The notes under the pieces: model-generated
The model's database searches: none
Told to the model about the DNA's origin: nothing
What the model saw: the letters and a program-made list of their open reading frames with translations, nothing else
In this document: one piece after another, positions 1 through 64,000 of the stretch
Numbering within the stretch: the first letter of the stretch is position 1
How the letters are laid out: every line of letters begins with the position of its first letter
Made by a program: the position numbers and the translations under genes
DNA from: Diplonema japonicum
Taxonomy: Eukaryota > Protista > Euglenozoa: Diplonemea
Length of the DNA stretch: 64,000 bases
Assembly (NCBI GenBank): GCA_964019335.1
Contig: OZ025670.1
Location: forward strand, 634,221-698,220
Reading direction: 5' to 3'

Positions 1-2202
1 TCATGGACGAGATTACTGCAAACTCACCCTAGCGACTCTTTCACAACTGGCGTTGAATCTCTGACCTTCGGTGGGTCGCCTCCCGTGACTCGCCTGCAGA
101 CCAAGAGCCCCGAAAACGTCGACATCTCGCTCTTTGGGTACAGCAGAATGGCGTCTGGAAACATGACTAGGAGCCACCACCCTGCCATCGCCTTCAGCAT
201 GATGTTCAAGAACAATGCCCCGAACAAGATGAACGTAGCCGCTTTCTTCAACCTTCCTGCTTTTGCTGAGAATACCCAACGCCATGGAAAAGCGTACAAC
301 ACCACCGCCGCAGAGTCCTCCGAGATGTGCCGCAAGCTGTGCAACATTGACCCGAAATGCATGACGTGGAACTACGGGGCGTCCGGGTGCGCCATGCAGT
401 CGGACGTGCCTCTTTACGCTTTCGAGGATGGGACGTCTTCTGGTGCCAGGGGCAGCTGGATCCAAAGAACGAACGGGATCACGATTAACAAAGAGGTGGT
501 AGGGCCCACTGCAGGGAACTACACGCTGGTAGGGACTGGCGGTGTGGTCACGGTTGGGACAGGGGACTTCCAGGGTTTGTGGACGCAATTCGAGCAGACT
601 GGGAAGCTCAGCAATATGGTGGATCCGAATGGAGGGCACGGTGCTATGGCTGTGAACGCGGACGTTGCTGCTGGTGAGACTGTAGTGCTAACCATTGTGC
701 TGGGGTACTACTACCCAAACCACAACTACCTCTCACAGATGCTGGGGAACCAGTACACGAAGTACATCACTGACTCTAGAGATGCAGCAACTATCCTCGC
801 AAACGACCTTGTGCCCACCTTGAAAGACATCTCCGCCATCCATGACCCTGTTCTGAAGTCCACGCTTCCCGTGTGGATGCGTGACACGCTGATCGGGACC
901 CTGCACCACGTGAGGTCCGCGATGTGGTTCCACGACGGACGATGGAGGCAGTGGGAGGCGTACGATTGTGTGAACATGGACAGCGTGCACAACGATGGTG
1001 AGAGGCACATTCCGTACATTATGTTGTTCCCTGAGTCGACAAAGTCTAAGATAGTCGCGTGGGGCAAGGTGCAACTCAAGAACGGTATGATCCAGGAGCA
1101 GCTGGCATGCGGGTGCATGGGGGGTATTGACGCTGGCTTTGAGCATGGCTGCGGTCGTGTCATGTCTGACGTGAGCACTATGTACATCATCTACCTGCTG
1201 GAGCTGCTAAAATGGAACAACGACGTTGCGTTTGTAAAGGAGTGGTACCCAATTGCGAAGAAGGCTGCTGAGTGGCAGATCGCTGTGTCAACTGTGAGCG
1301 GGATGCCCTACAAGCTTCAAACCACATACGACATCCTCGGGTTGAACAGGTACGACGCTGCCACGTACTCGACTGTGTTCCACATTGCTGCCATGCGTGC
1401 CATGGCAGAGCTTGCCAAGTTCATGGGAGACAGCGATGCGGCGAAGTACACCGCAGCAGGAGATGCTGCACGCCAAGGTCTTGACAGCATGATGTGGGAC
1501 GAGGACCTTGGTGCCTACATTGCGTACACAGGGGGCAGGGCTATCATGTCGGACAGCTTCTATGGGCAGGTCTTGGCGCACAGCGTGGGTCTGGGAGATA
1601 TCGTCGATACAACTCGTCTTGGCCGCCACTTGGACACGGAGGGGAAGATGAACTACGACCCCTTCGGTTTGAAGATCCTGACAAACAGAACGACGGGCAA
1701 CTCTGTGACAGAGAACGACATTTGGCTAATGGCGCCTGCAGACCACGGTGCATTGCGTTTGGCCATCAACCACGGGACCGTGGAGGAGGCACTGGAAGTG
1801 GTGTCGCGCCCGTACCTAAGGTTCACACAGGGCATCAACGACGTGTGGAACGCGTGCGGCATCATGAGAGGGAACTACACCGCCTTCCCTGGCTCGAACT
1901 ACATTACCTCCCACTATGGGTACTACATGACCATCTGGCATACCATGCTCAGAATGTCGGGTCAAAACATCGACAGGCATGCAGGTGTTGTGTCTTTCTC
2001 TCCTGCTGACACTACGGACGACTTCGTGCTGCCGGTGTTCCTCCCGTCCCTGGTTGGGAGCCTGAGCCGCAGTGGCAGCGTTATGAAGCTGTGTATCACG
2101 ACCGGAGACCTTCAGTGGACAACGCTGAACTTGTGGGGCAAAACCTACAACACCGCAGCGAAGAGCCTCTCTGGAGGCAGCTGCGTGAACTGGACGCTGT
2201 AG
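1..2202 (+). CDS. GH116-family glycosidase (GBA2-like non-lysosomal glucosylceramidase/beta-glucosidase) with a PAN/apple-like insert; 5' end lies outside the window
   Basis: The frame is open from base 1. GH116-like segments include WRQWEAYDC..DSVH, VMSDVSTMYI, LQTTYDILG..YDAATYST, SDSFYGQ and HYGYYMTIW. A Cys-rich module CRKLCNIDPKCMTWNY..C is present. Confidence 0.8.
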   Translation, partial: SWTRLLQTHPSDSFTTGVESLTFGGSPPVTRLQTKSPENVDISLFGYSRMASGNMTRSHHPAIAFSMMFKNNAPNKMNVAAFFNLPAFAENTQRHGKAYNTTAAESSEMCRKLCNIDPKCMTWNYGASGCAMQSDVPLYAFEDGTSSGARGSWIQRTNGITINKEVVGPTAGNYTLVGTGGVVTVGTGDFQGLWTQFEQTGKLSNMVDPNGGHGAMAVNADVAAGETVVLTIVLGYYYPNHNYLSQMLGNQYTKYITDSRDAATILANDLVPTLKDISAIHDPVLKSTLPVWMRDTLIGTLHHVRSAMWFHDGRWRQWEAYDCVNMDSVHNDGERHIPYIMLFPESTKSKIVAWGKVQLKNGMIQEQLACGCMGGIDAGFEHGCGRVMSDVSTMYIIYLLELLKWNNDVAFVKEWYPIAKKAAEWQIAVSTVSGMPYKLQTTYDILGLNRYDAATYSTVFHIAAMRAMAELAKFMGDSDAAKYTAAGDAARQGLDSMMWDEDLGAYIAYTGGRAIMSDSFYGQVLAHSVGLGDIVDTTRLGRHLDTEGKMNYDPFGLKILTNRTTGNSVTENDIWLMAPADHGALRLAINHGTVEEALEVVSRPYLRFTQGINDVWNACGIMRGNYTAFPGSNYITSHYGYYMTIWHTMLRMSGQNIDRHAGVVSFSPADTTDDFVLPVFLPSLVGSLSRSGSVMKLCITTGDLQWTTLNLWGKTYNTAAKSLSGGSCVNWTL

Positions 2203-2848
2203 GTGTTACCAACAGAATCATCTAGTTGCTGTCTTAGATGAGCTCGTATGGTTTTACATACTTCTTCTTTGCAGGTCCAGTGGATCTGCGGCTAGAAATT
2301 TGATTCATATCTTGTTACATTTCAAACGTTTCTTGTATGGCGCGCATTTCAAAAGAACTGCCAAGCTCCGTGCCGCAGAAGCCGTCGCGACACGGACAGG
2401 GCTCTCTACTTGAAACAAAACCGTCATTATTTATCCCTTTAGCTTTGTCTTTGTCTTACGTTTAACATTTCTGTGCTGGTTTCCGAACTAATCATGCTGC
2501 CCACGAGGCCCCTTGCAAACAGTCTGAACCTCCGTTTCACGAACCCACGCACGGCTCATCTTTTCTTTATTCTCCTTCCTCTTATTTTCCCCGCATACGC
2601 TTATCTCGAAGGTTCTTCAGCATAAGAAGTTCTAAAACGTGTCTCCATTTGCTGAACCAACGACGGGGGTAAGCCTTGTTCTTTTCTCTCTTTGGTATGG
2701 TGCTTGGTTGGCGATCTATGACCACTTGAGAAAAGCCACCCTTACATGCACTAAATACCAAGCCTTCATACATTTCAGTTGTGCACTCAGGACCCTTACG
2801 CTTAAATACAAGGTTTTTTTCGCGATTCCTTTATAAGTTTTACCAGGA

Positions 2849-3634
2849 ATGGAACAGGAAGATGTCAAAGACAAGCTAAGACGCGGCCTACAAGAGTTCA
2901 CGATACCAATCACATGCAGTGACCCAAAGTTAACAGAGGCGGTGATACGGATAGAAGGGAGCGATATAGGGATACACACGGGGAAGTACTTAAGTATGAA
3001 AGCGCACAATTTACTGAGCTTGCTGGCAAGGGAGAAGATGAAGGTTTGTGAGATGAGCGAAGTGATAGCATGGCTGAGCAGAGCTGTTCTTCTAGACGAG
3101 ATTGTGAAGATGTACTACCCCAGTAGCACTGATGCACCCGGTGCGATCCATCGAAGTTGGGTATACTTCCATCATCTTTGCTCACCAGCGAAGGTCTCAC
3201 AGGCGATTTGCTGGGCTGCCGACCTCTCTCTCAAAGGACTGATCATCCCTGGCCAGCCTGGCTGCGCAGTAGTGGAAGGCGATCTCCAGAGCATCGTTTA
3301 CTTCCACGAAAGGATGCGTCTCTTCTCGTGGCGTGACATGAAAGTCCTCCTCATCACACAGCCCACTACTACCCTTGGCTTGGACTGGACCGGCCTCCGC
3401 CACATCGACGACACTAACCCCTGCTGCGTCTTGAAGGGCAAAGGCGTTAAAGGTCGCGACACCACTGACTACGGTATCCTCGCCGATAAGATCACGAGTA
3501 GCTTAGCGAGGGACCTTCTCACCCTCCTGCCTTGCTTCAGTGGCGGTAAGGTACCTGAGCAAGATGTGCCTATTCCCCCACCCCCTACAACAGGTAGCAG
3601 CGTAAACAAGAAGAAAAAGAAACGCCTCCAGTGA
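2849..3634 (+). CDS. RWDD2/DUF1115-like protein
   Basis: Motifs RSWVYFHH and LKGLIIPGQPGCAVVEG are typical of the RWDD2 C-terminal domain. Confidence 0.7.
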   Translation: MEQEDVKDKLRRGLQEFTIPITCSDPKLTEAVIRIEGSDIGIHTGKYLSMKAHNLLSLLAREKMKVCEMSEVIAWLSRAVLLDEIVKMYYPSSTDAPGAIHRSWVYFHHLCSPAKVSQAICWAADLSLKGLIIPGQPGCAVVEGDLQSIVYFHERMRLFSWRDMKVLLITQPTTTLGLDWTGLRHIDDTNPCCVLKGKGVKGRDTTDYGILADKITSSLARDLLTLLPCFSGGKVPEQDVPIPPPPTTGSSVNKKKKKRLQ

Positions 3635-3683
3635 TTCTTACTTTACTATCTTTTGATAAATGCACATTGAGCACCAAACAGTC

Positions 3684-5255
3684 ATGGCAAGTTTTGCTTC
3701 GAGCATAACATCACCGCTCACCTCATGTGCTCCTGGCCATGCTGTGGTGGCCTCTTTACATAGTGTAGCAAAGCTGAGCCATGTGAAATCAGAAGAGCTT
3801 CTAGAGGCTCTGCACAAGACGCAAAGTGTGTACGATGCAGTGCAGGTGACCAGCGAAGGAGACGATGTGACGATAGATGACCCGTCGGTGGTGGGGGATA
3901 GCAAGGGGGCTAAGGCGCGGATAATACAAGGCAAGACACGAGCATGGGGTGAGACGTCCTCGTTGATGGGACACTCTGTACTGTCAACGTCGCTCAGCAC
4001 AGTTCTGACGGCAACGCCTTCAAGCGTAAGGATAAAAGCAGCACATGCACCGCTCGATGCACTGTACTTGATCCCTAACCATGACGACTCGTGCGGAGTG
4101 GTGATCCCCCAGCTGGTGAGGACGCCGTCCATAATCCCTACATTCCCGCCTGTAATCAAGCAGGTGAAGGAGATTGGCATCCAGGACGATGGTTTCTACT
4201 ACCTTGTCGTGGAGTACGCTCGGCCTGCCTTCATATGGGTGATCCTCTTGGTGGCTGTTATCGGACTTGCATCTAAAGCCGTGGTCGCCGAGCATATGTA
4301 CCCCCCAGAGGTGCCTCCCGTTGTGAAGAGCGTGTGGATGACAGGTGTTTGCGCCACAAGCTTTGCATGCCTTGCTGTAGTGGAGTACTACTCGACACCT
4401 CGCGAAAACCGAAATCACTTATCTGAATTACTGGCAAAGAAGCCCTTTGACCTCTTGGCAACATACATACTAGGGGCGTCAGAACCGCACCACCGGCAGC
4501 AGCAGGAAAGGGAAATACCTTGTTTTGGATTTCTTATGGTGGTCCTGAGCAGTGTGCTGCACGGCCTGTTTTCACTTTCCTTCTTAGTGTCTCTGTCGTA
4601 CACATCGTTGGAGCAGTGCATTGTTTTGATGAATTTGCATCCGATCCTCGTGCTTCTGAGCCGCTTTAACCGCACCCACCAGATGGAGCGTGTGGGTGCG
4701 CTGCTTGTAAGTGTGAGTGTGTTCAGTCTTATTTATTCCTCACCGAGGACCAGCGAAGGAAGCAACCCTTTGCTAGGCAACCTTCTCGCCTTTATGGTGT
4801 CTGTGTACATGTGGGTGTATCTCAACTTGAGTCAGCAGCTGCAAGCGGACGTTCCGAACAACATGCTGATGACGATCATCAACACAATATCATTCGTTGT
4901 GCAGGTGCTTTATGTTATCGGCTTCGAAAGCACCAGCGTGTTCGTAGAACTGGGGGACTTCTCATCACACACTCTCCCCAACGTTCTGGGCGGCCTCATT
5001 GGGGGTACCCTTGCGTACGGGGGCTTTATGATATCCGGGAGATATCTTAACCCACTGGTTGTTTCTGTCCACATCACGTTGGAGCCTCTATTTGCTGTTC
5101 TCATCAACATCGCATCAGGCGGGGCCTCGCCATCATTTATGACATGGGAGTCCCTTACCGTTCTCATCGTTGGCGCGGTGCTTGTGGCAATAGGAGGAAA
5201 ACATGAACAGGAAGACAAAGTCGTCACCGACCACGACACTCTTGTCCTTACCTGA
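3684..5255 (+). CDS. EamA/DMT-family membrane transporter
   Basis: About 10 hydrophobic helices, with DMT motifs LSYTSL..VLMNLHP, LLGNLLAF and LEPLFA. ATG follows a CAG acceptor. Confidence 0.75.
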   Translation: MASFASSITSPLTSCAPGHAVVASLHSVAKLSHVKSEELLEALHKTQSVYDAVQVTSEGDDVTIDDPSVVGDSKGAKARIIQGKTRAWGETSSLMGHSVLSTSLSTVLTATPSSVRIKAAHAPLDALYLIPNHDDSCGVVIPQLVRTPSIIPTFPPVIKQVKEIGIQDDGFYYLVVEYARPAFIWVILLVAVIGLASKAVVAEHMYPPEVPPVVKSVWMTGVCATSFACLAVVEYYSTPRENRNHLSELLAKKPFDLLATYILGASEPHHRQQQEREIPCFGFLMVVLSSVLHGLFSLSFLVSLSYTSLEQCIVLMNLHPILVLLSRFNRTHQMERVGALLVSVSVFSLIYSSPRTSEGSNPLLGNLLAFMVSVYMWVYLNLSQQLQADVPNNMLMTIINTISFVVQVLYVIGFESTSVFVELGDFSSHTLPNVLGGLIGGTLAYGGFMISGRYLNPLVVSVHITLEPLFAVLINIASGGASPSFMTWESLTVLIVGAVLVAIGGKHEQEDKVVTDHDTLVLT

Positions 5256-5496
5256 CCCTCTCAAGACAACACTTACCCTTCCTACCTCCGAACATATCTG
5301 CTCGTACGTCAGCAGAGAGCCTGCTGTTATGCGAAGTGGAAAGAAAGAAAGAAAAAAAAAAGAATACTAAAATAATGATAAGGAGGCCTTCCGGCAAATA
5401 GTGAATCATCAAAATCTCAGTATGATAGACAAACTTCCGTTTATTAGCATTGCTGCTTTACAGCTTCCTTCAAATCACACTAGGTGGTACACAGTG

Positions 5497-7789
5497 ATGG
5501 GCTTTTGTAGTGCTTGTGGCACACCACAGCCAGCTACGGCACACTACTGCTTTAAATGTGGCACATCTCTTGTGTTATTAGAGGAGGCTTCGAAGCGCAG
5601 GCACAGTATGACAAGTACTAGCGCAAGTGTTGCACGTGGCCGCGAAAGGATGTCTCCTCGTTCGAGGTCTGGAAGTCCTCCCGAGATGCTTCCCCCCGCA
5701 GGCAGGTCTAGCATACGCATTATGAAAGAGAGGTTCGCTGTGGTGCCCCCCTTTGCTGTAGGCGGGTGCATGGACCAGAGTGATACGTCGAGCAACGCGG
5801 ATGCAAGACACAAAAGACTGGCTGTTTGCTCTGATTACCCAAACTCCGTTGCCCCCACTACTACTACCACCCCACAAAGATCGCGTAGCACACCCACCTT
5901 TCGAAGGAAGGGTCGTGCGTTCATCGACCATCGGCACGGTGATGAAGCCTCACGCGACATCATTTTCCCTGATACCATGCCCACCCAGGCCACTCCCCCG
6001 AGACTCAGGCAGAGGCGAGAAGAGCGCGAACGTATTAGGAAGGGTGTCAAGACCTTATCGGAGATGCTGGGTGAGTTCCCACCAGGGAGCATTAGGAAGC
6101 TGCGTGTCAAGAAGAAGCACCTCGCTTACAAAAACGGCTTAGTCATCGATGAGGACAACTATATAACGAGCGTAACACCCAACGGCCCTGCCGACATTGC
6201 GGGTGCTCAGGTTGGGATGCGGGTACTTGCTGTAGATGGGGAATGGCTAGGGATGGCACATGCAACAACACTAATGAATGCAAAGGAGTATCAGCTTATA
6301 TGTGTGAAACCGGAGGAGGACGATTCATCCGTGAGTAGTGGCGCAACCACTCCCGCAGGTTCAGTGTCACCTGTGCGACACTCACGGCCAGCAGAGCCAG
6401 ACTCACCTGAGCGGCAAGACAGAATCTGGAGAGGTGAGGACAATGGGAGAGGAAGAAGTGGTGGCGGTGGTGGTGGAGGGTACGGAGGTGGCAGTGGTGG
6501 TGGGTATGGAGGTGGTGGCGGTGGTGGAGGGTATGGGGGTGGAGGACATGGAGGTGGCAGTGGTGGTGGAGGTGGAGGGCATGGAAGTGGTTCAGCATGG
6601 GGCACACCATCTAATACTCAAAACGTAGGGTCGCAACAAGTCATAAAACGATTCCACCAAAAACAAAAGCTGCTCAATGGCTTCCACACAGATGACAGCA
6701 GTTATATTGCAAGGAGCAAGTCACCACCAGAGCGAAGCAGAAGTGCAGGCAGTGCAAGAGCGGCAGCAATTACGATATCACCACCGAGAACAAGAAAGGG
6801 AAGGGCACCTGCCACTGATCACGACAAGAATACTCCCATGAAGTCTAGAAGTGCCAAACCGCTGAAGGTCAACAATGAATTCTTTAAGAGGGCAGAAGGG
6901 ACACCAGGGACCGGCCGCCAGAGGTACGATATGAGCGACCCTGGTGTCGAGATCTACGACTCACCTCGGAGGCTAGCGTACGATGACACAAAGCCTAAGA
7001 TTGATGACCCTGTGCTGGCACCTTCGTCTGGCTACACAGCAGACACCCCACCCACAATTGGGCTGGGCACACCCCACAGCACTAGTACTGGTGCGGTGCT
7101 CCTCTCAAGTGTACCGCAAGGAAGACGCCCGCTACAGCAGACACCAAAGGACGCCAGCGGCACTGCACGCGAGAAGTACTTGAAAAGAGTGGGCAAGCAC
7201 ACAGAGCCCGATACACATGAAAATGTTTACCCTGCGCAACAGCTACAGCCTTACCAAGATATGACAGCCTTTCAGCATGTGCCGTCTAGTAGCTTCGAGA
7301 ACAACGACTACGAATCGAACCATGGCCGAGAGCAAGGTTACGAGGGGGACAGTTTTCAGGATGACTCAGTTGCTGTTGTACCTAAAGAGCGCCAGTTAGA
7401 CACAAGTGAAGTATGGCCTACGGATCCCACGATGCGTGCAAGAACAACACCTCATAAGAAGGGGAAAGCTGCCTGTGCTTGCAGCACTTCCCCGTTCTCA
7501 CTGACCAGAGCTTACAACTGCACGACCTGCAACAGCTCGTGCTGCATGGACTGCTACTGGGCAGGTAAGTGCCTGAGCTGTAAAACTCCGCACGTGTCCG
7601 TTTTCAAGTGGTCGGACTCGCCAAATCCAATGGTCGGCCCTAACGAGGAGAAGTATAGGTCCTTCCGACCCACGCCAGGGAAGCAGGTATGTTTCATTTC
7701 CTTTGCGACAGCCTTTACAGATACGCAACAAGACGCGGCGGGCAGATTTGGAGTATACAGATAGGCTGATAGCTAAGCTCTCAGCATAG
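5497..7789 (+). CDS. Hypothetical protein: N-terminal zinc ribbon, PDZ-like domain, Gly-rich tract, C-terminal Cys cluster; intron 7687-7720
   Basis: Zinc ribbon FCSACG..YCFKCG and PDZ-like ITSVTPNGPADIAGAQVGMRVLAVDG. A 34-nt GTATG..ACAG intron gives a 22-codon last exon. Confidence 0.7.
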
Positions 7790-7860
7790 ATAGTTTGTTC
7801 CCCTCCCTTTGTATCCCTTATTTGTTGCTTTTATATACGCTATTCTAATCCTACAGTCAG

Positions 7861-9282
7861 ATGGCTGACATCTTGAATACCATGTCCCCCCCGCCGCCGC
7901 CAGCGGGGCCAATGCAGATACCACCACTTCCAATGACCACTGGAATGTCGCAACTCCCCATTACGTTGCAGAAGGACCCGGGGTTGCTCTATGGAGCAGA
8001 TGTTGCAAACGTTGCAAGCGTGATCCCCATCCCCATAGGCCACGATTACCCACTCGATGCGGCAAGAATCAGCCCGAGAAGACCTGATCCCCCGTTGATA
8101 CAAGTCCCGCAGTTTCCCCCACAGGTACTTGCGACGAACCTCTTGCCGCAGGCACCTATAGATGAGGCCAATGTCTTGTACACTGTGGTGAAGAATAAGC
8201 TGATGTGGTTCTACAAGAGATTCAACCCTGGCAAGCTCCAGCTCATCGACAGAATACTGCGCGAGAGGGGTGGGGTCACACGAGCAGTAGAAATCTTTGC
8301 AGAGTTGGGCGGACGGTACGAGGGCGCTCACTACTACCTCTCTGTCTACGACGCACTGGAGATCTTTTACAGTGACCACAACGTTGAGAAAGTAGCACTA
8401 GTTGGTGCTGTAATGGAAGAGTGGAACGGGCGCGAGGACAGGCTCATGCGAACACTCGAAAAGAAGTACAACACGAGATTCTTCCAAGACCGTGGCCTTC
8501 TATCCATGCCATATGCACGGGCAGCGTCGAGCTCCCAGATGCACACTCCGATGCGACTCCGCGAACCGGAGACCTTACTGGACAAAACAGAGGCTTTTAT
8601 CCGCGCTGTCTACAAGGTACACTGCCAGCAGATGGTCCCATTTATCCCCACTCTGATGGTCATATACAAAGACAGGTGCAGTGAGCTTATAGGTGCTGTA
8701 TCGGCAAAGTTTGAGATCCCCGTCCCTCCAGATCTCGCCGCTTTGTTAAACTGCCAACCGCAGTCAGGACCAGGACAGCTGGACATGTTGCCGGGGATGA
8801 CGCCCGAAATGCAAACTGAAATGCAAACAGCCATGCAAGGAGACTTACCAGGGCATGGGGGGGAGACGCAGGTGGTGATGGACGAGAAAGACGCGTTGAT
8901 AACTGCGCAGATGCGTCTAATCGAAGACTACGCCATGCAGCTGGACCAGAGGAGGGAAGAAGCAAATGCACACCAGCAGACAGTGGACTACTTGCGACAT
9001 CTTCATGTTAAGGCCAACTCAGTCATCCAGAAGTTTGGCAGACATATTAAAAACATAAGTGTGGTCCAGCACTCCGTCACTCCTGACACTGCTCCAGAGC
9101 TAGGCAAGCTGTGCGGCATCCTGGGTGTCGATGAGACACAGGCGCAGGCACCAGTGAACTCTCAGATATCACAACAGTTCTCCGTCGAGGTACCACTTGT
9201 GCCCTCTTACTACCAAAGCATGTACCTACCTTCCGATGACAACGAGTCCCTGCCTCCGAGCCCTGCTAAGAACAGGGTATAA
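7861..9282 (+). CDS. Hypothetical protein with three repeats of a short helical motif and a coiled coil
   Basis: 473-aa ORF after a polypyrimidine tract and AG. Repeated pattern FY..(F/H)N..K..............L..(R/K)Y. Confidence 0.7.
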   Translation: MADILNTMSPPPPPAGPMQIPPLPMTTGMSQLPITLQKDPGLLYGADVANVASVIPIPIGHDYPLDAARISPRRPDPPLIQVPQFPPQVLATNLLPQAPIDEANVLYTVVKNKLMWFYKRFNPGKLQLIDRILRERGGVTRAVEIFAELGGRYEGAHYYLSVYDALEIFYSDHNVEKVALVGAVMEEWNGREDRLMRTLEKKYNTRFFQDRGLLSMPYARAASSSQMHTPMRLREPETLLDKTEAFIRAVYKVHCQQMVPFIPTLMVIYKDRCSELIGAVSAKFEIPVPPDLAALLNCQPQSGPGQLDMLPGMTPEMQTEMQTAMQGDLPGHGGETQVVMDEKDALITAQMRLIEDYAMQLDQRREEANAHQQTVDYLRHLHVKANSVIQKFGRHIKNISVVQHSVTPDTAPELGKLCGILGVDETQAQAPVNSQISQQFSVEVPLVPSYYQSMYLPSDDNESLPPSPAKNRV

Positions 9283-9376
9283 CTCTGCATTTAGATGCCA
9301 TTATTGTTGTACTGTATATTTCGCATTTCATACTTAGCGTTACCCACTACACAGGAAATTCAATCCTTTCTAAACC

Positions 9377-9958
9377 ATGCAAGCTACCGTACAGCCCATG
9401 TCTCACGGCATGTATGTGTACCTCGCAGGGCTGGTCCCTGTGCAGGTTCCGCAGGGCCAGGTTTCACCTATCATTGAGCCCGCTGCGAATTTAAGTAGTG
9501 GGACAGGACAGCTGACAGCTTCCGGGACGGTGCACAAATCAGGGAGTAAGAACACGCCAAGCAGCAGCCCTGCATTTGTGTGGGATGGCTGGTGGTATGG
9601 GCCCGGTCTGAACCGCAAGGAGAGGAGGGCCATCATGTTCACTCAGCAAGACAAGAGGCAGATCAACAGCAAGAAGCTACAGAACAGGGTGTGGGTCGGC
9701 ACGCATATCCCCAATGGTACCGAGTTGCCATCTAGCCCCGTCGTTCGTCCCACGCCAGATGAAAAAGTTCTGCCTTGCTCACCGCTGGCACTGCCAGTCA
9801 GCCAACTGTCGTGGTCACCCTCCACACAGGGCCTCACGCCAACCACAGACACGCCCATGACTCCGTTGACCTTGAGTCCTGAAAACACAGACCTAAGCGC
9901 TGAATACGATTTCGATCTGCCACCCTTGATGGAGGAGTGGTCTGATGAAGAGCTGTAG
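9377..9958 (+). CDS. Hypothetical Ser/Pro-rich protein
   Basis: 193-aa ATG ORF on the gene strand, downstream of an ACAG acceptor. Confidence 0.55.
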   Translation: MQATVQPMSHGMYVYLAGLVPVQVPQGQVSPIIEPAANLSSGTGQLTASGTVHKSGSKNTPSSSPAFVWDGWWYGPGLNRKERRAIMFTQQDKRQINSKKLQNRVWVGTHIPNGTELPSSPVVRPTPDEKVLPCSPLALPVSQLSWSPSTQGLTPTTDTPMTPLTLSPENTDLSAEYDFDLPPLMEEWSDEEL

Positions 9959-10742
9959 CATCCCACCCTTGTAAATCCCCTTCACCCCGCAGAGGCCGAG
10001 GACAGAAGAGCCTCCTGCAGCTTCCGCATTTAATTTGTCTCTGGACAGAAGGTGCATTGATGTTGAAGATCGCCCACGTTAGCGATGGATGGTCTCTGAC
10101 CGTGCACAGGCGTTGGCAGTTTGTAAAGATTAAATTAAATCACTGCATTTTCTGTTCCTTCCGCTACCTTTGAACAAAGGGACTGCCTTATGCGCACCAC
10201 GCAGGCCTGTGCAAGTAAGACGAATCTTGTTGTTCCTAAACTTTCAGAAGGATCGCTTTTAACAAAGCGATGTGTTCCTTGCGGCTCCTTGTTGGGCTTC
10301 TGTAAGGTGCACTTCTGCCTTTCCTTTAGGCCCTGTGCAAAAGCCCCTTAAAAAAAAAGCAAACGAGCTGCCAGTCTGAAGGCGCTGCGCTTACCAGTGC
10401 GGCCGCTTTCGTTTCAAAACATGACTACAACAGTCTTTTCTTTTAATGACGAAAGGACTCGCTCCCACCCTTCCTCCCTGCCTTTCTGAAAGATGAATGG
10501 TATTCCTCTCTTATGGTGGTAGTGAAGGTTCCACCAGTCATATTTTCTTGTTCTCTGTTTTCTGTTCGCAGGAAACAGATGCGAGGCCTCTCTAAGCTTC
10601 TAACTAGTAACTGCAAAACGAGCCAGTGGTGCCTGTGTGCCCAGTTGCTCACCGGAACTACGTCGCAGTTTATTGGATGGTGCATCTCTCTTATTTGTTT
10701 TCTTGCACTTGACACTCATCGCTATTTTTCACACAGGAGGAG

Positions 10743-11542
10743 ATGAAGCGTGCGGCGCGTCACAAGAAGGATTCTAAGAAGGCGATATCCTTCTACAAAC
10801 TGCACTATGGCATCAAGCCCCCTTACAGTGTTATTATGGATGCGGAGTTTTTGAAGGCGTGTGCGAACAACGGCTTGCACCCTAGACACGAGGTGCTGAC
10901 TGAACTGGATGAGAAGATGACGCCCATCACCACGAACGAGATCCTTGCACAGTTGAAAGAGGAGAGGGAATGGGAGAGCTTCAAGCACGCGAAGACGTTT
11001 TTTTTGATGAAAGAGAAGACGAAGGGCACAGCAGTCAGGGAAAATGTGATGCTGATCAGTGACACGGCGTGGAAGGATCGGGAGCTTTCTGCAGCAGCGC
11101 AGTCTATCAAGAGAATAGTGGGACGCACCAATGAAAACCACTACTTAGTCGCCAGCAACAACGCCGACCTGCGAAGAGACCTAGGGAACGTCTCAGGGGT
11201 GCCTCTCATGCATGTTGACGAAGAGTTGAAGTATGCATCATAGCGTAGTATTATTACACAACCCACCACTGCAGGAAGGTAATTCTTGGCAAAGTCGGTA
11301 AGGCATCGCATTACCATGCATCCAGCACCGATGCCTCAAAGCTGAGTGCTGCCCTTTCAGCACCCGACAAGGCGTTCATCCGAGAGCTGAGGGGAGAAGA
11401 GGGCGATGAGGAGAAACCAGTGAACACCACCCCAGTTGTACAAACAGCAGCGGCGAGCACAGAGGGAAAGAGAAAATGGAAGGTGAAAGGGAGCAACCCC
11501 CTATCAATGAAAAAAAAACGGAAAAAGGATGACATCAGATAG
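10743..11542 (+). CDS. UTP23: rRNA-processing PIN-domain protein UTP23; intron 11231-11274
   Basis: Motifs KPPYSVIMDAEF and YLVASNNADLR..L..VSGVPL. The spliced C-terminus KGSNPLSMKKKRKK matches the UTP23 NPLS-KKK motif. Confidence 0.85.
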
Positions 11543-11792
11543 CTTTTCTTATCAGTCGATCTTTTTGTGTTCTTTAAACAGTCCAAAAGCGCCTGATATC
11601 ACCTAAGTGTGCCAAGCAGGTGGGTCACAGGTGATCTTTGAGAGAACCTCCAAAGGTTGTGAGTTATTAAGGTTTCTATGAAAGCCCTTGCCATTTTTGC
11701 TGCCCACGCTCAGAAGATTAAACATGGTTTAGACTTCTTACACATGGTGAGATAACAAAAAAGAAAACATAGGTTACAAAGAATAAAGTAAA

Positions 11793-12044
11793 ATGGTGCG
11801 CGGGTTCGTGGGACTCACATTCAAGGTGCCTGACTCCCTGGCGACAACAGTATGTTGGTTTCTTTCATGTATCAGCACACAGCTTACCGGTGGCGCTGGG
11901 GTCCCTTCCCTTCCTACCGCTAGCAAGACTACACAGAAGAGTACTGCCAAAGCAGTACCCGCACCAGCAATGGCTCAGGCAGCAGCACCCCCAATGGCTC
12001 TTGCTGCAGCCCCTCCCGCCGCTTCCAAGGCGGCGGGCATTTAG
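11793..12044 (+). CDS. Small Ala/Pro-rich hypothetical protein; probable in-frame intron 11850-11882
   Basis: ATG after a TAG acceptor and a 33-nt GTATG..CACAG segment. Confidence 0.45.
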   Translation: MVRGFVGLTFKVPDSLATTVCWFLSCISTQLTGGAGVPSLPTASKTTQKSTAKAVPAPAMAQAAAPPMALAAAPPAASKAAGI

Positions 12045-12142
12045 TTTACACGTTGACATCGAGTAGTGCAGTGCTTTCATTTATCTGTTTTGGGTTGTTT
12101 TTTTTATGCAATCAGGACTACTACTAGGTCCCACTCGCAAAA

Positions 12143-13127
12143 ATGGCAAAGCAGCAGACGAAGAACAACAAGCCCATCAAAGAGCCGGTATGCTTCGTCA
12201 CCACAACAACTCACGCAGACCAAGCCGGCTACTCCTGCTGACACGACACCGACGCCTGCCCCTGTCCAGAAGCCCTCTGTGGTGCCTCTCTTCGGGAGGA
12301 GCACTGACGTCATCCTGAGTGGTCTTTACTGCGCTCTTGGTGTTTCCTCTTTGTTCGCCCTTTTTGCAGGCTGCAAAGGGCAGGGCCCCAAGCACCATCC
12401 TCTTGTGGCCCCTGCCTGTGACTACGTTGCGCACATCTCGCTGGCGACTCCTTTGGAGCTGCGGGCCCTGTGGTACAAAGATGTGTACGCGTCTGCCCAC
12501 TCTGCGAATGAGTTCGTATGTCAAGCTTTCTCTTTTACGCAACACAGCTGCACTTTGCCTACTGCCTGAACAACATCATCTTCGCTCTCCCTTTGTCACT
12601 TGTGATGATTGTGGGTGCCAAGGGCAACGCCTTCCAGAAGCAAGCCATCATGCACGGGAGCATCCATCTCCTGCTGAGCGCCTTCTACTTCGCTGTCGGC
12701 TCTGCTGCCGTTGCCGAGAAGCAGCACGTCTTTGACGCTGCGTACATGGCGCAGATCGTTGTGCCCCTTCTGTTCCTGCACCGCTGGTGGGGCGAGAATG
12801 TGTTCTCTGCTGCATCCCTCAAGTGCTCGGGCTTCCTGTGCGCCATCACGCACTTCTTCGTTGTCCTTGCTGTCTTGAGCGGCCTCGGATTTGTGCTGGT
12901 CACTGTGTACGAGTGGGCCATCGACTCCCACAAAGACTTCAAGGGCTACCAGCGTGTGTCGCCCCACTTCGAGGTTTACACGAAGGTTGCCGCTGGACAT
13001 GCAAAGGATGCCGGTGAGCAGCTGAACGCTAAGTTGCAGGAGCTTGGCAAGGTATGCTTGCATCTTGTTATCCTACAATACACCTCAGACCGTCATCGAG
13101 CAGGTCAACGCTCTCACACAGAAGTAG
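12143..13127 (+). CDS. Multi-pass membrane hypothetical protein; introns 12188-12218, 12516-12547, 13052-13088
   Basis: Three GTATG..CAG introns join separate ORF-track fragments into one open frame. Several hydrophobic helices. Confidence 0.75.
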
Positions 13128-13539
13128 GCGCATCTGCCCTGTGCTTCTTTGTTATTTTCGTCTCACTCGAGTGTACAACGCATGAATAACTTAAAAGATT
13201 GAAAAAGAAAACAAGGTTTCTCATCTCACTTTTCTCTTCTCCCTTGTTTCTTTTTTTTTTTTTTTTTTTTTTCTTTTTTTTTTTTTTGCATATTTTTCTC
13301 CGAAGATGTTGCGCATAGTACAAGAGGTAGGTGGCGCACATAATTTAGCTCCATACCAGTGTTATGAATGGTTATTATTATTTTTTTTTAAACACACTGC
13401 ATGAGGATCTACGAAGCCCGTGCAGAAAAGACAAAAGCTTCCCTCACGTTATTATTATTTCTTTCTATAAAGTGCTCTTTTTTATATCTTCAGATTTTTG
13501 TAACTGTTCACAAGGCGCATATAAAAGAAGACAAAAATA

Positions 13540-14954
13540 ATGAATGTCGAGGCTTGCCGCCAGCTGCATGAAGACATTGAGAGGAACACGGAGGAGATAG
13601 TGGCAGAGCTCACGTACGGGACGCGAGGCTCGCACAGGCAGAAGACCATTCATGAGCACTTCTTGAATGACACCATCAATACAATGCGTGACAAAAAGCG
13701 GAAGCTGATTGAGATATACAGGGAGTATGAGAAGGAGTCAAAGGAGCCAGTGCCACTGAGCACTGTCGAGAACCAGTTTTACACAGACTTGGCCAACCTC
13801 AAAGAATACCACAGGAAGTTCTCGAAGCTCACGCATGAGGAGGTATGACTGCAAACAAAACAATCTCATTCGTACAGCCGCCTCTGAACAGGCCTGACCC
13901 GGACAACTTTGCTATCAGATTCAGCGGCGAGGAGGGTTTCGGGAGGTACCTTGACATGCACCATCTATACAACATGTTCATGGCACTGCCTTTCAACTAC
14001 GAAACGACGGAGGCGAAGGACAAGGCTGGGTACCAGGCGCTGGTGGGGCTGAAAGTGCGGAGCATTGATTACTACGATTGGGTGAAGATGTGCACCATGT
14101 TTCACAACCTCCCCATCAAGAGCAAGAACCAGCAGTACAAGGAATACCTCGAGGCGATGCTCAAATATCTTACCGAGTTCTACTCGAAGGCGCAGCCACT
14201 GGCCATGGACGCTGCAGACGTGATCAAGGAAGGTGACGAGAACTTCGAAAGCAGATGGGGCACAGACGGGGTGCTGGGGTGGGAACACACGAAGCCCAAG
14301 ACAATCCCGACCGACAAGAAGCTCACCAAAGGTGAGCGGGTGTGGGTGTTCCAAAGGTCTGTCGCACGGCTTGAGGAGCTAGTGCAACGTTTCTACGACA
14401 TGTTGGGTGACTATGTGCAGCAGACGCTTGCCATGCTTGACAGAAAGGAAACCAGGTCTAAGGAGGAGCTCGATGCTGAAGTAGAGAGAGAGGAAGAGGA
14501 AGCTAAGAAGATGTACGAAGCACGCTTCGGCACTACAAAGGTAGAAGAAGAGGAGAAGGATAACATTGTGCCTTCCCTTCAGAATGCGAAGAACCTCCCT
14601 GTAGGTTATGACGGGGCACCCATCCCCTTCTGGCTGTACAGGCTTCACGGCCTCAACATGAAATACACCTGTGAGATCTGCAGAGGGTACACATACGTGG
14701 GCCCCAAGGCGTTTGACAAGCACTTCCAAGAGGCACGCCACGCACACGGCATGCAGTGCCTCCGTATCCCCAACACAAGACACTTCCATCACGTGACGCA
14801 GATCAACGACGCCATAGCCATATGGAAGAAGATCAAGACAGACGCCCTCGAAAAGCAGTGGAATGCTGACAACGAGCAGGAGTTTGAAGACAGCGAAGGG
14901 CACGTCTTCAATAAGAAGACACGTGACGACATGAGACGCCAGGGCCTGATGTGA
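13540..14954 (+). CDS. SF3A3: Splicing factor 3A subunit 3 (Prp9/SAP61); intron 13843-13877
   Basis: Motifs FSGEEGFGRYLDMH, NLPVGYDGAPIPFWLYRLHGL, YTCEIC..YVGPKAFDKHFQEARHAHGMQCL and EFEDSEG. Confidence 0.95.
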
Positions 14955-15022
14955 TCAACATTTAGTGTCAGAAGTGTTTGCTTAGTTTTTTTAATGCACA
15001 ATATGCAGCCACACAGGTTATT

Positions 15023-17299
15023 ATGCCTCCCAAAGCTAAGCCTAAGCCTAAGCCCAAGCCAAAGAGCAAGCGAAGTGCTTCGTGTAAAATCCCTCTCCCG
15101 GCTGAACTACCGCCGCCAGAGCCTTTGGCCAAGAAACCGCGTCGAAGCTATCTGTTTAAAGAGAACGGGTGCCTCATGGACGGCTTGACATTAAGGCCGC
15201 TCAAAGCGAAGGATGTGAGGTTTGCTTTTCGCATGTTCAAGAAGAATGAGGAACGACACACGGAGAATACCAAGTCGCTCATGCAAGGGTTCAAAGAGCA
15301 CGAGGCACGCGAACTGAAGAAAAGGCTAAAGCTGCTGCGTGAGGGGGATGATGAAGCGTACAAGATGATGCTCGCAAACTCTTCTGACGACAGGTACAAG
15401 GTCATCGCGGAGAAGACAGACAGTATCCTAGAGTCGCTGGGCATCAAAAAAGAGAACATGGACTTCGAGGTGCTACCGCAGCCGGCTGTGTTCATCGGTG
15501 TCGTCTTGAAGCCCTACCAGCTAGAGGGGATGTCGTGGATGTATAACAATTACAAGAAGGGGCTCAGCTGTGTCCTCGCAGATGAGATGGGCCTCGGCAA
15601 GACAGCACAGACCATTGCATTGATGTGTCTTGTGGACACTGAACAGCAGTACAAGCACTTGGTGGTGGCACCTCTCAGCACATTAGATAACTGGGTAGCT
15701 GAGTTTAAGAGAATGGCTCCCCACTACAACGTGCTGAAGTATCACGGTCCCAAGGCAGCCAGACGAGAGCTCAGTGCAAGGATAGCAAAAGGGAGCTTCG
15801 ACGTTGTAGTGACACAGTATGCTACGCTGCAGAACATCAGGTTGAGCGATATGCTCAAGACGCTGCAGAGGGTCGATTGGAGGTACGTCATTGTTGATGA
15901 AGGGCACAAGTTGAACAACACGCAGACAACCTTCAGCAAGAACGTCCGTAGTTTGGCGGCACCACGCAGGCTCCTGCTCACAGGCACCCCTTTGCAGAAC
16001 GATGTGTTGGAGCTGTGGGCGCTGCTTAACTTCCTGATGCCAGTGCTGTTCCCCAAGTCGGTGAGCTTCGATGAGTGGTTCACGGTGGACAAGAAGGTGC
16101 AAACAGAGGAAGAAAAGCTCCTCCTCGCCAGACGTTTACATGGCTTGTTGCGTCCGTTCCTGCTGAGACGCGAGAAGAATAACGTACTCACACAGCTCGC
16201 GAGAAAGAAGGTCCACACGGTGCACGTGGCACTGACCCCCATGCAGCGTCTGCTGTACTCACAAGCTGTTGAACACAAGGTGATCGGACCTATGATGCAC
16301 GAAGAGACGACATCCTTAGAACAGACGTCATACATGACGTTGAGGAAGATATGCAACCACCCGTACCTGGTATTGCCAGGAAGGATTCCTCTTTCCTTTT
16401 ACAACCAGTACCTTGTGTCATGTTCCGGGAAATTGCGCGTACTGAGCAGGATCCTCACAAGGCTAAAGGTCACACATCACAAATGTCTGGTCTTCACGCA
16501 GTTCACAAGTGTACTGAATGTGCTAGAGGATTTCTTTGACTCTGCATTTGGCTGGTCGGTAGGTAAGGAGTTTTGCAGGCTGGACGGCTCTGTGGCTTTG
16601 GACAGTAGGAGGGAAGAGATTGATAGGTTTCAAACCTGTGACGAGTGCCACGTGTTTATTCTCAGTACACGTGCAGGAGGACAGGGCATCAACCTGCAGG
16701 CGGCAGACACTGTTGTGTTCTTCGACATGGACTGGAACCCCATGCAGGACATGCAAGCCACTGCCAGAGCGCATCGCTTGGGGCAACTGAACGAGGTGAG
16801 GATTTTCAGGCTGCTTACAGGAGCGCCTGTGGAGCAGCACATGCACGACGTAGCGGAGGAAAAGGTGGAGTACGAGGCTCTGGCCATCAAGGCAGGGATG
16901 TACGACCAGAAGTCGACACTTGGACAGCGAGACCAGAGGATGAAGGAGGTACTTCAAATGCACGCCAATAATGACAGTGCCGACGTGACAGCTGATGAAG
17001 AACTGGACAAAATGCTTGCAAGGAACGACAAGGACCTCGAGTTGTTTGCGCAGATAAGAGACGAGACGGTGCTCTTGGCAGAGGTCCCTAGCTTGTTTGC
17101 TGAAGCACAAGAACGAGCCATTGTGAGGAACAACAATAACAAGCCTCTGACTATGAAGGAGATGGCTGCGATAAAGCTACCGCCGAGAAGAGGTAACCGA
17201 ACAAATCAGGACAACAACAACGTGACCTATCCCGGATTGGGACTCGTTGCTTACGCGGACGAGTCGAGCGACACCAGCAGCAGCAGCAGCAGTGAATAG
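15023..17299 (+). CDS. SNF2-family chromatin-remodelling ATPase, SNF2/BRM-like
   Basis: Helicase motifs LADEMGLGKT, IVDEGH, LLTGTPLQN, LSTRAGGQGINL, DMDWNP and ARAHRLGQ. Post-HSA-like segment LKLLREGDDEAYKMML..KTDSILESL. Confidence 0.9.
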   Translation: MPPKAKPKPKPKPKSKRSASCKIPLPAELPPPEPLAKKPRRSYLFKENGCLMDGLTLRPLKAKDVRFAFRMFKKNEERHTENTKSLMQGFKEHEARELKKRLKLLREGDDEAYKMMLANSSDDRYKVIAEKTDSILESLGIKKENMDFEVLPQPAVFIGVVLKPYQLEGMSWMYNNYKKGLSCVLADEMGLGKTAQTIALMCLVDTEQQYKHLVVAPLSTLDNWVAEFKRMAPHYNVLKYHGPKAARRELSARIAKGSFDVVVTQYATLQNIRLSDMLKTLQRVDWRYVIVDEGHKLNNTQTTFSKNVRSLAAPRRLLLTGTPLQNDVLELWALLNFLMPVLFPKSVSFDEWFTVDKKVQTEEEKLLLARRLHGLLRPFLLRREKNNVLTQLARKKVHTVHVALTPMQRLLYSQAVEHKVIGPMMHEETTSLEQTSYMTLRKICNHPYLVLPGRIPLSFYNQYLVSCSGKLRVLSRILTRLKVTHHKCLVFTQFTSVLNVLEDFFDSAFGWSVGKEFCRLDGSVALDSRREEIDRFQTCDECHVFILSTRAGGQGINLQAADTVVFFDMDWNPMQDMQATARAHRLGQLNEVRIFRLLTGAPVEQHMHDVAEEKVEYEALAIKAGMYDQKSTLGQRDQRMKEVLQMHANNDSADVTADEELDKMLARNDKDLELFAQIRDETVLLAEVPSLFAEAQERAIVRNNNNKPLTMKEMAAIKLPPRRGNRTNQDNNNVTYPGLGLVAYADESSDTSSSSSSE

Positions 17300-17388
17300 C
17301 AGTGCCACACACGGCCTGACATCTCTCATTTTACACCTTTATTTCGTTGTTTGAGGTGTTGTGTTACCACTGCAGGTTTAGCAATAAA

Positions 17389-18146
17389 ATGTCAGCAGCG
17401 GCAGATGCCTTCGACGCAACCATGGGGGCAGGGGGCGCCACTATGGAGCTGAGGAAAGATATGATCGCAGGCGTTCTGCTTGGTGGGCTTCTCATCGTTA
17501 TGCTGATGAAGAGGAAGAAGGTAGAGGCGGATGAAGCTGTCCCGAGGTGCGCAGTGTTGACGGTGGATGCTGACTATGATGTGGGGAGCACTACGAACGC
17601 GGCGGTTGCTGAGCTGATGAACACACAGGCGTTCAAGGAGATGAGAAAGACGAAGGTGCAAAAGCTTTCGGTTGCCTACGAGGCCACGAGGAGGAGCCTT
17701 GCCTACGCATCCACAACCATGTGCTTTGTGGGTGGCTTCCTTTTCTACTTGCAAATGTATGTAGTGCTCAGTAACCACACTCTCACCATCTCACCATTCA
17801 CAGTGTCAACTACAAGGTGCGGTACATCAACGCCCAAGAAGCAACACTACCGTGTGTCTTTGCTGGCGTTGCTGCCCACGTTCTCCCTATACTTGGAGTG
17901 GTATGGCCTGACACACACAGCGCAATTCTACAGGATTTCTTTGTCTCATCATACATTGCCTTTGCGGCAAGTGCTTGCCTCCTGGCCAACTATCACATGC
18001 TAGACCTTCCCCACATAGAGATCGCTTCTGGTGTGTGGCTTGTTGTAAGCTGCTTCGTTGTCTCTGTGCTGTTTACAGTGCTCGACTGCGCGGCTGCCAG
18101 CAGGAAGAGTAAGAAGATCTCTGTACTCTACAACAAGCCCAGCTGA
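17389..18146 (+). CDS. Membrane hypothetical protein; introns 17757-17803 and probably 17901-17933
   Basis: A 47-nt GTATG..CACAG intron joins two ORFs. Several transmembrane segments. Confidence 0.65.
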
Positions 18147-18838
18147 GCGAGATGAGCAAGATAAGGAGGACTACGGAAGAAGATGAAAAAAAGAATTACG
18201 AAGAGGAAAAGAGAGTACGCATCGTGCCTTTTTTTTTTATACTTTTATTTCTGTTCTCCCATGTGTTAGAAAAAAGAAAGGGGGGAAAAAAGGCAAATAA
18301 AATAGTTTTTATGTTAAATACACCCACCTCTGACCCCCCCCCCCCCCCCCCCCTATCCAAGGTTGTTTTTTGTCTAAATTCCATGCAACCCACCCACTAC
18401 CCGGATTACTTGCCTCTCTCCCTGTCTGATACCCAACTTTAGATGACCATATTTGGTTTTTTTTTCCTTCTTTTCTTTCTGTCTTTTCTTAGGCCCCTCG
18501 TATATCTTAAGAGCCCATTAGGGGGGCCTTTTTTTTCCAGGCCACTTTCTGGCTTTTATACGAAGCCCAGAAAGTGTTTGCCACGAGCCTGATGTTAATG
18601 GCACCCAGGTTGAGGAAGTCTTTTTCTTCAACTACTTGGGGGATCTAAATTAAAAAAAAAGAACTCCGGGAGAGATTGTAAAAAAGAGGCGGGAAAATAA
18701 AAGGAAAAGAAAAAGCGAGACCCTTTTTTTTTTGGAAGGGCATGTATTGCGGATGTATTAAAAGTACCTGCTTTATTTATTTATTTCTTTTAAACACGAC
18801 CATTCAAAAAAGAAAAAGAGAGAAAAGGAGAGGCAAGA

Positions 18839-19531
18839 ATGCAAATCAAAGTGAAACACGGAAAGGTGAAGGTGGAAGTAGAGGTGGAAGATGGGGGGTC
18901 CGTGCAGGATTTGAAAAAGGGGGTTGAGGAGAAGACGGGGATCCCTGTAGGGAATCAGAAGCTAGTGCTGGCGGGGAAGCAACTGACAGACGGAACAGCG
19001 GGGCTGACAGCAGTAGGGGTGACAGCGAAGAGTGTACTGATGGTGACAGGCTCGACAAATGCGGAGGCGTTGGCAGCAGGGATAAAGCCTGCCGTGGTGC
19101 CGACAATGGTGGCGGCTGTGCAGCAGGAAGCCGGTGTCCCGTTATGTGAAGAGACACAGCACGCCAAGGTGGTGGCGGCAGGGCCACCAGAGACATCTGA
19201 CTTCGACCCTGCGCGTGTTGCCCCCCGCCCCCTACCCATCGATGAGTCATCCAGAGAACCCTTCCTCCGCGACATCATGAACGCCTCCAAGCAGCGGGTC
19301 AGGCTACGTTTGCAGTCCATGAAGTCGCAGCTCACAGTTGCAACGGAGTCCGACATGAAGACCATCCCCTTCGGCAACATATCCCGCATTACCTCTGAGC
19401 CTATCACCTCCCACCCTACCTACCACATCCTCGTTATACACCTTGGCGACTCGGCCAATAGTAAGTTTTACCTGTATTGGTTCCCTGTTCAGTTTGTGCA
19501 AAATCTTAAGAACATTATTTTTGGATTCTAG
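18839..19531 (+). CDS. UBFD1: Ubiquitin family domain-containing protein 1
   Basis: N-terminal ubiquitin-like domain (TGIPVGNQKL), then PLCEETQHAKVV, KQRVRL, SEPITSHPTYHI and FYLYWFPVQFV. Confidence 0.8.
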   Translation: MQIKVKHGKVKVEVEVEDGGSVQDLKKGVEEKTGIPVGNQKLVLAGKQLTDGTAGLTAVGVTAKSVLMVTGSTNAEALAAGIKPAVVPTMVAAVQQEAGVPLCEETQHAKVVAAGPPETSDFDPARVAPRPLPIDESSREPFLRDIMNASKQRVRLRLQSMKSQLTVATESDMKTIPFGNISRITSEPITSHPTYHILVIHLGDSANSKFYLYWFPVQFVQNLKNIIFGF

Positions 19532-19682
19532 CTGAGGGAAAGGGTGTTTTTTTTTTTTTTTCTTTTTTGTTCTGTCCCCCCCGCCCCCACATTTTTTTTC
19601 TCGTATAACAGTACATTATCTGTGCTTCCAGACTGTTCGTTGGCGGCGCAGCTTTAAACCCGCTACTGCGCACATGCAGAAC

Positions 19683-19834
19683 AAGCGCCAGAATAGTTTC
19701 CCTTTTTTCTTTTTTTTCTTTTCTCTTTTTTTTTTTTTTTTTTTTTGCAGTGATTCTTTTTTTTATGGCCCTTAGTATGATCCAAATGAGAAGAAAAGGA
19801 CATATTTTTCAACTATAAGCGCCAGAATAGTTTC
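19683..19834. repeat. 18-bp direct repeat flanking a 116-bp T-rich insert (probable TSD of a short retroposed insertion)
   Basis: aagcgccagaatagtttc occurs at 19683-19700 and 19817-19834. A long T tract follows the left copy. Confidence 0.6.
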
Positions 19835-20092
19835 TTTTAGAATTCTTTTTTTTGGGGGGGGGTGAGAGAGAGAGGGGGGGGGGGGGGGGGGGGGACATAT
19901 CTCGATGGGGCAAACGGCAACAAGAAGATGCGCATGCTAACCTTTGACGCAGCTGCTCTCGTGTTTGGTTTCTCTTTTCTTTCCCTGTGGTTCCCTTTGA
20001 ATTTTAGTAACTTTCTAATTTAAGTCAGTTCTATTTCTCATTGTTTAAAACCCCCCACCACCATCACCAAAAAAAAAGGGCAGTAGCAAAAA

Positions 20093-20786
20093 ATGGGGGC
20101 ATTGTGGAGCAAGTTCACATCCACCTTGGGCTTCGGGAACAAAGAGGTGAGGATATTGATACTGGGGTTGGACAACGCGGGGAAGACTACTATTTTGTAC
20201 AAGCTCCAGCTCGGGGACGTGGTGACGGCGGTTCCAAGTATGTGGAATGAGATTTTTTTTTTTTTGACACCTTGCATCACCTTTCCCACAGCCATTGGTT
20301 TTAACGTGGAAACAATAACCTATAAGAACCTTAGTTTACAGGTGTGGGATTTGGGTGGCCAGACGAGCATACGGCCGTACTGGAGGTGCTACTACTCGAA
20401 TACTGACGCGGTATGACTGCACAAGCCACAAGGTTAATCGTTAATTTTGACACAGATAATATATGTAGTAGACAGTGTTGACAGAGAGAGACTGGGCATC
20501 GCAAAAGAGGAGCTTTTTGCGATGCTGGAAGAGGAGGAGTTGAAGGACTCTGTTCTAGTAGTTTACGCAAACAAGCAAGACATGCCAGGTTTGTTTAGAA
20601 AAAAGAAAATAAGAGATCAAACAAACCTCCTCAGGAGCCATGAATGAAGCAGAAATTTCAGAAGTGCTGGGTCTCAGTGCCATCACCGACAGGCAGTGGC
20701 ACATAAGAAAAACCTCGGCTGCAAAGGGCGAAGGCCTCTTTGAAGGTCTCGACTGGCTGTGCACTGAAATCCAGAATAAGCGATAA
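20093..20786 (+). CDS. ARL1: ADP-ribosylation factor-like protein 1; introns 20238-20291, 20411-20455, 20589-20634
   Basis: N-terminal [19 protein letters not shown] (spliced), [26 protein letters not shown] and TSAAKGEGL. Confidence 0.95.
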
Positions 20787-21296
20787 ACACGATTTTATTT
20801 CCCCTCCTTTTTTTTGGAAAGGGGGGGGGGGGGGGGGGTAGATAAGACGGCCAAAACAGGAGCTCCTTTATCTCATCTCCCCCTTTTTTTTTTGCCACTT
20901 TTTTTTTTCTTCTTAAACAGAAGAGAGGGGGAAAATAAGCTGCTTTTTTTTTACCCCTCTTCTTTTTTTCGCCATTTTTATCCTGTTATGTTTTGTGGTA
21001 CATATGAAAGTAGGGCGGTGGGTGCCATCTAGCCTCAGTGTTAAGTCTTCTTTCCAAGTGGTTTGCTTAGTAAGTAAGAGTGTCTGCTAGGCATCATGGC
21101 GGTCGCCTTTGATGCCAATCATTCTTTTACAAACTCCGAGAGCGTCAGGGGGTTGGTTGGGGTGGCGCAGTAGTGTGCTTATGATGTTATTCTTCTTTTT
21201 TTCCATTTGTTTTTTTCTTTCCTACAGCTCCCCCAGTTTTTTCTTTTCTTCCTCCCAATTATAATTCCCCCAGCTCCCCTCACTTTAAGGCTTGCA

Positions 21297-21755
21297 ATGA
21301 ACGACATGCTTCGCAAGTTGCTGTGGATGGCCCTAGCTGCATTCGTGGCTGTGCAGTACGGGATGATGTATGCTATGGTGGTGTATTTTGTGTTTATGAA
21401 GACGGAGAACGCGGGCCCGATGGTGAAAGATTGGAAGAAGGTTCTACACTTCGAGGGAACGAATGAGGAATTTAATGTGCTGCTAACCAACAAGAGCTCG
21501 TTGGTGGTTGTTGACTTCTATGCTACATGGTGCCCCCCTTGCAGAAGCCTTGCACCCAAGTTAGCAGACTTGTCAGAGCAGCATCTGGACGTTACTTTCG
21601 TAGGTATCAATGCTGACAACGCACGCGACTTGGCTGCACAATACGAGGTGAGCTGCTACCCGACTCTGAAGTTCGTGAAAGACTCCAAGGTCCTCCACAC
21701 TGTGCAGGGTGCGGACATTAACCAGATCGTCGACACCATCAACCGCTTGAAGTAG
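21297..21755 (+). CDS. Thioredoxin with an N-terminal hydrophobic anchor
   Basis: VVVDFYATWCPPC active site, YPT motif, VQGAD. Confidence 0.9.
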   Translation: MNDMLRKLLWMALAAFVAVQYGMMYAMVVYFVFMKTENAGPMVKDWKKVLHFEGTNEEFNVLLTNKSSLVVVDFYATWCPPCRSLAPKLADLSEQHLDVTFVGINADNARDLAAQYEVSCYPTLKFVKDSKVLHTVQGADINQIVDTINRLK

Positions 21756-21832
21756 ACTGTGGACTCATGATATGTTATCTGACCCTCTGTCTTACTGTCT
21801 TATGTCCTCTCAGGTTCTTTAGAAAATAAAGA

Positions 21833-22187
21833 ATGGCGGATGCTAATGCAACGAGCGAGGTGAAGATGCCCACCACAATAGAAGACTTGCCTGGGAGACG
21901 GCCGAACCATCCGTTGTACCGAACGGCGAACTCGGAGTATGGGAAGTATGTCAATCACTTAACAAGCGTCACACTGCACAGGGGGATTGATGAACAAAAG
22001 GAACCTGTTAGAGTTACGGGGAGGAAAGGCTGCTTCACTAAAGGGTTTGTGGGAGGCCCAGCACGCGATTGTGGCTTCAACGTCTCGATGGACAAGTCAA
22101 AGGTATGCTTCCTCTTCTGAGTGCAGCCACATGCAGGTTGCGAAGAACCCCGGTGCTATAGGACAGGCTCCAAGTCCACTTCTATAA
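21833..22187 (+). CDS. PIERCE1/2-like (UPF0691) axonemal microtubule-inner protein; introns 21946-21981, 22103-22136
   Basis: NHPLYRTANSEYG..FTKGF..G..RDCGFNVSMDKSKV pattern. Confidence 0.7.
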
Positions 22188-22208
22188 TTATTGTTTTTTT
22201 TTTTTTTT

Positions 22209-23480
22209 GGCACGGGGTCCATCCCAATGGGGCCAGTAGGCAACCTGATCTGTCGGTGGCTCCCCTACATAGGGTGGAGTTGGACGCAGCTGCTAGACTG
22301 TAGGAACAAACCCTGGGCCGAGCGCGGGCACGCCTTTAGGGACGCGGTGAGGAAAGCCCGGAGCAGGTCACTGGCGAACGAAAGAAGCACAGTGAAGGGG
22401 ATGGAGGCGGGAGCGGATCCCGAAACCAATCAACTGTGGAAGACAGCCAAGGACCCACTCATGTCCTACTGCCTGAGACGGGTGATAACCGGAGGGGTCC
22501 CCTACCTAAGCCCGCATGCAGGTACGAGTCAAAGGAGCGTCCCCCTGGCACCAGAAGGAGATGGCACCGAGGAAGACGGGGACAGCATAGACCACGTCCC
22601 AACGACGGAAGTACCACGCACACAAGGGTTCAGGTGTGACCTGTGTGAGTCACCACACCCGGACACGGTAACCCTACTCCGCCATCAGCTCTACGAGTGT
22701 GCCTGCGCGGGACGAGCTGGCACAGGACGGTTTGGAACCGCTGCGCGACAGGACGGGATGGCCCCTGTGTCTTGAGCTACACGCAATACTGCCGAGAGGA
22801 CATGCCTTTGCATACCTGGAAAAGCTGCAACGATACTTGGCCGTGGTGGTTGAGAAGCGGGACGTGGAGCTCATGCAGAAGGAGGACGTCAACACACAGC
22901 CGCTACCGTGGGAACGAAATGTAGTAGGAAAGAGATGCCCCGTTCCGATAGCAGGCGAGCTCGAAGGAGTGGGTGGGGTCCTGTCCCAGTACCTGAACCC
23001 GCTGCTACAATGGTTGTCACAGCTGCGCTGGGTGGAGAAGGACACCACCTCGGAGGTGTCGGCGGTGGAGCTAGCCATTGACTTCGAATGGACGACCGGT
23101 AAATCATTAGGAGGCCTGCTGGAAGATAGGGCACGCAGAATCAAGGCCCTAATCGTAAAGTTAAACGCAGCGTGCAGGGCACGGAAGAAGCGACGCCCCT
23201 TCCCAGCGGATGAACAGAAAAGGGTGAAGTCCCTCATCGCCATAGGAGGAAAGGCAGCTGTAGGCTTCTCCAGGAGGCCCATTTTTGCTACCCAGTCCAC
23301 GCACGACAAGCTGATGGATTTGAAGGCCGCCTACAAGCGGGATCGCATCACTCGACTTCGCAAGACGCTCACGGCCTCGATCGGGATGAAAGCGATGCTC
23401 CAGAAGGGGAGTATTAACAGGTAGACCCCCCTCCTCCCATAGGGCGGCCCTCTAGCGGGGGGCTTGTCCTGTACTTTGAG
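22209..23480 (+). mobile_element. 5'-truncated, frameshifted non-LTR retrotransposon 3' fragment between T tracts
   Basis: GC-rich, intronless block starting abruptly after a long T run. Encodes LRRVITGG, a CDLC..H...C zinc knuckle and, in another frame, WPLCL..AILP, resembling post-RT LINE regions. Confidence 0.55.
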
Positions 23481-23571
23481 TTTTTTTTCTTCTTCTGTTT
23501 AATTGGTATTTCAAGGTCGCGTTGCGTTACCATGAACAGCACAGGAATCATGAGATGACAGTGCAGTTGCC

Positions 23572-26500
23572 ATGGCACCTAAGGGACTGACTGCAAATGG
23601 TGTGAGAGCACCTCCCCCCGACCGTGACCAAGGCCGACCTCTGTCAAGGATAAATCAGATATTGGGTCCCTACTCTCCCTCCCAGTCTCCGCCTCCTAAC
23701 CGCCCTACCAGCTCTGCAACTCCACAGAGATCTCTCAAAGAGTTTAGCCCTAGCAATGTCTCAGCCTCTCAAAGCCCAGGAGGTCAGGTACCTGTTAGAC
23801 ACGGGCACCCATCAGCACTTCTACAAGCCACTTTGCTCGCCAGCACCGGCAGAGGCGGTCGAGGGACCTCAGTAGTACAGCAGGTCTCTAATACCAGCGG
23901 AAGCGGCAGTGGCAGTGGTAGAGGCCGTGGTCGGGGGGCCTTAGCACTTTTACAGCAGCTCTCCAACACAAGCGGCAGCAGTGGGAGAGGTGGTCAGGCG
24001 CCTGTACAATCCAACCAGATCCTAACCAGCGCAGCCGGCGGCCGAGGGAATTTAAGGCAGGCTCGAAGCCCAGAACGCGAGGTACGCAATGCGGAGGGCG
24101 ATAAGGTAAAGCGGAATGCTGAGGACGGGATAAAAAAGCTGTTGCAGGCACCTGGGCATGCTAAGGGAAACCAAAAAACCCTATCGTCTCTTCTTGTGGG
24201 CAACAAGAGCCAGAGGAGCCTCAATGCAACCAATGTGTCAACAAACGGGTCTGTTAAAAGCACGACAAGTGGCAGGGGTAGGGAACTGGTTAGGGGAAAG
24301 GGTCCTGGAGCCGCGGGAAAGGGGGTGGGAAGGAGTGTTGTTCCAGGTAAAGGTGCCCCCTTGGTGACTACTTTGCCAGCTTCAAGGATAAAGAAGGTAG
24401 TTGCACCAGCCGTGCCCGCACCTGCGGAAATGAGCAACGTGGGGATAACACCTGCGCCAAGATTCGCACCGGGGAGCAAGGGTGCATTAAGAACAAAAGG
24501 AACTGTGCCTCCTGTAGTGGCCCCTCCTAAAGGTATCACAAACCCGCAGGCTCTCGCTCTGGGTATTAAGGCACTGTCCCCAAGAACTAAGGAAACACCT
24601 GTCCCAATTCCCCCAGGAATCAAGAACCTTCATGCAGGCCGAGGAATCGTCTCAGCTGTTGGATCCAAAGGAGCGGCAAAGGGACAGAACCCCAGGAAGG
24701 GTCTTCCCCAAGGGAGAGGACGGGGCGTGAAGGTGAATTGGGCACCGATGCCTGTGGGACGGGGCCTTCTCGAAGCAACTGCTGCTCCTCCTGTGGTTGA
24801 ACGAGGGAATGTTAGGGACTTTGCAGATTTCTCTGGATGGGGTGTGGTGTCGAATGCTCTCGTGACACCTGTTGTTGTGCCCGAAGAGCCCCCTGGTTCG
24901 CCTATCACTTTGGGTGATTCGCATAAGAAGAACGCCTTGTCCTTGTTGAGCGCCTCGATGTTGCACCTCAGACGGCAGACCCAGATAGACGACGACATTC
25001 TGGGCGATTTGGATCACCATGAACGGAACTCCGACAGACGCAGCTCTGTTGCCCAGATGCTTTCCTCAGTCAAGCACAATAGTAAGCTTCCTGTCGATGC
25101 ACGCAGGGGGTCGAGTTCTGGAGACGCAACGATGGCTGAGTTGATGCGTTCCCTAAGCAAAGGAAGGCTAAAAGAGCACGATGTACCCGTTCCGACGAGG
25201 AGGTTTACTACACATGACTTAGCTGTTAATATGAATGAACTCCCCGATGGAACTCGAAGGGACGCTGTCGCTTTAGGGAAGCAGAACGATAAGTCTCTCG
25301 CCTTGGCTTCTACCTCTGTGACATCATTGCTGAAGCCTTCTCAGGAGAAACAGCCGTTCATCGTGAAGCAAGAACCCACACCCGTGTTAACAGCATCAGA
25401 AATAGGAGGGACCGGCAAGCTAAATGAATTCCGTTTTGGCGATTCTGCCAGTGATCAAGGAGAGAAAGAGCCTCCCAATATGCCAAGCACACCTGACACT
25501 CCTCTGTGGCTCACTGGAGAAGCTTTTTCTCCCTCCAGACGCTCTCACACAGTTTGCGACGTCAAGACACCGCAGGTGAGCTTGCCCAAGAGGTCTGTAT
25601 CGATGCTCGATGCTAGGTCGCCACGTGGTGTGGCGCGCACGCCGTCCCCTGACAAGTCGCCCACACTAGCTGCCATCAGTCGGCACGCCACGTCTTATTT
25701 ACGACAGCTTCAAGAGTCACGGAACGTGCTCACAATAGACGAAGAAGCTACATGTTGCGTAATAATGTGCGCTGTAGTGGCGGTTTGCAGAGTTCCGTAT
25801 CGGAATGAGTTTGGATCAGTAGTCAATTCGGAGAATGGGTATGCTGCCCTTTACTTTACATACAAATTAAACAGATCTGACGATGACATCAGACCAGCCA
25901 GAGGCACTAAAGGCTTGCATGTAAGCGTTAGCTGGGCCGAAAGGGCCGCGAGGCCTCACATTGAAGATCTTGAGGTAGAAGCTGTCGAGAGCTTGTTTAA
26001 GGTGTGCCATTCATTCTAACCAACTGACCGCCAGGATTTCGTCCATGGTAAGGAGTCCATGGTCCAGAAGAAGCAAGAAGATACACAGGAATCAGGAGGG
26101 GTGGAGAAGGAGGCATCAAATGTAGAAGCAGAAGCAGATCTGGAACCTAAGGTAGAAGAGCCGGCTAGAGCAGATGATACCGCTCAGCGATTCTCGTCAG
26201 GACAGGTGACAATGGTCGATGCCTCAACAGGAATGCTTCAGGTCAAGGATGTGGCGGTGGACGCCACGATCCCCATGAGCGAAAGGGATTCAAATAAAGA
26301 AGGAGGTACAAGCACCAGTCAGGCGGCCACACCAGTGAAGGCGAAGAAAAAGAAGAAAAAGGTGAAGTCAAGGAATAAGCACGCCGACCCGCTAGTACTA
26401 GATGCACTGGCGGCACCACCTCCTGAGCCTGAACGAGCCCTCGTCGGGAGCATCAAAAGTCTGGAGAAGAAGGTGAACAAGGTACTGGAGCAGTCGTTAC

Positions 26501-28176
26501 AGACAACGCCGACAACGCCTGTGAAAGTACACGACAGGGCCATCAACCTAGAGGTACGGCCTGTGCGTGTGCCGCAGACACCAGCATCACCAGAGTCGGA
26601 TGCAGGCAGCGTTAAAGGGCTTGCTGTGAGTTCTAAGACTCTGTGGATAGAATTCCTTGAGAAGGGCGACCACCCGCAAGACCTACAGCCACCTGATTTT
26701 ATCGACTACTGCTGCACTCTGGGCTACACGCAGTTTGAGGCCCTCTGCATCAGCGCGTTGTGGTTCAACAGACAACCCGAGGATAAGGGTGAGGGAACAT
26801 CTGTAATATGCAATGCGCCGCCCGCCCTCGATGCTCACACCTACCCCGTGGGGAACGGTGCCTCGTACACTGATGTCCTCCCAAGCAGCGCCCTATTCAA
26901 AGCTGTTTCCAAAGAGGTAATGGAGACTTGTCACAGTGTGTCCTTCATGAAAGGTGACCAGTTCAAGGTCGTCCGTGTTGTCGAGGCGCACTGCAACGAA
27001 GAAGTGACGTCGGTATTCATGGCAGCAAAGGGGAAAAACAAGACTAAGGTCCTGTACTACAACCCGGTGAAGATGAAGCCTTTCTTGAACGCTTTGATAG
27101 AAGGCATCACTGCTGATTACGTTTTTTCGTCCGAGGCGATCATTCGCAAGAAACCAATCAAAGGCCAGTCTCTGTGCCTTTTACTGTGCGAAGCAGCTAT
27201 CGGAGCAACTAAAGCGGTCACATTGAGAGACCCCAGCAACAGGCTTGAGCTACAGAAGGTGCTGCGCACAAGCGAAGCAGACACCGTCAGCAGCACATAC
27301 TCCGTGAGATGCATGGATGGAAGTATCAAAGTGGGGCGGCACTATGCGTCACGGATAGGAGCGTTACCAAGGTTCATGGTCCAGGTGGAAATAAAGGAAA
27401 CATCAATTCCGATGAAGCAGTCTCCGGTGCGATCTGTACGGGCAAGTACAAGCGAGAAGCAATACCCTGAGATGAAGAGAGAGCTCGTTGTAGAATGCCC
27501 AGAAGTGGAGGAACTGTCTGGTGTGTATGAGAAGGTTGGCATGCTACGTGACATGGCTGTGTTCGGCTGTAATAACTGCAGACTCTTCACAGATAGCAGG
27601 TTGGGGTGGATGTTGTCCGACACCCGCGACGGCCCTGACAAGGACGAGGGCATCGTTACGACTGTGAACGCGCACAATGGGAAGCTTCCCCATAACATGA
27701 AGAAGTGGCAGTGCAGTGATGGGACAGAATGGGTACGCACGGAGGTCACCATCACAGAGCGCATAGTTGACAGATTCGAGAATATTAGAAACATGCCACC
27801 GCCACTCCCCACCACGGACACTACCGCCAGTAGCAAAGGGCTGCACTCGTACACCACTCCCGTGACAGGGTACGGAGTGTGGGAGTGGGTGTTTCGCATC
27901 TCATACTGCATAGGCCAGGTGGGCTTTGGGATAAGTGTCGGAGAGTGGTTGTACACGGACGTTGCAGCACCAACAGATGTAACGATCAGGCTTGAGCTCA
28001 AACAACAAGAAGCCATTCTGAGTATCTATAAAATCGGTAAAGTAAGGTCCTCCGAGACGAAGGTCATCTCGCTGTGGTCGCCCACGCAGCTTGTCTTTCC
28101 ACAGGTGAACTTCCCTACCGAGGGGACCGTCAGCATGCTGACCGCCCCCCGTTACGTGGCTCCGATTGTGTTGTGA
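23572..28176 (+). CDS. Large (~1520 aa) protein: low-complexity N-terminus, degenerate PARP-like domain, beta-rich C-terminus; intron 26002-26034
   Basis: A 33-nt GT..CAG intron removes the in-frame TAA between two same-frame ORFs. LLLCEAAIG and ALPRFMVQV resemble ART-fold strands. Confidence 0.65.
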
Positions 28177-28295
28177 ACAGTTAGAATTTAGTTCTTGTAA
28201 AGGGTACTGTGCCCTGCGTGAATAGTAGAAATCACCTGCCTCCCTTGCATGCCACGGACGACACACACTACAGGATTAGAAGGTAGAAATATAAA

Positions 28296-28817
28296 ATGAG
28301 CGTGAATTTATCGACGTGTCATCTAGAGTCGCCGAACCCTGCACACTTTACTGACTTGTTCCAATGGCGGATTCGGCTCGAGGTGCTTGAGGAGATCGAC
28401 AGTGACCTTGAGTTCAAGGTAGTTTGGGTAGGGTCTAGCTCGTCTAACGAATATGATCAGATACTCGAGGACTGCGAAGTAGGCCCCCTAGTCCTCGGGG
28501 CCAATGAGTTCATTTTGGAGCATGATGCGCCGAACTGGAAACTTATCCCGCCTGAAGACTTGTTGTCGGTCACCCTGGTGCTGATTATGGTGCACTATAA
28601 AGGACAGGAATTCTGCAGAGTCGCACACTATGTCAATGTCGCTTACAACCAGGAGGATCTCAACTCCGACCCTCCTGAAAAGATCCATATCAGCAAAGTG
28701 GCTAGGAACGTACTTATCTCCAAGCCTTGTGTAGTAACAAAGCCCATCGATTGGGGCACTGGTGAGGGCGACTTCTCTATGGAGAAGCCATTAGAAACCC
28801 TTGAAGACAAAGAGTAA
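28296..28817 (+). CDS. ASF1: Histone chaperone ASF1
   Basis: NPAHFTD, DLEFKVVWVGS, YDQILE..VGP, YKGQEFCRVAHYVNVAY, KPCVVTKPIDW. Confidence 0.95.
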   Translation: MSVNLSTCHLESPNPAHFTDLFQWRIRLEVLEEIDSDLEFKVVWVGSSSSNEYDQILEDCEVGPLVLGANEFILEHDAPNWKLIPPEDLLSVTLVLIMVHYKGQEFCRVAHYVNVAYNQEDLNSDPPEKIHISKVARNVLISKPCVVTKPIDWGTGEGDFSMEKPLETLEDKE

Positions 28818-28941
28818 GTAGTGTGTCTTGGCCATTGAGCTTAGATAGTTTAGATTTCTCCCCCCCATTGTCAACCCCTTGTTTATGACTATTAGTGATC
28901 TGTGCCATACCTTGCGGTCGCAACGATTATACATCAAGGAG

Positions 28942-30643
28942 ATGAAAAGGCGCGAGGACAGCACCATGATGCTTGGTGTAGAGTTGGAGGATGAGATGTC
29001 GATGATGATGAAAGCCGTATACGACAGCACCAAGGTGGATCTGGTGCTGAAGGAAGCGCCTGGTGAGGGCGACACACCTTCCTCGCAGAATTTAGTAACA
29101 AGCTCCCCAAATATGATGGAGCAGCAGGAGGAAGAACTACGAGGGCCTATTCTGAATGGGGAAAAGGTACGGCTCATGCTAGTGCTAACCCCGAAGCGGA
29201 ACCTGCTGGCGGAGACATTTGGGAACGCGTTTGGTCTGGCAGGGAAGGCGAACGAAGAGAAGCAGCTTGAGGCTTGGAACATCTTGACATCGTCTATGTA
29301 TGTACACATCCAACTCTTGCCTGCCACGCATGAGCTTGTGAAACGGTCTGTAGACGATGACTCCGAAGAGCTTGTTGTGCTTTTTGGCAAAGGCAGCGAT
29401 GAAAGGTGTCCTGACGGCACCTCTTACCCCGTACAAAACGTGCGTCCTAAAAGAGTCGCTACTCTGGCAACAAAGAACGGCAGGAACTACTGCAGGCCTA
29501 GCGTCTACGAGTTGGAGTTTGTTGTCAAGGAGGAGCAAGGCGACCACTCGGACAAGACAAGGTACTATGTGCACCTCACTGTGGAATTGGCGAGCCTTCA
29601 GTCGCTTAGGAAGAACATCTCTAAAGTAACAGGAAAAAGCATTGATACGCTAGAAAAACGGGTCGCTGAATCGTTTAATTCGGTGATGATGGACCCAGTG
29701 AGCACGTTGTGCAGTAGGTCGGATGAAGAGGACAAGATGGTGCTGACGCAACTAGCTGGCATCAGCCCGTCTCCTGCTGCGGACAAGCTTTGGTCGGATT
29801 CGTGTTTAATGACGGTGTTACTGCCAGCGTACCTTCTCGACCCTTTGAAAATTGAGGTCAAGGTTGCCGAACCAACGCCTGGCTACAACTGCGTGCAGGT
29901 CTCGATCTCCAACGCGCTGACCCACGATATTGAGGTGAAGGACTTGTACATTCACTTGCCAACTGCTGTGGCGAAAGAGAGGGAGGAAAAGGTACAGATG
30001 ACACCCCTCACCACCATGTGCATGTTGACATCGTCTCCTACCACGCATGCGACTACCACGGCACAGAACACGCCTGGTGGGTTCGAGGCGCTCTTCAAGC
30101 TGGAATGCTACAGAGTTGCAGTAGATGGCGAGGTATCATACCACAGCACGTGGCCCACTTTAAAAACTACAGGAAATGCCAATAGTGCTGCACGGGGGCG
30201 AAACGTACATCTTTATGTTTGTGATGAGACCCTACGACATCCAACCAACACCTGCCAGCCCGCCGTTGCGAGGTCATCCCAGAAGAGGGACCGGAGGGAG
30301 CATGGTGCACAACCCCCCACCGCTTAAGATGCCACCTAGAAAATCGCTCCCCTCGAATCCAACGGACCACCCAGTTTCCATGTTCGAATCTGTTAGCCAG
30401 AACTGTCAGATGACTGTAGCCTTCAAGGTCAAGGGACTCGCATCCACATTCGACAAGCCAGCGACAGTGCATTGGAAACTCCAGGTATGCAAGAGTCGCG
30501 TTACATTACTAACACAGATGCGAGCTGCACCGACACAAATAGAAGACGATCGGTTGAAGTCTGTAACTAAATTCATGCCCCCGCGAGTGTATGTTCCTAT
30601 TTCTTTTTTAAGGGTGTGGTCCTCAAGTGGGATATGCCCTTAA
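28942..30643 (+). CDS. Hypothetical protein, possibly TRAPP-II subunit-like (Ig-fold region); introns 30133-30172, 30485-30517; both ends uncertain
   Basis: A 40-nt intron joins two ORFs in frame. VQVSISN..DIEV.D and MPIVLHGGETYIFMF patterns. Confidence 0.55.
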
Positions 30644-30788
30644 ACATCGCCTTATTGATTGAAATAACAGGAGGCGAAAGGACTCAACGAGACACACCCG
30701 CACACGTTCACTAACACCTCCACCCCAACATGGATCGTGAGTTGTTGTGACACTTTCCGTTACAAGTCTCACCACAGAAAAAAGAAAA

Positions 30789-33743
30789 ATGACATGCTCC
30801 CTGCCCTATTCCTGTATACCAGGCCCTCCTAACTGGTTCCAGGGCAGCATAATTGATGTTAATAGTGAAGCAGTGGCTTACGGTTGTCAGGGAAGGGTGT
30901 ACATCCTTAGCTTGAAGACGGGTACATTAGTAGGCAGGGTGGTTAAGTGCCATGATAAGCAAGGCGTGTCGTGTGTCAAGTGGGTGGGAAAGGGAAGCAG
31001 GTTGTTAACCGGCGGTACAGACGGTGCTTTGCGTTTGTGGCAAGCGGACCTCGAAACACGGGTAGTTTCATCTGTGGCAACTACGCGCCTGGGGACATCA
31101 TTAACAACTGTTTGTGTGACGAATTCGCAAGTTGCGGCAGCAGGCACAGTAGCAGGAACAGTTTTGTTCTACCAGCTCACAAAAGGAGGCTTTGAGCCTC
31201 GTGGAGACTGCAACCTTGGTTCGCCTGTCACTAGCTCTGCTTCTTTACCAGATAGCTCACAAGGAGGTTTCATAAGCTTCGGTTGCAAAGATGGCAGTAT
31301 TCATATATTCAATAACCTACGTAAGATCTTCTCGTGGAGAGGCCCTCATGCCAGTGACGTGCAGTCGCTCAGTTGGAGAGTGACAAGTAAACAAGGCCTC
31401 TACTTGGCTTCGGGTAGTAAGGACAAAAAGGTTGCGGTGTGGAGATTGTATCAGAAGGAGGACGAGCTAGCCTACCAGTCGCAGCTCCTTGCGCTACCTC
31501 AGAATTTGAGCGACAGCACAGGCGCGCAGAGTGGCAATAACAGGGTGTGGAATGCAGTGGCATGGTGTTCGCTTCCTGGGATGGAGAACATGTTGTACAC
31601 GACAGCCAACGCAGCGCCAATAGTCTTAGCTTGGCAACTTTCCAACACTGTCACGCGTTGGCATGACACGAACTCACCACCTGGACAGCCGTCGCAGCCA
31701 ACGCGACTGAAGCACCACTCTAGATTGATCTTCAACCTTTTGTTCGTCAATGGGCCCACGCCCTACCTCGTCAGCACTTCCATGGAGCGAAGATTGATGT
31801 TTTGGGCACTTAAAAAGAACAGAGTGGAGTGGACTATTCCGTTGCTTGCTTCGACACCTGCATCTATGGCCATGGGCAGCGATGGTACGCTGGCTGTAGG
31901 GGAAAAGGATATCTTGCTGTGGAAACTGCCAACGGAGCACACTACCGGCGTAGCAAGCACTGGCAATCCTTATGTTCACAGGCAGCACTGGAACAAGGTG
32001 ACCTCTGCAGTGGTAACTATGGTGTACCACGGGGAGCAGCTTTGCTTTGGGACAGCAGATGGCGATGTTGGTATCATTAAAAAGGCGGGTGAAGGGAAGA
32101 AAGGAAAAGTGCTCTGCAACGTCGTCGTATCCCTCAACAGCAGAGCGAAGGCTGTACACTGGGTCGATAGTGAGACAGTTCTCTGCGTCGGTGCAAACTA
32201 TGCGTGCCGTTTGTGCACGTGGCAAGGACCCACCGCTGTGCTTGATGATAGCATAAAGGGGCCACGCCCACTGGAATGCGCTGTGTATTGCAATGGGTAC
32301 TTGTGTGTGGCCTCTGCTTCATTAATTAGCTGCTACGAGCTCAAAGACGCTACTCTCACACTCGTATCAAAACGAGAAGTGGACACTTACCCTATGAGTC
32401 TTGCTGCGAATATAGTGGGCACCAGGACGCTGCTAGCATGGGGTAGCACTGACGGTACTATCAGCATCATGGAAATCGGTGTGTTTGAGATAACATCTGC
32501 ACGAGGACACACTAAAAGAGCAACGTCGATCTGCTGGCGGGAAGGTGAGCTGCAGCTGTGCAGCTGTGGGGGTGATGGGTCCATTGCTGTATGGCAGGCG
32601 GATGACGGTTTATCAAGAACACATGTCATCGAAGACAGAGGCATCTTCAGCGCAGTGCTGTGGTCAAACTTGAATCCCGAGGTTATCTACGCACTCGACG
32701 AGCGCTGTGTACTCGCGTTCCATTTCTCCGAGGCCGTTGCCCCTACCTCGGAAGTGGGGAAGCGAAGCCCGAGGAAGCAACCTTCTAATGTTAAAAGGCC
32801 GAAGCTTCAAGAACCTCTTGTCAGTCCCGCTGAATGGCTAGCTGGCAGCGATGGTGAAAATAGACCTCTTTTTACTCCCAGCGCTTTAGAGGTGGAAGAC
32901 ATGTTCGCAGTTGCTCAGGGTCTGCTGTTGGGTGAAAGCGTCCCGCCCACTCTTCCAAATGCGTTGTACACTGGACAACACTTGCAGTGCGTAGTTGATT
33001 CTCTGATAAAGGAGCACCCCACGTGTGCACCTGTCTTACAGGCGCTAACAGGCAGACACACAGCCATAGATGGAAGGGACCAGGCCTTTTGGACCGCACT
33101 TGCAACACATCTGGATTTTCCCGCGTGGCAAGAGAAAGTCAAGTATTTAATTGAGTCCTGCAACGAGCAGCAGCGAGGCGTGCTGAGCCTGATGGTAGGG
33201 GACATACCAAAGGCTGTGCAGCACCTGAACGCCTGCAGTGATTATAAGAGCATCCATGAAGTGCTAGCGAGATGGCCTTGCCCTGAGAGCGTGGTGACAG
33301 GTATCCTGAACAATGCGCTCCAAGAGGACATCCCAAGTGAGATACGTACAGGGCTCTTCCTGTCACTTGGAAGGGAAGATGATGCGTGGCAGGTAATGGC
33401 TGCGAGCAACAAGGTTGATGACTTAAAGCTTGCCTATTCCCTGAGGGCAACGGAAGACGTGGCTGACCGGTACGCAGTGCGATGGCTGCTTGGGGAAGAT
33501 CCTGATGCCGCGTGCCCACCTAATGGCAAGGGCGGTGTGCACTGTGCTTTCTATGCACGTTTGTCGCTCGTTATGGATGACTCTGCGTTCAGGACTGAAG
33601 TATCTGATCCGGTGGTTGTGGCAACAGATCTGCGTGCATGGTTGGAACGCGTCAAGGAGGTCGCCCCCAGAAGGGCAGTCAATGTTGCTGAGGCATGTGC
33701 TTCTTTGCTACTTGGCGAAGACAATCAAGACGTAGAACAGTAA
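30789..33743 (+). CDS. GEMIN5: WD40 protein, Gemin5-like
   Basis: N-terminal PPNWF, then LASGSKDK, RVWNAVAW, HSRLIFNL, LVSTSMER..FW, WTIP and GHT..TSICW in the order expected for Gemin5. Helical C-terminus. Confidence 0.7.
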   Translation: MTCSLPYSCIPGPPNWFQGSIIDVNSEAVAYGCQGRVYILSLKTGTLVGRVVKCHDKQGVSCVKWVGKGSRLLTGGTDGALRLWQADLETRVVSSVATTRLGTSLTTVCVTNSQVAAAGTVAGTVLFYQLTKGGFEPRGDCNLGSPVTSSASLPDSSQGGFISFGCKDGSIHIFNNLRKIFSWRGPHASDVQSLSWRVTSKQGLYLASGSKDKKVAVWRLYQKEDELAYQSQLLALPQNLSDSTGAQSGNNRVWNAVAWCSLPGMENMLYTTANAAPIVLAWQLSNTVTRWHDTNSPPGQPSQPTRLKHHSRLIFNLLFVNGPTPYLVSTSMERRLMFWALKKNRVEWTIPLLASTPASMAMGSDGTLAVGEKDILLWKLPTEHTTGVASTGNPYVHRQHWNKVTSAVVTMVYHGEQLCFGTADGDVGIIKKAGEGKKGKVLCNVVVSLNSRAKAVHWVDSETVLCVGANYACRLCTWQGPTAVLDDSIKGPRPLECAVYCNGYLCVASASLISCYELKDATLTLVSKREVDTYPMSLAANIVGTRTLLAWGSTDGTISIMEIGVFEITSARGHTKRATSICWREGELQLCSCGGDGSIAVWQADDGLSRTHVIEDRGIFSAVLWSNLNPEVIYALDERCVLAFHFSEAVAPTSEVGKRSPRKQPSNVKRPKLQEPLVSPAEWLAGSDGENRPLFTPSALEVEDMFAVAQGLLLGESVPPTLPNALYTGQHLQCVVDSLIKEHPTCAPVLQALTGRHTAIDGRDQAFWTALATHLDFPAWQEKVKYLIESCNEQQRGVLSLMVGDIPKAVQHLNACSDYKSIHEVLARWPCPESVVTGILNNALQEDIPSEIRTGLFLSLGREDDAWQVMAASNKVDDLKLAYSLRATEDVADRYAVRWLLGEDPDAACPPNGKGGVHCAFYARLSLVMDDSAFRTEVSDPVVVATDLRAWLERVKEVAPRRAVNVAEACASLLLGEDNQDVEQ

Positions 33744-33797
33744 CACTATTGCACCGCACTGCTTATTCGTACATTTATCCATACAGGTATAAAATGA

Positions 33798-34115
33798 ATG
33801 ACGGAAGTATGCACAGAAGTAGTGCGTGATGCCTTGGATTCCATTAGCACGTGTAGTGCTGATGATAGTCAGTACCCTCTGGAACTAGCAAGCTGTGAAT
33901 GCCTCGACGGTTTTATAAAAGCTACAACAGGCTGCAGCAACGATACGCTGCTGGGAGCTAATGTGAGGGAAGCACTTCGGTTCAAGGGGGACAGGTGCCC
34001 CGGTCACGAGTCTGAAAAATGGTGGGTGGCGTTGATAATACTGTGCATCATGCAGTTTGGGATAATTTGTTATCTTGGGTATCTCGTTTGGCAGAAAACA
34101 AAGTATGCCGCATAA
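33798..34115 (+). CDS. Small Cys-containing protein with a C-terminal transmembrane helix
   Basis: 105-aa ORF after an ACAG acceptor. Hydrophobic WWVALIILCIMQFGIICYLGYLVW. Confidence 0.6.
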   Translation: MTEVCTEVVRDALDSISTCSADDSQYPLELASCECLDGFIKATTGCSNDTLLGANVREALRFKGDRCPGHESEKWWVALIILCIMQFGIICYLGYLVWQKTKYAA

Positions 34116-34384
34116 CACTCAGCTACGACAAATCACAGGCCGAGAGCTCAATTCGCAACAGAGGGTTACGAAGTGGTGCGCTTAGACTCGCTGTGCACGT
34201 CGCACGCTTGTATAGATGCTGACGCCAACAACTATTGCAGAACTTGTGGAAAGAATAGATTTTCTGAAGCGAATAAAAGGGAAACTGCGCAAGAGGAGCC
34301 TCTTCTTCCTCAGTTGCTAAACATTGTTTAGTTTGTATCAATTGGTATCATATCAGTAATTGACCACAGTTCCTCAGATACAAA

Positions 34385-35457
34385 ATGTCACGCATGGGGC
34401 TGCTTGAAGCTTTGAAGGAGAAGCAAGAAGACACTCTTGTGCAGCTTTTTGAAGAAAAGGGCGTCACAGACGAAGATATCGCCCAGTCGCGCAGAAGGGT
34501 TGAGCTGATGATGAGGCTCAACTTGAGCTACAAGCAAAGGGCAGCCATCATGGAATACCTCGCAGATAAGGTGCCAGCCGTTAACGAGTGGGGCTACGCT
34601 TCATATGAAGCACGTGAAAGACGAAGACTTGCTGTTGAGTACAGAGAGCTTGCGCAGCTCGAGATGGTATGCAGCTCAAGGTATAACTGACTCAACACAG
34701 ATGCCGGAGGAGGAGGCTCTGGAGTACAAGCGAAGCAACTTTTACAGGAGGTACCACACGTCTGGACAAATCACAAAGTGGAGTGACTATGTTGAGCCGA
34801 TTGTCGAGAACAGGCACACACTCGAGGTCCGTGACAGATGGGGCGATTCGACCCTTCTACGATTCACTGACGCCGATTTGGAAAAAAAGTTTTCTGCAGT
34901 ACCTGAGCTGAATGGCAAGGTCAGCCTGTGGAGGGGTAACATCTGCGAACTGGAATTCGACGCTGTCGTCAACGCGGCCAACTCCTCGCTGAGGGGCGGG
35001 GGCGGCATCGACGGAGCCATCCACGACCAGGCAGGTATGTGTTCAACACAGTATTATGCCCACAGGTGCTCTGCTTGACGATGAATGCATAGCCCATGGA
35101 GGGTGTCCTACCGGAGAGACGAGAGTCACGAAGGGGTATAAAATGCCCGCAAAATACATCTTACACACTGTGGGCCCTACACAAGAAGACCCAGACTTGC
35201 TCAAGAGCTGCTACGTAACCGTCTTGGAAGAGGTCAAAGCAAAGCAGTTGCGCACTGTTGCATTCTGCTGTGTTTCTGCTGGAATCTTCGGTTTCCCTCT
35301 TATCCACTCTTGCCACATTGCCCTGAGGACTATCAGAGAATGGTTGGAGAAGGATGATAATGCCTCTGCGGTTGACAACTTCTGTTTCTGTGTTTTTTTA
35401 CCTCATGAGCTTGCCGTGTATGAAAGGCTGCTTCCTGTCTACTTCCCGAGATCTTAA
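34385..35457 (+). CDS. MacroD-type ADP-ribose hydrolase; introns 34667-34700, 35035-35065
   Basis: [42 protein letters not shown]. Confidence 0.9.
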
Positions 35458-35726
35458 GTTCAAATAACGTAACCTGGTCACTGCCACACGCGAGCGGCTT
35501 CTCTCATTATCGGCACAGCCTGTCGGTGTCGGGTCGTTGGTGCAGTGCATTACTACACTGGGCTGGCGAAGATCTTGAGTGCTTATTAAACTTTTTAGAG
35601 GGGCCTTGTCTGACGGGTTCCCTTTGATGTCTTACCTATCCTTTTGTTCTCTGGGTGCCAGGGCTGGGTTTCTTCTTGCCTTTATTTTTCGACAGCAGGC
35701 ACAAAGTACTATTATCCGCAGAGCAG

Positions 35727-37012
35727 ATGAATCATTGCTTGCGAAGCCAAGCGAGAAGGCTTTCATGCACGACATCGTTGTTGAAGTTTGGCAGGTCGCG
35801 CGACCCGACAACATTGCCTGCGTACAAAAGAAGAGCTGTTGATGTCGTGAAGAGCCATTTGATGGTGCCTGCCCCGAAGTATCAGGTAATGGAGATGGAA
35901 CCGGAAGACCGTATTGACTGGCATGAGGTGCCAAACACCCACATTGGTACACCTGTGATTGACATGGTGCGGGACATCACGGATTATCCTGCAAACGTGC
36001 TGGGCCCGTTGTTTAAGCAGAAGGCTCTTGTCCTTCAGAGCAGACACGGCAGGTCATACAACCTCACCGTCGGCTACCGCTTGAAGGAGGGGGACCTTCT
36101 TGGTATTCCAAAGGTGTTGCCCGAATTCCTCTACAAACGACTTGAAGGAGAGACCAGACCTGTGAGGAAGCTCTCTTTGGCAGAAGTAAAGCTTGTACGG
36201 TCTTGGGAGCTGTTCAGGACTGACGAGGTCATTGTCCTCAACAAGCCACCCGGAGTGGCATGCGATCGTATGTTTTCTACTAACGTCACTCAACACAGCG
36301 GCGAGAGGCAGCGGGCTCACACTGCACGATATGTTGCCGGGGCTTATGTATGACTACAACGAGCCGCCAAAGATGTGCAGCAAGCTTGAGAAGGAAGCAA
36401 GTGGGTGTATTGTGTTGAGCAGAAATCATGAAGGGTTCAAGCTGTTGAGGGATAAGCTGCGGTTAAAGCGCGCACCGACATTCTGCTTCTGGGCAGCTGT
36501 GACGAGAAAGCCTAAGACAGAGAGCGGCAGGATTGAGATGAACCTTGATGTCGAGAAGAAGGCGTCTGGGGACAGGGTGATCATCCGTATGCAAGAAACG
36601 GGAACGTCAATGAAGTCGAAGCTGGAATACAGCGTGGTGTCCGACAGCAGCATGGGCCCCGCATGGGTGTCATATTACCCTTTGACAGAGCGGAGGAATG
36701 ACCTGCGTATTGCGTCGGCAATGATCATGAAGGCGCCCATTTTGGGGGACTTGAAGTATGCCTTATGACCTCCTCACTTGTTACAGGTACGGTGGTGACG
36801 CTGCTGTGCCACAAAATCAGCTTGCGCGTTTGATTGGAAAAAGGACGAACGACCTGGACCTGCACCTCCACTGCCACCAGGTGTCACTGCCGTACGAAGA
36901 CATCCGCGGCAGACGACGTATTGTATCAGCTCCCCTCCCTCCTCACATGAAGTCTTTGTGGGACTTCATGCACTGGAACACAAAACACCAGGACCCTTAC
37001 CTGGCATGGTAG
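35727..37012 (+). CDS. RluA/RPUSD-family pseudouridine synthase-like protein, probably mitochondrial, with an altered catalytic motif; introns 36268-36298, 36756-36786
   Basis: VLNKPPG, SKLEKEASG (in place of HRLDxxTSG), PILGDLKYGG, LHLHC, APLP. Arg-rich N-terminus. Confidence 0.8.
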
Positions 37013-37079
37013 AATTTCACGTGTACTTTTAATTTAAGTAGCGGTTTTAATCACGCAGGTGGATGACGTAGCTGGGATC

Positions 37080-38455
37080 ATGTCGCACAGAAGCGTCCCT
37101 GTCAAAGATGCTTTAAAGGCCGTGCAATTGAGAAGGGATTACAAGAAGCTGAAGGTCATCACACACCACCGCAGCAGATTGCTGTGGACTAGCGAGCTAA
37201 TCGAAGAGATCAGGGCAGGGCAGTACGGTTCGCATGTGTACACAGCTAGCTTGCAGCTGCTAAGATCTTTCCCCGAGCCTAAAGCGACTATGGAGATAAT
37301 ACATGATATGCAGCAAAAAGGCATACGCCCCGAACGGGCAGCACTTTCTACCGCACTGAATGCAATGTCGGTGCGGCGCTTACACCCCAAAGACTTTGAA
37401 ATCATCTGGTCATGGATGGTAAGGGCCGGGGTGAAGCCTATCCTTGATCACTATCTAGCGTATGCAAGGTTGTTGCTTAAGATGGGAGACTACAGCAAGA
37501 CGTTGCATATGTTCGAACACTTGCAGAAGCCACGGTCTTGGTATGCTACTATGATACGGGGATGCCCAAGTGTGTCTCAGTCCGTAGAGCTTTTCCTTGA
37601 GTACGAGCGGATAGGGGTACTCCAGCACGCTCACTTCCATGCACTGCTGAAGCCCAAGACACGAGAAACGCAATCGGCAGTGTGGAACGGCGACTGCGGG
37701 TTCAATGATGAACGATGCAAAGCAAGAAACGTAGCTACACGCGAGCACGTGGTGTGGGTGCTGGAGAAGATGCACGAGCATGGCTTTGTTCCGAACAGCC
37801 TCACAATGTCTTGTGTAGTGGCATGCTACAAGGAGAGCAGAGACTACAAGGCACTGCGTGAGACATTGGAAGTATTTGGGAAAGTAGGTTGTATCATGTC
37901 AGTAGTGCACTACACAGTGATCATCAGGGCGTTGGCTATGGTTACACAGCACCGCAGTGACGAGGCTTCTGTGCTGGGAAGGGTGTGGTACCAACAGGCT
38001 TCAAACGAGGGCCATGCTAATGACAATTTGCTTTGTGCTGCAATACTCCAATTATATGCGAATGGTGGAGATGTACAAGCGGTAAACGAAAAGTTGAAAC
38101 AGGTATCTAAAAGAAAGAAAGAAAGAAAGAAAATAATGCTGACTCACCACAGCTCAAGCAAAGCGTTATCGCAACCCACGTGCTAGGCGAGTATTTGGGC
38201 AAGGCAAAAGCTGCAAAGACAACTCGAACAAACAAATACCTTGATGTTGATGTGTCTGACTATCCGCCCGCCGTCGTGTGCTACCCTGAGTGGGTAGACG
38301 AGACTCTTGTGAAGAAGGAAGGTTTGCATGTAGAAGGTCCCAGTGACTCTTATGAGCTGGATCACAAGAACCACGTGAATACCAACGATGGGGAGTATCT
38401 TAACGATTTCTGCGACGTGGCTACTGCTGTAGCACATGCACGGAGATACGTTTAG
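37080..38455 (+). CDS. Pentatricopeptide-repeat (PPR) protein; intron 38103-38152
   Basis: Repeated M...G..P....Y..(L/I)I motifs: MQQKGIRP, MVRAGVKP, MHEHGFVPN. Confidence 0.75.
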
Positions 38456-38507
38456 TTTTTAGAGTATTTTTAGACATTTGTCGTGTTCGCATCCAATCAG
38501 GGGGGCA

Positions 38508-39975
38508 ATGTTGTCCGGTTTAAGCATCCATGTCGCGCTCAAGGCGAGCACAAAGGAGCATAAAACTACATCGAAGCTTGTTGAGGATAACGGCGGACAG
38601 GTATCGGCTACAATTACTCCTTAGTGCAAACATTAGGTTACTGAGCTTTTGGAAGCTGACGTGGCAATAGCCAAGAAGGGAAGTGCCATGATAAAAACCA
38701 TTGACGAAGCTGAAGTTCCTTGTGTGAATTCCACATGGTAGGTAGTAAGCTATGACATGACACGACATGACTCACAGGTTACGAAAGACAATTAGCCAAG
38801 GACAGCCACTTCCGTACGACAGCTACCTCTTGGGAAATGAAGGCAATGGTATGTGCCCAGCGTTTCTTTACCCTCGCAGAACCGGCACGGAGCTCCAAGC
38901 GCTCCCGAGAGGAGACAGAAGAATCGCCTGTTATGAAAGCGAAAAGGACGCCCCCCAAGAAAGTAAAGAAAAAGCGACTGAACGTTGCCATATCTACTGG
39001 TTTAGATGACTCAGCACTTCTCCCAATCATCAGACTGCTGGGTGGCACTGTTAGCGACGCGAAGAGTGCGCTTACTGAGCATGTACCGTTGGCTGCTTTG
39101 ATATCAGACGAGGACAGCATGACCGGCGAAGCGGCCCTTGCGGTCATCTGTGGCCAGAATGTCGTGTCCACCGAGTGGGTATTCGCTAGTTTGGAAGCTA
39201 GCGAGTGGCTTGACGTGGAGCCTTATTTGATATTCCGCAGCGGCATGGATAGGGCCAAGACTGAGGAGCTGCCATTCAGGAAGATGAGTATCCTCCTCAG
39301 GGGCCGTGTAGAGCACCCGATTGGGGAGCTGTGCACCAAGCTCATCATCACACGCGGTGGTGGTAAGATCGCTGACTCAATCGAAAAAGCCGATATCGTA
39401 GTTGACTTTGCCGGCCGTGGCAAAAGGCCCCACGCGCCTGTTATGGTCCAACCAAGTTGGTTGTTCCGCTCAGCGGAGGGCTACGAGCTGCTCCCCATTG
39501 ATGTATGCATGATTTTTCAACCTATCCATTACAGGACTATAAAATTGCCACAAATGGGGAAGGCCCCAATAAAGTGCCAGACCCAGTGAACAACGACAAG
39601 GCGGCACAAGCAAAGGAAAAGAAGCAGAAGGACAAAGAACAGAAAGAGAAAGAGAAAGCAATGAAGGAAGAGGAGAAGAAAGAAAAAGAAGAAAGGAAGA
39701 AAATGGAAAGGGAGAAGGAGAAACAGAAGAAGGAGGAGCAAAAGCGAAAGAAAGAAGAGGAGAAGGAGGAGGAAAGGAAAAAGAAAGAAGCAAAGAAAGC
39801 AGAGGTGGAGAAGAGTAAGAAAGAAGAAAAAAGAATCGAGGAAGAGCAGGAAAAAGAAGAGAAGAACAACGAAGAAGCTGTCGCGACTGAAGATGAGGTT
39901 CCGGAGTCGAGTGAAGCCTGTGCCTCGTCAGTTTCAGAAGACATGCTGATTGACGACTCTGATATTATAGTTTAG
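38508..39975 (+). CDS. Three-BRCT-domain protein with a Lys/Glu-rich tail; introns 38601-38636, 38738-38777, 38849-38879, 39503-39534
   Basis: Spliced N-terminal BRCT (NGGQV..VNSTWL..YL) plus tandem BRCT (LLGG..VVSTEWV; GGGKI..VQPSWL). Four frame-restoring introns. Confidence 0.75.
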
Positions 39976-40074
39976 AGCCAGTCTGTGTTTTTAACACCAA
40001 CGCAAGGGCCCTAGCTCTTCCTCCACTTTTCTTCGGTGTATTTCTGTGACAGGCTTCATTACCTCCAGGAACAG

Positions 40075-40973
<899 letters not shown>

Positions 40974-41048
40974 ATTATTGATATATTAGACTCTGATTTT
41001 AGAACTACAAGGCATTCATCTTTTACAAGTCATTCTTGCAGTCCCCAG

Positions 41049-41939
41049 ATGGCACTGTTCAAGAACCAAGTAGTTCTCCCGAATTGCGGCGATGTGCGAC
41101 AAATGACTGGGGATCCGAACGGCTTGTTTCTATTATTATCACGTGACGAGGGTAGCGAGGTGGTACCACTGCGCAAGGGAGCAAAGAGCTTGAATCTATC
41201 GCGTGATGCACAAGTGGTCCCCCTCCTCGACCCGTCCACGTCGATAGTGTTGGACCTTGTCCATGAAGACGGGAAGTACGCGCCATATGCCTACAATCTG
41301 GAGAGTAACAATGCTTGGTCTGACATTCCCGTTACCATCAGCCCTTTCGTGTCGGCTTCATTGGCAGTTGACACGACAGGTTCGCAAGCGACCCTAGTGT
41401 CCCAGAAGGAAGATGCTGTTCCTGCCTTCTACACATCCTTCAACCTCATAGCCGTCCTTGTTGATGGATACGTCACTGTGTTTGATGTCCATGTTGCCGA
41501 CGAGGTTAAGATTTCCCTCAAATGGCACACGGTAACACAAATATCTCGGAGTGCCTCCGAGCTTTCGGCAGTCCTGACGCAGCGGTACTTCATAGTAGGT
41601 GTTGGTAACGAGGTAAAGATGTGTTTCTCAGGATCAGAGGATCCCTCAACGGCTGTTGTGAAGTCGCATCAGTTCGAAGCTTCTGAGGTTGTGAAGGAAG
41701 TGGTTGTGTTGTCTAACAACAAGGTTTTGGTACTGGTGGCTTCCGGGTTGTACATATTCAGCCTGGCCATGCCCTTCAAAGCGACTCCTTCTGTGATGCA
41801 AGTACTGCTCAGCACGCGTGCTCATGTTGAACATATAGCAGCTTTCCCAACCTTCTTGGACCCTTTCGTAGCTTCTTCTGACTGTCTAACATGCTTGGCT
41901 TGTAGCGATGGGGTATGCCAGGTTTACACCATGACATAA
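41049..41939 (+). CDS. Hypothetical beta-rich (propeller-like) protein
   Basis: 296-aa ORF directly after a CAG acceptor. Confidence 0.65.
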   Translation: MALFKNQVVLPNCGDVRQMTGDPNGLFLLLSRDEGSEVVPLRKGAKSLNLSRDAQVVPLLDPSTSIVLDLVHEDGKYAPYAYNLESNNAWSDIPVTISPFVSASLAVDTTGSQATLVSQKEDAVPAFYTSFNLIAVLVDGYVTVFDVHVADEVKISLKWHTVTQISRSASELSAVLTQRYFIVGVGNEVKMCFSGSEDPSTAVVKSHQFEASEVVKEVVVLSNNKVLVLVASGLYIFSLAMPFKATPSVMQVLLSTRAHVEHIAAFPTFLDPFVASSDCLTCLACSDGVCQVYTMT

Positions 41940-42229
41940 CAACAGAGTATCTTCCTTTGTCCTGCCAGAGAACTTACGGAGCTTGCTGGAAAACAGAATA
42001 GATCTAAAACAGAGTGCAACACAACGCGAAAAGGTTATTCTAAAGGCACTTTAATAGAGGATCATGTGATGTGTATCGGTGCCGAGTGCACGAAGGTCTG
42101 CATGGTGCCACCGCACTATGTTTTTGTGTGTTGTGGATCGCCTAGTGACTCGAAGGTCATAATGTTTACTTTGCAGTTACCGTATTCAGCGCTTGCACTT
42201 CACAATGAGCAACACTATCACAGAATAGA

Positions 42230-45200
42230 ATGAACTATGACATTTCTTTCGGATCAGAATTGGATCAGATGAGCATTGATCAGGATGAGATAATTCACCT
42301 TCCGAGATCGAAGCATCCTGGGAGGACAATTTCAAGGGATGTGATTTGTTATGGATGTTCGTTCCTGGCATGCGCAGTAGCGATAGCTGTAGTGTGTATT
42401 GTAGTATTCAATACTGACGATTCACATGAGGATGACAACACCACAAGTGGGAAGCAGTTTATCAGACTCGTCAACGGCGACGTCCCCTCTGAGGGGAGAG
42501 TAGAGGTGTACCATGGCAGTGGTTGGGGCACTGTTTGTAGTGATAACTGGGACGTTCTAGATGCTACTGTGGTGTGCAAGCAACTTGGATATGCTGGGGC
42601 GTCTGACGCGCCTAAGGATGCTTTTTTCAGTGAAGGGAACGGGTCCATATGGCTAGATAATGTGAGATGTATGGGGAGCGAAGATTCGTTGCTATCGTGT
42701 CCAAGCCTTGGATGGGGCACCCATGACTGTCTTCACAGCCAAGATGCATCGGTTGTGTGTACAAACGAGATGCCTTGCGGGAGTTGTCCAGCGCTTCCGG
42801 TTCATGTGGGTCCTGTCTCTACAACCTTTGTTTTCTTGTGTGAAATCATGGCCAATGTTTCATCTACCTCACAGTGGAAACAAGTGAAATCCAAGCCTGG
42901 CACGCTGCTCACGATATCTATGAAGAACGGGAGCCCATTGTTCTACAACGGTACTGCAGTTTACGGAGGCTCTAGTGCTTGCTTGCTGAATTTGGCCGAT
43001 GATGTCGTAAGCGGAAAGTATGTCGGCCAGCTTCACGGCAGCAGCGGGGAACTTCACTGGATGCTATTGAACAGCAACAACTGGGAGGTGTCTCAAACCG
43101 ACACGTTCCCACCATTTGTAGAGTCTGTGGTCGTCTTGCCAAATCAGGTGATACGAAAGCACCCCACGACGCCCCAGCCTACAAAAGCACCTTGTTCATT
43201 CGGCGGGGTTTTGCAAAGTGCAACTTATCTAAAAGGCTGGGCACTGGGAGACTCAGCCACTTACACGGAAGAGGAAGCGATGACAAAGTGCATTTCGTAT
43301 AACTGGGGGTGCATGGGTATCACATGTAGCTCGGCTGATAAGTGTACCGTTCGTGCCCAAGCACAAATATTAACATCACCTTTCGGTGAGTATTCTTGCC
43401 TCAAACCAGAGCAGGAGCCTACTACGCCTGAAATTTGCATTGCCTGGAGGCAGACCGGTGGGTGCGTGTCTAGTGGTCCTAGGGAGCCAGACCGGGATAC
43501 TGACTGCAGCTACATGGTTCCAGCAGACGTGTCTGGCTATTGTCAATGTGGTGGTGGCAAAACAATCGACTTTTCTTGCGGTCCGCAAAGAGAGTACGGC
43601 AGCTGCGAGTATCTTTGCAAGCTCCCTCCTTATGACGAGTGTGTGGAAGATCATCCGTGCGGAGCCGAAGCAGAATGCAGCGACGCTAACACGTCACCTA
43701 ATAGCATCGGGGATGCGGTGTGCGTTTGTAGAAGTGGCTACACTGGCTATAGCACTAACAGCGTTCCTGAATGCACATCAGTTTATTCGTGGATAGAAGG
43801 CATACAGTGCCCAGAAAGCCTCTTTGAAATAGACAGTAGTGATGAGTGTTTGCAGGCAGCGATACAATTCAACAATCAAACGACTTCTGTTAGGACTGAG
43901 GGCTCGGGAGGGTGCCGCTTTGTGGATGATGAGTTTGTGTGGGGCCCGCCTGACCGTGCAGTTCAAATCAGCAGCAATGTCGCTACCTTATGCACGTCTA
44001 ATGCAATGCGTGGCGGTCTGGTTCCGCCACCTCAGACGTCTTCGAGTATCGAGAAGCAGGTGAATGCTGTTGGTAGCCTGCTGAAAAGAGTGCTAGGTGC
44101 TGATGCAAGCATGTTCCATGTTACTCTTGAACCCAGCCACGCAGACTCCTGCAGTCTTGATTCTGACGGGAAAACTGCGGATGTCAAAGGGAGTTCCATT
44201 TTAGCTGTGTGCAGGTGCATATATACATATATGAAAAAGAATGGGCTATCTGTCTCGTGGGGCAGAAAGAGAACTGGATACAATGTTTTTACAGTTGACT
44301 GGAGACCTGCGAACATTAAACACAAGGCTGTTGTCCCTCTACGGTATTCGTACAACACCTGCACCTTTAGCTATACTATGGCTTGGTGGGACTGGGATAG
44401 ATGGCAGCAGGAAATCGACTGGCTGGCATTGAGAGGTGTAAACCTACCTCTTGCATTTGTTGGACAGGAGAAAATCTGGAAGAATGTGTTTATGAATCTT
44501 GGGGTAAGCGACAGCGAAGTAAACACTTTTCTTGGAGGTGCTGCCTTTTTGGCTTGGGTATGTTTAGAATCTAACAGCTATCACACGCAGGAACGGATGG
44601 GGAATCTCGCTGAATGGGCAGGGCCGCTTTCCTCAGAGTTTATCAACAGCAGAAACAACCTGCAGGTGAAAATCCTAGATCGGATGCGTTCCCTGCGCAT
44701 GATGCCTGTGCTTCCTGCCTTTGCTGGTTATGTACCCCGTGTTATGAAGCAGCTATTCCCCAATTCGTCCTACGCCGAAAGCCAAAAGTGGAATGGGTTC
44801 GGTTCCACGGTGCTGCTGCAGCCTGATGACCCGCTGTTCGTGCATATATCTCAAATGATTATCAAAGAGCAGAAAGATACCTACGGCTGGGTGAGCCACT
44901 ATTATAATGCTGACACCTTCAACGAAATGCTTCCTTCCAGCAATGATCCATCATACCTGGCCGCTTCTGCTTCATCTGTTCTGGCGGGAATAAAACAAGG
45001 CGACCCATACGGCAAGTGGGTCATGCAAGGTTGGTTGTTTACAAATCACTGGTGGGGAAATGATGAGATCAGTGCCTACCTTTCTGATCTGCCAAGAAGT
45101 GACGTCCTTATTTTAGATTTGAACAGCGATGCAGCCCCCGTGTATCCGCGGACCAACAATTATTTCCACACTTCATTCGTGTGGTGCCTGCTCCACAACT

Positions 45201-46198
45201 TTGGAGGTCGCCCTGGCGTATACGGTAATATGGAAAATATCGCGAAGCAGTCGAGCGCAGCACTGAACAGAGTTGACGGCTCCATAGCAGGCATGGGAAT
45301 CACGATGGAGGCGACGCAACAGAATCCCATCGTCTATGATCTTTTGCTAGACCTCGCTTGGGACGGGACAGGTGCTGCTGCTGTCAGCAATTGGACAGAT
45401 GAATGGGTTGCATCGCGTTACGGACAAGGGAAGAAGCTGCAAGATGCATGGGACATCCTTTCCACTACTCTTTACAATGGCGAAGTAAACCCTCCTACTG
45501 ATAAGTGGATCATCTACAGCACACCCAACCTGAATAGTATGAAATGCGGCTGCTCGTACTGTCACGAAGATAGCAAAGTACACATTGCATGGTCAACCTT
45601 CCTCGATGCAGCAGCTACAGAGAGCTTGCTATGGAAGCGTGATCTGGCTGTGTTTACTGGCCTCGTACTGCAAACTGCAGCATGTAGGTTGTTTGATGTT
45701 CTTGACGCAAGGTTTCAGAGGTACACGAACACTCAAACCTCTAAAGAGGCTGCTAAGAAAGAACTGCTATCCTCTCTGGGAGAGCTTCTAGATGTGTACG
45801 ACACGCTAGATGACGTATTATCGACTGACCCTAACTTGCAGTTGGCGTGCTGGCTTGATGATGCAGGATCGTGGGGAAGCACCCCGGATGCAACAGCTTT
45901 GCTAAGGTTTGGGGCAAGAAATCAGGTCACGCTTTGGGGGCCTGATCCGGACTATTTGAATGACTATGCAAAGAAGTCATGGAGTGGCTTGGTGAAACAT
46001 TACTACAAAGGACGGTGGAAGATTGTTAGGGATATGGTTGCGAACGATGCTTTAGAAGGTTATTTACGTGCAGTGAGAGAGTTTGAAATTTCTTGGAACA
46101 ACGCACCCTATAACCAATCTTCCTGTGGGGCGACGGGCGATATTTACCAGCTGGCTCTCTCTGTTAGAAGGAAGTACTACGCCGGGTTTGTTGCGTGA
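42230..46198 (+). CDS. Membrane-anchored GH89 alpha-N-acetylglucosaminidase with SRCR, Cys-rich and EGF-like modules; in-frame intron 44558-44590
   Basis: SRCR motif IRLVNG..EGRVEV..WGTVCSDNW. GH89 motifs YNTCTFSYTMAWWDW, AFLAW|ERMGN (after splicing), DTFNEM, LHNFGG, ARNQVTLWGP and DYAKKSWSG. Confidence 0.9.
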   Translation: MNYDISFGSELDQMSIDQDEIIHLPRSKHPGRTISRDVICYGCSFLACAVAIAVVCIVVFNTDDSHEDDNTTSGKQFIRLVNGDVPSEGRVEVYHGSGWGTVCSDNWDVLDATVVCKQLGYAGASDAPKDAFFSEGNGSIWLDNVRCMGSEDSLLSCPSLGWGTHDCLHSQDASVVCTNEMPCGSCPALPVHVGPVSTTFVFLCEIMANVSSTSQWKQVKSKPGTLLTISMKNGSPLFYNGTAVYGGSSACLLNLADDVVSGKYVGQLHGSSGELHWMLLNSNNWEVSQTDTFPPFVESVVVLPNQVIRKHPTTPQPTKAPCSFGGVLQSATYLKGWALGDSATYTEEEAMTKCISYNWGCMGITCSSADKCTVRAQAQILTSPFGEYSCLKPEQEPTTPEICIAWRQTGGCVSSGPREPDRDTDCSYMVPADVSGYCQCGGGKTIDFSCGPQREYGSCEYLCKLPPYDECVEDHPCGAEAECSDANTSPNSIGDAVCVCRSGYTGYSTNSVPECTSVYSWIEGIQCPESLFEIDSSDECLQAAIQFNNQTTSVRTEGSGGCRFVDDEFVWGPPDRAVQISSNVATLCTSNAMRGGLVPPPQTSSSIEKQVNAVGSLLKRVLGADASMFHVTLEPSHADSCSLDSDGKTADVKGSSILAVCRCIYTYMKKNGLSVSWGRKRTGYNVFTVDWRPANIKHKAVVPLRYSYNTCTFSYTMAWWDWDRWQQEIDWLALRGVNLPLAFVGQEKIWKNVFMNLGVSDSEVNTFLGGAAFLAWVCLESNSYHTQERMGNLAEWAGPLSSEFINSRNNLQVKILDRMRSLRMMPVLPAFAGYVPRVMKQLFPNSSYAESQKWNGFGSTVLLQPDDPLFVHISQMIIKEQKDTYGWVSHYYNADTFNEMLPSSNDPSYLAASASSVLAGIKQGDPYGKWVMQGWLFTNHWWGNDEISAYLSDLPRSDVLILDLNSDAAPVYPRTNNYFHTSFVWCLLHNFGGRPGVYGNMENIAKQSSAALNRVDGSIAGMGITMEATQQNPIVYDLLLDLAWDGTGAAAVSNWTDEWVASRYGQGKKLQDAWDILSTTLYNGEVNPPTDKWIIYSTPNLNSMKCGCSYCHEDSKVHIAWSTFLDAAATESLLWKRDLAVFTGLVLQTAACRLFDVLDARFQRYTNTQTSKEAAKKELLSSLGELLDVYDTLDDVLSTDPNLQLACWLDDAGSWGSTPDATALLRFGARNQVTLWGPDPDYLNDYAKKSWSGLVKHYYKGRWKIVRDMVANDALEGYLRAVREFEISWNNAPYNQSSCGATGDIYQLALSVRRKYYAGFVA

Positions 46199-46250
46199 TC
46201 TCACTTTAATTTTGTGTTGTCTTCTTATTAACTACCTACAGGACACCAAG

Positions 46251-48672
46251 ATGGGGAAGTCTAACGATGAGATTGAGATGCAATTGATGAAAGAAGATGC
46301 CACAAGTACAGATGAAGATGAGGAAGAGGAAGAGGACGAGGAAGAAGAAGAGGAGGAAGAGGAAGAGGAAGAGGGCCGTGACCTAAGTAGCGACACAGGA
46401 CATAATGATATCGTCGGGTCGATGCTTGCAGAGATCTCAAGAGCCAGGCTTGTCATAGCCTTCGGTCTTTTTGCTGCTTTAGTAGCATTTGTGCTACTGG
46501 TGCCTGTCAGGCTGCTCTACAACGGATATGAAGAGGTACAGAAATACGAAAAAACTGATACCAACTACGAGAACTCAATAATGAGTCTGAAGCAAGGATA
46601 CCTGTATGCAAAGCTTGGCCATGCACACCTTCAGTATATCTGGACTCTTGATACACAGAGCTTGACTGACTTTAATAGTGTGAAGCAGGAACTGCTGAGT
46701 GGGCTTGCTGTGCTTACTAACTTGTCCAACCCTGAAAGCTCTTATTTGGCACTGCAGGCGAAAGAAGTAGTTTTAAACTGGATTGAAGCGGCAGATACAC
46801 AAGTTGGGAGAGGCACAAATCTGAAAAACAAAGAGACGCAACAGCAGTTAGTCAGGGCGAGTTACAAAGGGATGTCAAAAACGAACTGGCATGCTGAGCT
46901 CAAAGGTCAATGTTCAGCGCAGCTAGCTCTTGTCAGCTCCAACACGGGTGCTTTGTCGTTCTTCAACAGCTTGAAGAGCACAATGCTTGCTGTGACAGAA
47001 TTGGATGAGGCCCTGTACTTGGCCTTGCTGTTTGGCACCGCGGCCTCGCGGGTGGAAGTGGAAAGCAAGCAACGGACCCTGACCGACACACTCACAGCTC
47101 TGCAAGGCGAGGTCAATTCTTTAGAAAGCATCCCTAACCTATCCTTCAGTCTACTCATAAGTAGAGGCAAGGTGTCTTCTTGGATATCACTCTTGACAGA
47201 GGAAACATTGAAAGTGTCGTCTATTCTTAACGACAGGGCAGCGCAGGGTGACAGTGACGATGAGTTTTGCAGATTTATAGAAACAATTGCCTACTTTGAC
47301 CACGGCATGATTATTTCACCTTTGCAAGACTTAGCAGCACTGGAGTTCACGCGCTTTGCAAAAGTCGATAAGTACGATACATCGCTAGTTATGTTCAACA
47401 CTGTCTTCTGGGCAACAGCCGTTTCAACAGCCACAGTTATTAGCAGTTATCTTATGTTGCCAAGAGTTAAAAGCTTGACTGGTTCGAGGTTCTTGGTGTA
47501 CTGCTTTGTGCACATAGTTATTGTAGCGGCGACATGCAGCATCATAGGAAGTATAGCAATTGACGCTGTGGACAAAGAAGAAGAACTGATGGAGACGATG
47601 AAAGTGAATTATGCTGCTTTGAGCAACGCAATGCAAGCCAACAACCAATGGCTGCACTGTTTGATCGGGGTAGACAAACATCTGCTGCAAGGCACTACCG
47701 CATCACGCATAGATTATGAAGAGAAGTACACCAAACTGCAAAATAGCCTCACTCGCCTTAACGTCCAGGAAGTGCCCACTACACTTGTGGACAATGCATA
47801 CGAAGGATCACTGCTCCGCCAGAAAGTGCACCTTCGAAAGACCACTGAAGAGACTTTGCTGCACAACACACGAAAGAGTGTGAGCAACTCAAGATCGCAG
47901 TTGAAGAAGAGCCATGATCTTTTCTGTACCTTGGTACGAGGAGCTATCGATGCAGCACCCCAAAGTAGTTTTTCTATCAAGGTGCAAGACGTGTTGTTCC
48001 AGCTGCAGCTTAACAGGGAGAAGATTCCTGAAGAGATAATAAGCCAAATTCTTAGTTATCGTGATCAGAAGATGAATCTCGACGTCCCTCACATGCTGCA
48101 GCAACAGGAGGGATTAAAAGTGGCTTTTGAGGCTGCACTACGACAGTGGATGGAACAAGACATTGGGCGGGAACACATAGTGAGCGAGATGCTGAATGCA
48201 AATGAGTCTCTTGAGTCGCAGATGCGGGGGTGGTGGGCAGCACTCATGCAGATTCTAGAGGAGGGGCAGGCACTTAATCAGATGGGTGCAACAGTGTCGC
48301 TTGGCTCGCTTCGGAATTACCGTGCAGCCGCTTACGATATCACAGAACTGAAAAGCCAGATGGATCAAGTGGTGGGCTCGCTCTCTGTAAAATTACAGGA
48401 AAAAGCGTCCGCAACTGTCATCAAAGAGCGTGACAGCATAAAGTTCCTAAGGATAAACATTACCTGGGTAAGTGTTGCGGGGGCCTTGACTGCAACATTG
48501 TTATGGTATGCACAAAGTACGCACCCACTCATTCTACAGGCTATTCACATGGCACTCCCTTTTTGCCGACACGTTGTTTACTATTCAAGGCTTCTTGCAG
48601 GACGAAGTTCACGACGAAGAGAAAGAAGAGTACAGTGTGACTAAAAAACCGTCTCAGTATTTGAAGATTTGA
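46251..48672 (+). CDS. Four-TM protein with two large helical loop domains and an acidic N-terminus; intron 48506-48539
   Basis: TM - ~290 aa - TM TM - ~310 aa - TM layout. Poly-Glu N-terminus. Confidence 0.7.
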
Positions 48673-48734
48673 GCCATTTTCATGGTAAAGGTTAACTTCT
48701 ATTCATGTGCAGATTTTTTTTGTCGGGTTTGCAA

Positions 48735-49296
48735 AAAATAGCTATTTATTGCCAACAAATGTCATTATTTTACTCGAGTTCCCGAATTTTTTGCACGAGG
48801 GCCCTGCAATTTTTCAAGGGGTTGGGTGCATCTTTTCCGCGGTGAGACCCATTTTTTCACTCTGAAGGGCCATTATTTAACTGCAAAATCTCATTACTGT
48901 AAAACAAAAATCCACCGGAAGATAAAATATCCGGACCGCCGAAACATCCGGTGATTTTTTCTTCCGGACATTTTTTGGGGCACTTTTCAAGGGGGTACCA
49001 AGCCTGTCCACGCTAGTAGTCCTACGCACTATCCCCTCCCCCTGTCTACTGCATGTTTCCCTGGAAAAACTTATGTTTCTGTTGCAGGAGTCTTAAAATT
49101 GGCAAAAATATGACTAAAAAAAAAAAGGGGTGAAGAACGTCCTACCTGTCCGTCTTGTTTGCTGCCTTCGCAGCCTTGGCAGTGTGCCTGGCCTCGGCCT
49201 CATAATGGCGATTTCGCGTTAAATAATGGTCATTTCACGTTAAATGATGAGGCCCCTAGTGAGTGAAGAAAATGACGAAGAGTGAAATTAAAAAAA
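48735..49296 (-). mobile_element. Rearranged inverted copy of the HINE/Helentron-like element at 51189-51757
   Basis: 48735-48895 and 49201-49296 are reverse complements of parts of 51185-51760. The middle is deleted and about 300 bp of unrelated sequence is inserted. Confidence 0.7.
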
Positions 49297-49309
49297 GGCG
49301 GAAAAAAAT

Positions 49310-49391
49310 CGCAGTCGGCAGGACTTGAACCTGCGCGGGCAGAGCCCAATGGATTTCTAGTCCACCTCCTTAACCGCTTGGATACGACTGC
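49310..49391 (-). tRNA. tRNA-Ser (anticodon AGA)
   Basis: 82 nt. Acceptor stem GCAGTCG/CGACTGC plus G, anticodon loop CT-AGA-AA, long variable arm, GGTTCAAGTCC, downstream T7 terminator. Confidence 0.95.
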
Positions 49392-49402
49392 TACGCGGAT
49401 AT

Positions 49403-50612
49403 ATTTTTTTTTCAAAATACCAATAGGTGCCACCATGGGGGAGCAACACCTGGGAAGGGGAAAGGTGAAGGGAAGCATGGAAATATTACAGGGAGGGCGA
49501 AGACCAGTTCTTCTGCAATCAGATGGAGCTGTGGACTCCGCCAACCCGTGCACCTGTTTGGAACAGCCGAAGAGGGCTGAATTACTTTAATTCCAAGCCG
49601 CGTAGACCTACGTGACTCGGACGGGGACCTTGACCCCAGTTCGTAGTTTTTCTCAACTGGGACCTCTGGTGACCGGAACTGGCCCCGGTCGCCCCCTCGA
49701 GAGGGATTTGCTCCATTGAGCGAAACATGAAAGGGTGAGAGTAAAATCTCTCAAAATCAAAAGGGGAAGCGAGCGTGCGTGTGCGCATGGGGATGATAGG
49801 GGAAGTATTTGCTCTCCCCGCTGCACTCCGGCAGGCGGGGGGAGGGGATGGCCGTACCACACTCGTTCGTGCGAAGATGAGAGGACTCATCAGGGCAACT
49901 TCAGAGTAGATCGGGCCATCCGTTTTGACTACAATGTCAGGGCACACGGCAACAAGAGGATGTTAATTTTAAAAATTTAAAAATTTAAAAGTGGGGACGG
50001 GCATACTGGTAAGAGAAAGGCCAGACGCCGGATGATGATGATAACATAAGAAAAGAGAAGGGAAGGGAACGTAAGCACTAAAAGAATTGAAAAGTTGATC
50101 TCACCATACTCACTTCAGCGCAACACGGGGGCCGCAGGGCCGGCGTCAAGGGAGACAGCCGGCGGGGGCGGGATGAACGAAGGGGCAGCGGTACCTGCTG
50201 TTGCCGCAGACGGCGACGTGAAGACCCCGGATCTGGCCCAGTCAAGCAAGCCAGAGTCGGCGATAAGGGTGAATACCTGCGTCACGCGTTTTGACAAGCA
50301 CTCCACCAGCGAGGGGCGTCCATTGGGAGCGTCGAGCGAACCCCGTCCAACCACAGCGCACCCCCCAACAACGTGCTCCCTGGACATCTGTGCTCCACAC
50401 GCTGGACAGCTGAGCTCAGCCTTCTTCCTGTTCGGTCCAGCCGCCTGCAGGAAGCCGAAGAAGAGAGCGGAGTGCCCTACCCTCAGCCGCGAGATGACCG
50501 TCTCCGCTAGCCTGGGGAGGGACTGGGGGAAGCACGCCGCTCGGAGCCCCGTGGCCCTCGCGTACCTCGGGGCCACCTCCCCGACAATGACCGCAGACCT
50601 CTGCTGAATCTG
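49403..50612 (-). mobile_element. Element A: 5'-truncated Ingi/I-group-like non-LTR 3' end (ORF remnant 50115-50612, ~700-bp 3' UTR, A tail)
   Basis: ISRLRVGH..CPAC..EH...C knuckle. TSD gcggatat at 49395-49402 and 50613-50620. Confidence 0.8.
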
Positions 50613-50624
50613 GCGGATATTTTT

Positions 50625-52295
50625 AATAATAATAATAATAATAATAAATGAACCACTGACGTGCGAAGCAAAGGCTGGGGGGGGGGGGGGGGGGACAGAA
50701 CAGGTGGACCAAGGGTCTCCCTGTATCTAACGAAAGGGGGAAAGGAATGAGATAACCTTGAAACTTTCGCTAAACTATCCATACGTACCGAGGACGGAGG
50801 TGGGGCCGGTTCGTGGGCTCCAGTGTTCGCGACTTCGCCCACCTCCGTGACCCCGGCAGCTCTCCAGCCCGCTTCCCTTGCCAGCACCCTTCGGGCGAAC
50901 CTCCGGGTTTTTGAGGAGTGGGGTACCTCGTCCGTGCTCGCCCTCACGAGCGGCACACTGGCACGGAGGCATCCCCTTCAGCCAGCTTTGTTGGGCGGCG
51001 GAGCCTTAGAAAATTCAAAACAATGGAAAATGATACGGGGGGATGTGTGAAGGGGCGGGGAAAGGTGAAGACAGAAGTTGGGGTGCACGACAGGGTAATA
51101 ATGGGAAACACAGGGGGAGGGGGAGAGGGTTCACTAGTACTTTTTGGTTCACTTTTTTCTGTTCCTTTTTTTTTTTTTTTTTTTTTTTATTTCACTCTTC
51201 GTCATTTTCTTCACTCACTAGGGGCCTCATTATTTAACGCGAAATGGCCATTATTTAACGCGAAACGGCCATTATTTAACGCGAAATCGCCATTATTTAA
51301 CTAGTTAAATAATGAGATTTTGCAGTTAAATAATGGCCCTTCAGAGTGAAAAAATGGGTCTTGTCGTGGAAAAAAATGCACCCAACCCCTTGAAAAATTT
51401 TTTTGGGGTGGGGGTATTTTGACTATTTTTGGCCATCTGAGGCCATTCCAGCCCTTAAAAGTGGGAATAAGTGCCTTACTTCCCCTTTAAATGCCACGGC
51501 GAAATAGCTACCCTGTATTACCTTAGGAAAATCCCCAAAAAGCTGACCTGCGTGAAAAAAAACAGCAGTGAAAGCAGTGAAGAGTGAGTGACTCAAATGA
51601 CGAAGAGTGAAATAAAACGACTTACTTGCCGCCAAATGAGCCATTATTTAACACTCGTTACCCGTTTTTTTGCACTCGGGCCCTGCGGGCCCTCGTGCAA
51701 AAAATTCGGGAACTCGAGTTAAATAATGACTCATTATTTGTTGGCAATAAATAGTTATTTTTTTTTTTTTTTTTTTTTTCTACGTCCTGCGATTGCGGTC
51801 AGCGGCTCGGCGGTCGTGAGAGTCTCAGATGAGGTCCATCCTCTTCAGGTAGGAGGCGGTTTCACTCACCCTCATTGTGAGCATCTCCTTCGTGGTCGTG
51901 GGGATGTCATCCCCGAAGATCTCTTCGCGGACCTTGTCTCCAGCTGGGCACCCGATCAGCAGATGGTGTCTGTCCTGGATCGAATGGCACGAGAGGCAAC
52001 GTATGTCACTCTGGACGGGTTTCGACAGGAAGCCGCAAGTCAGGTGGCTCCTGCCCGTTCGCAGTCTCGTTATCTGTACCTCATCGTGTCTGCAGGACAG
52101 CTCCTTCAAAGGGAGGTACCTCGCGCCGATCTCCTCTCGGTACTTCTTATCCCGACCAGTCTTCTCCCACGAGGCTGCCCAGTCGCGGTTCACCGACCTC
52201 TTGATGAGGCTCTTTGTGGTCATCAGGTCCGTCGGGCCGTCCGGTGTCGACTCCTTTGCGGCGCGTTTGGCGTGTCGGTCGGCTTGCTCGTTACC
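50625..52295 (-). mobile_element. Element D': truncated, near-identical copy of the element D 3' end with a (TTA)n tail, interrupted by the HINE-like insertion
   Basis: 51780-52295 is the reverse complement of 54742-55257, and 50625-51165 is the reverse complement of 55289-55820, with few substitutions. Confidence 0.9.
51189..51757 (+). mobile_element. Non-autonomous Helentron/HINE-like rolling-circle element inserted in a T tract
   Basis: 23-bp asymmetric subterminal inverted repeats (51185-51207 and 51595-51617), about four 21-bp tandem repeats, a ~100-bp 3' stem-loop (51636-51734), T runs on both sides and no coding capacity. Confidence 0.6.
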
Positions 52296-52755
52296 AGGTC
52301 AGCCTTCGACGGATGATGGACCACATCGGTTGGAAGCCGTCGTCTATCATCCGACGCTCTGACACGGCGTTCCAGGGCACGAGGCAGCTCGTGTTCTTCA
52401 TCGTCGCCGACGCCCCGCCCCCCAAGGCCAGGACATGGCTCTTCGGCTCTCTCCTCGTTCGACTGCACGACGCGGAAGCCACCCGAGCGTCACACTCCCG
52501 CCCCGCACCAAGAAGGCTCCACCCGCGGCTCAAACGCCGGTTGCGGCAACCACAGCCCAGACGCCGGCCCCTGACCCCACGGCGCAGTCCACAGGGCTGC
52601 CGAGCACCAATCCGTGGTCATCACCACCGAGCTCGGTAGCCCCTCCGCCACTTGGCACTGTGACTCCGGTCCCCTCCGCGGCTTCCCTGGCCACCACACC
52701 TCCCCATGACCGGAACCTGAGGCTCCTCACGCTGATCCAGTCGCATCACTTGGCC
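52290..52755 (+). pseudogene. Degenerate fragment of the element F ORF1
   Basis: Aligns to about 61890-62455 with frameshifts and deletions. Confidence 0.85.
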
Positions 52756-52801
52756 CTATCCCTCTCCCAACCCCTTCCTTCCTCTCACGAGTTGGCCCAA
52801 A

Positions 52802-55257
52802 CAGACGGCATCTACAACGAAATGCTGAAGTACCTGGGACCGGTGGCCAGGGAAGTTCAACTCCTCCTCTACAACTCATCCCTCCAGACCGGTGTCGTCC
52901 CTGCCGAATGGAGGCGGTCTTCCATCATCCCCCTCATGAAAAAGGGCAAAGACCAATCCGAACCCGCCTCGTACAGGCCGATCGCGCTGACGTCAAACAT
53001 CGTGAAGACGTTGGAGCGAATAGTCAAGGACAGGATGTGCTTCCTGCAGGACACAGGACGGGTAAGGCAATTGCACACATCGCAGGCGGGTTTCCGGAAA
53101 GGGAGGTCCACGGAGGAAAACGTGCTGTACGCCGCCTCAAAGCTCAAAAGTGTCAGACTGAGCCAAGGTCTGGGGGGTCTCCTGCTGTTCGACTTCAAAG
53201 GAGCCTTCGACACAGTCTGGCACAAGGGAGTGATCGCAAAGCTGATAGGCGACGGATACCCTCCCAAGCTCGTGAAATGGATCACCTCTTTCCTCGACCA
53301 ACGTAAAGCCTCCGTCTGTGTGAACGGGGAACACGGCTGCGTGAAGACAATGACAGGGGGCGTACCCCAAGGCACCATCCTGGCCCCGCAGCTCTTTTCC
53401 ATCTACGTCAACGACCTGGCCAGGTTGTACAGGAAGGCTGGAATCGACGCGGTAGTGTACGCAGACGACATAGCGATAGTGCTGGAGGCGGGGAGTCCTG
53501 CCGAGCTGAACAAGAAGGTGCAACGCGCGGTGAGCCTCACGGAGCGATGGTGCGAGACGTTCTCGATGAAACTGTCCCAGGAAAAGACAGAGTTCATGCC
53601 GGTAGAGGGACAGTTCTGGAACTCGCACGACAGTCTCGCAAACCTCATCAACGCCCGCTTCCCCTCGAGTGGGGCGAAAGTCAAGGTGGTACGCGAGGCT
53701 AAATATCTTGGCGTCACCTTCGACGAAAGCATGAACTTCCACGAGCATGTGCAGAAGGTGAAGGGAAAGATCAACAGCCGTCTTCGCCTGCTGCGCAAAC
53801 TCGCCGGAACAAGGTGGGGCTGCCGCAAGCACACCCTAAGGACGCTGTACCTGACGTACGTCCAACCGGTTCTGCGCTACTGTCTCGGTGCTTACGGCAA
53901 CTTCGTGGGACATGCTGCTCTGGCCGAGTTCGACTCGCTACAATACACAGCAGCGAGGTTGATAACGGGATGCTTCGACAAGACTTCCGCGACGGTGACC
54001 AGGTCAGAGGCGGGCATCTGGGAGATTGAATCCTTGCTGGAACACGACACCCTGGTGCTCTACGAGAAGGCACAGCGTCAACCGGGGACAACAGCGGAGA
54101 AGGCAACAAAGATATCCGGGGGTCAGATGTGGTACGGGAAAAGCTGGCGAAACACCGCGCTCGACTTGGCGAAGAGTCACGGGATGCCGGAACGCGAAGA
54201 CCTACCACACCACTCAGTCACTCAGAGCGCAGACCTGCAGCTCCCTCCATGGGTCCAACCCAAAGTCCTGTTCCACCCCGACCTAGTCCGCAAGGTACAC
54301 AAGAAGGACGAAAAAAGTCTCAAACTCCGAGCGGCCTTCGAATCGATCAGGAGGCACGGCATCCCAGATGTGATCGTCTACACCGACGGGTCAGTCACCG
54401 GACACAGGAACGGCGGTTCGGCAGCTGTGATAAGGATCGGGTCTGACACACCGAAGCAGGCACGCAAGAGCGGAGGAGCAGTGACTTCGGCCTACCGATG
54501 CGAACTGAAAGCGCTGAACCTGGGGCTGCAATTGACACTGTACCATACCCGGAGACAAGGTGTGACGACCGGAGTAGTGCTGCTGTGCTCGGACTCCCAG
54601 TCGGTGATCAGAAGACTGATGCAGGGCCACAGAGAGATGAGGCAGAAGGAGGAACTGCTGGCTTGGAAATGGCTGGACGCGCTTGACCGCCAAGGCCTCT
54701 CCACCATCATCCAGTACGTTCCCGGACACTGCGGCCTACCAGGTAACGAGCAAGCCGACCGACACGCCAAACGCGCCGCAAAGGAGTCGACACCGGACGG
54801 ACCGACGGACCTGATGACCACAAAGAGCCTCATCAAGAGGTCGGTGAACCGCGACTGGGCAGCCTCGTGGGAGAAGACGGGTCGGGACAAGAAGTACCGA
54901 GAGGAGATCGGCGCGAGGTACCTCCCCTTGAAGGAACTGTCCTGCAGACACGATGAGGTACAGATAACGAGACTGCGAACGGGCAGGAGCCACCTGACTT
55001 GCGGTTTCCTGTCGAAACCCGTCCAGAATGACATACGTTGCCTCTCGTGCCATTCGATCCAGGACAGACACCATGTGCTGATCGGGTGCCCAGCTGGAGA
55101 CAAGGTCCGCGAAGAGATCTTCGGGGATGACATCCCCACGACCACGAAGGAGATGCTCACAATGAGGGTGAGTGAAACCGCCTCCTACCTGAAGAGGATG
55201 GACCTCATCTGAGACTCTCACGACCGCCGAGCCGCTGACCGCAATCGCAGGACGTAG

Positions 55258-55292
<35 letters not shown>

Positions 55293-55820
55293 CAGAAAAA
55301 AGTGAACCAAAAAGTACTAGTGAACCCTCTCCCCCTCCCCCTGTGTTTCCCATTATTACCCTGTCGTGCACCCCAACTTCTGTCTTCACCTTTCCCCGCC
55401 CCTTCACACATCCCCCCGTATCATTTCCCTTTGTTTTGAATTTTCTAAGGCTCCGCCGCCCAACAAAGCTGGCTGAAGGGGATGCCTCCGTGCCAGTGTG
55501 CCGCTCGTGAGGGCGAGCACGGACGAGGTACCCCACTCCTCAAAAACCCGGAGGTTCGCCCGAAGGGTGCTGGCTTGGGAAGCGGGCTGGAGAGCTGCCG
55601 GGGTCACGGAGGTGGGCGAAGTCGCGAACACTGGAGCCCACGAACCGGCCCCACCTCCGTCCTCGGTACGTATGGATAGTTTAGCGGAAGTTTCAAGGTT
55701 ATCACATTCCTTTCCCCCTTTCGTTAGATACAGGGAGACCCTTGGTCCACCTGTTCTGTCCCCCCCCCCCCCCCAGCCTTTGCTTCGCACGTCAGTGGTT
55801 CATTTATTATTATTATTATT
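52802..55820 (+). mobile_element. Element D: 5'-truncated Ingi/I-group-like non-LTR retrotransposon (RT, RNase H, zinc knuckle; stop at 55212; 3' UTR with internal A tract; (TTA)n tail)
   Basis: DGIYNEML, YRPIALTS, QAGFRKGRST, GVPQG, YADD, KYLGV, VYTDGS, GHCGLPGNEQAD, RLRTG. TSD (tt)ggcccaaa at 52792-52801 and 55819-55828. Confidence 0.93.
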
Positions 55821-55842
55821 GGCCCAAAATCGAATGCGAACC

Positions 55843-55915
55843 GGCGAGTTCGCACTAGCGGTTAGGACCTCCACTAACCGTTAGTTAGGTTCCTGGTTCG
55901 ATTCCGCGTCAGCGC
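55843..55915 (+). promoter_or_regulatory. tRNA-derived internal Pol III promoter (A/B box) at the head of element E
   Basis: D-loop-like CTAGCGGTTAGGA (55855-55867) and B box GGTTCGATTCC (55895-55905) at tRNA spacing. The cloverleaf stems are degenerate. Confidence 0.65.
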
Positions 55916-56213
55916 TAGTATTAGTATATCATCCTCTACCTGTCGGGTTGGCTGACCGGACGAAAAGTTCCACCATCTGGAACTTGAACCTGGACCGCCG
56001 GTGGAGGGATCCCCAAACCCAACAACTCCACCAAGTTGGAAAGTGGTGGCCACTTGCATAAAACCAACAAACTAACCTGTAGTTCCTGATACTCACTGGC
56101 GAACAGCACCAAAGGGCGGGGATGTCAAGAGACCAGTGCCAGTACCAGTGAGTCGTAATGTAAAGGTAAAGGGACAAACGGGGGAGGCCTCCGGGCCTCT
56201 TTTAAAAAAAAAA

Positions 56214-56338
56214 GGGGTCCGATTACACACACACATGAACATGTAGACGAACGCGGTGTGTGTGGTGGCTGCCCACCTCCACGGTGGTGGTCCCTGGGCA
56301 ACGCGCAGGTGGTGAAGGTTGCGCGGCTGAGAGGCAGC
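56214..56338 (+). ncRNA. HDV-like self-cleaving ribozyme
   Basis: P1 GGGGUCC/GGUCCCU, P2 GCUGCCC/G(A)GGCAGC, P3 ACC/GGU, L3 UCCACGGU, GG-GCAA, P4 CGCGCA/UGCGCG, J4/2 GCUGA. Confidence 0.8.
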
Positions 56339-57554
56339 TCGAGAGGAGGAGCAGGGGAACGGTGTTGCGTTGGGCGGCCGAGGGCCGGAGCCGGAGCGCC
56401 GTGTTGGATGGCATCCCCTGGGGAAGCCTCCTGCACGCCAGAACGAGGACCGGATCCGGAGACGCCGTTTGATGGTTTTCCTGGGGAAGCTGACCTGAAC
56501 GCCCGAGCGAAGTGGCCTGAGCGTGGGGAGCACTGTTTGCCGACAGAAAACAAGATTAATGCAAAATGTCCAGAGTGCGCAACAGTGTTTTCCACGTGAG
56601 GGGTTCGATTTCAAAGTGGGTCCTCCAGCCACCAGAGTTGTAGGCTGGGTTCCCGCGGAGAGAGAATCGGAGCGGAGGCGTCAAGTACGGTGGACCACCT
56701 CAAGGGATGTAAGTCCATTGTGTGACACAGTCTCTCGGTGAAGGTCCGACTTCTGGTGGGTAGGCAGGCAGAACCGCATAGGGGTGTAAGGAACACCATT
56801 GTGTGACCTGTCGCACACGGGGAAAGCCCAAGGCCGGTGGGTTATCTGCCAACGTGTCCCCCTCCTCTACTTCGCCTCTCACAACCTCTTCCTCCCCGCT
56901 GACGATTGACTCCACAGCACTCGCCGGCCTACCTGGTGCGCCCGCGTCATTACGCGATAGGGAGTCTCGTTGGAAAAACATCTTTCGCAGCTGAGAAGGG
57001 GGGTTTTTTTTTTTTTTAGAAATAGTAACCAGTAATTCTTTTTTCCCCCTCCCCCATTGGTTTCCCTTTCTTTTTATTTTCCCTACCAGGCTCCTTTTCT
57101 AGTTATGCATTCCTCCCTTCTTTGTGGAAGTTGAGTTCTGAACTTGACTTTTCCTTTTACATTTCCTTTTCAAATTTATATTTTAGGCTCCCACAGCCCA
57201 ACAAAACCAGCAGATGGTGGGGTCCCTGTGGCTGGATAAATCAAAATTAGGGATCTCATCGCCGTCCTTTAATATTTGGGGTTGTCTTTATTTGGTGACA
57301 GCCGAAGCCTTCGAGGCCCAAGAGCTGCGTGGCGGGGGAATGGGGAAAAAATAAGAAAGGTGGATGTCGGGGGCCCAGGAAAATATACAAGAGGTCGAGC
57401 AAACGAGCAAGAGGTCCCCCCCGATATGGCTCAGTAAGAGAGACTGTTTTAACCTTCCCTTCCCAATTTTTATGGTTTCAACTTTCTCCGCCCCCCATCC
57501 CCCCCCGCCTGGTAGTGGAATAATTATTATTATTATTATTGGCCCAAAATCGTC

Positions 57555-57626
57555 GGCTCGGTGGTCTAGTGGCATGATTCTCGCTTAGGGTGCGAGAGGT
57601 CCCGGGTTCAATTCCCGGCCGAGCCC
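57555..57626 (+). tRNA. tRNA-Pro (anticodon AGG)
   Basis: 72 nt. Acceptor stem GGCTCGG/CCGAGCC, anticodon arm CTCGC-TTAGGGT-GCGAG, GGTTCAATTCC, T6 terminator. Confidence 0.97.
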
Positions 57627-57705
57627 TTTTTTGTGCTCAAATCTGAAGTCTAGTCCTTACCCCCCCCCCGTTCCTCCCCGTGGCTATCACCACAGCTTAA
57701 AGTGT

Positions 57706-60420
57706 GTGGCTACTTGACTCCCCGACAACGATGGTAGAGGGACTTCACCCCGCCCAGGCTGGCTTCAGGAAAGGGAGGTCCACCGAGGAGCAGGTTGCCG
57801 CCATCGTGCAGCATGTGACGATAAAAAGGAACGCCGAAGTTAAGGAGGCATGCCTCACCATACTCTTTGACTTCTCAAAGGCGTTCGACAGGGTCAACCA
57901 CGAGGCACTCATTCAGAAGATGTCTCAGAAGCGCTTCCCTACGGCCTACACCAGGTGGGTTTCCTCCTTCCTAACGTCCAGAACAGCGAGGATAGTCGTG
58001 GAGGGTGTCAAGGGGACCCCTTACAAAATCAAGAGTGGCGTGCCTCAAGGTTCTGTACTCGGTCCAGTGCTGTTCACCATCTTCGTGGACGACCTAGCGA
58101 GGGAACTTGAGGGTCTGGCTGGGCTCTCCACGATCTACGCGGACGACGTCGCGGTAGTAGTCTCTGCCACAACAAGGACTGAGCTCGAGGCCAGGGCCAC
58201 GGCGGTAGTGGGTGCAGTCGAAGACTGGTGTACACGATGGGGGATGCAGTTGAGCAGGGAGAAGACGCTGTACGTCCCCACCCCCAAATGCGAACCGTAC
58301 GACTTCCACGTCTACTACCCCTCGACCGGGGCGACGCATCCGGGCTTCGAATTCCAGCCGCTGGAGCTCAAGGGCCGACTCATCGCCGGGGGACCTACTC
58401 ACCTGATCGGGAGGAGGCTCCTGTCCGTTAACCGCACGGCCACGACACGACGCGACGTCTCTGCACTCGTCTCCAAAGGGCTGGTGTATGAATTCTCCAC
58501 GGCCGTCCCCGTTGCGAGGCGTGATAGGGCCAAGTATCTAGGGGTCATCCTTGACGCTGGCTTGTCTTTCGGTGCCCATGCCCGCGACATCATCGAGAGA
58601 TACGACAAACGAATTCGCATACTGCGGCTCCTCTCCGGCTCGTCCTGGGGCAGTTCAGCAGCATCACTCAGGTCCTTGTACCTGGCCTACGTCCTACCGG
58701 TGTTCACCTACTCGATTGGCATCTTCTTCGCACTGATGTCTGCTCAAGACAGGAAGGCACTGTGCATGAGGCACGATGAGGCAGCCCGACGAATCACGGG
58801 GTGCGTCAAGAACACCTCCACCTCGGCTGTACTGTGTGAGGCCCGCTTGCGCCCGCTCGACCTGATGGCCGACGCTGCTTCTGCCATTCTACTGCAGAGG
58901 GCACTGAGGTGGGTGGGAACCCCGGTGAACAGGGTGGTCAGGGGTGCAGCTACCGCAGGATGGGCCTTGGGAGCGCTGAAGGCGACGAGGAGTTCTGGGC
59001 TGAGTGCGGTTGCTTCCCTACCGCTAGGGCCTGATACGAGAGCCCCCCCCTGGGCGGAAGGCATCCACGTCGATCCCTACGCCACCGACACCAGGAGGAC
59101 ACTCCCCGACGATGTGAGGGCGGCAGCGGCTGCGGAAAAGCTGGACGAGATCCCAAGCGGCGCTCTGGTAGTGTACACGGACGGCTCGGTGATAAGGGGG
59201 AGAGGGGGAGCTGGGGTTGCCCTCAGAGTCCCCGACATGGACCTCACCCTTACCACCTCTCACGGGGCCGGCATGGTCTCCACACCCATGTGCGCCGAGG
59301 GCACCGCTATCCTGATGGGGTTGAAGGAGGCTGCGGAGGTGTACAAAACGGTCGTGAACCTGAGGGGCCGCCCTCTCTACCTGCTGACCGACTCACAGAC
59401 GATGCTGCGGAGGCTCGCTGGAGGCCCCGGACAGCAGAGGGAGTCCACGGACAGACGGATCTGGGATGCCGCTTCCTGGCTCAGGGCCAAACGCTCTGGT
59501 GATGTGCACTTCTGGTACATCCCCTCCCACTGCGGTGTGACGGGGAACGAGCTCGCCGACGGAGCGGCCAGGGACGGGCTGTCGAAGTCGCCTTGCGGGG
59601 TTAGCTACCGCTCCAGCAAGGCGGCCATAAAAGCGTGGCTGAGAGGAAGGTCGCGTGCGAGATACAACAGCGACTCCCCCGGCCACCACCGCCTCGTCAC
59701 CGGTGGCGAATGTCTCTCTCTCCCACCACTCAGTAGGAGGGATGAGGTCCTGATCATTCGGCTCCGGACCGGACACACGCCTTTGAATAGGGGGTACCTC
59801 CAGCTCAAGGGACCCCTGAGGGCTGAGGGGAGTCATCACCTCACCTGCCCCGCCTGCAACGTTCAATCACCGCTCGACGCTGATCACCTGCTGAGGGGCT
59901 GTCATTCTCTGGCTCCCACAGCTAAGTCCTTCTACGACACTGGGCTGCCGCTCCGCGCGCTGCTTTCCAAGCACTCCGCCGAGGTCTGCGCCTTCATCGA
60001 GGCCTCCGGGCTCTTATCATGGTCTGAGTGTGGGATCTTCCCCCCGGCCGACGCAGCACAAGGGTGATCGTGAGCCCATTATAGACCCCCCCCCTACCCC
60101 TTTGTCCCCCCCCCCCCCCCCCCCCCACACACACACACTCACACGCAAATGGGCCAAGAAACAACCTCCCGGGAGGCAGCCACAGGGAAGGCCGGGAGGG
60201 CGCAGGGCGCAGCAAGAGAACGCCCCTGCGTTCAGCCTCGAGGGGACCGCCCCGAATGTAATCAGCCAGGTCGGCTGTCCCAGGAAGGGGGAACGGAGCA
60301 CCGAAGGGAAGGTTCAGCCCACGTGGTGGCCCTCTCGGTTACTCCAGACAAAAGACTGGACACACCCCACACCCCTCCCCCCACCCCCAGTTTCCCCCCA
60401 GTGGTTATTATTGCAAAAAA
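57706..60420 (+). mobile_element. Element G: 5'-truncated Ingi/I-group-like non-LTR retrotransposon (RT, RNase H, CCHC; stop at 60067)
   Basis: QAGFRKGRST, DFSKAFD, GVPQGSVLGP, YADD, VYTDGS, SHCGVTGNELAD, RLRTGH, CPAC..H...C. A tail. TSD aaagtgt at 57699-57705 and 60421-60427. Confidence 0.92.
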
Positions 60421-60444
60421 AAAGTGTATCCCCCGCCGCTGATT

Positions 60445-60480
<36 letters not shown>

Positions 60481-60488
60481 AAAGAATC

Positions 60489-62714
60489 ATGTCGACCTCC
60501 AACAAGAAGAAAAAGAGGCCCGCTCACCACAAGTCCAGGACGGAAGAAATCCTGGAGAAAGCCCGCGGTGAGCGGGTAAAGGACAACGCCGCCGCCAGGG
60601 CGAAGCGCACGCGCGAGGAGGTGGAGAGGAAGCGCGCAGAGGGGGTCACGCCGGTGGTGACACCCTCCCCCGGGCAAGGGAAGAAGGCGGCCAGAAGGGC
60701 CAGACAGAAGGCAGCAGCTGCTGACGCTGCCACCGCCGCCGCTTCGGGCTCCGACGACTCTGTCGTCTTAATTAGCGAGTCGCCGGGCGTTGTCACCTCG
60801 TTCACGGTCGACACGCCAGAGGTCAGGAGGGCGAGGATGAGGACTGCTGCCGCCGACACCACTGCCACTGCTCCTGCACCTGCTGCTGCCAACACCACTG
60901 CTCCTGCACCTGCTGCCGACTCCCCTGCTCCTGCACCTGCTGCTGCCGACACCACTGCTCCTGCGCCTGCTGCTGCCGACTCCCCTGCTCCTGCGCCTGC
61001 TCCAGCCTCTACTGCTGCCGTGTGGTCTGCTGCCGTCCTCACTGCCGCTGCCTGCGACACCGCCCTCCCCATGTCGGACTCTGACACCGACGAGAAGGAC
61101 ACGGCCCCCGCTCCCGCACCGGCCCCGGAGCCTCACTGGGATCTGGTCCCCGACACGTGGGACGCCCCCATCTACACCAACACTGCTCCCCCTGAGGAGG
61201 TGCCCCGCGCCGTCGTCGCTCTCGACGACCTCCAGCAGGTGGACGCGATTCGCACTGCGAGGCCCACGGCCTCCCTGACCTTCGTCCTCTTGACGGAGGT
61301 TGCCGGTTCGACCACCCCATGCACCGTCATCGTACTCGCCGGCCAGCGTGTCGTGCACAAGGCCGTGCACACCTTCTCGGTCGGGTCGAACCCCCCCTCC
61401 TACACCCCACTCGCTTCTTTTGATGGCGGCTCTGAGGTAGTGTACGTCAGCGTGAAAGCTGACAGCGTGAACGCGGCGAAGGCCAGGGTTCGGGACCTCG
61501 TCGCGACCCAGGGCGTGGCGGTGGAGGAGCAGGCGATCTTCCGCCCGAAGAAGATCGACGGGAACGAGCCGCGGGCGCGGCACTGGAGCCACGAGGTGGG
61601 CCTGCGGCTCCCGGCGGCATCCGTCCATGCGGTACTCCGGGCCTCGGGCGACGGCTGCATGGTCAGGACGACCGAGCGGCGCGGGGGGTACACCTACGTG
61701 CCCATCGTAGCGGAGGGGAGGGCGGAGGCCTTCCAGCTGGCGAAGGCACTGGGCGGGTTGTCCCTGGGGGTGGCCCATCGCAAGGGTTGGACCGTGAGGT
61801 GCCTGCCGGAGACGGAGCAGCGTCTGAGGGAGGCCCTCGCCAAGCAGAGGACAAAGCGTCGGTACCTGCTCACCGGAGCCCCGCTGTCTGTTACCAGGGC
61901 AGCCTTCGACGGGATGATGGACCACATCGGTTGGAAGCCGTCGTCCATCATCCGACGCTCTGACACGGCGTTCCAGGGCACGAGGCAACTCGTGTTCTTC
62001 ATCGTCGCCGACGCCCCGCCCCCCAAGGCCAGGACATGGCTCTTCGGCTCTCGTCTCGTTCGACTGCACGACGCGGAAGACCACCCGAGCGTCACGCTCC
62101 CGCCCCGCACCAACAAGAAGGCCCCACCCGCGGCTCGGACGCCGGTTGCGGCAACCACGGCCCAGACGCCGACGCCGGCCCCTGGCCCCACGGTGCAGTC
62201 CACAGGGCTGCCGAGCACCAATCCGTGGTCATCTCCACCGAGCTCGGTTGCCCCTCCGCCACTTGGCACTGTGACTCCGGTCTCCTCTGCGGCTTCCCCG
62301 ACCACGACACCTCCCCGTGACTCCCAGAAGAAGAATCCCGCACCGGAACCAGAGGTCCCGGCGCTCCTCGCGCTGATCCAGTCGATGCAGGCGACCATCG
62401 ACGGTCTGCAGGCGACGGTCCGCGACCTCCAGGAGAGGATGGCAGCGTCACTTGGCGCGCCGGCGTCATCTGCAGACGGAGCTGGGCGGACGGCAGTGGC
62501 TGGGAAGGGCAAGGGCGGCAAGGCTGGGTCCAAGGCAGGGACGAAGGGGCACCAGGCGCAGGGCGTAAGCACGCCAGGCCCCTACCCGACATCGACGGAG
62601 CAAGGGGGCGGAAGGGGACGCGCCCAGTCGCTGGCTGGCGACTCTGCTTCCCCCAACGGGGCCGGCCGTGGACGGGCAGCCTCTGTGGGCCCGGCCCCCG
62701 CCCCTGCCAATTGA
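60489..62714 (+). CDS. Element F ORF1 (741 aa; basic N-terminus, Ala/Pro/Thr repeats, coiled coil)
   Basis: ATG follows a (GA)n tract. The ORF directly precedes the APE ORF, and a second decayed copy lies at 52290. Confidence 0.75.
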   Translation: MSTSNKKKKRPAHHKSRTEEILEKARGERVKDNAAARAKRTREEVERKRAEGVTPVVTPSPGQGKKAARRARQKAAAADAATAAASGSDDSVVLISESPGVVTSFTVDTPEVRRARMRTAAADTTATAPAPAAANTTAPAPAADSPAPAPAAADTTAPAPAAADSPAPAPAPASTAAVWSAAVLTAAACDTALPMSDSDTDEKDTAPAPAPAPEPHWDLVPDTWDAPIYTNTAPPEEVPRAVVALDDLQQVDAIRTARPTASLTFVLLTEVAGSTTPCTVIVLAGQRVVHKAVHTFSVGSNPPSYTPLASFDGGSEVVYVSVKADSVNAAKARVRDLVATQGVAVEEQAIFRPKKIDGNEPRARHWSHEVGLRLPAASVHAVLRASGDGCMVRTTERRGGYTYVPIVAEGRAEAFQLAKALGGLSLGVAHRKGWTVRCLPETEQRLREALAKQRTKRRYLLTGAPLSVTRAAFDGMMDHIGWKPSSIIRRSDTAFQGTRQLVFFIVADAPPPKARTWLFGSRLVRLHDAEDHPSVTLPPRTNKKAPPAARTPVAATTAQTPTPAPGPTVQSTGLPSTNPWSSPPSSVAPPPLGTVTPVSSAASPTTTPPRDSQKKNPAPEPEVPALLALIQSMQATIDGLQATVRDLQERMAASLGAPASSADGAGRTAVAGKGKGGKAGSKAGTKGHQAQGVSTPGPYPTSTEQGGGRGRAQSLAGDSASPNGAGRGRAASVGPAPAPAN
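60845..61010 (+). repeat. Imperfect 27-36-bp coding tandem repeat ((A)ADT/SPAPAPA)
   Basis: gccgac(accact/tcccct)gctcctgc(a/g)cctgct is repeated about five times. Confidence 0.8.
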
Positions 62715-62855
62715 AGGGGTCCCGCTGAGCAGGGGGGGCGTCAGATCGACGACCACGCCCCCTCTCCTGGTCTCCCGCGCATACAGCCGAGGAGACACCT
62801 TCCACATCACTTGTACGACGTCCTCCCTTCCTTGATCCCTTCCTTACTTGAACGG

Positions 62856-64000
62856 ATGTCGGCCAGGGACCTGCTGGGGCTGCTTGGGCTGGTTGAGACG
62901 AACCCCGGTCCACCTAAGAAGCTCCCACCCCCGAAGCCGAAGGGACTCAGGGTCCTGTCCTGGAACTGCAACGGTCTTGCCGCCAAGTGGTCAACCGTGT
63001 CCTACCACGCTGTCCTACTGACGCTGGATATCATTATGATCCAGGAGACACACCTTAGGGAGGGGCATGAGACACCATACCTGCCTGGATACACGTCCTA
63101 CAGGAGGGACCGCACAACACCGGTGACGGACGGCTCTGCGACGAGAGGCGGTGGTGTCATCACGTATGTCCGTGACTGCCTTGCCTCGGAGGAAGCTCCT
63201 TTCGTACTCCCTGAAGGTGACAGTGTCACTGAGCGATTAGACGTGAGGATCTCCTGTGTGAAGCGCGTCCCGGTCACCCTCTCCAACGTGTACCTCACGC
63301 CTGTGAGTATAAGCAGAGGAACAAGGGACCCCGAGTACCTACGGCCGGGCAGCCTACCTGTGGGGAAGAACACGATCGTTGCTGGCGACTTCAACGCACA
63401 CCACAGCTCTTGGGATGCCAAGGTGACAACGCCCAACGAAAGGGGGAACGTGGTCAGGGACTGGCTTGACACCCACGGCTACACCGTCTACAACAACCGA
63501 GACGAGCCGACGCGGGACTCACCGCCACGCGTTCTGGACCTGGTGGTGGGACGTTGTGCGGAACTGGAGCCGAGGACGTTGGGGACGTGGGGCTCTGATC
63601 ACAGCCCGGTTTCCTTCCGCCTGCCGCTTGAGGACGCCTACTGCTCGGAGCGACCCTGCCCTACCTGGAACTTCAAAAAGGCCAGGTGGGACGACTTCAC
63701 CGCGGCCGCCGCTGCCCTTCTGACCAAGATCGACACGAAGGCCCACATTGACTCCTTCACGAAGGAGGTTACAGAGGCTCTTCTGCATGCAGCTGACGAC
63801 CACATTCCGCTTTGCGGAGTGCGACGAGGCCCGACCCCCTGGTGGACGGCCGAACTCGAAGACGCCTTCGAAGAACGGAACGCCCTGCGGGATCGCTTCC
63901 TCAAGTCGGCTGAGACTGAGGACGACAGCGTGGCGGCGGTCTACAAGGCGAAGGTCAAGGAGGTAAACCAACTCATGACCGAGTCGAAGCGCGCGGCCTG
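62856..64000 (+). CDS. Element F ORF2 N-terminus: 2A-like motif and AP endonuclease; continues past the window end
   Basis: Absent from the ORF track because it has no stop in the window. Translates to LVETNPGP, SWNCNG, IQETH, GGGV, GDFNAHH, GSDH and WNFKKARWDDF. Confidence 0.92.
   Translation, partial: MSARDLLGLLGLVETNPGPPKKLPPPKPKGLRVLSWNCNGLAAKWSTVSYHAVLLTLDIIMIQETHLREGHETPYLPGYTSYRRDRTTPVTDGSATRGGGVITYVRDCLASEEAPFVLPEGDSVTERLDVRISCVKRVPVTLSNVYLTPVSISRGTRDPEYLRPGSLPVGKNTIVAGDFNAHHSSWDAKVTTPNERGNVVRDWLDTHGYTVYNNRDEPTRDSPPRVLDLVVGRCAELEPRTLGTWGSDHSPVSFRLPLEDAYCSERPCPTWNFKKARWDDFTAAAAALLTKIDTKAHIDSFTKEVTEALLHAADDHIPLCGVRRGPTPWWTAELEDAFEERNALRDRFLKSAETEDDSVAAVYKAKVKEVNQLMTESKRAA

What the first reader, a model, noticed from the sequence alone, without database searches (positions are those of the whole stretch)
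49310..57626. Position-specific targeting of non-LTR retroelements immediately upstream of tRNA genes
Seen in the sequence: four separate insertions have 3' tails at nearly the same offset before a tRNA +1, all co-oriented with the tRNA. At tRNA-Pro, element E ends 14 nt upstream (TSD ggcccaaaatcg). Element D shares the same 3' junction (TSD ggcccaaa at 52794 and 55821), which is also 14 nt upstream once E is removed. At tRNA-Ser, element A ends about 12 nt upstream (TSD gcggatat) and D' ends about 15 nt upstream once A is removed. The same family (D/D') hit two different tRNA genes whose upstream sequences differ (ggcccaaaatcgtc versus aaaaatatccgcgta). At least three distinct families (A, D, E) behave this way. 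Established knowledge: yeast Ty3 and Dictyostelium TRE5 are tethered near Pol III genes through TFIIIB, while trypanosome ingi/L1Tc are not known to me as tRNA-targeted. Inference: this is an independently evolved, Pol III-complex-guided safe-haven system in RNase H-bearing Ingi-like elements, where new insertions stack between the older tail and an intact tRNA.
Basis: partly seen in the sequence, partly recalled or inferred. Interest (0 to 1): 0.93.

Follow-up and report, generated by a model that had tools for sequence, protein, structure and literature searches.

The report
LINEs that insert just upstream of tRNA genes
In this diplonemid-like protist genome, several families of non-LTR retrotransposons insert about 10-16 bases upstream of tRNA genes, always in the tRNA's direction, and pile up there; this habit was previously known for non-LTR elements only in social amoebae.

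Summary

**In the window**

**Genome-wide**
- Of 30 copies of D's 3' module, 12 end 10-23 nt upstream of a co-oriented tRNA gene, covering 9 anticodons.
- Eight more sit in stacks whose TSDs place them at the same spot.
- In a sample of 60 tRNA genes chosen without regard to repeats, 23 carry a LINE tail within 25 nt upstream. All 23 are co-oriented (chance about 4e-32).
- At least six diverged LINE lineages, plus non-coding partners, do this.
- D has at least 11 intact copies and a 100% identical transcript.

**Host**
- The host is a euglenozoan. It has a spliced leader, and its closest named relatives are diplonemids.

**What is not shown**
- Guidance by the Pol III complex is plausible but untested.
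- "Ingi-like" is not established.

**Novelty**
- This is a new variant of a known kind. The nearest analogue is Dictyostelium purpureum NLTR-A.
- I found no paper reporting it for Euglenozoa.
- Other first-stage notes of this scan describe the same phenomenon elsewhere in this genome.

The parts
49310..49391 (-). tRNA-Ser(AGA) gene, the target of the left-hand stack
   Evidence: ARAGORN. Rfam tRNA 57.9 bits.
49392..49403 (-). 12-nt spacer between A's poly(A) and tRNA-Ser +1. It contains the 3' TSD copy ATATCCGC (49395-49402).
   Evidence: Sequence; script.
49404..50612 (-). Element A: a 5'-truncated 3' part (1.2 kb) of the poly(A)-tailed LINE family A1. The 5' TSD copy is at 50613-50620.
   Evidence: the same family extends further 5' in L070, L071 and L086, each abutting a tRNA. 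A1 loci encode an RT/RNase H C-terminus, about 29-33% identical to P0003 and P0004.
50626..52304 (-). Element D': a 5'-truncated D copy. Parts: S' module with (TTA)n tail 50626-51165; A tract 51166-51188; nested repeat X2 51189-51757; A tract 51758-51779; R' (end of ORF2) 51780-52304.
   Evidence: Inverted repeats I1, I2 and I5, 98-100% complementary to D. L014. X copies.
52299..52793 (+). Fragment of ORF1 plus inter-ORF region of a G-like LINE (93-98% to 61906-62390). It is joined to R' through a 6-nt GTTACC overlap, has no LINE tail, and its origin is unexplained.
   Evidence: Direct repeats D2, D3, D7 and D10. At least 16 genomic ORF1 matches.
52794..52801 (+). 5' TSD copy of D (ggcccaaa)
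   Evidence: It abuts the first base of D homology at 52802 (matches from query base 498, P0001 aa 315 at 52804). The 3' copy is at 55821-55828.
52802..55820 (+). Element D, 5'-truncated within ORF2. Parts: RT-RNase H-CCHC coding part to the stop at 55212; short UTR; internal poly(A) 55259-55289; 3' module S 55290-55820 ending in (TTA)n.
   Evidence: Pfam RVT_1 and RNase_H. Full-length copies have a 1444-1445 aa ORF2. About 30 copies of S at 97-99% identity.
55821..55832 (+). 5' TSD copy of E (ggcccaaaatcg)
   Evidence: Identical 12-mer at 57541-57552.
55833..57540 (+). Element E, non-coding and composite: E_a 55833-56212 (ends in A10) followed by GGGG and E_b 56213-57540 ending in (ATT)n.
   Evidence: E_b alone sits in L019 with TSD AAAAAGAATT next to tRNA-Lys. 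The composite is also upstream of a tRNA-Thr gene in L037. E shares only its last ~40 nt with the tail of the P0002 LINE family.
57541..57554 (+). 14-nt spacer (3' TSD copy plus tc) before tRNA-Pro +1
57555..57626 (+). tRNA-Pro(AGG) gene, the target of the right-hand stack
   Evidence: ARAGORN.
57690..60423 (+). Element F: a 5'-truncated RT-RNase H LINE whose tail ends ..cagtggttattattgc plus A9. It belongs to a further stack that runs off the contig end. The 5' boundary is approximate.
   Evidence: Pfam. The same tail abuts 4 of the 60 sampled tRNA genes.
60448..64000 (+). Element G: the 5' part of a full-length LINE. Parts: (GA)n/(GAAAA)n leader; ORF1 60490-62714; ORF2 from 62856 with a 2A-like LVETNPGP motif and the endonuclease domain. 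It is cut by the contig end.
   Evidence: G 5' ends follow older LINE tails in L092, L096 and L097; one copy (L093) starts with a spliced leader.

Best explanation
The region between the divergent tRNA-Ser and tRNA-Pro genes is filled by two stacks of non-LTR retrotransposons. These belong to a group of LINE lineages that integrate specifically just upstream of tRNA genes.

**Shown**
- Each insertion is co-oriented with the tRNA gene.
- Its 3' tail, poly(A) or (TTA)n, ends about 10-19 nt before tRNA +1.
- It is flanked by an 8-13 nt target-site duplication. The left edge of that duplication lies about 10-16 nt upstream of tRNA +1 and the right edge between -6 and +2.
- The next insertion uses the same window, so it lands between the older tail and the tRNA gene and pushes the older element outwards.
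- The tRNA species and the local sequence differ from site to site.
- At least six lineages that are only 27-47% identical in ORF2 do this, as do non-coding partners that share only a 3' end with a LINE.

**Inferred**
- Integration is by target-primed reverse transcription. The first nick is on the bottom strand at about -10 to -16, and the second is on the top strand next to tRNA +1.
- The position is measured from something common to all tRNA genes. The most likely candidate is the bound Pol III initiation machinery (TFIIIB/TFIIIC), as for Ty3 and TRE5-A.
- The endonuclease's liking for short A/T runs probably sets the exact base.
- The A/T-rich tail ends up where unoccupied tRNA genes have an A/T-rich block (-30 to -21). 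This may be why occupied genes stay usable.
For: **Window junctions and TSDs:**

**D/S family:**
- About 30 copies at 97-99% identity.
- 12 are directly adjacent to co-oriented tRNA genes: Pro, Leu, Thr, Met, Gly, Tyr, Ser (two anticodons) and Phe.
- 8 more have a co-oriented tRNA 212-1372 nt downstream.
- All 8 of those stacks have TSDs that restore a 12-18 nt spacer.

**Unbiased sample of 60 tRNA genes**:
- 23 are occupied: A2 8, A1 3, F 4, E/P0002-type 3, D/S 2, and one each of three further (TTA)n-tailed types (L051, L058, L089).
- 0 have an antisense tail.
- P is about 4e-32.
- None of the 37 unoccupied genes has a dispersed repeat closer than 73 nt. The one exception, L035/L036, is a duplicated pair.

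**Recent activity:**
- At least 11 D copies have an open 1444-1445 aa ORF2 at 99-100% identity.
- EukProt transcripts are 100% (P0001) and 99% (P0002) identical to genomic copies.
- A2 tails are about 100% identical, with 175 candidates.

**Control:** 0 of 80 environmental LINE relatives have a tRNA on their contig.

**Upstream architecture of unoccupied genes:**
Against: - Nothing here shows what the elements recognise. No protein contact was tested, and no expression or occupancy data were available.
None of the listed S or A2 copies lies next to the 22 5S or 6 U6 genes found, but with these numbers that is not informative.
- For poly(A)-tailed families the nick position is blurred, because the tail merges with A runs in the target. 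Apparent spacers there range from 1 to 13 nt.
- 10 of the 30 S loci show no co-oriented tRNA within the 1.5-kb flank held. One is the window's own D, whose tRNA-Pro lies beyond the flank. Five of the others (L011, L013, L018, L023, L024) are followed by other LINE sequence.
- The G-like fragment at 52299-52793, just upstream of D's TSD, has no LINE tail and does not fit simple stacking.
- The local assembly was not checked with reads.
Confidence: 0.82

Rival explanations
1. The targeting is real, but the elements read DNA directly rather than being tethered to Pol III factors. An element protein would recognise a feature common to tRNA genes and nick at a fixed distance. Candidate features are the A box at +8 to +19 or the upstream layout (A/T block, GC block at -18 to -15, short A run).
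For: - Unoccupied tRNA genes share a marked upstream composition profile, and 14 of 37 have an A run of 3 or more starting between -18 and -5.
- Junctions very often lie at the start of an A run.
- No adjacency to 5S or U6 genes was seen among the listed copies.
Against: - After one insertion the upstream layout is replaced by a LINE tail, yet further insertions hit the same spot. Stacks reach at least three elements deep in the window (D', A on the tRNA-Ser side; D, E on the tRNA-Pro side), so the native upstream sequence cannot be what is read.
- No extra DNA-binding domain was found in ORF1 or ORF2 by Pfam.
- Recognition of the A box is not excluded.
Confidence: 0.3
2. Integration is near-random, and only copies that landed in harmless places next to tRNA genes have survived selection.
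For: - The genome is gene-dense in this window, with long same-strand ORFs.
- Elements cluster in certain contigs.
Against: - Selection cannot produce a spacing of about 10-19 nt, 100% co-orientation (23 of 23 and 20 of 20), or TSDs that always end at tRNA +1 within a few bases.
- The copies are 97-100% identical and therefore very young.
Confidence: 0.03
3. The association comes from duplication of tRNA genes together with their flanks, or from elements carrying tRNA genes along (3' transduction), not from targeting.
For: Some sampled tRNA loci are duplicates with shared flanks: L035/L036 and probably L068/L075.
Against: - The same element family abuts many different tRNA species, with different spacers.
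- The TSDs flank the element alone and exclude the tRNA gene.
Confidence: 0.02
4. The nest in this window is an assembly artefact made of collapsed or chimeric repeats.
For: - The region is made of young repeats and lies 6 kb from a contig end.
- No reads could be laid.
Against: - Every junction has a matching TSD.
- The same architecture recurs at dozens of other loci on other contigs.
- Contigs from three separate studies of the same organism hold about 70% of the sampled words of 49200-57700, although that does not prove their order.
Confidence: 0.02

Closest known systems
Dp_NLTR-A of Dictyostelium purpureum (and Pp_NLTR-B of Polysphondylium pallidum)
   Same: - An APE-type non-LTR retrotransposon with an RNase H domain after the RT.
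- It integrates within a few bases upstream of the mature tRNA coding sequence (2-6 bp for NLTR-A), whatever the tRNA identity (PMC5006619, PMC5911963).
   Different: - The host supergroup differs: Amoebozoa there, Euglenozoa here.
- There it is a single family with 28 copies. Here at least six diverged lineages plus non-coding partners occupy about 38% of sampled tRNA genes.
- The offset here is about 10-16 nt for the first nick.
- Here some tails are (TTA)n and there are 3' modules.
- Sequence relatedness was not tested.
TRE5-A / TRE3-A of Dictyostelium discoideum
   Same: - Non-LTR elements that target tRNA genes at a set distance and form nested clusters.
- TRE5-A ORF1 binds TFIIIB subunits, which is the model for the mechanism proposed here (PMC5911963, PMC3159450).
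   Different: - TRE5 inserts about 44-54 bp upstream in the opposite orientation, and TRE3 inserts 40-150 bp downstream.
- They have a zinc-finger domain and no RNase H, and they are placed with the L1 group.
- Here the offset is about 12 nt, the orientation is the same as the tRNA, and RNase H is present.
Ty3 of Saccharomyces cerevisiae (and Tj1, Tyl elements)
   Same: - Integration at or within a few bases of the Pol III transcription start, which leaves the tRNA gene intact.
- A TFIIIB-guided safe haven (PMC5911963, PMC6673722).
   Different: Ty3 is an LTR element that uses an integrase, makes a 5-bp TSD and shows no strict co-orientation. Here integration is by target-primed reverse transcription with 8-13 nt TSDs.
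ingi / L1Tc of trypanosomatids
   Same: - The host phylum is Euglenozoa.
- The domain order is APE-RT-RNase H with a C-terminal zinc motif.
- One family in the window (G) and transcript P0002 carry a 2A-like NPGP motif. That L1Tc has a 2A-like peptide is from my own knowledge, not checked here.
   Different: - To my knowledge ingi and L1Tc are not tRNA-targeted.
- No trypanosomatid protein was among the 120 best homologues.
- No HDV-like ribozyme was found at any 5' end; the only hit is a weak internal one in E.

Membership tests
tRNA-gene-targeting non-LTR retrotransposons (functional class: TRE5, TRE3, NLTR-A/B) | Encodes an APE-type endonuclease and a reverse transcriptase, and has no LTRs | tested here: met
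   - RVT_1 and RNase_H in D and F.
- Exo_endo_phos in P0001 and P0002 and in full-length D copies.
- The endonuclease domain starts in G's ORF2.
- Tails are poly(A) or (TTA)n and there are no terminal repeats.
tRNA-gene-targeting non-LTR retrotransposons (functional class: TRE5, TRE3, NLTR-A/B) | Copies lie in a narrow distance window from tRNA genes of many different identities | tested here: met
   - 12 of 30 S copies lie at 10-23 nt, and 8 more do so after their stacks are resolved.
- 23 of 60 sampled tRNA genes are occupied within 25 nt.
tRNA-gene-targeting non-LTR retrotransposons (functional class: TRE5, TRE3, NLTR-A/B) | Fixed orientation relative to the tRNA gene | tested here: met
   All 23 sampled cases, all 20 S cases with a tRNA assigned (12 adjacent, 8 stacked) and all 4 window cases are co-oriented. 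No antisense tails were seen.
tRNA-gene-targeting non-LTR retrotransposons (functional class: TRE5, TRE3, NLTR-A/B) | New insertions target tRNA genes in living cells (shown for TRE5-A) | not testable with these tools
   There is only indirect support: near-identical copies, intact ORFs and identical transcripts.
TRE lineage (Dictyostelium TRE5/TRE3, L1 group) | ORF2 with APE-RT-zinc finger and no RNase H; about 50 bp upstream in opposite orientation, or downstream | tested here: not met
   RNase H is present, the offset is about 12 nt and the orientation is the same as the tRNA.
Ingi clade of non-LTR retrotransposons | RT phylogeny groups the element with T. brucei ingi and T. cruzi L1Tc | not tested
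   - No labelled reference sequences were available.
- The best named homologues are metazoan and Diplonema papillatum LINEs at 28-32% identity, with no trypanosomatid hit in the top 120.
- The ESM Atlas gives only generic RT+RNase H clusters.
Ingi clade of non-LTR retrotransposons | Domain order APE-RT-RNase H with a C-terminal zinc motif | tested here: met
   invariant C740, C743, H751 and C756 in alignment A1. This order is shared with the I, Nimb, Tad1 and Loa groups, so it does not discriminate.
Ty3-like (Metaviridae) Pol III start-site targeting | LTRs and an integrase | tested here: not met
   No LTRs or integrase domain. There are TPRT hallmarks instead: 3' tails, 5' truncation and variable TSDs.

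The most novel reading that the evidence does not exclude
The ability to integrate at about -12 of tRNA genes arose on its own within Euglenozoa, in a whole clade of RNase H-bearing LINEs. These elements persist because their A/T-rich tails stand in for the tRNA gene's own upstream A/T block, so that a large share of the cell's tRNA genes are now driven from retrotransposon-derived upstream sequence.

In addition, the templates are mature trans-spliced mRNAs. One copy carries the spliced leader in its DNA. 3' modules are swapped between RNAs by template switching, which would explain the internal poly(A)-GG joints.
Probability: 0.3. Interest if true: 0.8.

Novelty: new variant of a known kind. 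Interest (0 to 1): 0.68.

Why it matters
**A second case outside the social amoebae.** Targeting of tRNA genes is the textbook safe-haven strategy of retrotransposons in compact genomes. For non-LTR elements it was documented only in dictyostelid amoebae (PMC5911963, PMC5006619). This would be a second, distant case in a different eukaryotic supergroup. It has a different offset and orientation, many coexisting lineages and high occupancy.

**What it makes testable.**
- It gives a natural comparison for how an endonuclease/RT machine is positioned by, or next to, the Pol III apparatus.
- It allows a test of whether such insertions are neutral for tRNA expression.

**Practical value.**
- It helps annotate diplonemid-type genomes, where these stacks could be mistaken for genes. 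The 925-aa ORF here is a chimera.
- Precise, sequence-independent insertion sites are also of interest for targeted gene delivery.

Tried and rejected
- **Fixed 5' end of D.** I first read as showing that all D copies start at 52802. One search corrected this: full-length copies exist, and the window copy is simply truncated there.
- **S as a separate SINE.** I considered that S is a SINE joined afresh to poly(A) tails at each event.
  - 25 of 28 full-length S copies follow the same R-poly(A)-GG.
  - One exception is explained by a nested repeat in the A tract (window D').
  - The other exceptions (L006, L028) can be explained by 5' truncation inside the A tract.
  - A DNA-encoded composite is therefore simpler. 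Template switching at the origin of the composite remains possible.
- **More own-genome DNA.** D 5' junctions at other loci and the flanks of 5S and U6 genes could therefore not be read.
- **Rfam scan for 5' ribozymes.** It gave only one weak internal HDV-like hit.
- **The tRNA-like look of E's first 100 nt.** It has a GGTTCGATTCC-type box, but the tRNA model did not support it at E of 1 or less.
- **ESM Atlas.** It did not resolve the LINE clade.

Full report
**Setting**

- The window is the last 64 kb of a 698-kb contig in a 62.5-Mb, 132-contig assembly.
- Long ORFs all lie on one strand.
- A conserved SNF2 ATPase gene finds diplonemid proteins as its best named relatives: Diplonema papillatum 45% and Sulcionema 43%.
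- The host is therefore a euglenozoan, probably a diplonemid relative. Its name is coded in the run records.

**Checking the observation**

ARAGORN finds tRNA-Ser(AGA) at 49310-49391 (-) and tRNA-Pro(AGG) at 57555-57626 (+). They are divergent, so the 8.2 kb between them is upstream of both. Reading the sequence with the repeat finder confirms each junction:

- **E** ends at 57540, 14 nt before tRNA-Pro. It is flanked by ggcccaaaatcg at 55821-55832 and 57541-57552.
- **D** ends at 55820 on the same junction. ggcccaaa at 52794-52801 sits exactly where homology to other D copies and to transcript P0001 starts, at 52802.
- **A** (minus strand) has its poly(A) ending 12 nt before tRNA-Ser. Its TSD ATATCCGC is at 49395-49402 and 50613-50620.
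- **D'** ends in (TTA)n, 15 nt before tRNA-Ser once A is removed.

**Anatomy of the elements**

- **D** is a 5'-truncated copy of an autonomous LINE.
  - Full-length copies have an open ORF2 of 1444-1445 aa (endonuclease, RT, RNase H, CCHC). At least 11 such copies are 99-100% identical.
  - Other copies are truncated at various points (Pfam).
  - An EukProt transcript (P0001) is 100% identical.
  - The 925-aa ORF listed mechanically at 52435-55212 is a chance in-frame fusion with an ORF1 fragment of another family.
  - D's 3' end is unusual. After the stop codon and a short UTR come about 30 A, then GG, then a 530-nt module (S) ending in (TTA)n.
  - 25 of 28 full-length S copies have this same upstream part.
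- **D'** reaches from 50626 to 52304 on the minus strand and carries a 570-bp repeat (X2) nested in its internal A tract.
- **A** is the 3' 1.2 kb of a poly(A)-tailed LINE, family A1.
- **E** is non-coding and composite: E_a (380 nt, ending in A10), then GGGG, then E_b (1328 nt).
  - E_b occurs alone with its own TSD in L019. The composite also occurs upstream of a tRNA-Thr gene in L037.
  - E shares only its last ~40 nt with the tail of the LINE family represented by transcript P0002, which is 99% identical to copies in L064 and L082. This is the pattern of a LINE and its non-autonomous partner.
- **Downstream of tRNA-Pro** lie a further truncated LINE (F) and the 5' half of a full-length one (G: ORF1, then ORF2 with a 2A-like NPGP motif). 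They form another stack that runs off the contig.

**Genome-wide test from the element side**

- S has about 30 copies at 97-99% identity.
- With 1.5-kb flanks, 12 end 10-23 nt upstream of a co-oriented tRNA gene. The genes are Pro-TGG three times, Thr-AGT twice, Leu-CAG, Met, Gly-TCC, Tyr-GTA, Ser-AGA, Ser-CGA and Phe-GAA.
- Eight more have a co-oriented tRNA 212-1372 nt downstream.
- In all eight, the bases right after the S tail are repeated right before the tRNA gene. These TSDs are 8-13 nt long and reach -6 to +2. Removing the younger element restores a 12-18 nt spacer.
- Of the 10 remaining loci, one is the window's own D, whose tRNA-Pro lies beyond the flank held. At least five others (L011, L013, L018, L023, L024) are followed by other LINE sequence, so a tRNA gene would lie beyond the flank too.
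- One locus (L028) has only an opposite-strand tRNA downstream.

**Genome-wide test from the tRNA side**

I took the 60 best Rfam tRNA hits in the genome, chosen without reference to repeats, with 2 kb upstream.

- 23 have a LINE tail ending within 25 nt upstream:

| Family | Occupied tRNA genes |
|---|---|
| A2 | 8 |
| A1 | 3 |
| F | 4 |
| E/P0002 type | 3 |
| D/S | 2 |
| S2-like (L051) | 1 |
| Other (TTA)n types (L058, L089) | 2 |

- No tail lies in the opposite orientation.
- The density of such tail motifs in the window predicts 0.0085 per site, so the binomial P is about 4e-32.
- Of the 37 unoccupied genes, 27 have no dispersed repeat within 300 nt and 8 have one no closer than 73 nt. The remaining two (L035, L036) are a duplicated pair.
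- Further TSDs were found in this set, for example TACCTCAAACAT in L064 and AAATCCGTCA in L076, both reaching tRNA -1.
- In L095 the 5' flank of a G copy contains the first 16 nt of a tRNA-Lys gene. This suggests that the second nick can fall inside the gene, with the duplication restoring it; the 3' end of that copy was not seen.
- As an outside control, none of 80 environmental contigs encoding distant relatives of these LINEs (25-36% identity) carries any tRNA gene. Many of those contigs are short.

**How many lineages**

- tblastn with P0001 shows further families at 47, 45, 41, 38 and 35% identity, with open frames of about 1430-1480 aa.
- Local tblastn shows that A1, A2 and F encode RT/RNase H C-termini only 27-36% identical to the reference proteins.
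- At least six lineages therefore share the habit. Either it is old in this clade or it spreads easily.
- A2 tails are about 100% identical, with 175 candidates in the first look.

**How it most likely works**

- **Shown:** the geometry, namely tail position, TSD edges, orientation and stacking.
- **Inferred:**
  - Integration is by target-primed reverse transcription. The bottom-strand nick is at about -10 to -16, which is the left edge of the TSD. The top-strand nick is next to tRNA +1.
  - Stacks keep forming after the native upstream DNA has been replaced by a LINE tail. The positional cue must therefore come from the tRNA gene itself or from what is bound to it.
  - By analogy with Ty3 and TRE5-A (PMC5911963), the bound TFIIIB/TFIIIC complex is the best candidate. 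Direct reading of the A box is the main rival.
  - Junctions very often fall at the start of an A run, as expected for an APE-type endonuclease that frees a T-rich primer.
- **A further inference.** Unoccupied tRNA genes show an A/T-rich block at -30 to -21 (A+T up to 0.92), a GC block at -18 to -15 and A at -1. After insertion, the (TTA)n or poly(A) tail lies where the A/T block was. This may keep the gene functional, but it was not tested.

**Comparison with the literature**

- The 2018 review lists TRE5, TRE3, NLTR-A and NLTR-B, all dictyostelid, as the tRNA-targeting non-LTR elements (PMC5911963).
- NLTR-A has an RNase H domain and inserts 2-6 bp upstream (PMC5006619). It is the closest analogue.
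- Full-text searches found no report of tRNA targeting in diplonemids, kinetoplastids or euglenids.
- The Diplonema papillatum genome paper, a 2025 paper with draft diplonemid assemblies and a 2026 Discoba preprint do not mention it.
- Membership in the Ingi clade could not be tested. The domain order fits but is shared by several clades, and no trypanosomatid protein was among the 120 best homologues.

**Limits**

- The G-like fragment at 52299-52793 is joined to the inverted end of D' by a 6-nt overlap and has no tail. It is not explained by simple stacking.

**Relation to earlier notes**

Several first-stage notes on other windows of this genome describe the same phenomenon. They are unchecked notes, not independent support. 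The tests here were run on my own samples.

**Verdict**

The proposed mechanism is plausible but untested. It is a new variant of a known kind and of solid interest to transposon and Pol III biologists.

Noticed in passing
L093 minus strand, about positions 50-130; also G000 genome-wide: One G-family LINE copy begins with GG plus a complete spliced leader (..CTAAAGCTACAGTTTCTGTACTTTATTG) joined to the normal leader just before the ORF1 ATG. A trans-spliced mRNA was therefore reverse-transcribed into the genome. The spliced-leader 19-mer occurs 232 times, dispersed. Many copies lie near contig ends and point outwards. It also lies 2229-2257 nt upstream of the P0001 region in three full-length D copies.
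   Followed up: partly
window 55259-55291 and 56203-56216; L002-L027: There are internal poly(A) tracts followed by G residues inside active elements: D is R-poly(A)~30-GG-S, and E is E_a-A10-GGGG-E_b. No TSD lies between the modules. This looks like fossil template switching from a capped 5' end onto a poly(A) tail, with the chimera then spreading as a unit.
   Followed up: partly
window 56264-56339 (+): A weak HDV-like ribozyme match (22.5 bits, gathering score 44, E 0.2) lies 51 nt inside E_b. It is not at a 5' end and may well be chance.
   Followed up: no
window 48734-49297 (+) and 51189-51757 (-); L020, L065, L077: Repeat X is about 570 bp, contains 21-nt tandem units (ccattatttaacgcgaaatgg) and has an A-rich end. 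One copy faces the 3' end of tRNA-Ser 13 nt away, and one is nested in D' 's internal A tract. In L020 a copy also lies downstream of a tRNA-Ser(AGA) gene. Its nature is unclear.
   Followed up: partly
window 52299-52793: An ORF1/inter-ORF fragment of a G-like LINE has an internal deletion and no 3' tail. It is joined to the inverted end of D' by a GTTACC overlap and fused in frame to D's RT, which produces a spurious 925-aa ORF.
   Followed up: partly
L031-L090, 30 nt upstream of 37 unoccupied tRNA genes: The upstream layout is conserved: an A/T-rich block at -30 to -21, a GC block at -18 to -15 (A+T 0.11-0.27), and A at -1 in 21 of 37 genes.
   Followed up: yes
window 62856-62915; P0002 N-terminus: A 2A-like self-cleaving peptide motif (LVETNPGP in G; DVEQNPGP in P0002) lies at the start of ORF2.
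   Followed up: no
L095, first 80 nt (oriented): The 5' flank of a G copy contains the first 16 nt of a tRNA-Lys gene. This suggests a target-site duplication that reaches into the gene.
   Followed up: no
window 55833-55930: The first ~100 nt of E_a contain a B-box-like GGTTCGATTCC and look faintly tRNA-like, but the tRNA covariance model gives no hit at E of 1 or less.
   Followed up: yes
window 42230-46198 (+): A 1322-aa ORF combines an SRCR domain with a complete alpha-N-acetylglucosaminidase (NAGLU N, TIM-barrel and C domains).
   Followed up: no

What the first reader, a model, noticed from the sequence alone, without database searches (positions are those of the whole stretch)
55833..57540. 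Chimeric SINE-like element: Pol III cassette fused to a ribozyme-headed deleted LINE
One 12-bp TSD encloses two parts. The first is a ~370-nt highly structured unit with tRNA-like A/B boxes, hairpins (tgcgaac/gttcgca, aagttcca/tggaactt, actcactgg/ccagtgagt, gaggcc/ggcctc) and a TTTT followed by A10. The second is a 1.3-kb unit with the HDV ribozyme, a decayed CxxC finger and a (TTA)n tail. Inference: either template switching joined a SINE RNA to a non-autonomous element, or read-through past a weak TTTT plus a weakened ribozyme let the element capture its own Pol III promoter. Each insertion would also add a B box beside a tRNA gene.
Basis: partly seen in the sequence, partly recalled or inferred. 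Interest (0 to 1): 0.7.

Follow-up and report, generated by a model that had tools for sequence, protein, structure and literature searches.

The report
SINE fused to ribozyme-headed retroposon
In a marine diplonemid flagellate, a 1.7-kb insertion just in front of a tRNA gene joins a tRNA-like, likely SINE-type unit directly to the first base of a predicted self-cutting RNA that heads a separate jumping element, likely because the copying enzyme jumped from one RNA to the other, an accident already known from flies and fungi.

Summary
The anatomy is real. In a Diplonema-like host, one 12-13 bp duplication brackets 55833-57540, 14 nt upstream of tRNA-Pro. The 5' unit has a tRNA-Glu-like head with a perfect B box, a piece shared with a probable LINE 3' end, a hairpin, T4 and A10. 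The 1.3-kb unit starts exactly at G1 of a complete HDV-like fold, supported by compensatory changes in a 92%-identical relative. That relative is not preceded by A10, and within runs the 1.3-kb unit is about 3 and 45 times deeper than the 5' unit, so it is an independent non-coding retroposon. The zinc finger is unproven. Promoter capture is unlikely: 13 T-runs, one of 14 T, lie before the tail. Best reading (0.45): a template jump from the ribozyme-cut 5' end onto the SINE RNA, as in Drosophila R2-U12 chimeras. Rivals: A10 is a target duplication from another tRNA stack and the pair moved together (0.25); sequential insertion with a duplication shrunk to GG (0.2). No genome was held, so fused copies were not counted.

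The parts
55821..55832 (+). Left copy of the target-site duplication (12 bp; 13 with T55820)
   Evidence: the 13-mer occurs twice in the window
55833..55854 (+). 5' junction with a 7-bp inverted repeat (55835-55841 / 55848-55854); part of the RNA or a snap-back product of insertion, undecided
   Evidence: centroid; snap-back junctions described in PMC11371274; inference
55843..55920 (+). tRNA-Glu-like head: A-box-like 55850-55861, B box 55895-55905; does not fold as a tRNA
   Evidence: 117 of 120 matches to the head's two motifs are tRNA-Glu; spacer 26 against 25; ARAGORN negative down to -ps80
55921..56006 (+). Body of the 5' unit with hairpins; homolog in run X13
   Evidence: table 8 (X13 record 18)
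56007..56045 (+). 39-nt segment also found in an X13 contig right after a stop codon and shortly before an A11 run, likely a LINE 3' untranslated end
   Evidence: table 7; C-terminal motif comparison; inference
56072..56199 (+). Third module of the 5' unit: long stem and terminal GC hairpin
   Evidence: z -1.77; X13 record 18 joins 56048 to 56084 (table 5)
56200..56203 (+). T4, first T-run of the unit, predicted Pol III terminator
56204..56213 (+). A10 at the junction: oligo(A) tail of the 5' RNA, or a target duplication from another locus
   Evidence: same length in X2 records 25 and 26 (no gaps); X2 loose end of ten A behind a tail (table 7)
56214..56338 (+). HDV-like ribozyme fold, G1 = 56214, U-U mismatch at P1 pair 5, hairpin in J1/2
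   Evidence: compensatory changes in X13 (tables 3, 7)
56339..57003 (+). Non-coding or decayed body with weak 63/64-nt and 81-nt internal repeats and two CxxC motifs; origin not identified
   Evidence: protein searches blank or spurious
57004..57017 (+). T14, predicted block to Pol III read-through
   Evidence: four T fewer in X2 and X11 (table 4)
57018..57523 (+). 3' module: pyrimidine-rich start, ends in poly(C) and AGTGG like the 3' ends of two neighbouring LINEs
   Evidence: similarity to the neighbour's module marginal (score 32, shuffle maximum 31)
57524..57540 (+). (TTA)n tail
57541..57552 (+). Right copy of the target-site duplication
57555..57626 (+). tRNA-Pro(AGG), the targeted gene; mature 5' end 14 nt after the tail
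52363..55820 (+). Upstream neighbour in the stack: RT-RNase H LINE fragment, A31, then a 530-nt module with its own (TTA)n tail

Best explanation
The stretch is a two-part insertion 14 nt upstream of tRNA-Pro, in which a tRNA-Glu-headed, likely SINE-type unit is joined through A10 to the first base of a predicted HDV-like ribozyme that heads a separate non-coding retroposon, likely by one template jump during reverse transcription. Steps. Shown: the anatomy, the single flanking duplication, the fusion at G1, the existence of the 1.3-kb unit without the head in a relative. Inferred: (1) the 1.3-kb unit is co-transcribed by Pol II and cut out at G1 by its ribozyme; (2) an APE-RT-RNase H LINE protein of the tRNA-targeting kind found in the same stack primes on its (UUA)n tail; (3) at the cut 5' end the enzyme jumped to the oligo(A) 3' end of a Pol III SINE RNA and copied it in full; (4) one duplication closed the whole. 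The product would be a dead end as a chimera: Pol III from the head would stop at T4 or at latest T14, and a Pol II co-transcript would be cut at G1, releasing only the 1.3-kb unit.
For: One duplication around both halves and none between them, while the two neighbouring junctions that can be checked keep an 11-13 bp repeat (55820 and the tRNA-Ser stack). The join is exactly at G1. The X13 homolog of the 1.3-kb unit (57 differences in 734 nt) begins within about 5 nt of G1 and is preceded by C, not an A-run (tables 7, 8). Contig depth within a run: 350.6-402.3 for the 1.3-kb unit against 114.6 for the 5' unit in X2, 250.9 against 5.5 in X13 (the tool warns depth is no copy number). The junction is not peculiar to the window's assembly: X2 record 26 carries 28 letters of the 5' unit and A10 into the ribozyme. 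13 T-runs rule against Pol III read-through. Precedent: R2 jumps from its ribozyme-defined 5' end to U12 snRNA and tRNA (PMC3414825 section 8); 'extra template' junctions (PMC11371274 passages); MINE chimeras (PMC2104539 abstract).
Against: The target duplication begins with GG and the ribozyme with GGGG, so a sequential insertion with a 2-bp duplication gives the same letters; X2 record 25 ends exactly after A10-GG. An X2 contig has exactly ten A behind a tail placed at 57540, so A10 may be target DNA rather than a tail (table 7). X2's single contig of the 5' unit runs through A10-GG at depth 114.6, well above the 11.8-17.4 of that run's weakest contigs, which may mean several fused copies rather than one event. 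X2 record 26 has 28 letters on the 5' side, under the tool's 31-letter bar for bridging. No stand-alone copy of the 5' unit with its own duplication was seen, no parent LINE was found, and no RNA evidence was obtained.
Confidence: 0.45

Rival explanations
1. Co-mobilised pair. The 5' unit ends at T4. At another tRNA gene whose upstream target is A10, the 1.3-kb unit landed behind an earlier SINE copy, so A10 is that locus's duplication. The SINE-A10-element pair was then copied as one RNA (5' transduction, helped by incomplete ribozyme cutting) into the tRNA-Pro site, and may be spreading as a composite.
For: X2 loose end behind 57540 is ten A plus three letters (13 in all), within the 11-16 nt seen between tails and tRNA-like starts; at tRNA-Pro and tRNA-Ser the repeat stops 2-3 nt short of the tRNA. 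Targets here are A-rich and the tails of targeting elements T-rich. A10 is invariant between window and X2. P1 has a U-U mismatch where X13 has G-C. D. ambigua R2-U12 is a multi-copy precedent.
Against: The RNA would have to start at the SINE head and reach the tail: Pol III cannot be expected to pass T10-14, and a Pol II co-transcript has no known reason to end within 10 nt of the head. The A10 match rests on one 13-letter loose end among the 24 shown of 58. The U-U mismatch is not listed as differing in X2's main contig, so it may be family-wide.
Confidence: 0.25
2. Two separate insertions at this site. The SINE, with an A10 tail, landed first and made the 12-bp duplication; the 1.3-kb unit then landed at the same nick, and its own duplication was reduced to the GG that target and ribozyme share.
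For: Elements stack one after another before tRNA genes in this window. The target starts GG and the ribozyme GGGG. X2 record 25 ends precisely at the second G (56215), where an unfused allele would branch off (table 8).
Against: The other two checkable junctions keep near-full repeats. No branch contig was laid at 56215 (depth arithmetic), and a break without a visible partner also occurs at 56345-56374, so the break alone says little.
Confidence: 0.2
3. Promoter capture: Pol III starts at the head, reads through T4 and an inactive ribozyme, and makes a full-length RNA that retrotransposes as a giant SINE.
For: Perfect B box, weak T4, U-U mismatch in P1; Kojima's model of SINE birth by adding a small-RNA head to a bipartite LINE (PMC5786205).
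Against: 13 T-runs including T14, T6 and two T5 lie between head and tail; the two tRNA genes here are followed by T6 and T7. 1.7 kb is far beyond the SINEs tabulated in PMC5786205 (161-610 nt).
Confidence: 0.03
4. On the identity of the 5' unit only: it is a retrocopy of a host Pol III non-coding RNA (vault-like or unknown), not a SINE.
For: A and B boxes with a terminal T4 fit any type II Pol III gene; vault RNAs conserve little beyond these boxes (PMC7058938 passages). Template jumps elsewhere usually pick abundant host RNAs.
Against: No Rfam family fits at E<=10 beyond five chance-level hits, none of them Vault, SRP or Y RNA. The X13 homolog differs by 11 substitutions, 7 gap letters and a 35-nt deletion in 167 nt, no less than the mobile half. 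The unit contains a probable LINE 3'-end segment.
Confidence: 0.12

Closest known systems
R2 elements with snU12 or tRNA 5' extensions, and R2 SIDEs, of Drosophila (PMC3414825; passages and section 8 read)
   Same: A small RNA is fused directly upstream of an HDV-like ribozyme that marks the element's 5' end; SIDEs are non-coding, ribozyme-headed and not Pol III transcribed; the U12 form poses the same puzzle of a head in front of a cutting site.
   Different: Here the partner is a 370-nt tRNA-headed composite with A10, the element is non-coding, the target is the position before a tRNA gene rather than a 28S sequence, and the neighbouring LINEs are APE-RT-RNase H, not R2.
RIME, NARTc and SIDER of the L1Tc/ingi clade in trypanosomatids (PMC4035085, PMC3185411, PMC12278014; passages)
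   Same: Euglenozoan, non-autonomous, HDV-like ribozyme cutting at +1 of the element, short target duplication, APE-RT-RNase H relatives.
   Different: Tail is (TTA)n, not poly(A); 1.3 kb against about 0.6 kb; targeted to tRNA starts; homology to Pr77 was not tested; none of the passages read mentions a Pol III head.
SINEs built from a tRNA head plus a bipartite RTE or Vingi LINE (Bov-tA, SINE2-1_EC, SINE2-1_ACar; PMC5786205, parts 1-4 of 5 read)
   Same: tRNA-derived head in front of the two ends of a LINE derivative; template switch proposed as the origin.
   Different: Those are 161-610 nt Pol III units, and the paper notes that a ribozyme behind the head would cut the head off; here the whole ribozyme, an A10 and 13 T-runs are retained, so the whole is not a working SINE.
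MINE chimeras of Magnaporthe grisea (PMC2104539; abstract only)
   Same: Copies of two RNAs directly fused and enclosed by one short direct repeat, attributed to template jumps.
   Different: MINE fuse a non-coding RNA to MGL LINE or Mg-SINE parts; the abstract mentions no ribozyme or tRNA targeting.
tRNA-targeting retrotransposons of dictyostelids (DGLT-A 13-33 bp, Dp_NLTR-A 2-6 bp, TRE5 about 50 bp upstream; PMC5006619 passages)
   Same: Insertion at a fixed distance upstream of different tRNA genes; Dp_NLTR-A also has RT plus RNase H.
   Different: Distance here 11-16 nt for non-LTR elements; different host supergroup; mechanism untested.

Membership tests
HDV-like ribozymes | Nested double pseudoknot P1, P1.1, P2, P3, P4 with conserved L3 and catalytic C in J4/2 | tested here: met
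   6/7, 2/2, 6/6, 3/3, 5/5 pairs; one site in both strands of the window, 0 of 300 shuffles (descriptor written after seeing the sequence)
HDV-like ribozymes | Pairing kept through sequence change | tested here: met
   in X13, P4 A-U to G-C; P1 C-G to U-A, U-U to G-C, G-U to G-C (5' side read from a loose end aligned by eye); one G-U next to P4 lost; one relative only
HDV-like ribozymes | Rfam gathering score | tested here: not met
   22.5 bits against 44 (RF02682), 19.8 against 50 (RF00094); the models miss the long J1/2
HDV-like ribozymes | Self-cleavage 5' of G1 | not testable with these tools
   needs in vitro transcription
Bipartite non-autonomous LINE (SIDE) for 56214-57540 | Ribozyme at first base, simple-repeat tail, no long ORF, exists as its own repeat | tested here: met
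   (homolog in X13 with another 5' neighbour; pieces in 4 of 4 runs laid)
Bipartite non-autonomous LINE (SIDE) for 56214-57540 | 5' and 3' ends match an autonomous LINE | tested here: inconclusive
   no parent found: tblastn of 28 LINE proteins gave no convincing hit; 3' module similarity to the neighbour LINE marginal; shared AGTGG-(TTA)n end with two LINEs
L1Tc/ingi clade | Poly(A) tail | tested here: not met
   tail is (TTA)n; clade description
L1Tc/ingi clade | Pr77 hallmark homology and RT phylogeny of the parent | not tested
   no Pr77 sequence came from a call; resemblance of the core is recalled only; parent unknown
SINE2 (tRNA-derived SINE) for 55843-56213 | tRNA-derived head with A and B boxes | tested here: met
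   the search pattern came from the head itself, and the hits are metagenome tRNAs not checked for being eukaryotic
SINE2 (tRNA-derived SINE) for 55843-56213 | Part shared with a LINE 3' end | tested here: inconclusive
   39-nt match in one X13 contig after a stop codon and before A11; LINE identity inferred from six residues
SINE2 (tRNA-derived SINE) for 55843-56213 | Dispersed copies with their own target duplications | tested here: inconclusive
   single in the window; X2 depth 114.6, between about 2 and 10 times the possible single-copy level; no flanks of other copies seen
SINE2 (tRNA-derived SINE) for 55843-56213 | Pol III transcript | not testable with these tools
   contigs cannot show starts, ends or strand
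SINE2 for the whole 1.7 kb | Pol III can transcribe from head to tail (no strong internal terminator) | tested here: not met
   13 T-runs, T14 at 57004
Template-jump chimera (R2-U12, MINE type) | Direct fusion of two RNA copies inside one target duplication, at the first RNA's 5' end | tested here: met
Template-jump chimera (R2-U12, MINE type) | Formed in one insertion event, not by stacking or co-transcription | tested here: inconclusive
   GG overlap and A10 target alternative not excluded
Vault RNA | Match to the curated family model | tested here: not met
   no Vault hit among 5 matches at E<=10; the trypanosome vault RNA paper was not held

The most novel reading that the evidence does not exclude
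The fused unit is not a one-off but a spreading composite: a tRNA-Glu-headed SINE, a kind my searches did not find reported in Euglenozoa, welded by an invariant A10 to a ribozyme-headed retroposon whose P1 mismatch lets uncut RNA be copied whole into new tRNA-upstream sites. That would be the predicted but unseen intermediate in SINE birth, caught before the ribozyme and the internal terminators are lost.
Probability: 0.2. Interest if true: 0.65.

Novelty: new variant of a known kind. Interest (0 to 1): 0.4.

Why it matters
If the junction is a template jump, it extends a known by-product of LINE copying to a euglenozoan and shows a SINE-type RNA as the acceptor at a ribozyme-made end. The components may matter more than the fusion: a tRNA-headed SINE-like family and an HDV-headed non-coding retroposon in diplonemids, neither found in my paper searches (listings only; for the D. 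papillatum genome paper). If fused copies prove to be many, the locus tests directly the model that SINEs arise when a small-RNA head is added to a bipartite LINE, and the point in PMC5786205 that a ribozyme behind the head should cut it off.

Tried and rejected
No whole genome is held, so the two halves could not be searched genome-wide. No RNA holder listed; X13 is only guessed to be RNA and is not used as evidence of expression. Parts without cover, not used as evidence: the 5' unit in X11 and X12, and 55822-55840 in all four runs laid; X2's contig of the 5' unit stops near 55841 with two letters unplaced, which may be a branch or an indel. Extra X2 depth over 56202-56277 (about 13) is unexplained. 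Zinc finger: Pfam blank for three frames, word search blank, the one phmmer hit is an off-frame repeat in a GPCR, tblastn with 28 LINE proteins unconvincing; against this blank, 6 of 9 listed X13 differences in 56408-56596 fall on third positions, 4 of 9 silent (only listed rows), a weak hint of a former ORF. Rfam: no family for the 5' unit. Hammerhead, twister and a second HDV fold inside the 5' unit were looked for by eye and rejected (cores incomplete; motifs recalled); the descriptor found no second HDV site. The metagenome scan returned tRNA genes, no copy of either unit (it stopped after 2 of 64 parts). Viral contigs: 0 matches to the ribozyme core. Earlier notes: none near, none by sequence, none for the full word set. 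D. papillatum supplements: 0 hits for six terms in 7 files held; I did not check that the section on repeats is among them. PMC6816085 not held.

Full report
Host and setting. The window is from a diplonemid: its SNF2 protein's best hit is a Diplonema ambulator protein at 68%, then unnamed ENA proteins and D. papillatum at 45%. No genome is held. Two tRNA genes, Ser (49310-49391, minus) and Pro (57555-57626, plus), face away from each other, and the DNA between their 5' ends is a pile of retroelements: an RT-RNase H LINE fragment at 52363-55212 and inverted copies of its 3' parts. Further LINE ORFs follow tRNA-Pro; their best full-length relatives are D. ambulator and D. japonicum APE-RT-RNase H proteins.

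Observation. The 13-mer at 55820-55832 recurs once, at 57540-57552. Both copies follow a (TTA)n run belonging to different elements, so the duplication is 12 or 13 bp, and the insertion lies 14 nt before mature tRNA-Pro. Folding of the 5' unit is moderately better than chance on the plus strand (z -2.43, 1 of 100 shuffles) and not on the minus strand (z -0.76).

The 5' unit. A scan of metagenomes with the head's two box motifs gave 120 matches in 119 loci; ARAGORN called 117 tRNA-Glu, 1 tRNA-His and left 2 uncalled. The spacer is 25 nt in 120 of 120 and 26 nt in the head. The pattern came from the head, so this names the nearest tRNA type and does not measure significance; the perfect B box alone appears in 1 of 2000 shuffles. 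The head no longer folds as a tRNA, and Rfam has no family for the unit. The lack of T4 before 56200 is not informative (660 of 1000 shuffles). I laid 4 of the 23 listed runs. In X13, a run of another organism code, a 167-nt contig matches 55942-56147 with 11 substitutions, 7 gap letters and a 35-nt deletion. A second X13 contig matches only 56007-56045; it is preceded by an open frame ending in TGA whose last residues resemble the W-x-x-C/S/T-G-x-F/Y motif near the end of four Diplonema LINE proteins, and followed after 11 nt by A11. I infer that the unit is a tRNA head plus a LINE 3'-end piece plus a further module, the usual build of a SINE. Independent copies with their own duplications were not seen, so membership is likely, not shown.

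The 1.3-kb unit. From G56214 the sequence forms every helix of an HDV-like ribozyme, with one U-U mismatch at P1 pair 5. A descriptor written after seeing the sequence finds this one site in both strands of the window and none in 300 shuffles; Rfam scores stay under threshold. X13 holds a 1286-nt homolog, 57 differences in the first 734 nt. Its listed changes turn P4 A-U into G-C, and, with the 5' loose end aligned by eye, give a perfect P1 (C-G to U-A, U-U to G-C, G-U to G-C); one G-U beside P4 is lost. This is one relative, but it is good support for a functional fold. That contig starts about 5 nt before G1 and shows C, not an A-run, in front of the G-run. Depth within runs is 350.6-402.3 against 114.6 for the 5' unit in X2 and 250.9 against 5.5 in X13. 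The tool warns that depth is not copy number; the single-copy level in X2 could be about 12-17 or about 55, so the 5' unit may have 2 to 10 copies. Either way most copies of the 1.3-kb unit appear not to carry the head. The zinc-finger claim failed: two CxxC motifs, matched by 108 of 1000 shuffles, and blank or spurious protein searches. No parent LINE was identified; the unit shares its poly(C)-AGTGG-(TTA)n end with two neighbouring LINEs.

Targeting. Besides tRNA-Pro (14 nt) and tRNA-Ser (repeat ending 3 nt before the gene), loose ends behind (TTA)n tails in X2, X11 and X13 run 11-16 nt into what read as tRNA 5' ends (judged by eye, not by a tRNA finder). Targets differ in sequence, so placement is by position. 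Three earlier notes of this scan say the same for other pieces of this genome; they are not independent support. Dictyostelid elements do this at 2-6, 13-33 and about 50 bp (PMC5006619 passages).

The junction. X2 record 26 (56186-56374) carries the terminal hairpin, T4 and A10 into the ribozyme without gaps, overlapping record 25 by 30 nt; it has 28 letters on the 5' side, under the tool's bar of 31. The fusion therefore exists in raw data of the same organism code. Pol III read-through cannot explain a full-length RNA: 13 T-runs, among them T14 (T10 in X2), lie before the tail. Three histories remain. (A) Template jump from the cut 5' end to an oligo(A)-ended SINE RNA: one event, explains the missing middle duplication and the precise ends, with precedent in Drosophila R2 fused to U12 or tRNA (PMC3414825, passages and section 8), in engineered R2 insertions (PMC11371274 passages) and in MINE (PMC2104539 abstract). 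(B) Two insertions, the second leaving only GG of its duplication; X2 record 25 ends right after that GG, but no branch contig was laid and another break without a partner exists. (C) A10 is the duplication of another tRNA locus, suggested by one X2 loose end of ten A plus three letters behind a tail, and the pair moved as one RNA; this needs an RNA that starts at the head and passes both ribozyme and T14. I give A 0.45, C 0.25, B 0.2, promoter capture 0.03.

Comparison. It works like an R2 SIDE or a trypanosomatid RIME/NARTc with an extra template on its 5' end (passages). It is not filed in the L1Tc/ingi clade: the tail is (TTA)n, and Pr77 homology was not tested. The whole is not a SINE by the Pol III criterion. 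Kojima's survey (PMC5786205, parts 1-4 of 5) lists SINEs made of a tRNA head and a bipartite LINE, proposes a template switch as origin, and notes that a ribozyme behind the head would truncate it; this locus looks like the raw first step of that path, most likely stalled. Novelty searches: (listings only) showed no title on diplonemid or euglenozoan SINEs or on this chimera; the D. papillatum genome paper's passages mention LINE, SLACS and rRNA fragments, not these, and 7 supplement files gave no hit. The library lacks most subscription papers and Repbase.

Verdict. Real, well formed, and a new variant of a known kind of retro-chimera in a little-studied host. The surprising version, a spreading composite, is not excluded (0.2) and can be settled by one search of the full assembly. 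Interest 0.4.

Noticed in passing
window 55258-55820 and 50631-51780 (minus): The 530-nt (TTA)-tailed module left of the finding follows the same LINE 3' end and a long A-run in both window copies, and X2 and X11 contigs of it start with 22-24 A. It is probably a second 3' end welded behind that LINE's poly(A), so an 'A-run then (TTA)-tailed module' join occurs twice in this stack.
   Followed up: partly
window 51185-51754 and 48733-49296: A small palindromic element with 21-bp tandem repeats, a hairpin near one end and sub-terminal inverted repeats sits inside an A-run; related pieces lie just past tRNA-Ser. It recalls Helentron-associated elements (label recalled, not tested).
   Followed up: no
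window 49410-50620 (minus): A 5'-truncated LINE 3' fragment lies directly before tRNA-Ser between near-identical 11-nt repeats; its C-terminus resembles that of D. japonicum protein P0122.
   Followed up: partly
window 52290-52710 and 61890-62321: A 93%-identical ORF1 fragment of the LINE at 60420-64000 sits at the point where the two inverted arms of the RT-RNase H LINE meet.
   Followed up: no
window 57640-60410: A 5'-truncated RT-RNase H LINE starts just after tRNA-Pro's terminator and ends in AGTGG-TTATTATT, then an A-rich spacer and another LINE's start, suggesting a further stack towards a tRNA beyond the window.
   Followed up: partly
window 55443-55470, 56007-56033, 57180-57212: A GG(A/C)TCC...CCCAACAA motif recurs in the 5' unit and in both 3' modules; in the two modules it follows a pyrimidine tract ending in AG, which might be a trans-splice acceptor (inference). 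No common fold found.
   Followed up: partly
run X11, contig ending at window 56456: A 694-nt contig at depth 44.3 leaves the 1.3-kb unit at 56456 into T-rich sequence, possibly a shorter sister derivative with the same 5' part.
   Followed up: no
   Followed up: partly

Follow-up and report, generated by a model that had tools for sequence, protein, structure and literature searches.

A predicted HDV-like ribozyme appears to form the 5' end of a 1.33-kb retroposon, E2, that was likely copied by an ingi/L1Tc-like LINE and inserted upstream of a tRNA gene in Diplonema japonicum; taken as a whole, we consider this account reasonably probable. E2 lies in the window, by which we mean the whole 64-kb stretch of DNA analyzed, as the downstream part of an element E whose upstream part, E1, is a foreign segment. 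The features concerned are as follows.

52363..55820, plus strand: upstream 5'-truncated LINE with an RT and RNase H ORF (Pfam RVT_1, RNase_H), 3' UTR and (TTA)n tail
55821..55832, plus strand: left target-site duplication (TSD), 12 bp, an exact repeat found at 55821 and 57541 only
55833..56213, plus strand: E1, foreign 5' segment ending in a GC-rich hairpin and A10
56180..56203, plus strand: E1 3' hairpin, whose 3' arm (56192-56203) is predicted to be able to pair alternatively with 56210-56221, hiding the P1 5' strand
56204-56213, plus strand: A10 run, directly 5' of G56214
56214-57540, plus strand: E2, ribozyme-headed non-autonomous retroposon, 1.33 kb
56214..56339, plus strand: predicted HDV-like ribozyme (fold mapping, Rfam placement, covariation with the X13 homologue)
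56214-56220/56289-56295, plus strand: P1, first pair G-U, one U-U
56215..56216, plus strand: spliced-leader junction in one X1 contig, the leader's last G at 56215 and the element resuming at 56216
56222..56266, plus strand: J1/2 (P1.2) hairpin, (CA)n/(UG)n, arms 56222-56232/56256-56266, 11 consecutive pairs
56267-56274/56331-56339, plus strand: P2, with A56332 bulged
ACC/GGU, plus strand: P3
56278-56285, plus strand: L3, 8 nt, with U20, C21, C22 and G25 equivalents
56296-56297, plus strand: P1.1 GG, followed by a GCAA linker
56302-56307/56320-56325, plus strand: P4, 6 bp
56326..56330, plus strand: J4/2 with the predicted catalytic C56327 in GCUGA, unchanged among the X1 and X13 differences listed
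56408..56599, plus strand: 63-codon ORF in E2
57020..57540, plus strand: 3' half of E2, sharing homology with the upstream LINE's 3' UTR (55309-55820), with a (TTA)n end
57541..57552, plus strand: right TSD, 2 nt before the tRNA gene
57555..57626, plus strand: tRNA-Pro(AGG) gene, the insertion lying 14 nt upstream

All the parts of the HDV fold named in the first-pass annotation are in place. By fold mapping over 56214-56339, the nested double pseudoknot of P1, P1.1, P2, P3 and P4 is complete, J4/2 fits the C-N-R-A pattern and L3 carries the nucleotides expected of HDV-like ribozymes. Three deviations from the canonical fold had also been noted: the U-U pair in P1 is indeed present, but the P2 bulge and the A77-to-G change are features of the family and not decay. 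One published HDV descriptor, in the accessible part of PMC6326823, reads C-R-R-A, with a purine allowed at position 77, although at position 76 it calls for R and the E2 ribozyme has U. The predicted cut 5' of G56214, after the A10 run, does fall on an element boundary, but the first nucleotide is uncertain by one base. In an alternative register starting from A56213, P1 is paired at 7/7 positions with two wobbles, and by rough estimate is less stable than the G56214 register (-5.8 vs -8.0 kcal/mol). Because this register pairs throughout and the spliced-leader contig is one G shorter than the window, the first pair may be A1-U instead of the G1-U wobble. An obligatory purine at +1 was considered and rejected, since trypanosomatid ribozymes begin with C. 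Stable J1/2 hairpins speed cleavage of the Agam-2-1 ribozyme, according to the available text of PMC4908430. The J1/2 hairpin loop also holds an ATG-TAG start-stop at 56241-56246, which is unchanged among the X13 differences listed.

A descriptor relaxed so that the E2 ribozyme passes has one match in the 64-kb window on both strands, the ribozyme itself, and it matches 179 of 2199 shuffled windows (8%); the pattern match by itself is modest evidence. The search with HDV-like models proposed with the first reading, made here with Rfam, succeeded in placement and fell short in score: both HDV models land at 56262-56339, RF02682 with 22.5 bits (E 0.23, cut-off 44) and RF00094 with 19.8 bits (E 6.4, cut-off 50), neither reaching its gathering score, the long J1/2 not being spanned by either model. 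A fold search of E1, the LINE A head and the LINE C head gave no second HDV-like fold. The single full-length LINE head of the window (60060-60600) has none, and no autonomous LINE bearing the ribozyme of E2 was found among the window LINE heads.

A core pattern taken from the E2 ribozyme retrieved one viral and 33 metagenomic loci. Hits selected in this way are informative for P2, J4/2 and the first pair; P3 and L3 are not independent of the pattern. Complete folds were present at 30 of the 34 loci and represent 13 families, the incomplete folds L006, L024, L027 and L033 having been left out before families were counted. A one-nucleotide bulge after the first P2 pair occurs in 11 of the 13 families (A in six of these), the same GCUGA J4/2 occurs in four, and the first pair is G-U in five, G-C in four and A-U in four. 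In a 16-row alignment, from whose hand-picked rows the structure itself was derived, 87% of cells are paired in the bulged P2 register, against 24-48% when the whole structure is slid to other registers. Each of the 13 families matches an Rfam HDV family at E <= 0.38; two, both with GCUGA and the P2 bulge, score above the Rfam cut-off, and the other 11 complete comparators lie under it, like the E2 ribozyme. No homologue of E2 occurred among the metagenomic and viral pattern hits, where blastn matched the 38-nt core alone. Six contigs of a single metagenome assembly (L007, L015, L017, L019, L021 and L034) carry one HDV-like family, which is probably the head of a repeated element.

The main support for the fold, which we regard as decisive, comes from sequence comparison with a homologue in another organism. 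Four (X1, X11, X12 and X13) of the 23 sequencing runs listed were compared over 55700-57550. X13, from organism D, contains one 1286-nt contig homologous to 56214-57486 with ~92% identity. Its P1 is Watson-Crick paired at 7/7 positions, U-U being replaced by G-C, C-G by U-A and G-U by G-C, and P4 has a compensatory change of A-U to G-C. P2, P3, L3, P1.1 and J4/2 are unchanged among the differences listed, and the invariance of P2, P3 and P1.1 makes these helices uninformative for covariation. X13 lacks two pairs at the periphery of the fold, the one at the base of the J1/2 hairpin and a G-U situated above P4, the second of which the null model leaves uncounted. When 10 random substitutions were placed on the 103 positions, at least three double-sided pairs with at most one break arose in 4 of 200,000 trials (2e-5), and in the alternative P1 register the same null gives 4.5e-4. 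These values rest on two sequences, with the X13 differences read by hand (40 of 87 are listed, apparently complete in order to ~56800) and the X13 P1 5' strand taken from a loose-end consensus (30/33 letters). Covariation, which the first-pass annotation had proposed as a check, is seen in P1 and P4 between the window and X13. The deepest contig of X1, from organism A, matches the window over 56215-57002 except for one base, at 56857, and the window ribozyme is therefore the family type and not a decayed copy. X11 and X12 have no contig over the ribozyme. The two-sequence covariation and the natural comparators together back the HDV-like reading, cleavage itself being predicted from the fold: that the fold is a selected one is close to certain, and that the family self-cleaves is probable.

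Contig boundaries place the ribozyme at the start of a unit of its own. In X1, positions 55841-56212 (372 nt) lie on a separate 955-nt contig of depth 255, whose sequence departs from that of the window at either end and, after nine As, runs into GGG and unrelated sequence; the E2 contig, of depth 3251, begins at 56215. In X13, the E2 contig begins 5 nt before G1, covers E2 only and has depth 251, the last two of its five leading letters matching the end of the window TSD; E1 is partly covered by a separate contig of depth 5.5. The contig starts lie no more than 1 nt (X1) and 5 nt (X13) away from the predicted cut, as expected of a Pr77-type start at +1. The depths of E1 and E2 are 13-fold apart in X1, which is read as probably RNA and whose depths are not copy numbers, and about 45-fold apart in X13. 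No contig bridging the E1-E2 junction was found among the pieces listed. The separate contigs identify E as a chimera of E1 and E2. The ribozyme had been described as lying ~380 nt inside the element, which is correct for the TSD pair, but it is the 5' boundary of its own unit, E2; a position buried within an element is not supported, given the contig starts and the separately continuing contig of E1. On these sequence boundaries, the ribozyme is very probably the 5' end of a separate non-autonomous element. With no target copy separating E1 from E2, the chimera is most simply explained by a template jump.

Another X1 contig exits E2 at 57538 into a different flank, which to the eye, over 30 letters, looks like the start of a tRNA, and in X11 a (TTA)n tail is followed by a 5'-truncated E2 that starts at 57185. 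The LINE-like 3' half, the (TTA)n tail, the TSD, the second flank and the truncated copy are marks of target-primed reverse transcription. Several other junctions in this region are of interest. Depth in X1 falls from 3251 to 1322 over 56973-57031, with at least two contig variants, so that more than one type of 3' half may follow the first 790 nt of E2. The last ~57 nt of the LINE (55764-55820) recur in a deep X1 contig, of depth 993, and in a contig of X13; upstream of this stretch the two contigs differ from the window and are similar to each other, and they probably represent a further family of short elements that shares this 3' end. In the region 55833-55854, the six nucleotides 55835-55840, which the E1 source contig lacks, form the reverse complement of 55849-55854 and resemble a snap-back 5' junction, in the sense used in the accessible part of PMC11331408. 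A T-run and AG, splice-acceptor-like, precede E1 in its source contig, and 55835-55840 could alternatively be the end of an upstream exon.

The locus reads, in order, LINE tail, 12-bp repeat, E, 12-bp repeat and tRNA, which is the target, TSD and tandem arrangement of a SIDE, and E2 combines a 5' ribozyme with a LINE-derived 3' end and has no RT ORF, as SIDEs do. The last 520 nt of E2 align locally to the 3' UTR of the upstream LINE with a score of 161.5, against shuffle scores of 58 +/- 9 (maximum 107.5, n=200), and this LINE is, by its sequence, a candidate for the kind of driver concerned. The window is gene-dense eukaryotic DNA. From ~49400 on, it carries non-LTR retrotransposons that encode APE, RT and RNase H domains, two groups of which end just upstream of tRNA-Ser and tRNA-Pro; by domain layout, not phylogeny, they are likely ingi/L1Tc-like. 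The best named homologues of the SNF2 protein (68%) and RT (45%) of the window are from Diplonema ambulator, D. papillatum standing lower in the SNF2 homologue list. The window holds no further copy of E1, which has a B-box-like motif at 55895 and no A-box match. Pfam and HMMER gave the 63-codon ORF no family and no credible homologue, the one borderline HMMER match (E 9.5e-4) being to a repetitive stretch, and six of its nine listed X13 differences are at third codon positions. A zinc-finger remnant of an R2/CRE-like ORF in E2 was considered and rejected: it had one weak Pfam DUF match (E 0.036) besides the borderline repetitive HMMER hit, and tblastn against the window LINE ORFs was insignificant. 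A bacterial promoter and terminator scan gave results at chance level.

The surrounding sequence contains further structures. A second stack lies on the minus strand at 49392-50660, upstream of tRNA-Ser, in the order LINE (TTA)n tail, short tRNA-flank repeat, 5'-truncated element with an A-run end, tRNA flank; short AT-rich, MITE-like repeats with a 21-nt period, direct and inverted, surround this tRNA (48761-51730). A large inverted duplication (50631-55820) has two ~0.55-kb arms of LINE 3' part that are ~98% identical, and at 52311-52710 a piece of ORF1 from another LINE is fused in frame to the RT ORF. Within 60489-64000, LINE ORF1 stops at TGA 62712-62714 and is followed by an in-frame linker carrying a 2A-like motif, together with an APE domain. 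A long ORF at 42209-46198 encodes an SRCR domain and a full alpha-N-acetylglucosaminidase (NAGLU).

The feature of E2 that is new is a spliced-leader junction inside P1; the ribozyme itself is in the ordinary R2/L1Tc position. The junction falls 1-2 nt inside P1 in one contig of one run, X1. The 20-nt loose end before 56215, together with the next G, equals the 3' end of several euglenozoan spliced-leader exons, as tabulated in the available portions of PMC3795323 (see also PMC7859406). No spliced-leader motif occurs in the window, and X13 has no leader at the corresponding place. X1 is probably an RNA library, a reading based on the leader junction and on the modest length of its longest contig (7380 nt). 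The E2 RNA is likely trans-spliced, and we think it probable that the junction reflects real trans-splicing; if X1 is DNA, the leader-joined contig would be a retrocopy of such an RNA. Because the element resumes at 56216, the implied acceptor is 56214-56215, where the window has GG and not AG. The acceptor would be AG if expressed copies carry three Gs, in which case ribozyme nt 1-2 would be the acceptor and the first pair would be A-U; several further small indels, for the most part within homopolymer runs, set X1 apart from the window (12 of 23 rows listed). An element RNA starting at +1 without a leader was not seen in this one contig of one run, and unspliced RNA may coexist. Self-cleavage and leader addition would be mutually exclusive, since cleavage parts the acceptor from the branch point and the leader puts U opposite U at the cut site. 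It is likely that the 5' end of E2 RNA is made in two competing ways.

The folding of this copy within its native flank is relevant to that competition. With the flank, the anti-P1 pairing 56192-56203/56210-56221 has a predicted probability of 0.97-0.98, and the anti-P1 fold is ~4 kcal/mol more stable than the ribozyme plus flank hairpin (-70.7 vs -66.8); during transcription the flank hairpin would form first. In an alternative nested fold, the P2 5' strand pairs with the P1.1/J1.1-4 strand. Without the flank, the margin of the HDV fold over the free MFE is -3.2 kcal/mol, compared with -0.2 to -8.2 for nine comparators, in an energy comparison that is crude, consisting of nested folding with pseudoknot and Mg2+ terms outside it. 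The upstream flank may thus misfold P1 in the window copy. Flanking sequence affects the activity of trypanosomatid ribozymes (PMC4035085, accessible part), and in R2 templates the fold aids even without cleavage, according to what is available of PMC11331408.

We propose that E2 would be transcribed within a longer read-through RNA, from which the ribozyme would cut 5' of nt 1 to leave an uncapped, fold-protected RNA of unit length. A protein encoded by a LINE would attach to the LINE-like 3' end and, starting at the (TTA)n tail, reverse-transcribe the RNA at a nick located 14 nt upstream of the tRNA. On reaching the ribozyme end, the reverse transcriptase likely jumped to a second RNA, E1, at a site of shared A-run/GGG microhomology, and one TSD pair encloses both E1 and E2 as a result of such a jump. 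Uncleaved molecules would likely be trans-spliced at an acceptor overlapping ribozyme nt 1-2, the product being capped and keeping nearly the whole fold, with a U-U pair at the cleavage site. We suggest more tentatively, as a possibility that we would not favor at present, that the double use of nt 1-2 as trans-splice acceptor constitutes a functional two-way switch. Self-cleavage would then remove the branch point and yield an uncapped, retrotransposition-ready RNA, leader addition would mismatch the cleavage site and yield a capped, abundant, translatable RNA, and the flank of each insertion would decide which route wins.

Trans-splicing may instead have taken over 5' end formation, leaving a relic ribozyme that cuts inefficiently and at most shields the RNA end, the X13 relative being active. 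The P1 of the window, with one U-U or two wobbles, is weaker than that of X13, the deepest X1 contig is the leader-joined one, misfolding alternatives are predicted, and the fold of R2 templates helps without cleavage (PMC11331408, in its accessible part). Yet the catalytic core is unchanged and P4 is still compensated, the window copy is leaderless and starts at the cleavage site, and the margin of -3.2 kcal/mol is within the range of the nine comparators (-0.2 to -8.2); contigs cannot show cleaved ends, so that the absence of such ends is uninformative. We judge a relic to be unlikely. Less likely still is that E1 and E2 are one element, with an internal ribozyme that would divide the element's RNA or generate the 3' end of E1, despite the single TSD pair around both without a target copy between them, and despite the ending of E1 in a hairpin, UUUU and an A run: the two parts occupy different contigs, whose depths differ 13-fold in X1 and about 45-fold in X13, and the E1 contig runs into other sequence with no bridging piece among those listed.

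At a similarly low level we place the idea that E2 is a domesticated host gene for a small protein or stable non-coding RNA, retrocopied now and then from its capped transcript, in which the ribozyme tunes expression level by pre-empting trans-splicing. The depth of E2, high in both X1 and X13, would agree with such a gene, as would the leader junction, the conservation of about 92% and the third-position bias of differences in the 63-codon ORF (6/9), but the 3' UTR of LINE type, the tail, the TSD, the second flank resembling a tRNA and the truncated copy fit an active retroposon, and the ORF is without a homologue apart from the one borderline, repetitive hit (E 9.5e-4). Chance resemblance with no selected fold is scarcely credible. 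Although the descriptor also matches 179/2199 shuffles and the Rfam scores are below threshold, compensatory changes and the presence of an element boundary at the predicted cut largely refute it.

Among known systems, a ribozyme-headed retroposon of this kind would work like NARTc/SIDER and the R2/R1 hybrid SIDEs, by analogy. The L1Tc/NARTc, ingi/RIME and SIDER elements with Pr77 (PMC3185411 and PMC4035085, as far as accessible) likewise have a euglenozoan host and an HDV-like ribozyme at +1 of a non-autonomous element, with neighboring LINEs encoding APE, RT and RNase H and with a flank that modulates the ribozyme, an effect that for E2 is predicted; TbSIDER2, of the same group, also has a large extra hairpin. 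The E2 ribozyme differs from Pr77, in a comparison by layout and not sequence, in having 126 nt, an 8-nt HDV-type L3 and a (CA)n hairpin in place of the 77-nt hallmark, and E2 has a tRNA-upstream target and a (TTA)n instead of a poly(A) tail. Its spliced-leader junction lies inside P1, whereas L1Tc RNA is reported as unspliced and leaderless in the available text of PMC3185411. We do not class E2 as a Pr77 element, since the RNA contig seen is leader-joined and the comparison is one of layout.

The closest architecture, by analogy, is that of the R2/R1 hybrid SIDEs of Drosophila (PMC3414825, accessible part), which combine a 5' ribozyme with the 3' UTR of a different site-specific LINE and stand in tandem with that LINE with TSDs between. 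The same text records U12 and tRNA sequences 5' of the R2 ribozyme as products of R2 template jumps. E2 differs in its target, the 5' flank of a tRNA gene and not 28S rDNA, and in its ~0.7 kb unique middle with a small ORF, and trans-splicing is not described for SIDEs in what is available of that source. The genomic HDV ribozyme, the F. prausnitzii-type ribozymes (RF00094, RF02682) and the 13 comparator families share with E2 the P3/L3/P1.1/GCAA core, the C-N-R-A J4/2 and the P2 bulge; unlike the HDV and F. prausnitzii-type ribozymes, that of E2 has a 46-nt structured J1/2 and a eukaryotic retroposon context, and scores below both Rfam cut-offs. Theta ribozymes (PMC10879173, in the part accessible) also place an HDV-like fold near tRNA genes, but they are minimal and within ~5 nt of the tRNA, whereas the tRNA of E2 is 1.3 kb downstream and is the insertion target only. 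Three of the metagenomic folds (L016:1316-1469, L023:44-193 and L025:282-434) are full-size and start at the 3' end of a tRNA gene, a theta-like placement but with the P4 helix present.

The literature searched, in which subscription papers (e.g., Ruminski 2011) and image tables were outside reach, holds no report of a diplonemid ribozyme-headed retroposon, and the word ribozyme is absent from the text of the D. papillatum genome paper and its seven supplements. A competition between self-cleavage and trans-splicing on one RNA is likewise not described in the accessible parts of the literature searched. If our account is correct, ribozyme-headed non-autonomous retroposons would extend from trypanosomatids to diplonemids, and E2 would show a passenger that releases itself from a read-through RNA and rides a tRNA-targeting LINE. 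The leader junction inside P1 would provide a testable case of self-cleavage and trans-splicing competing on one RNA.
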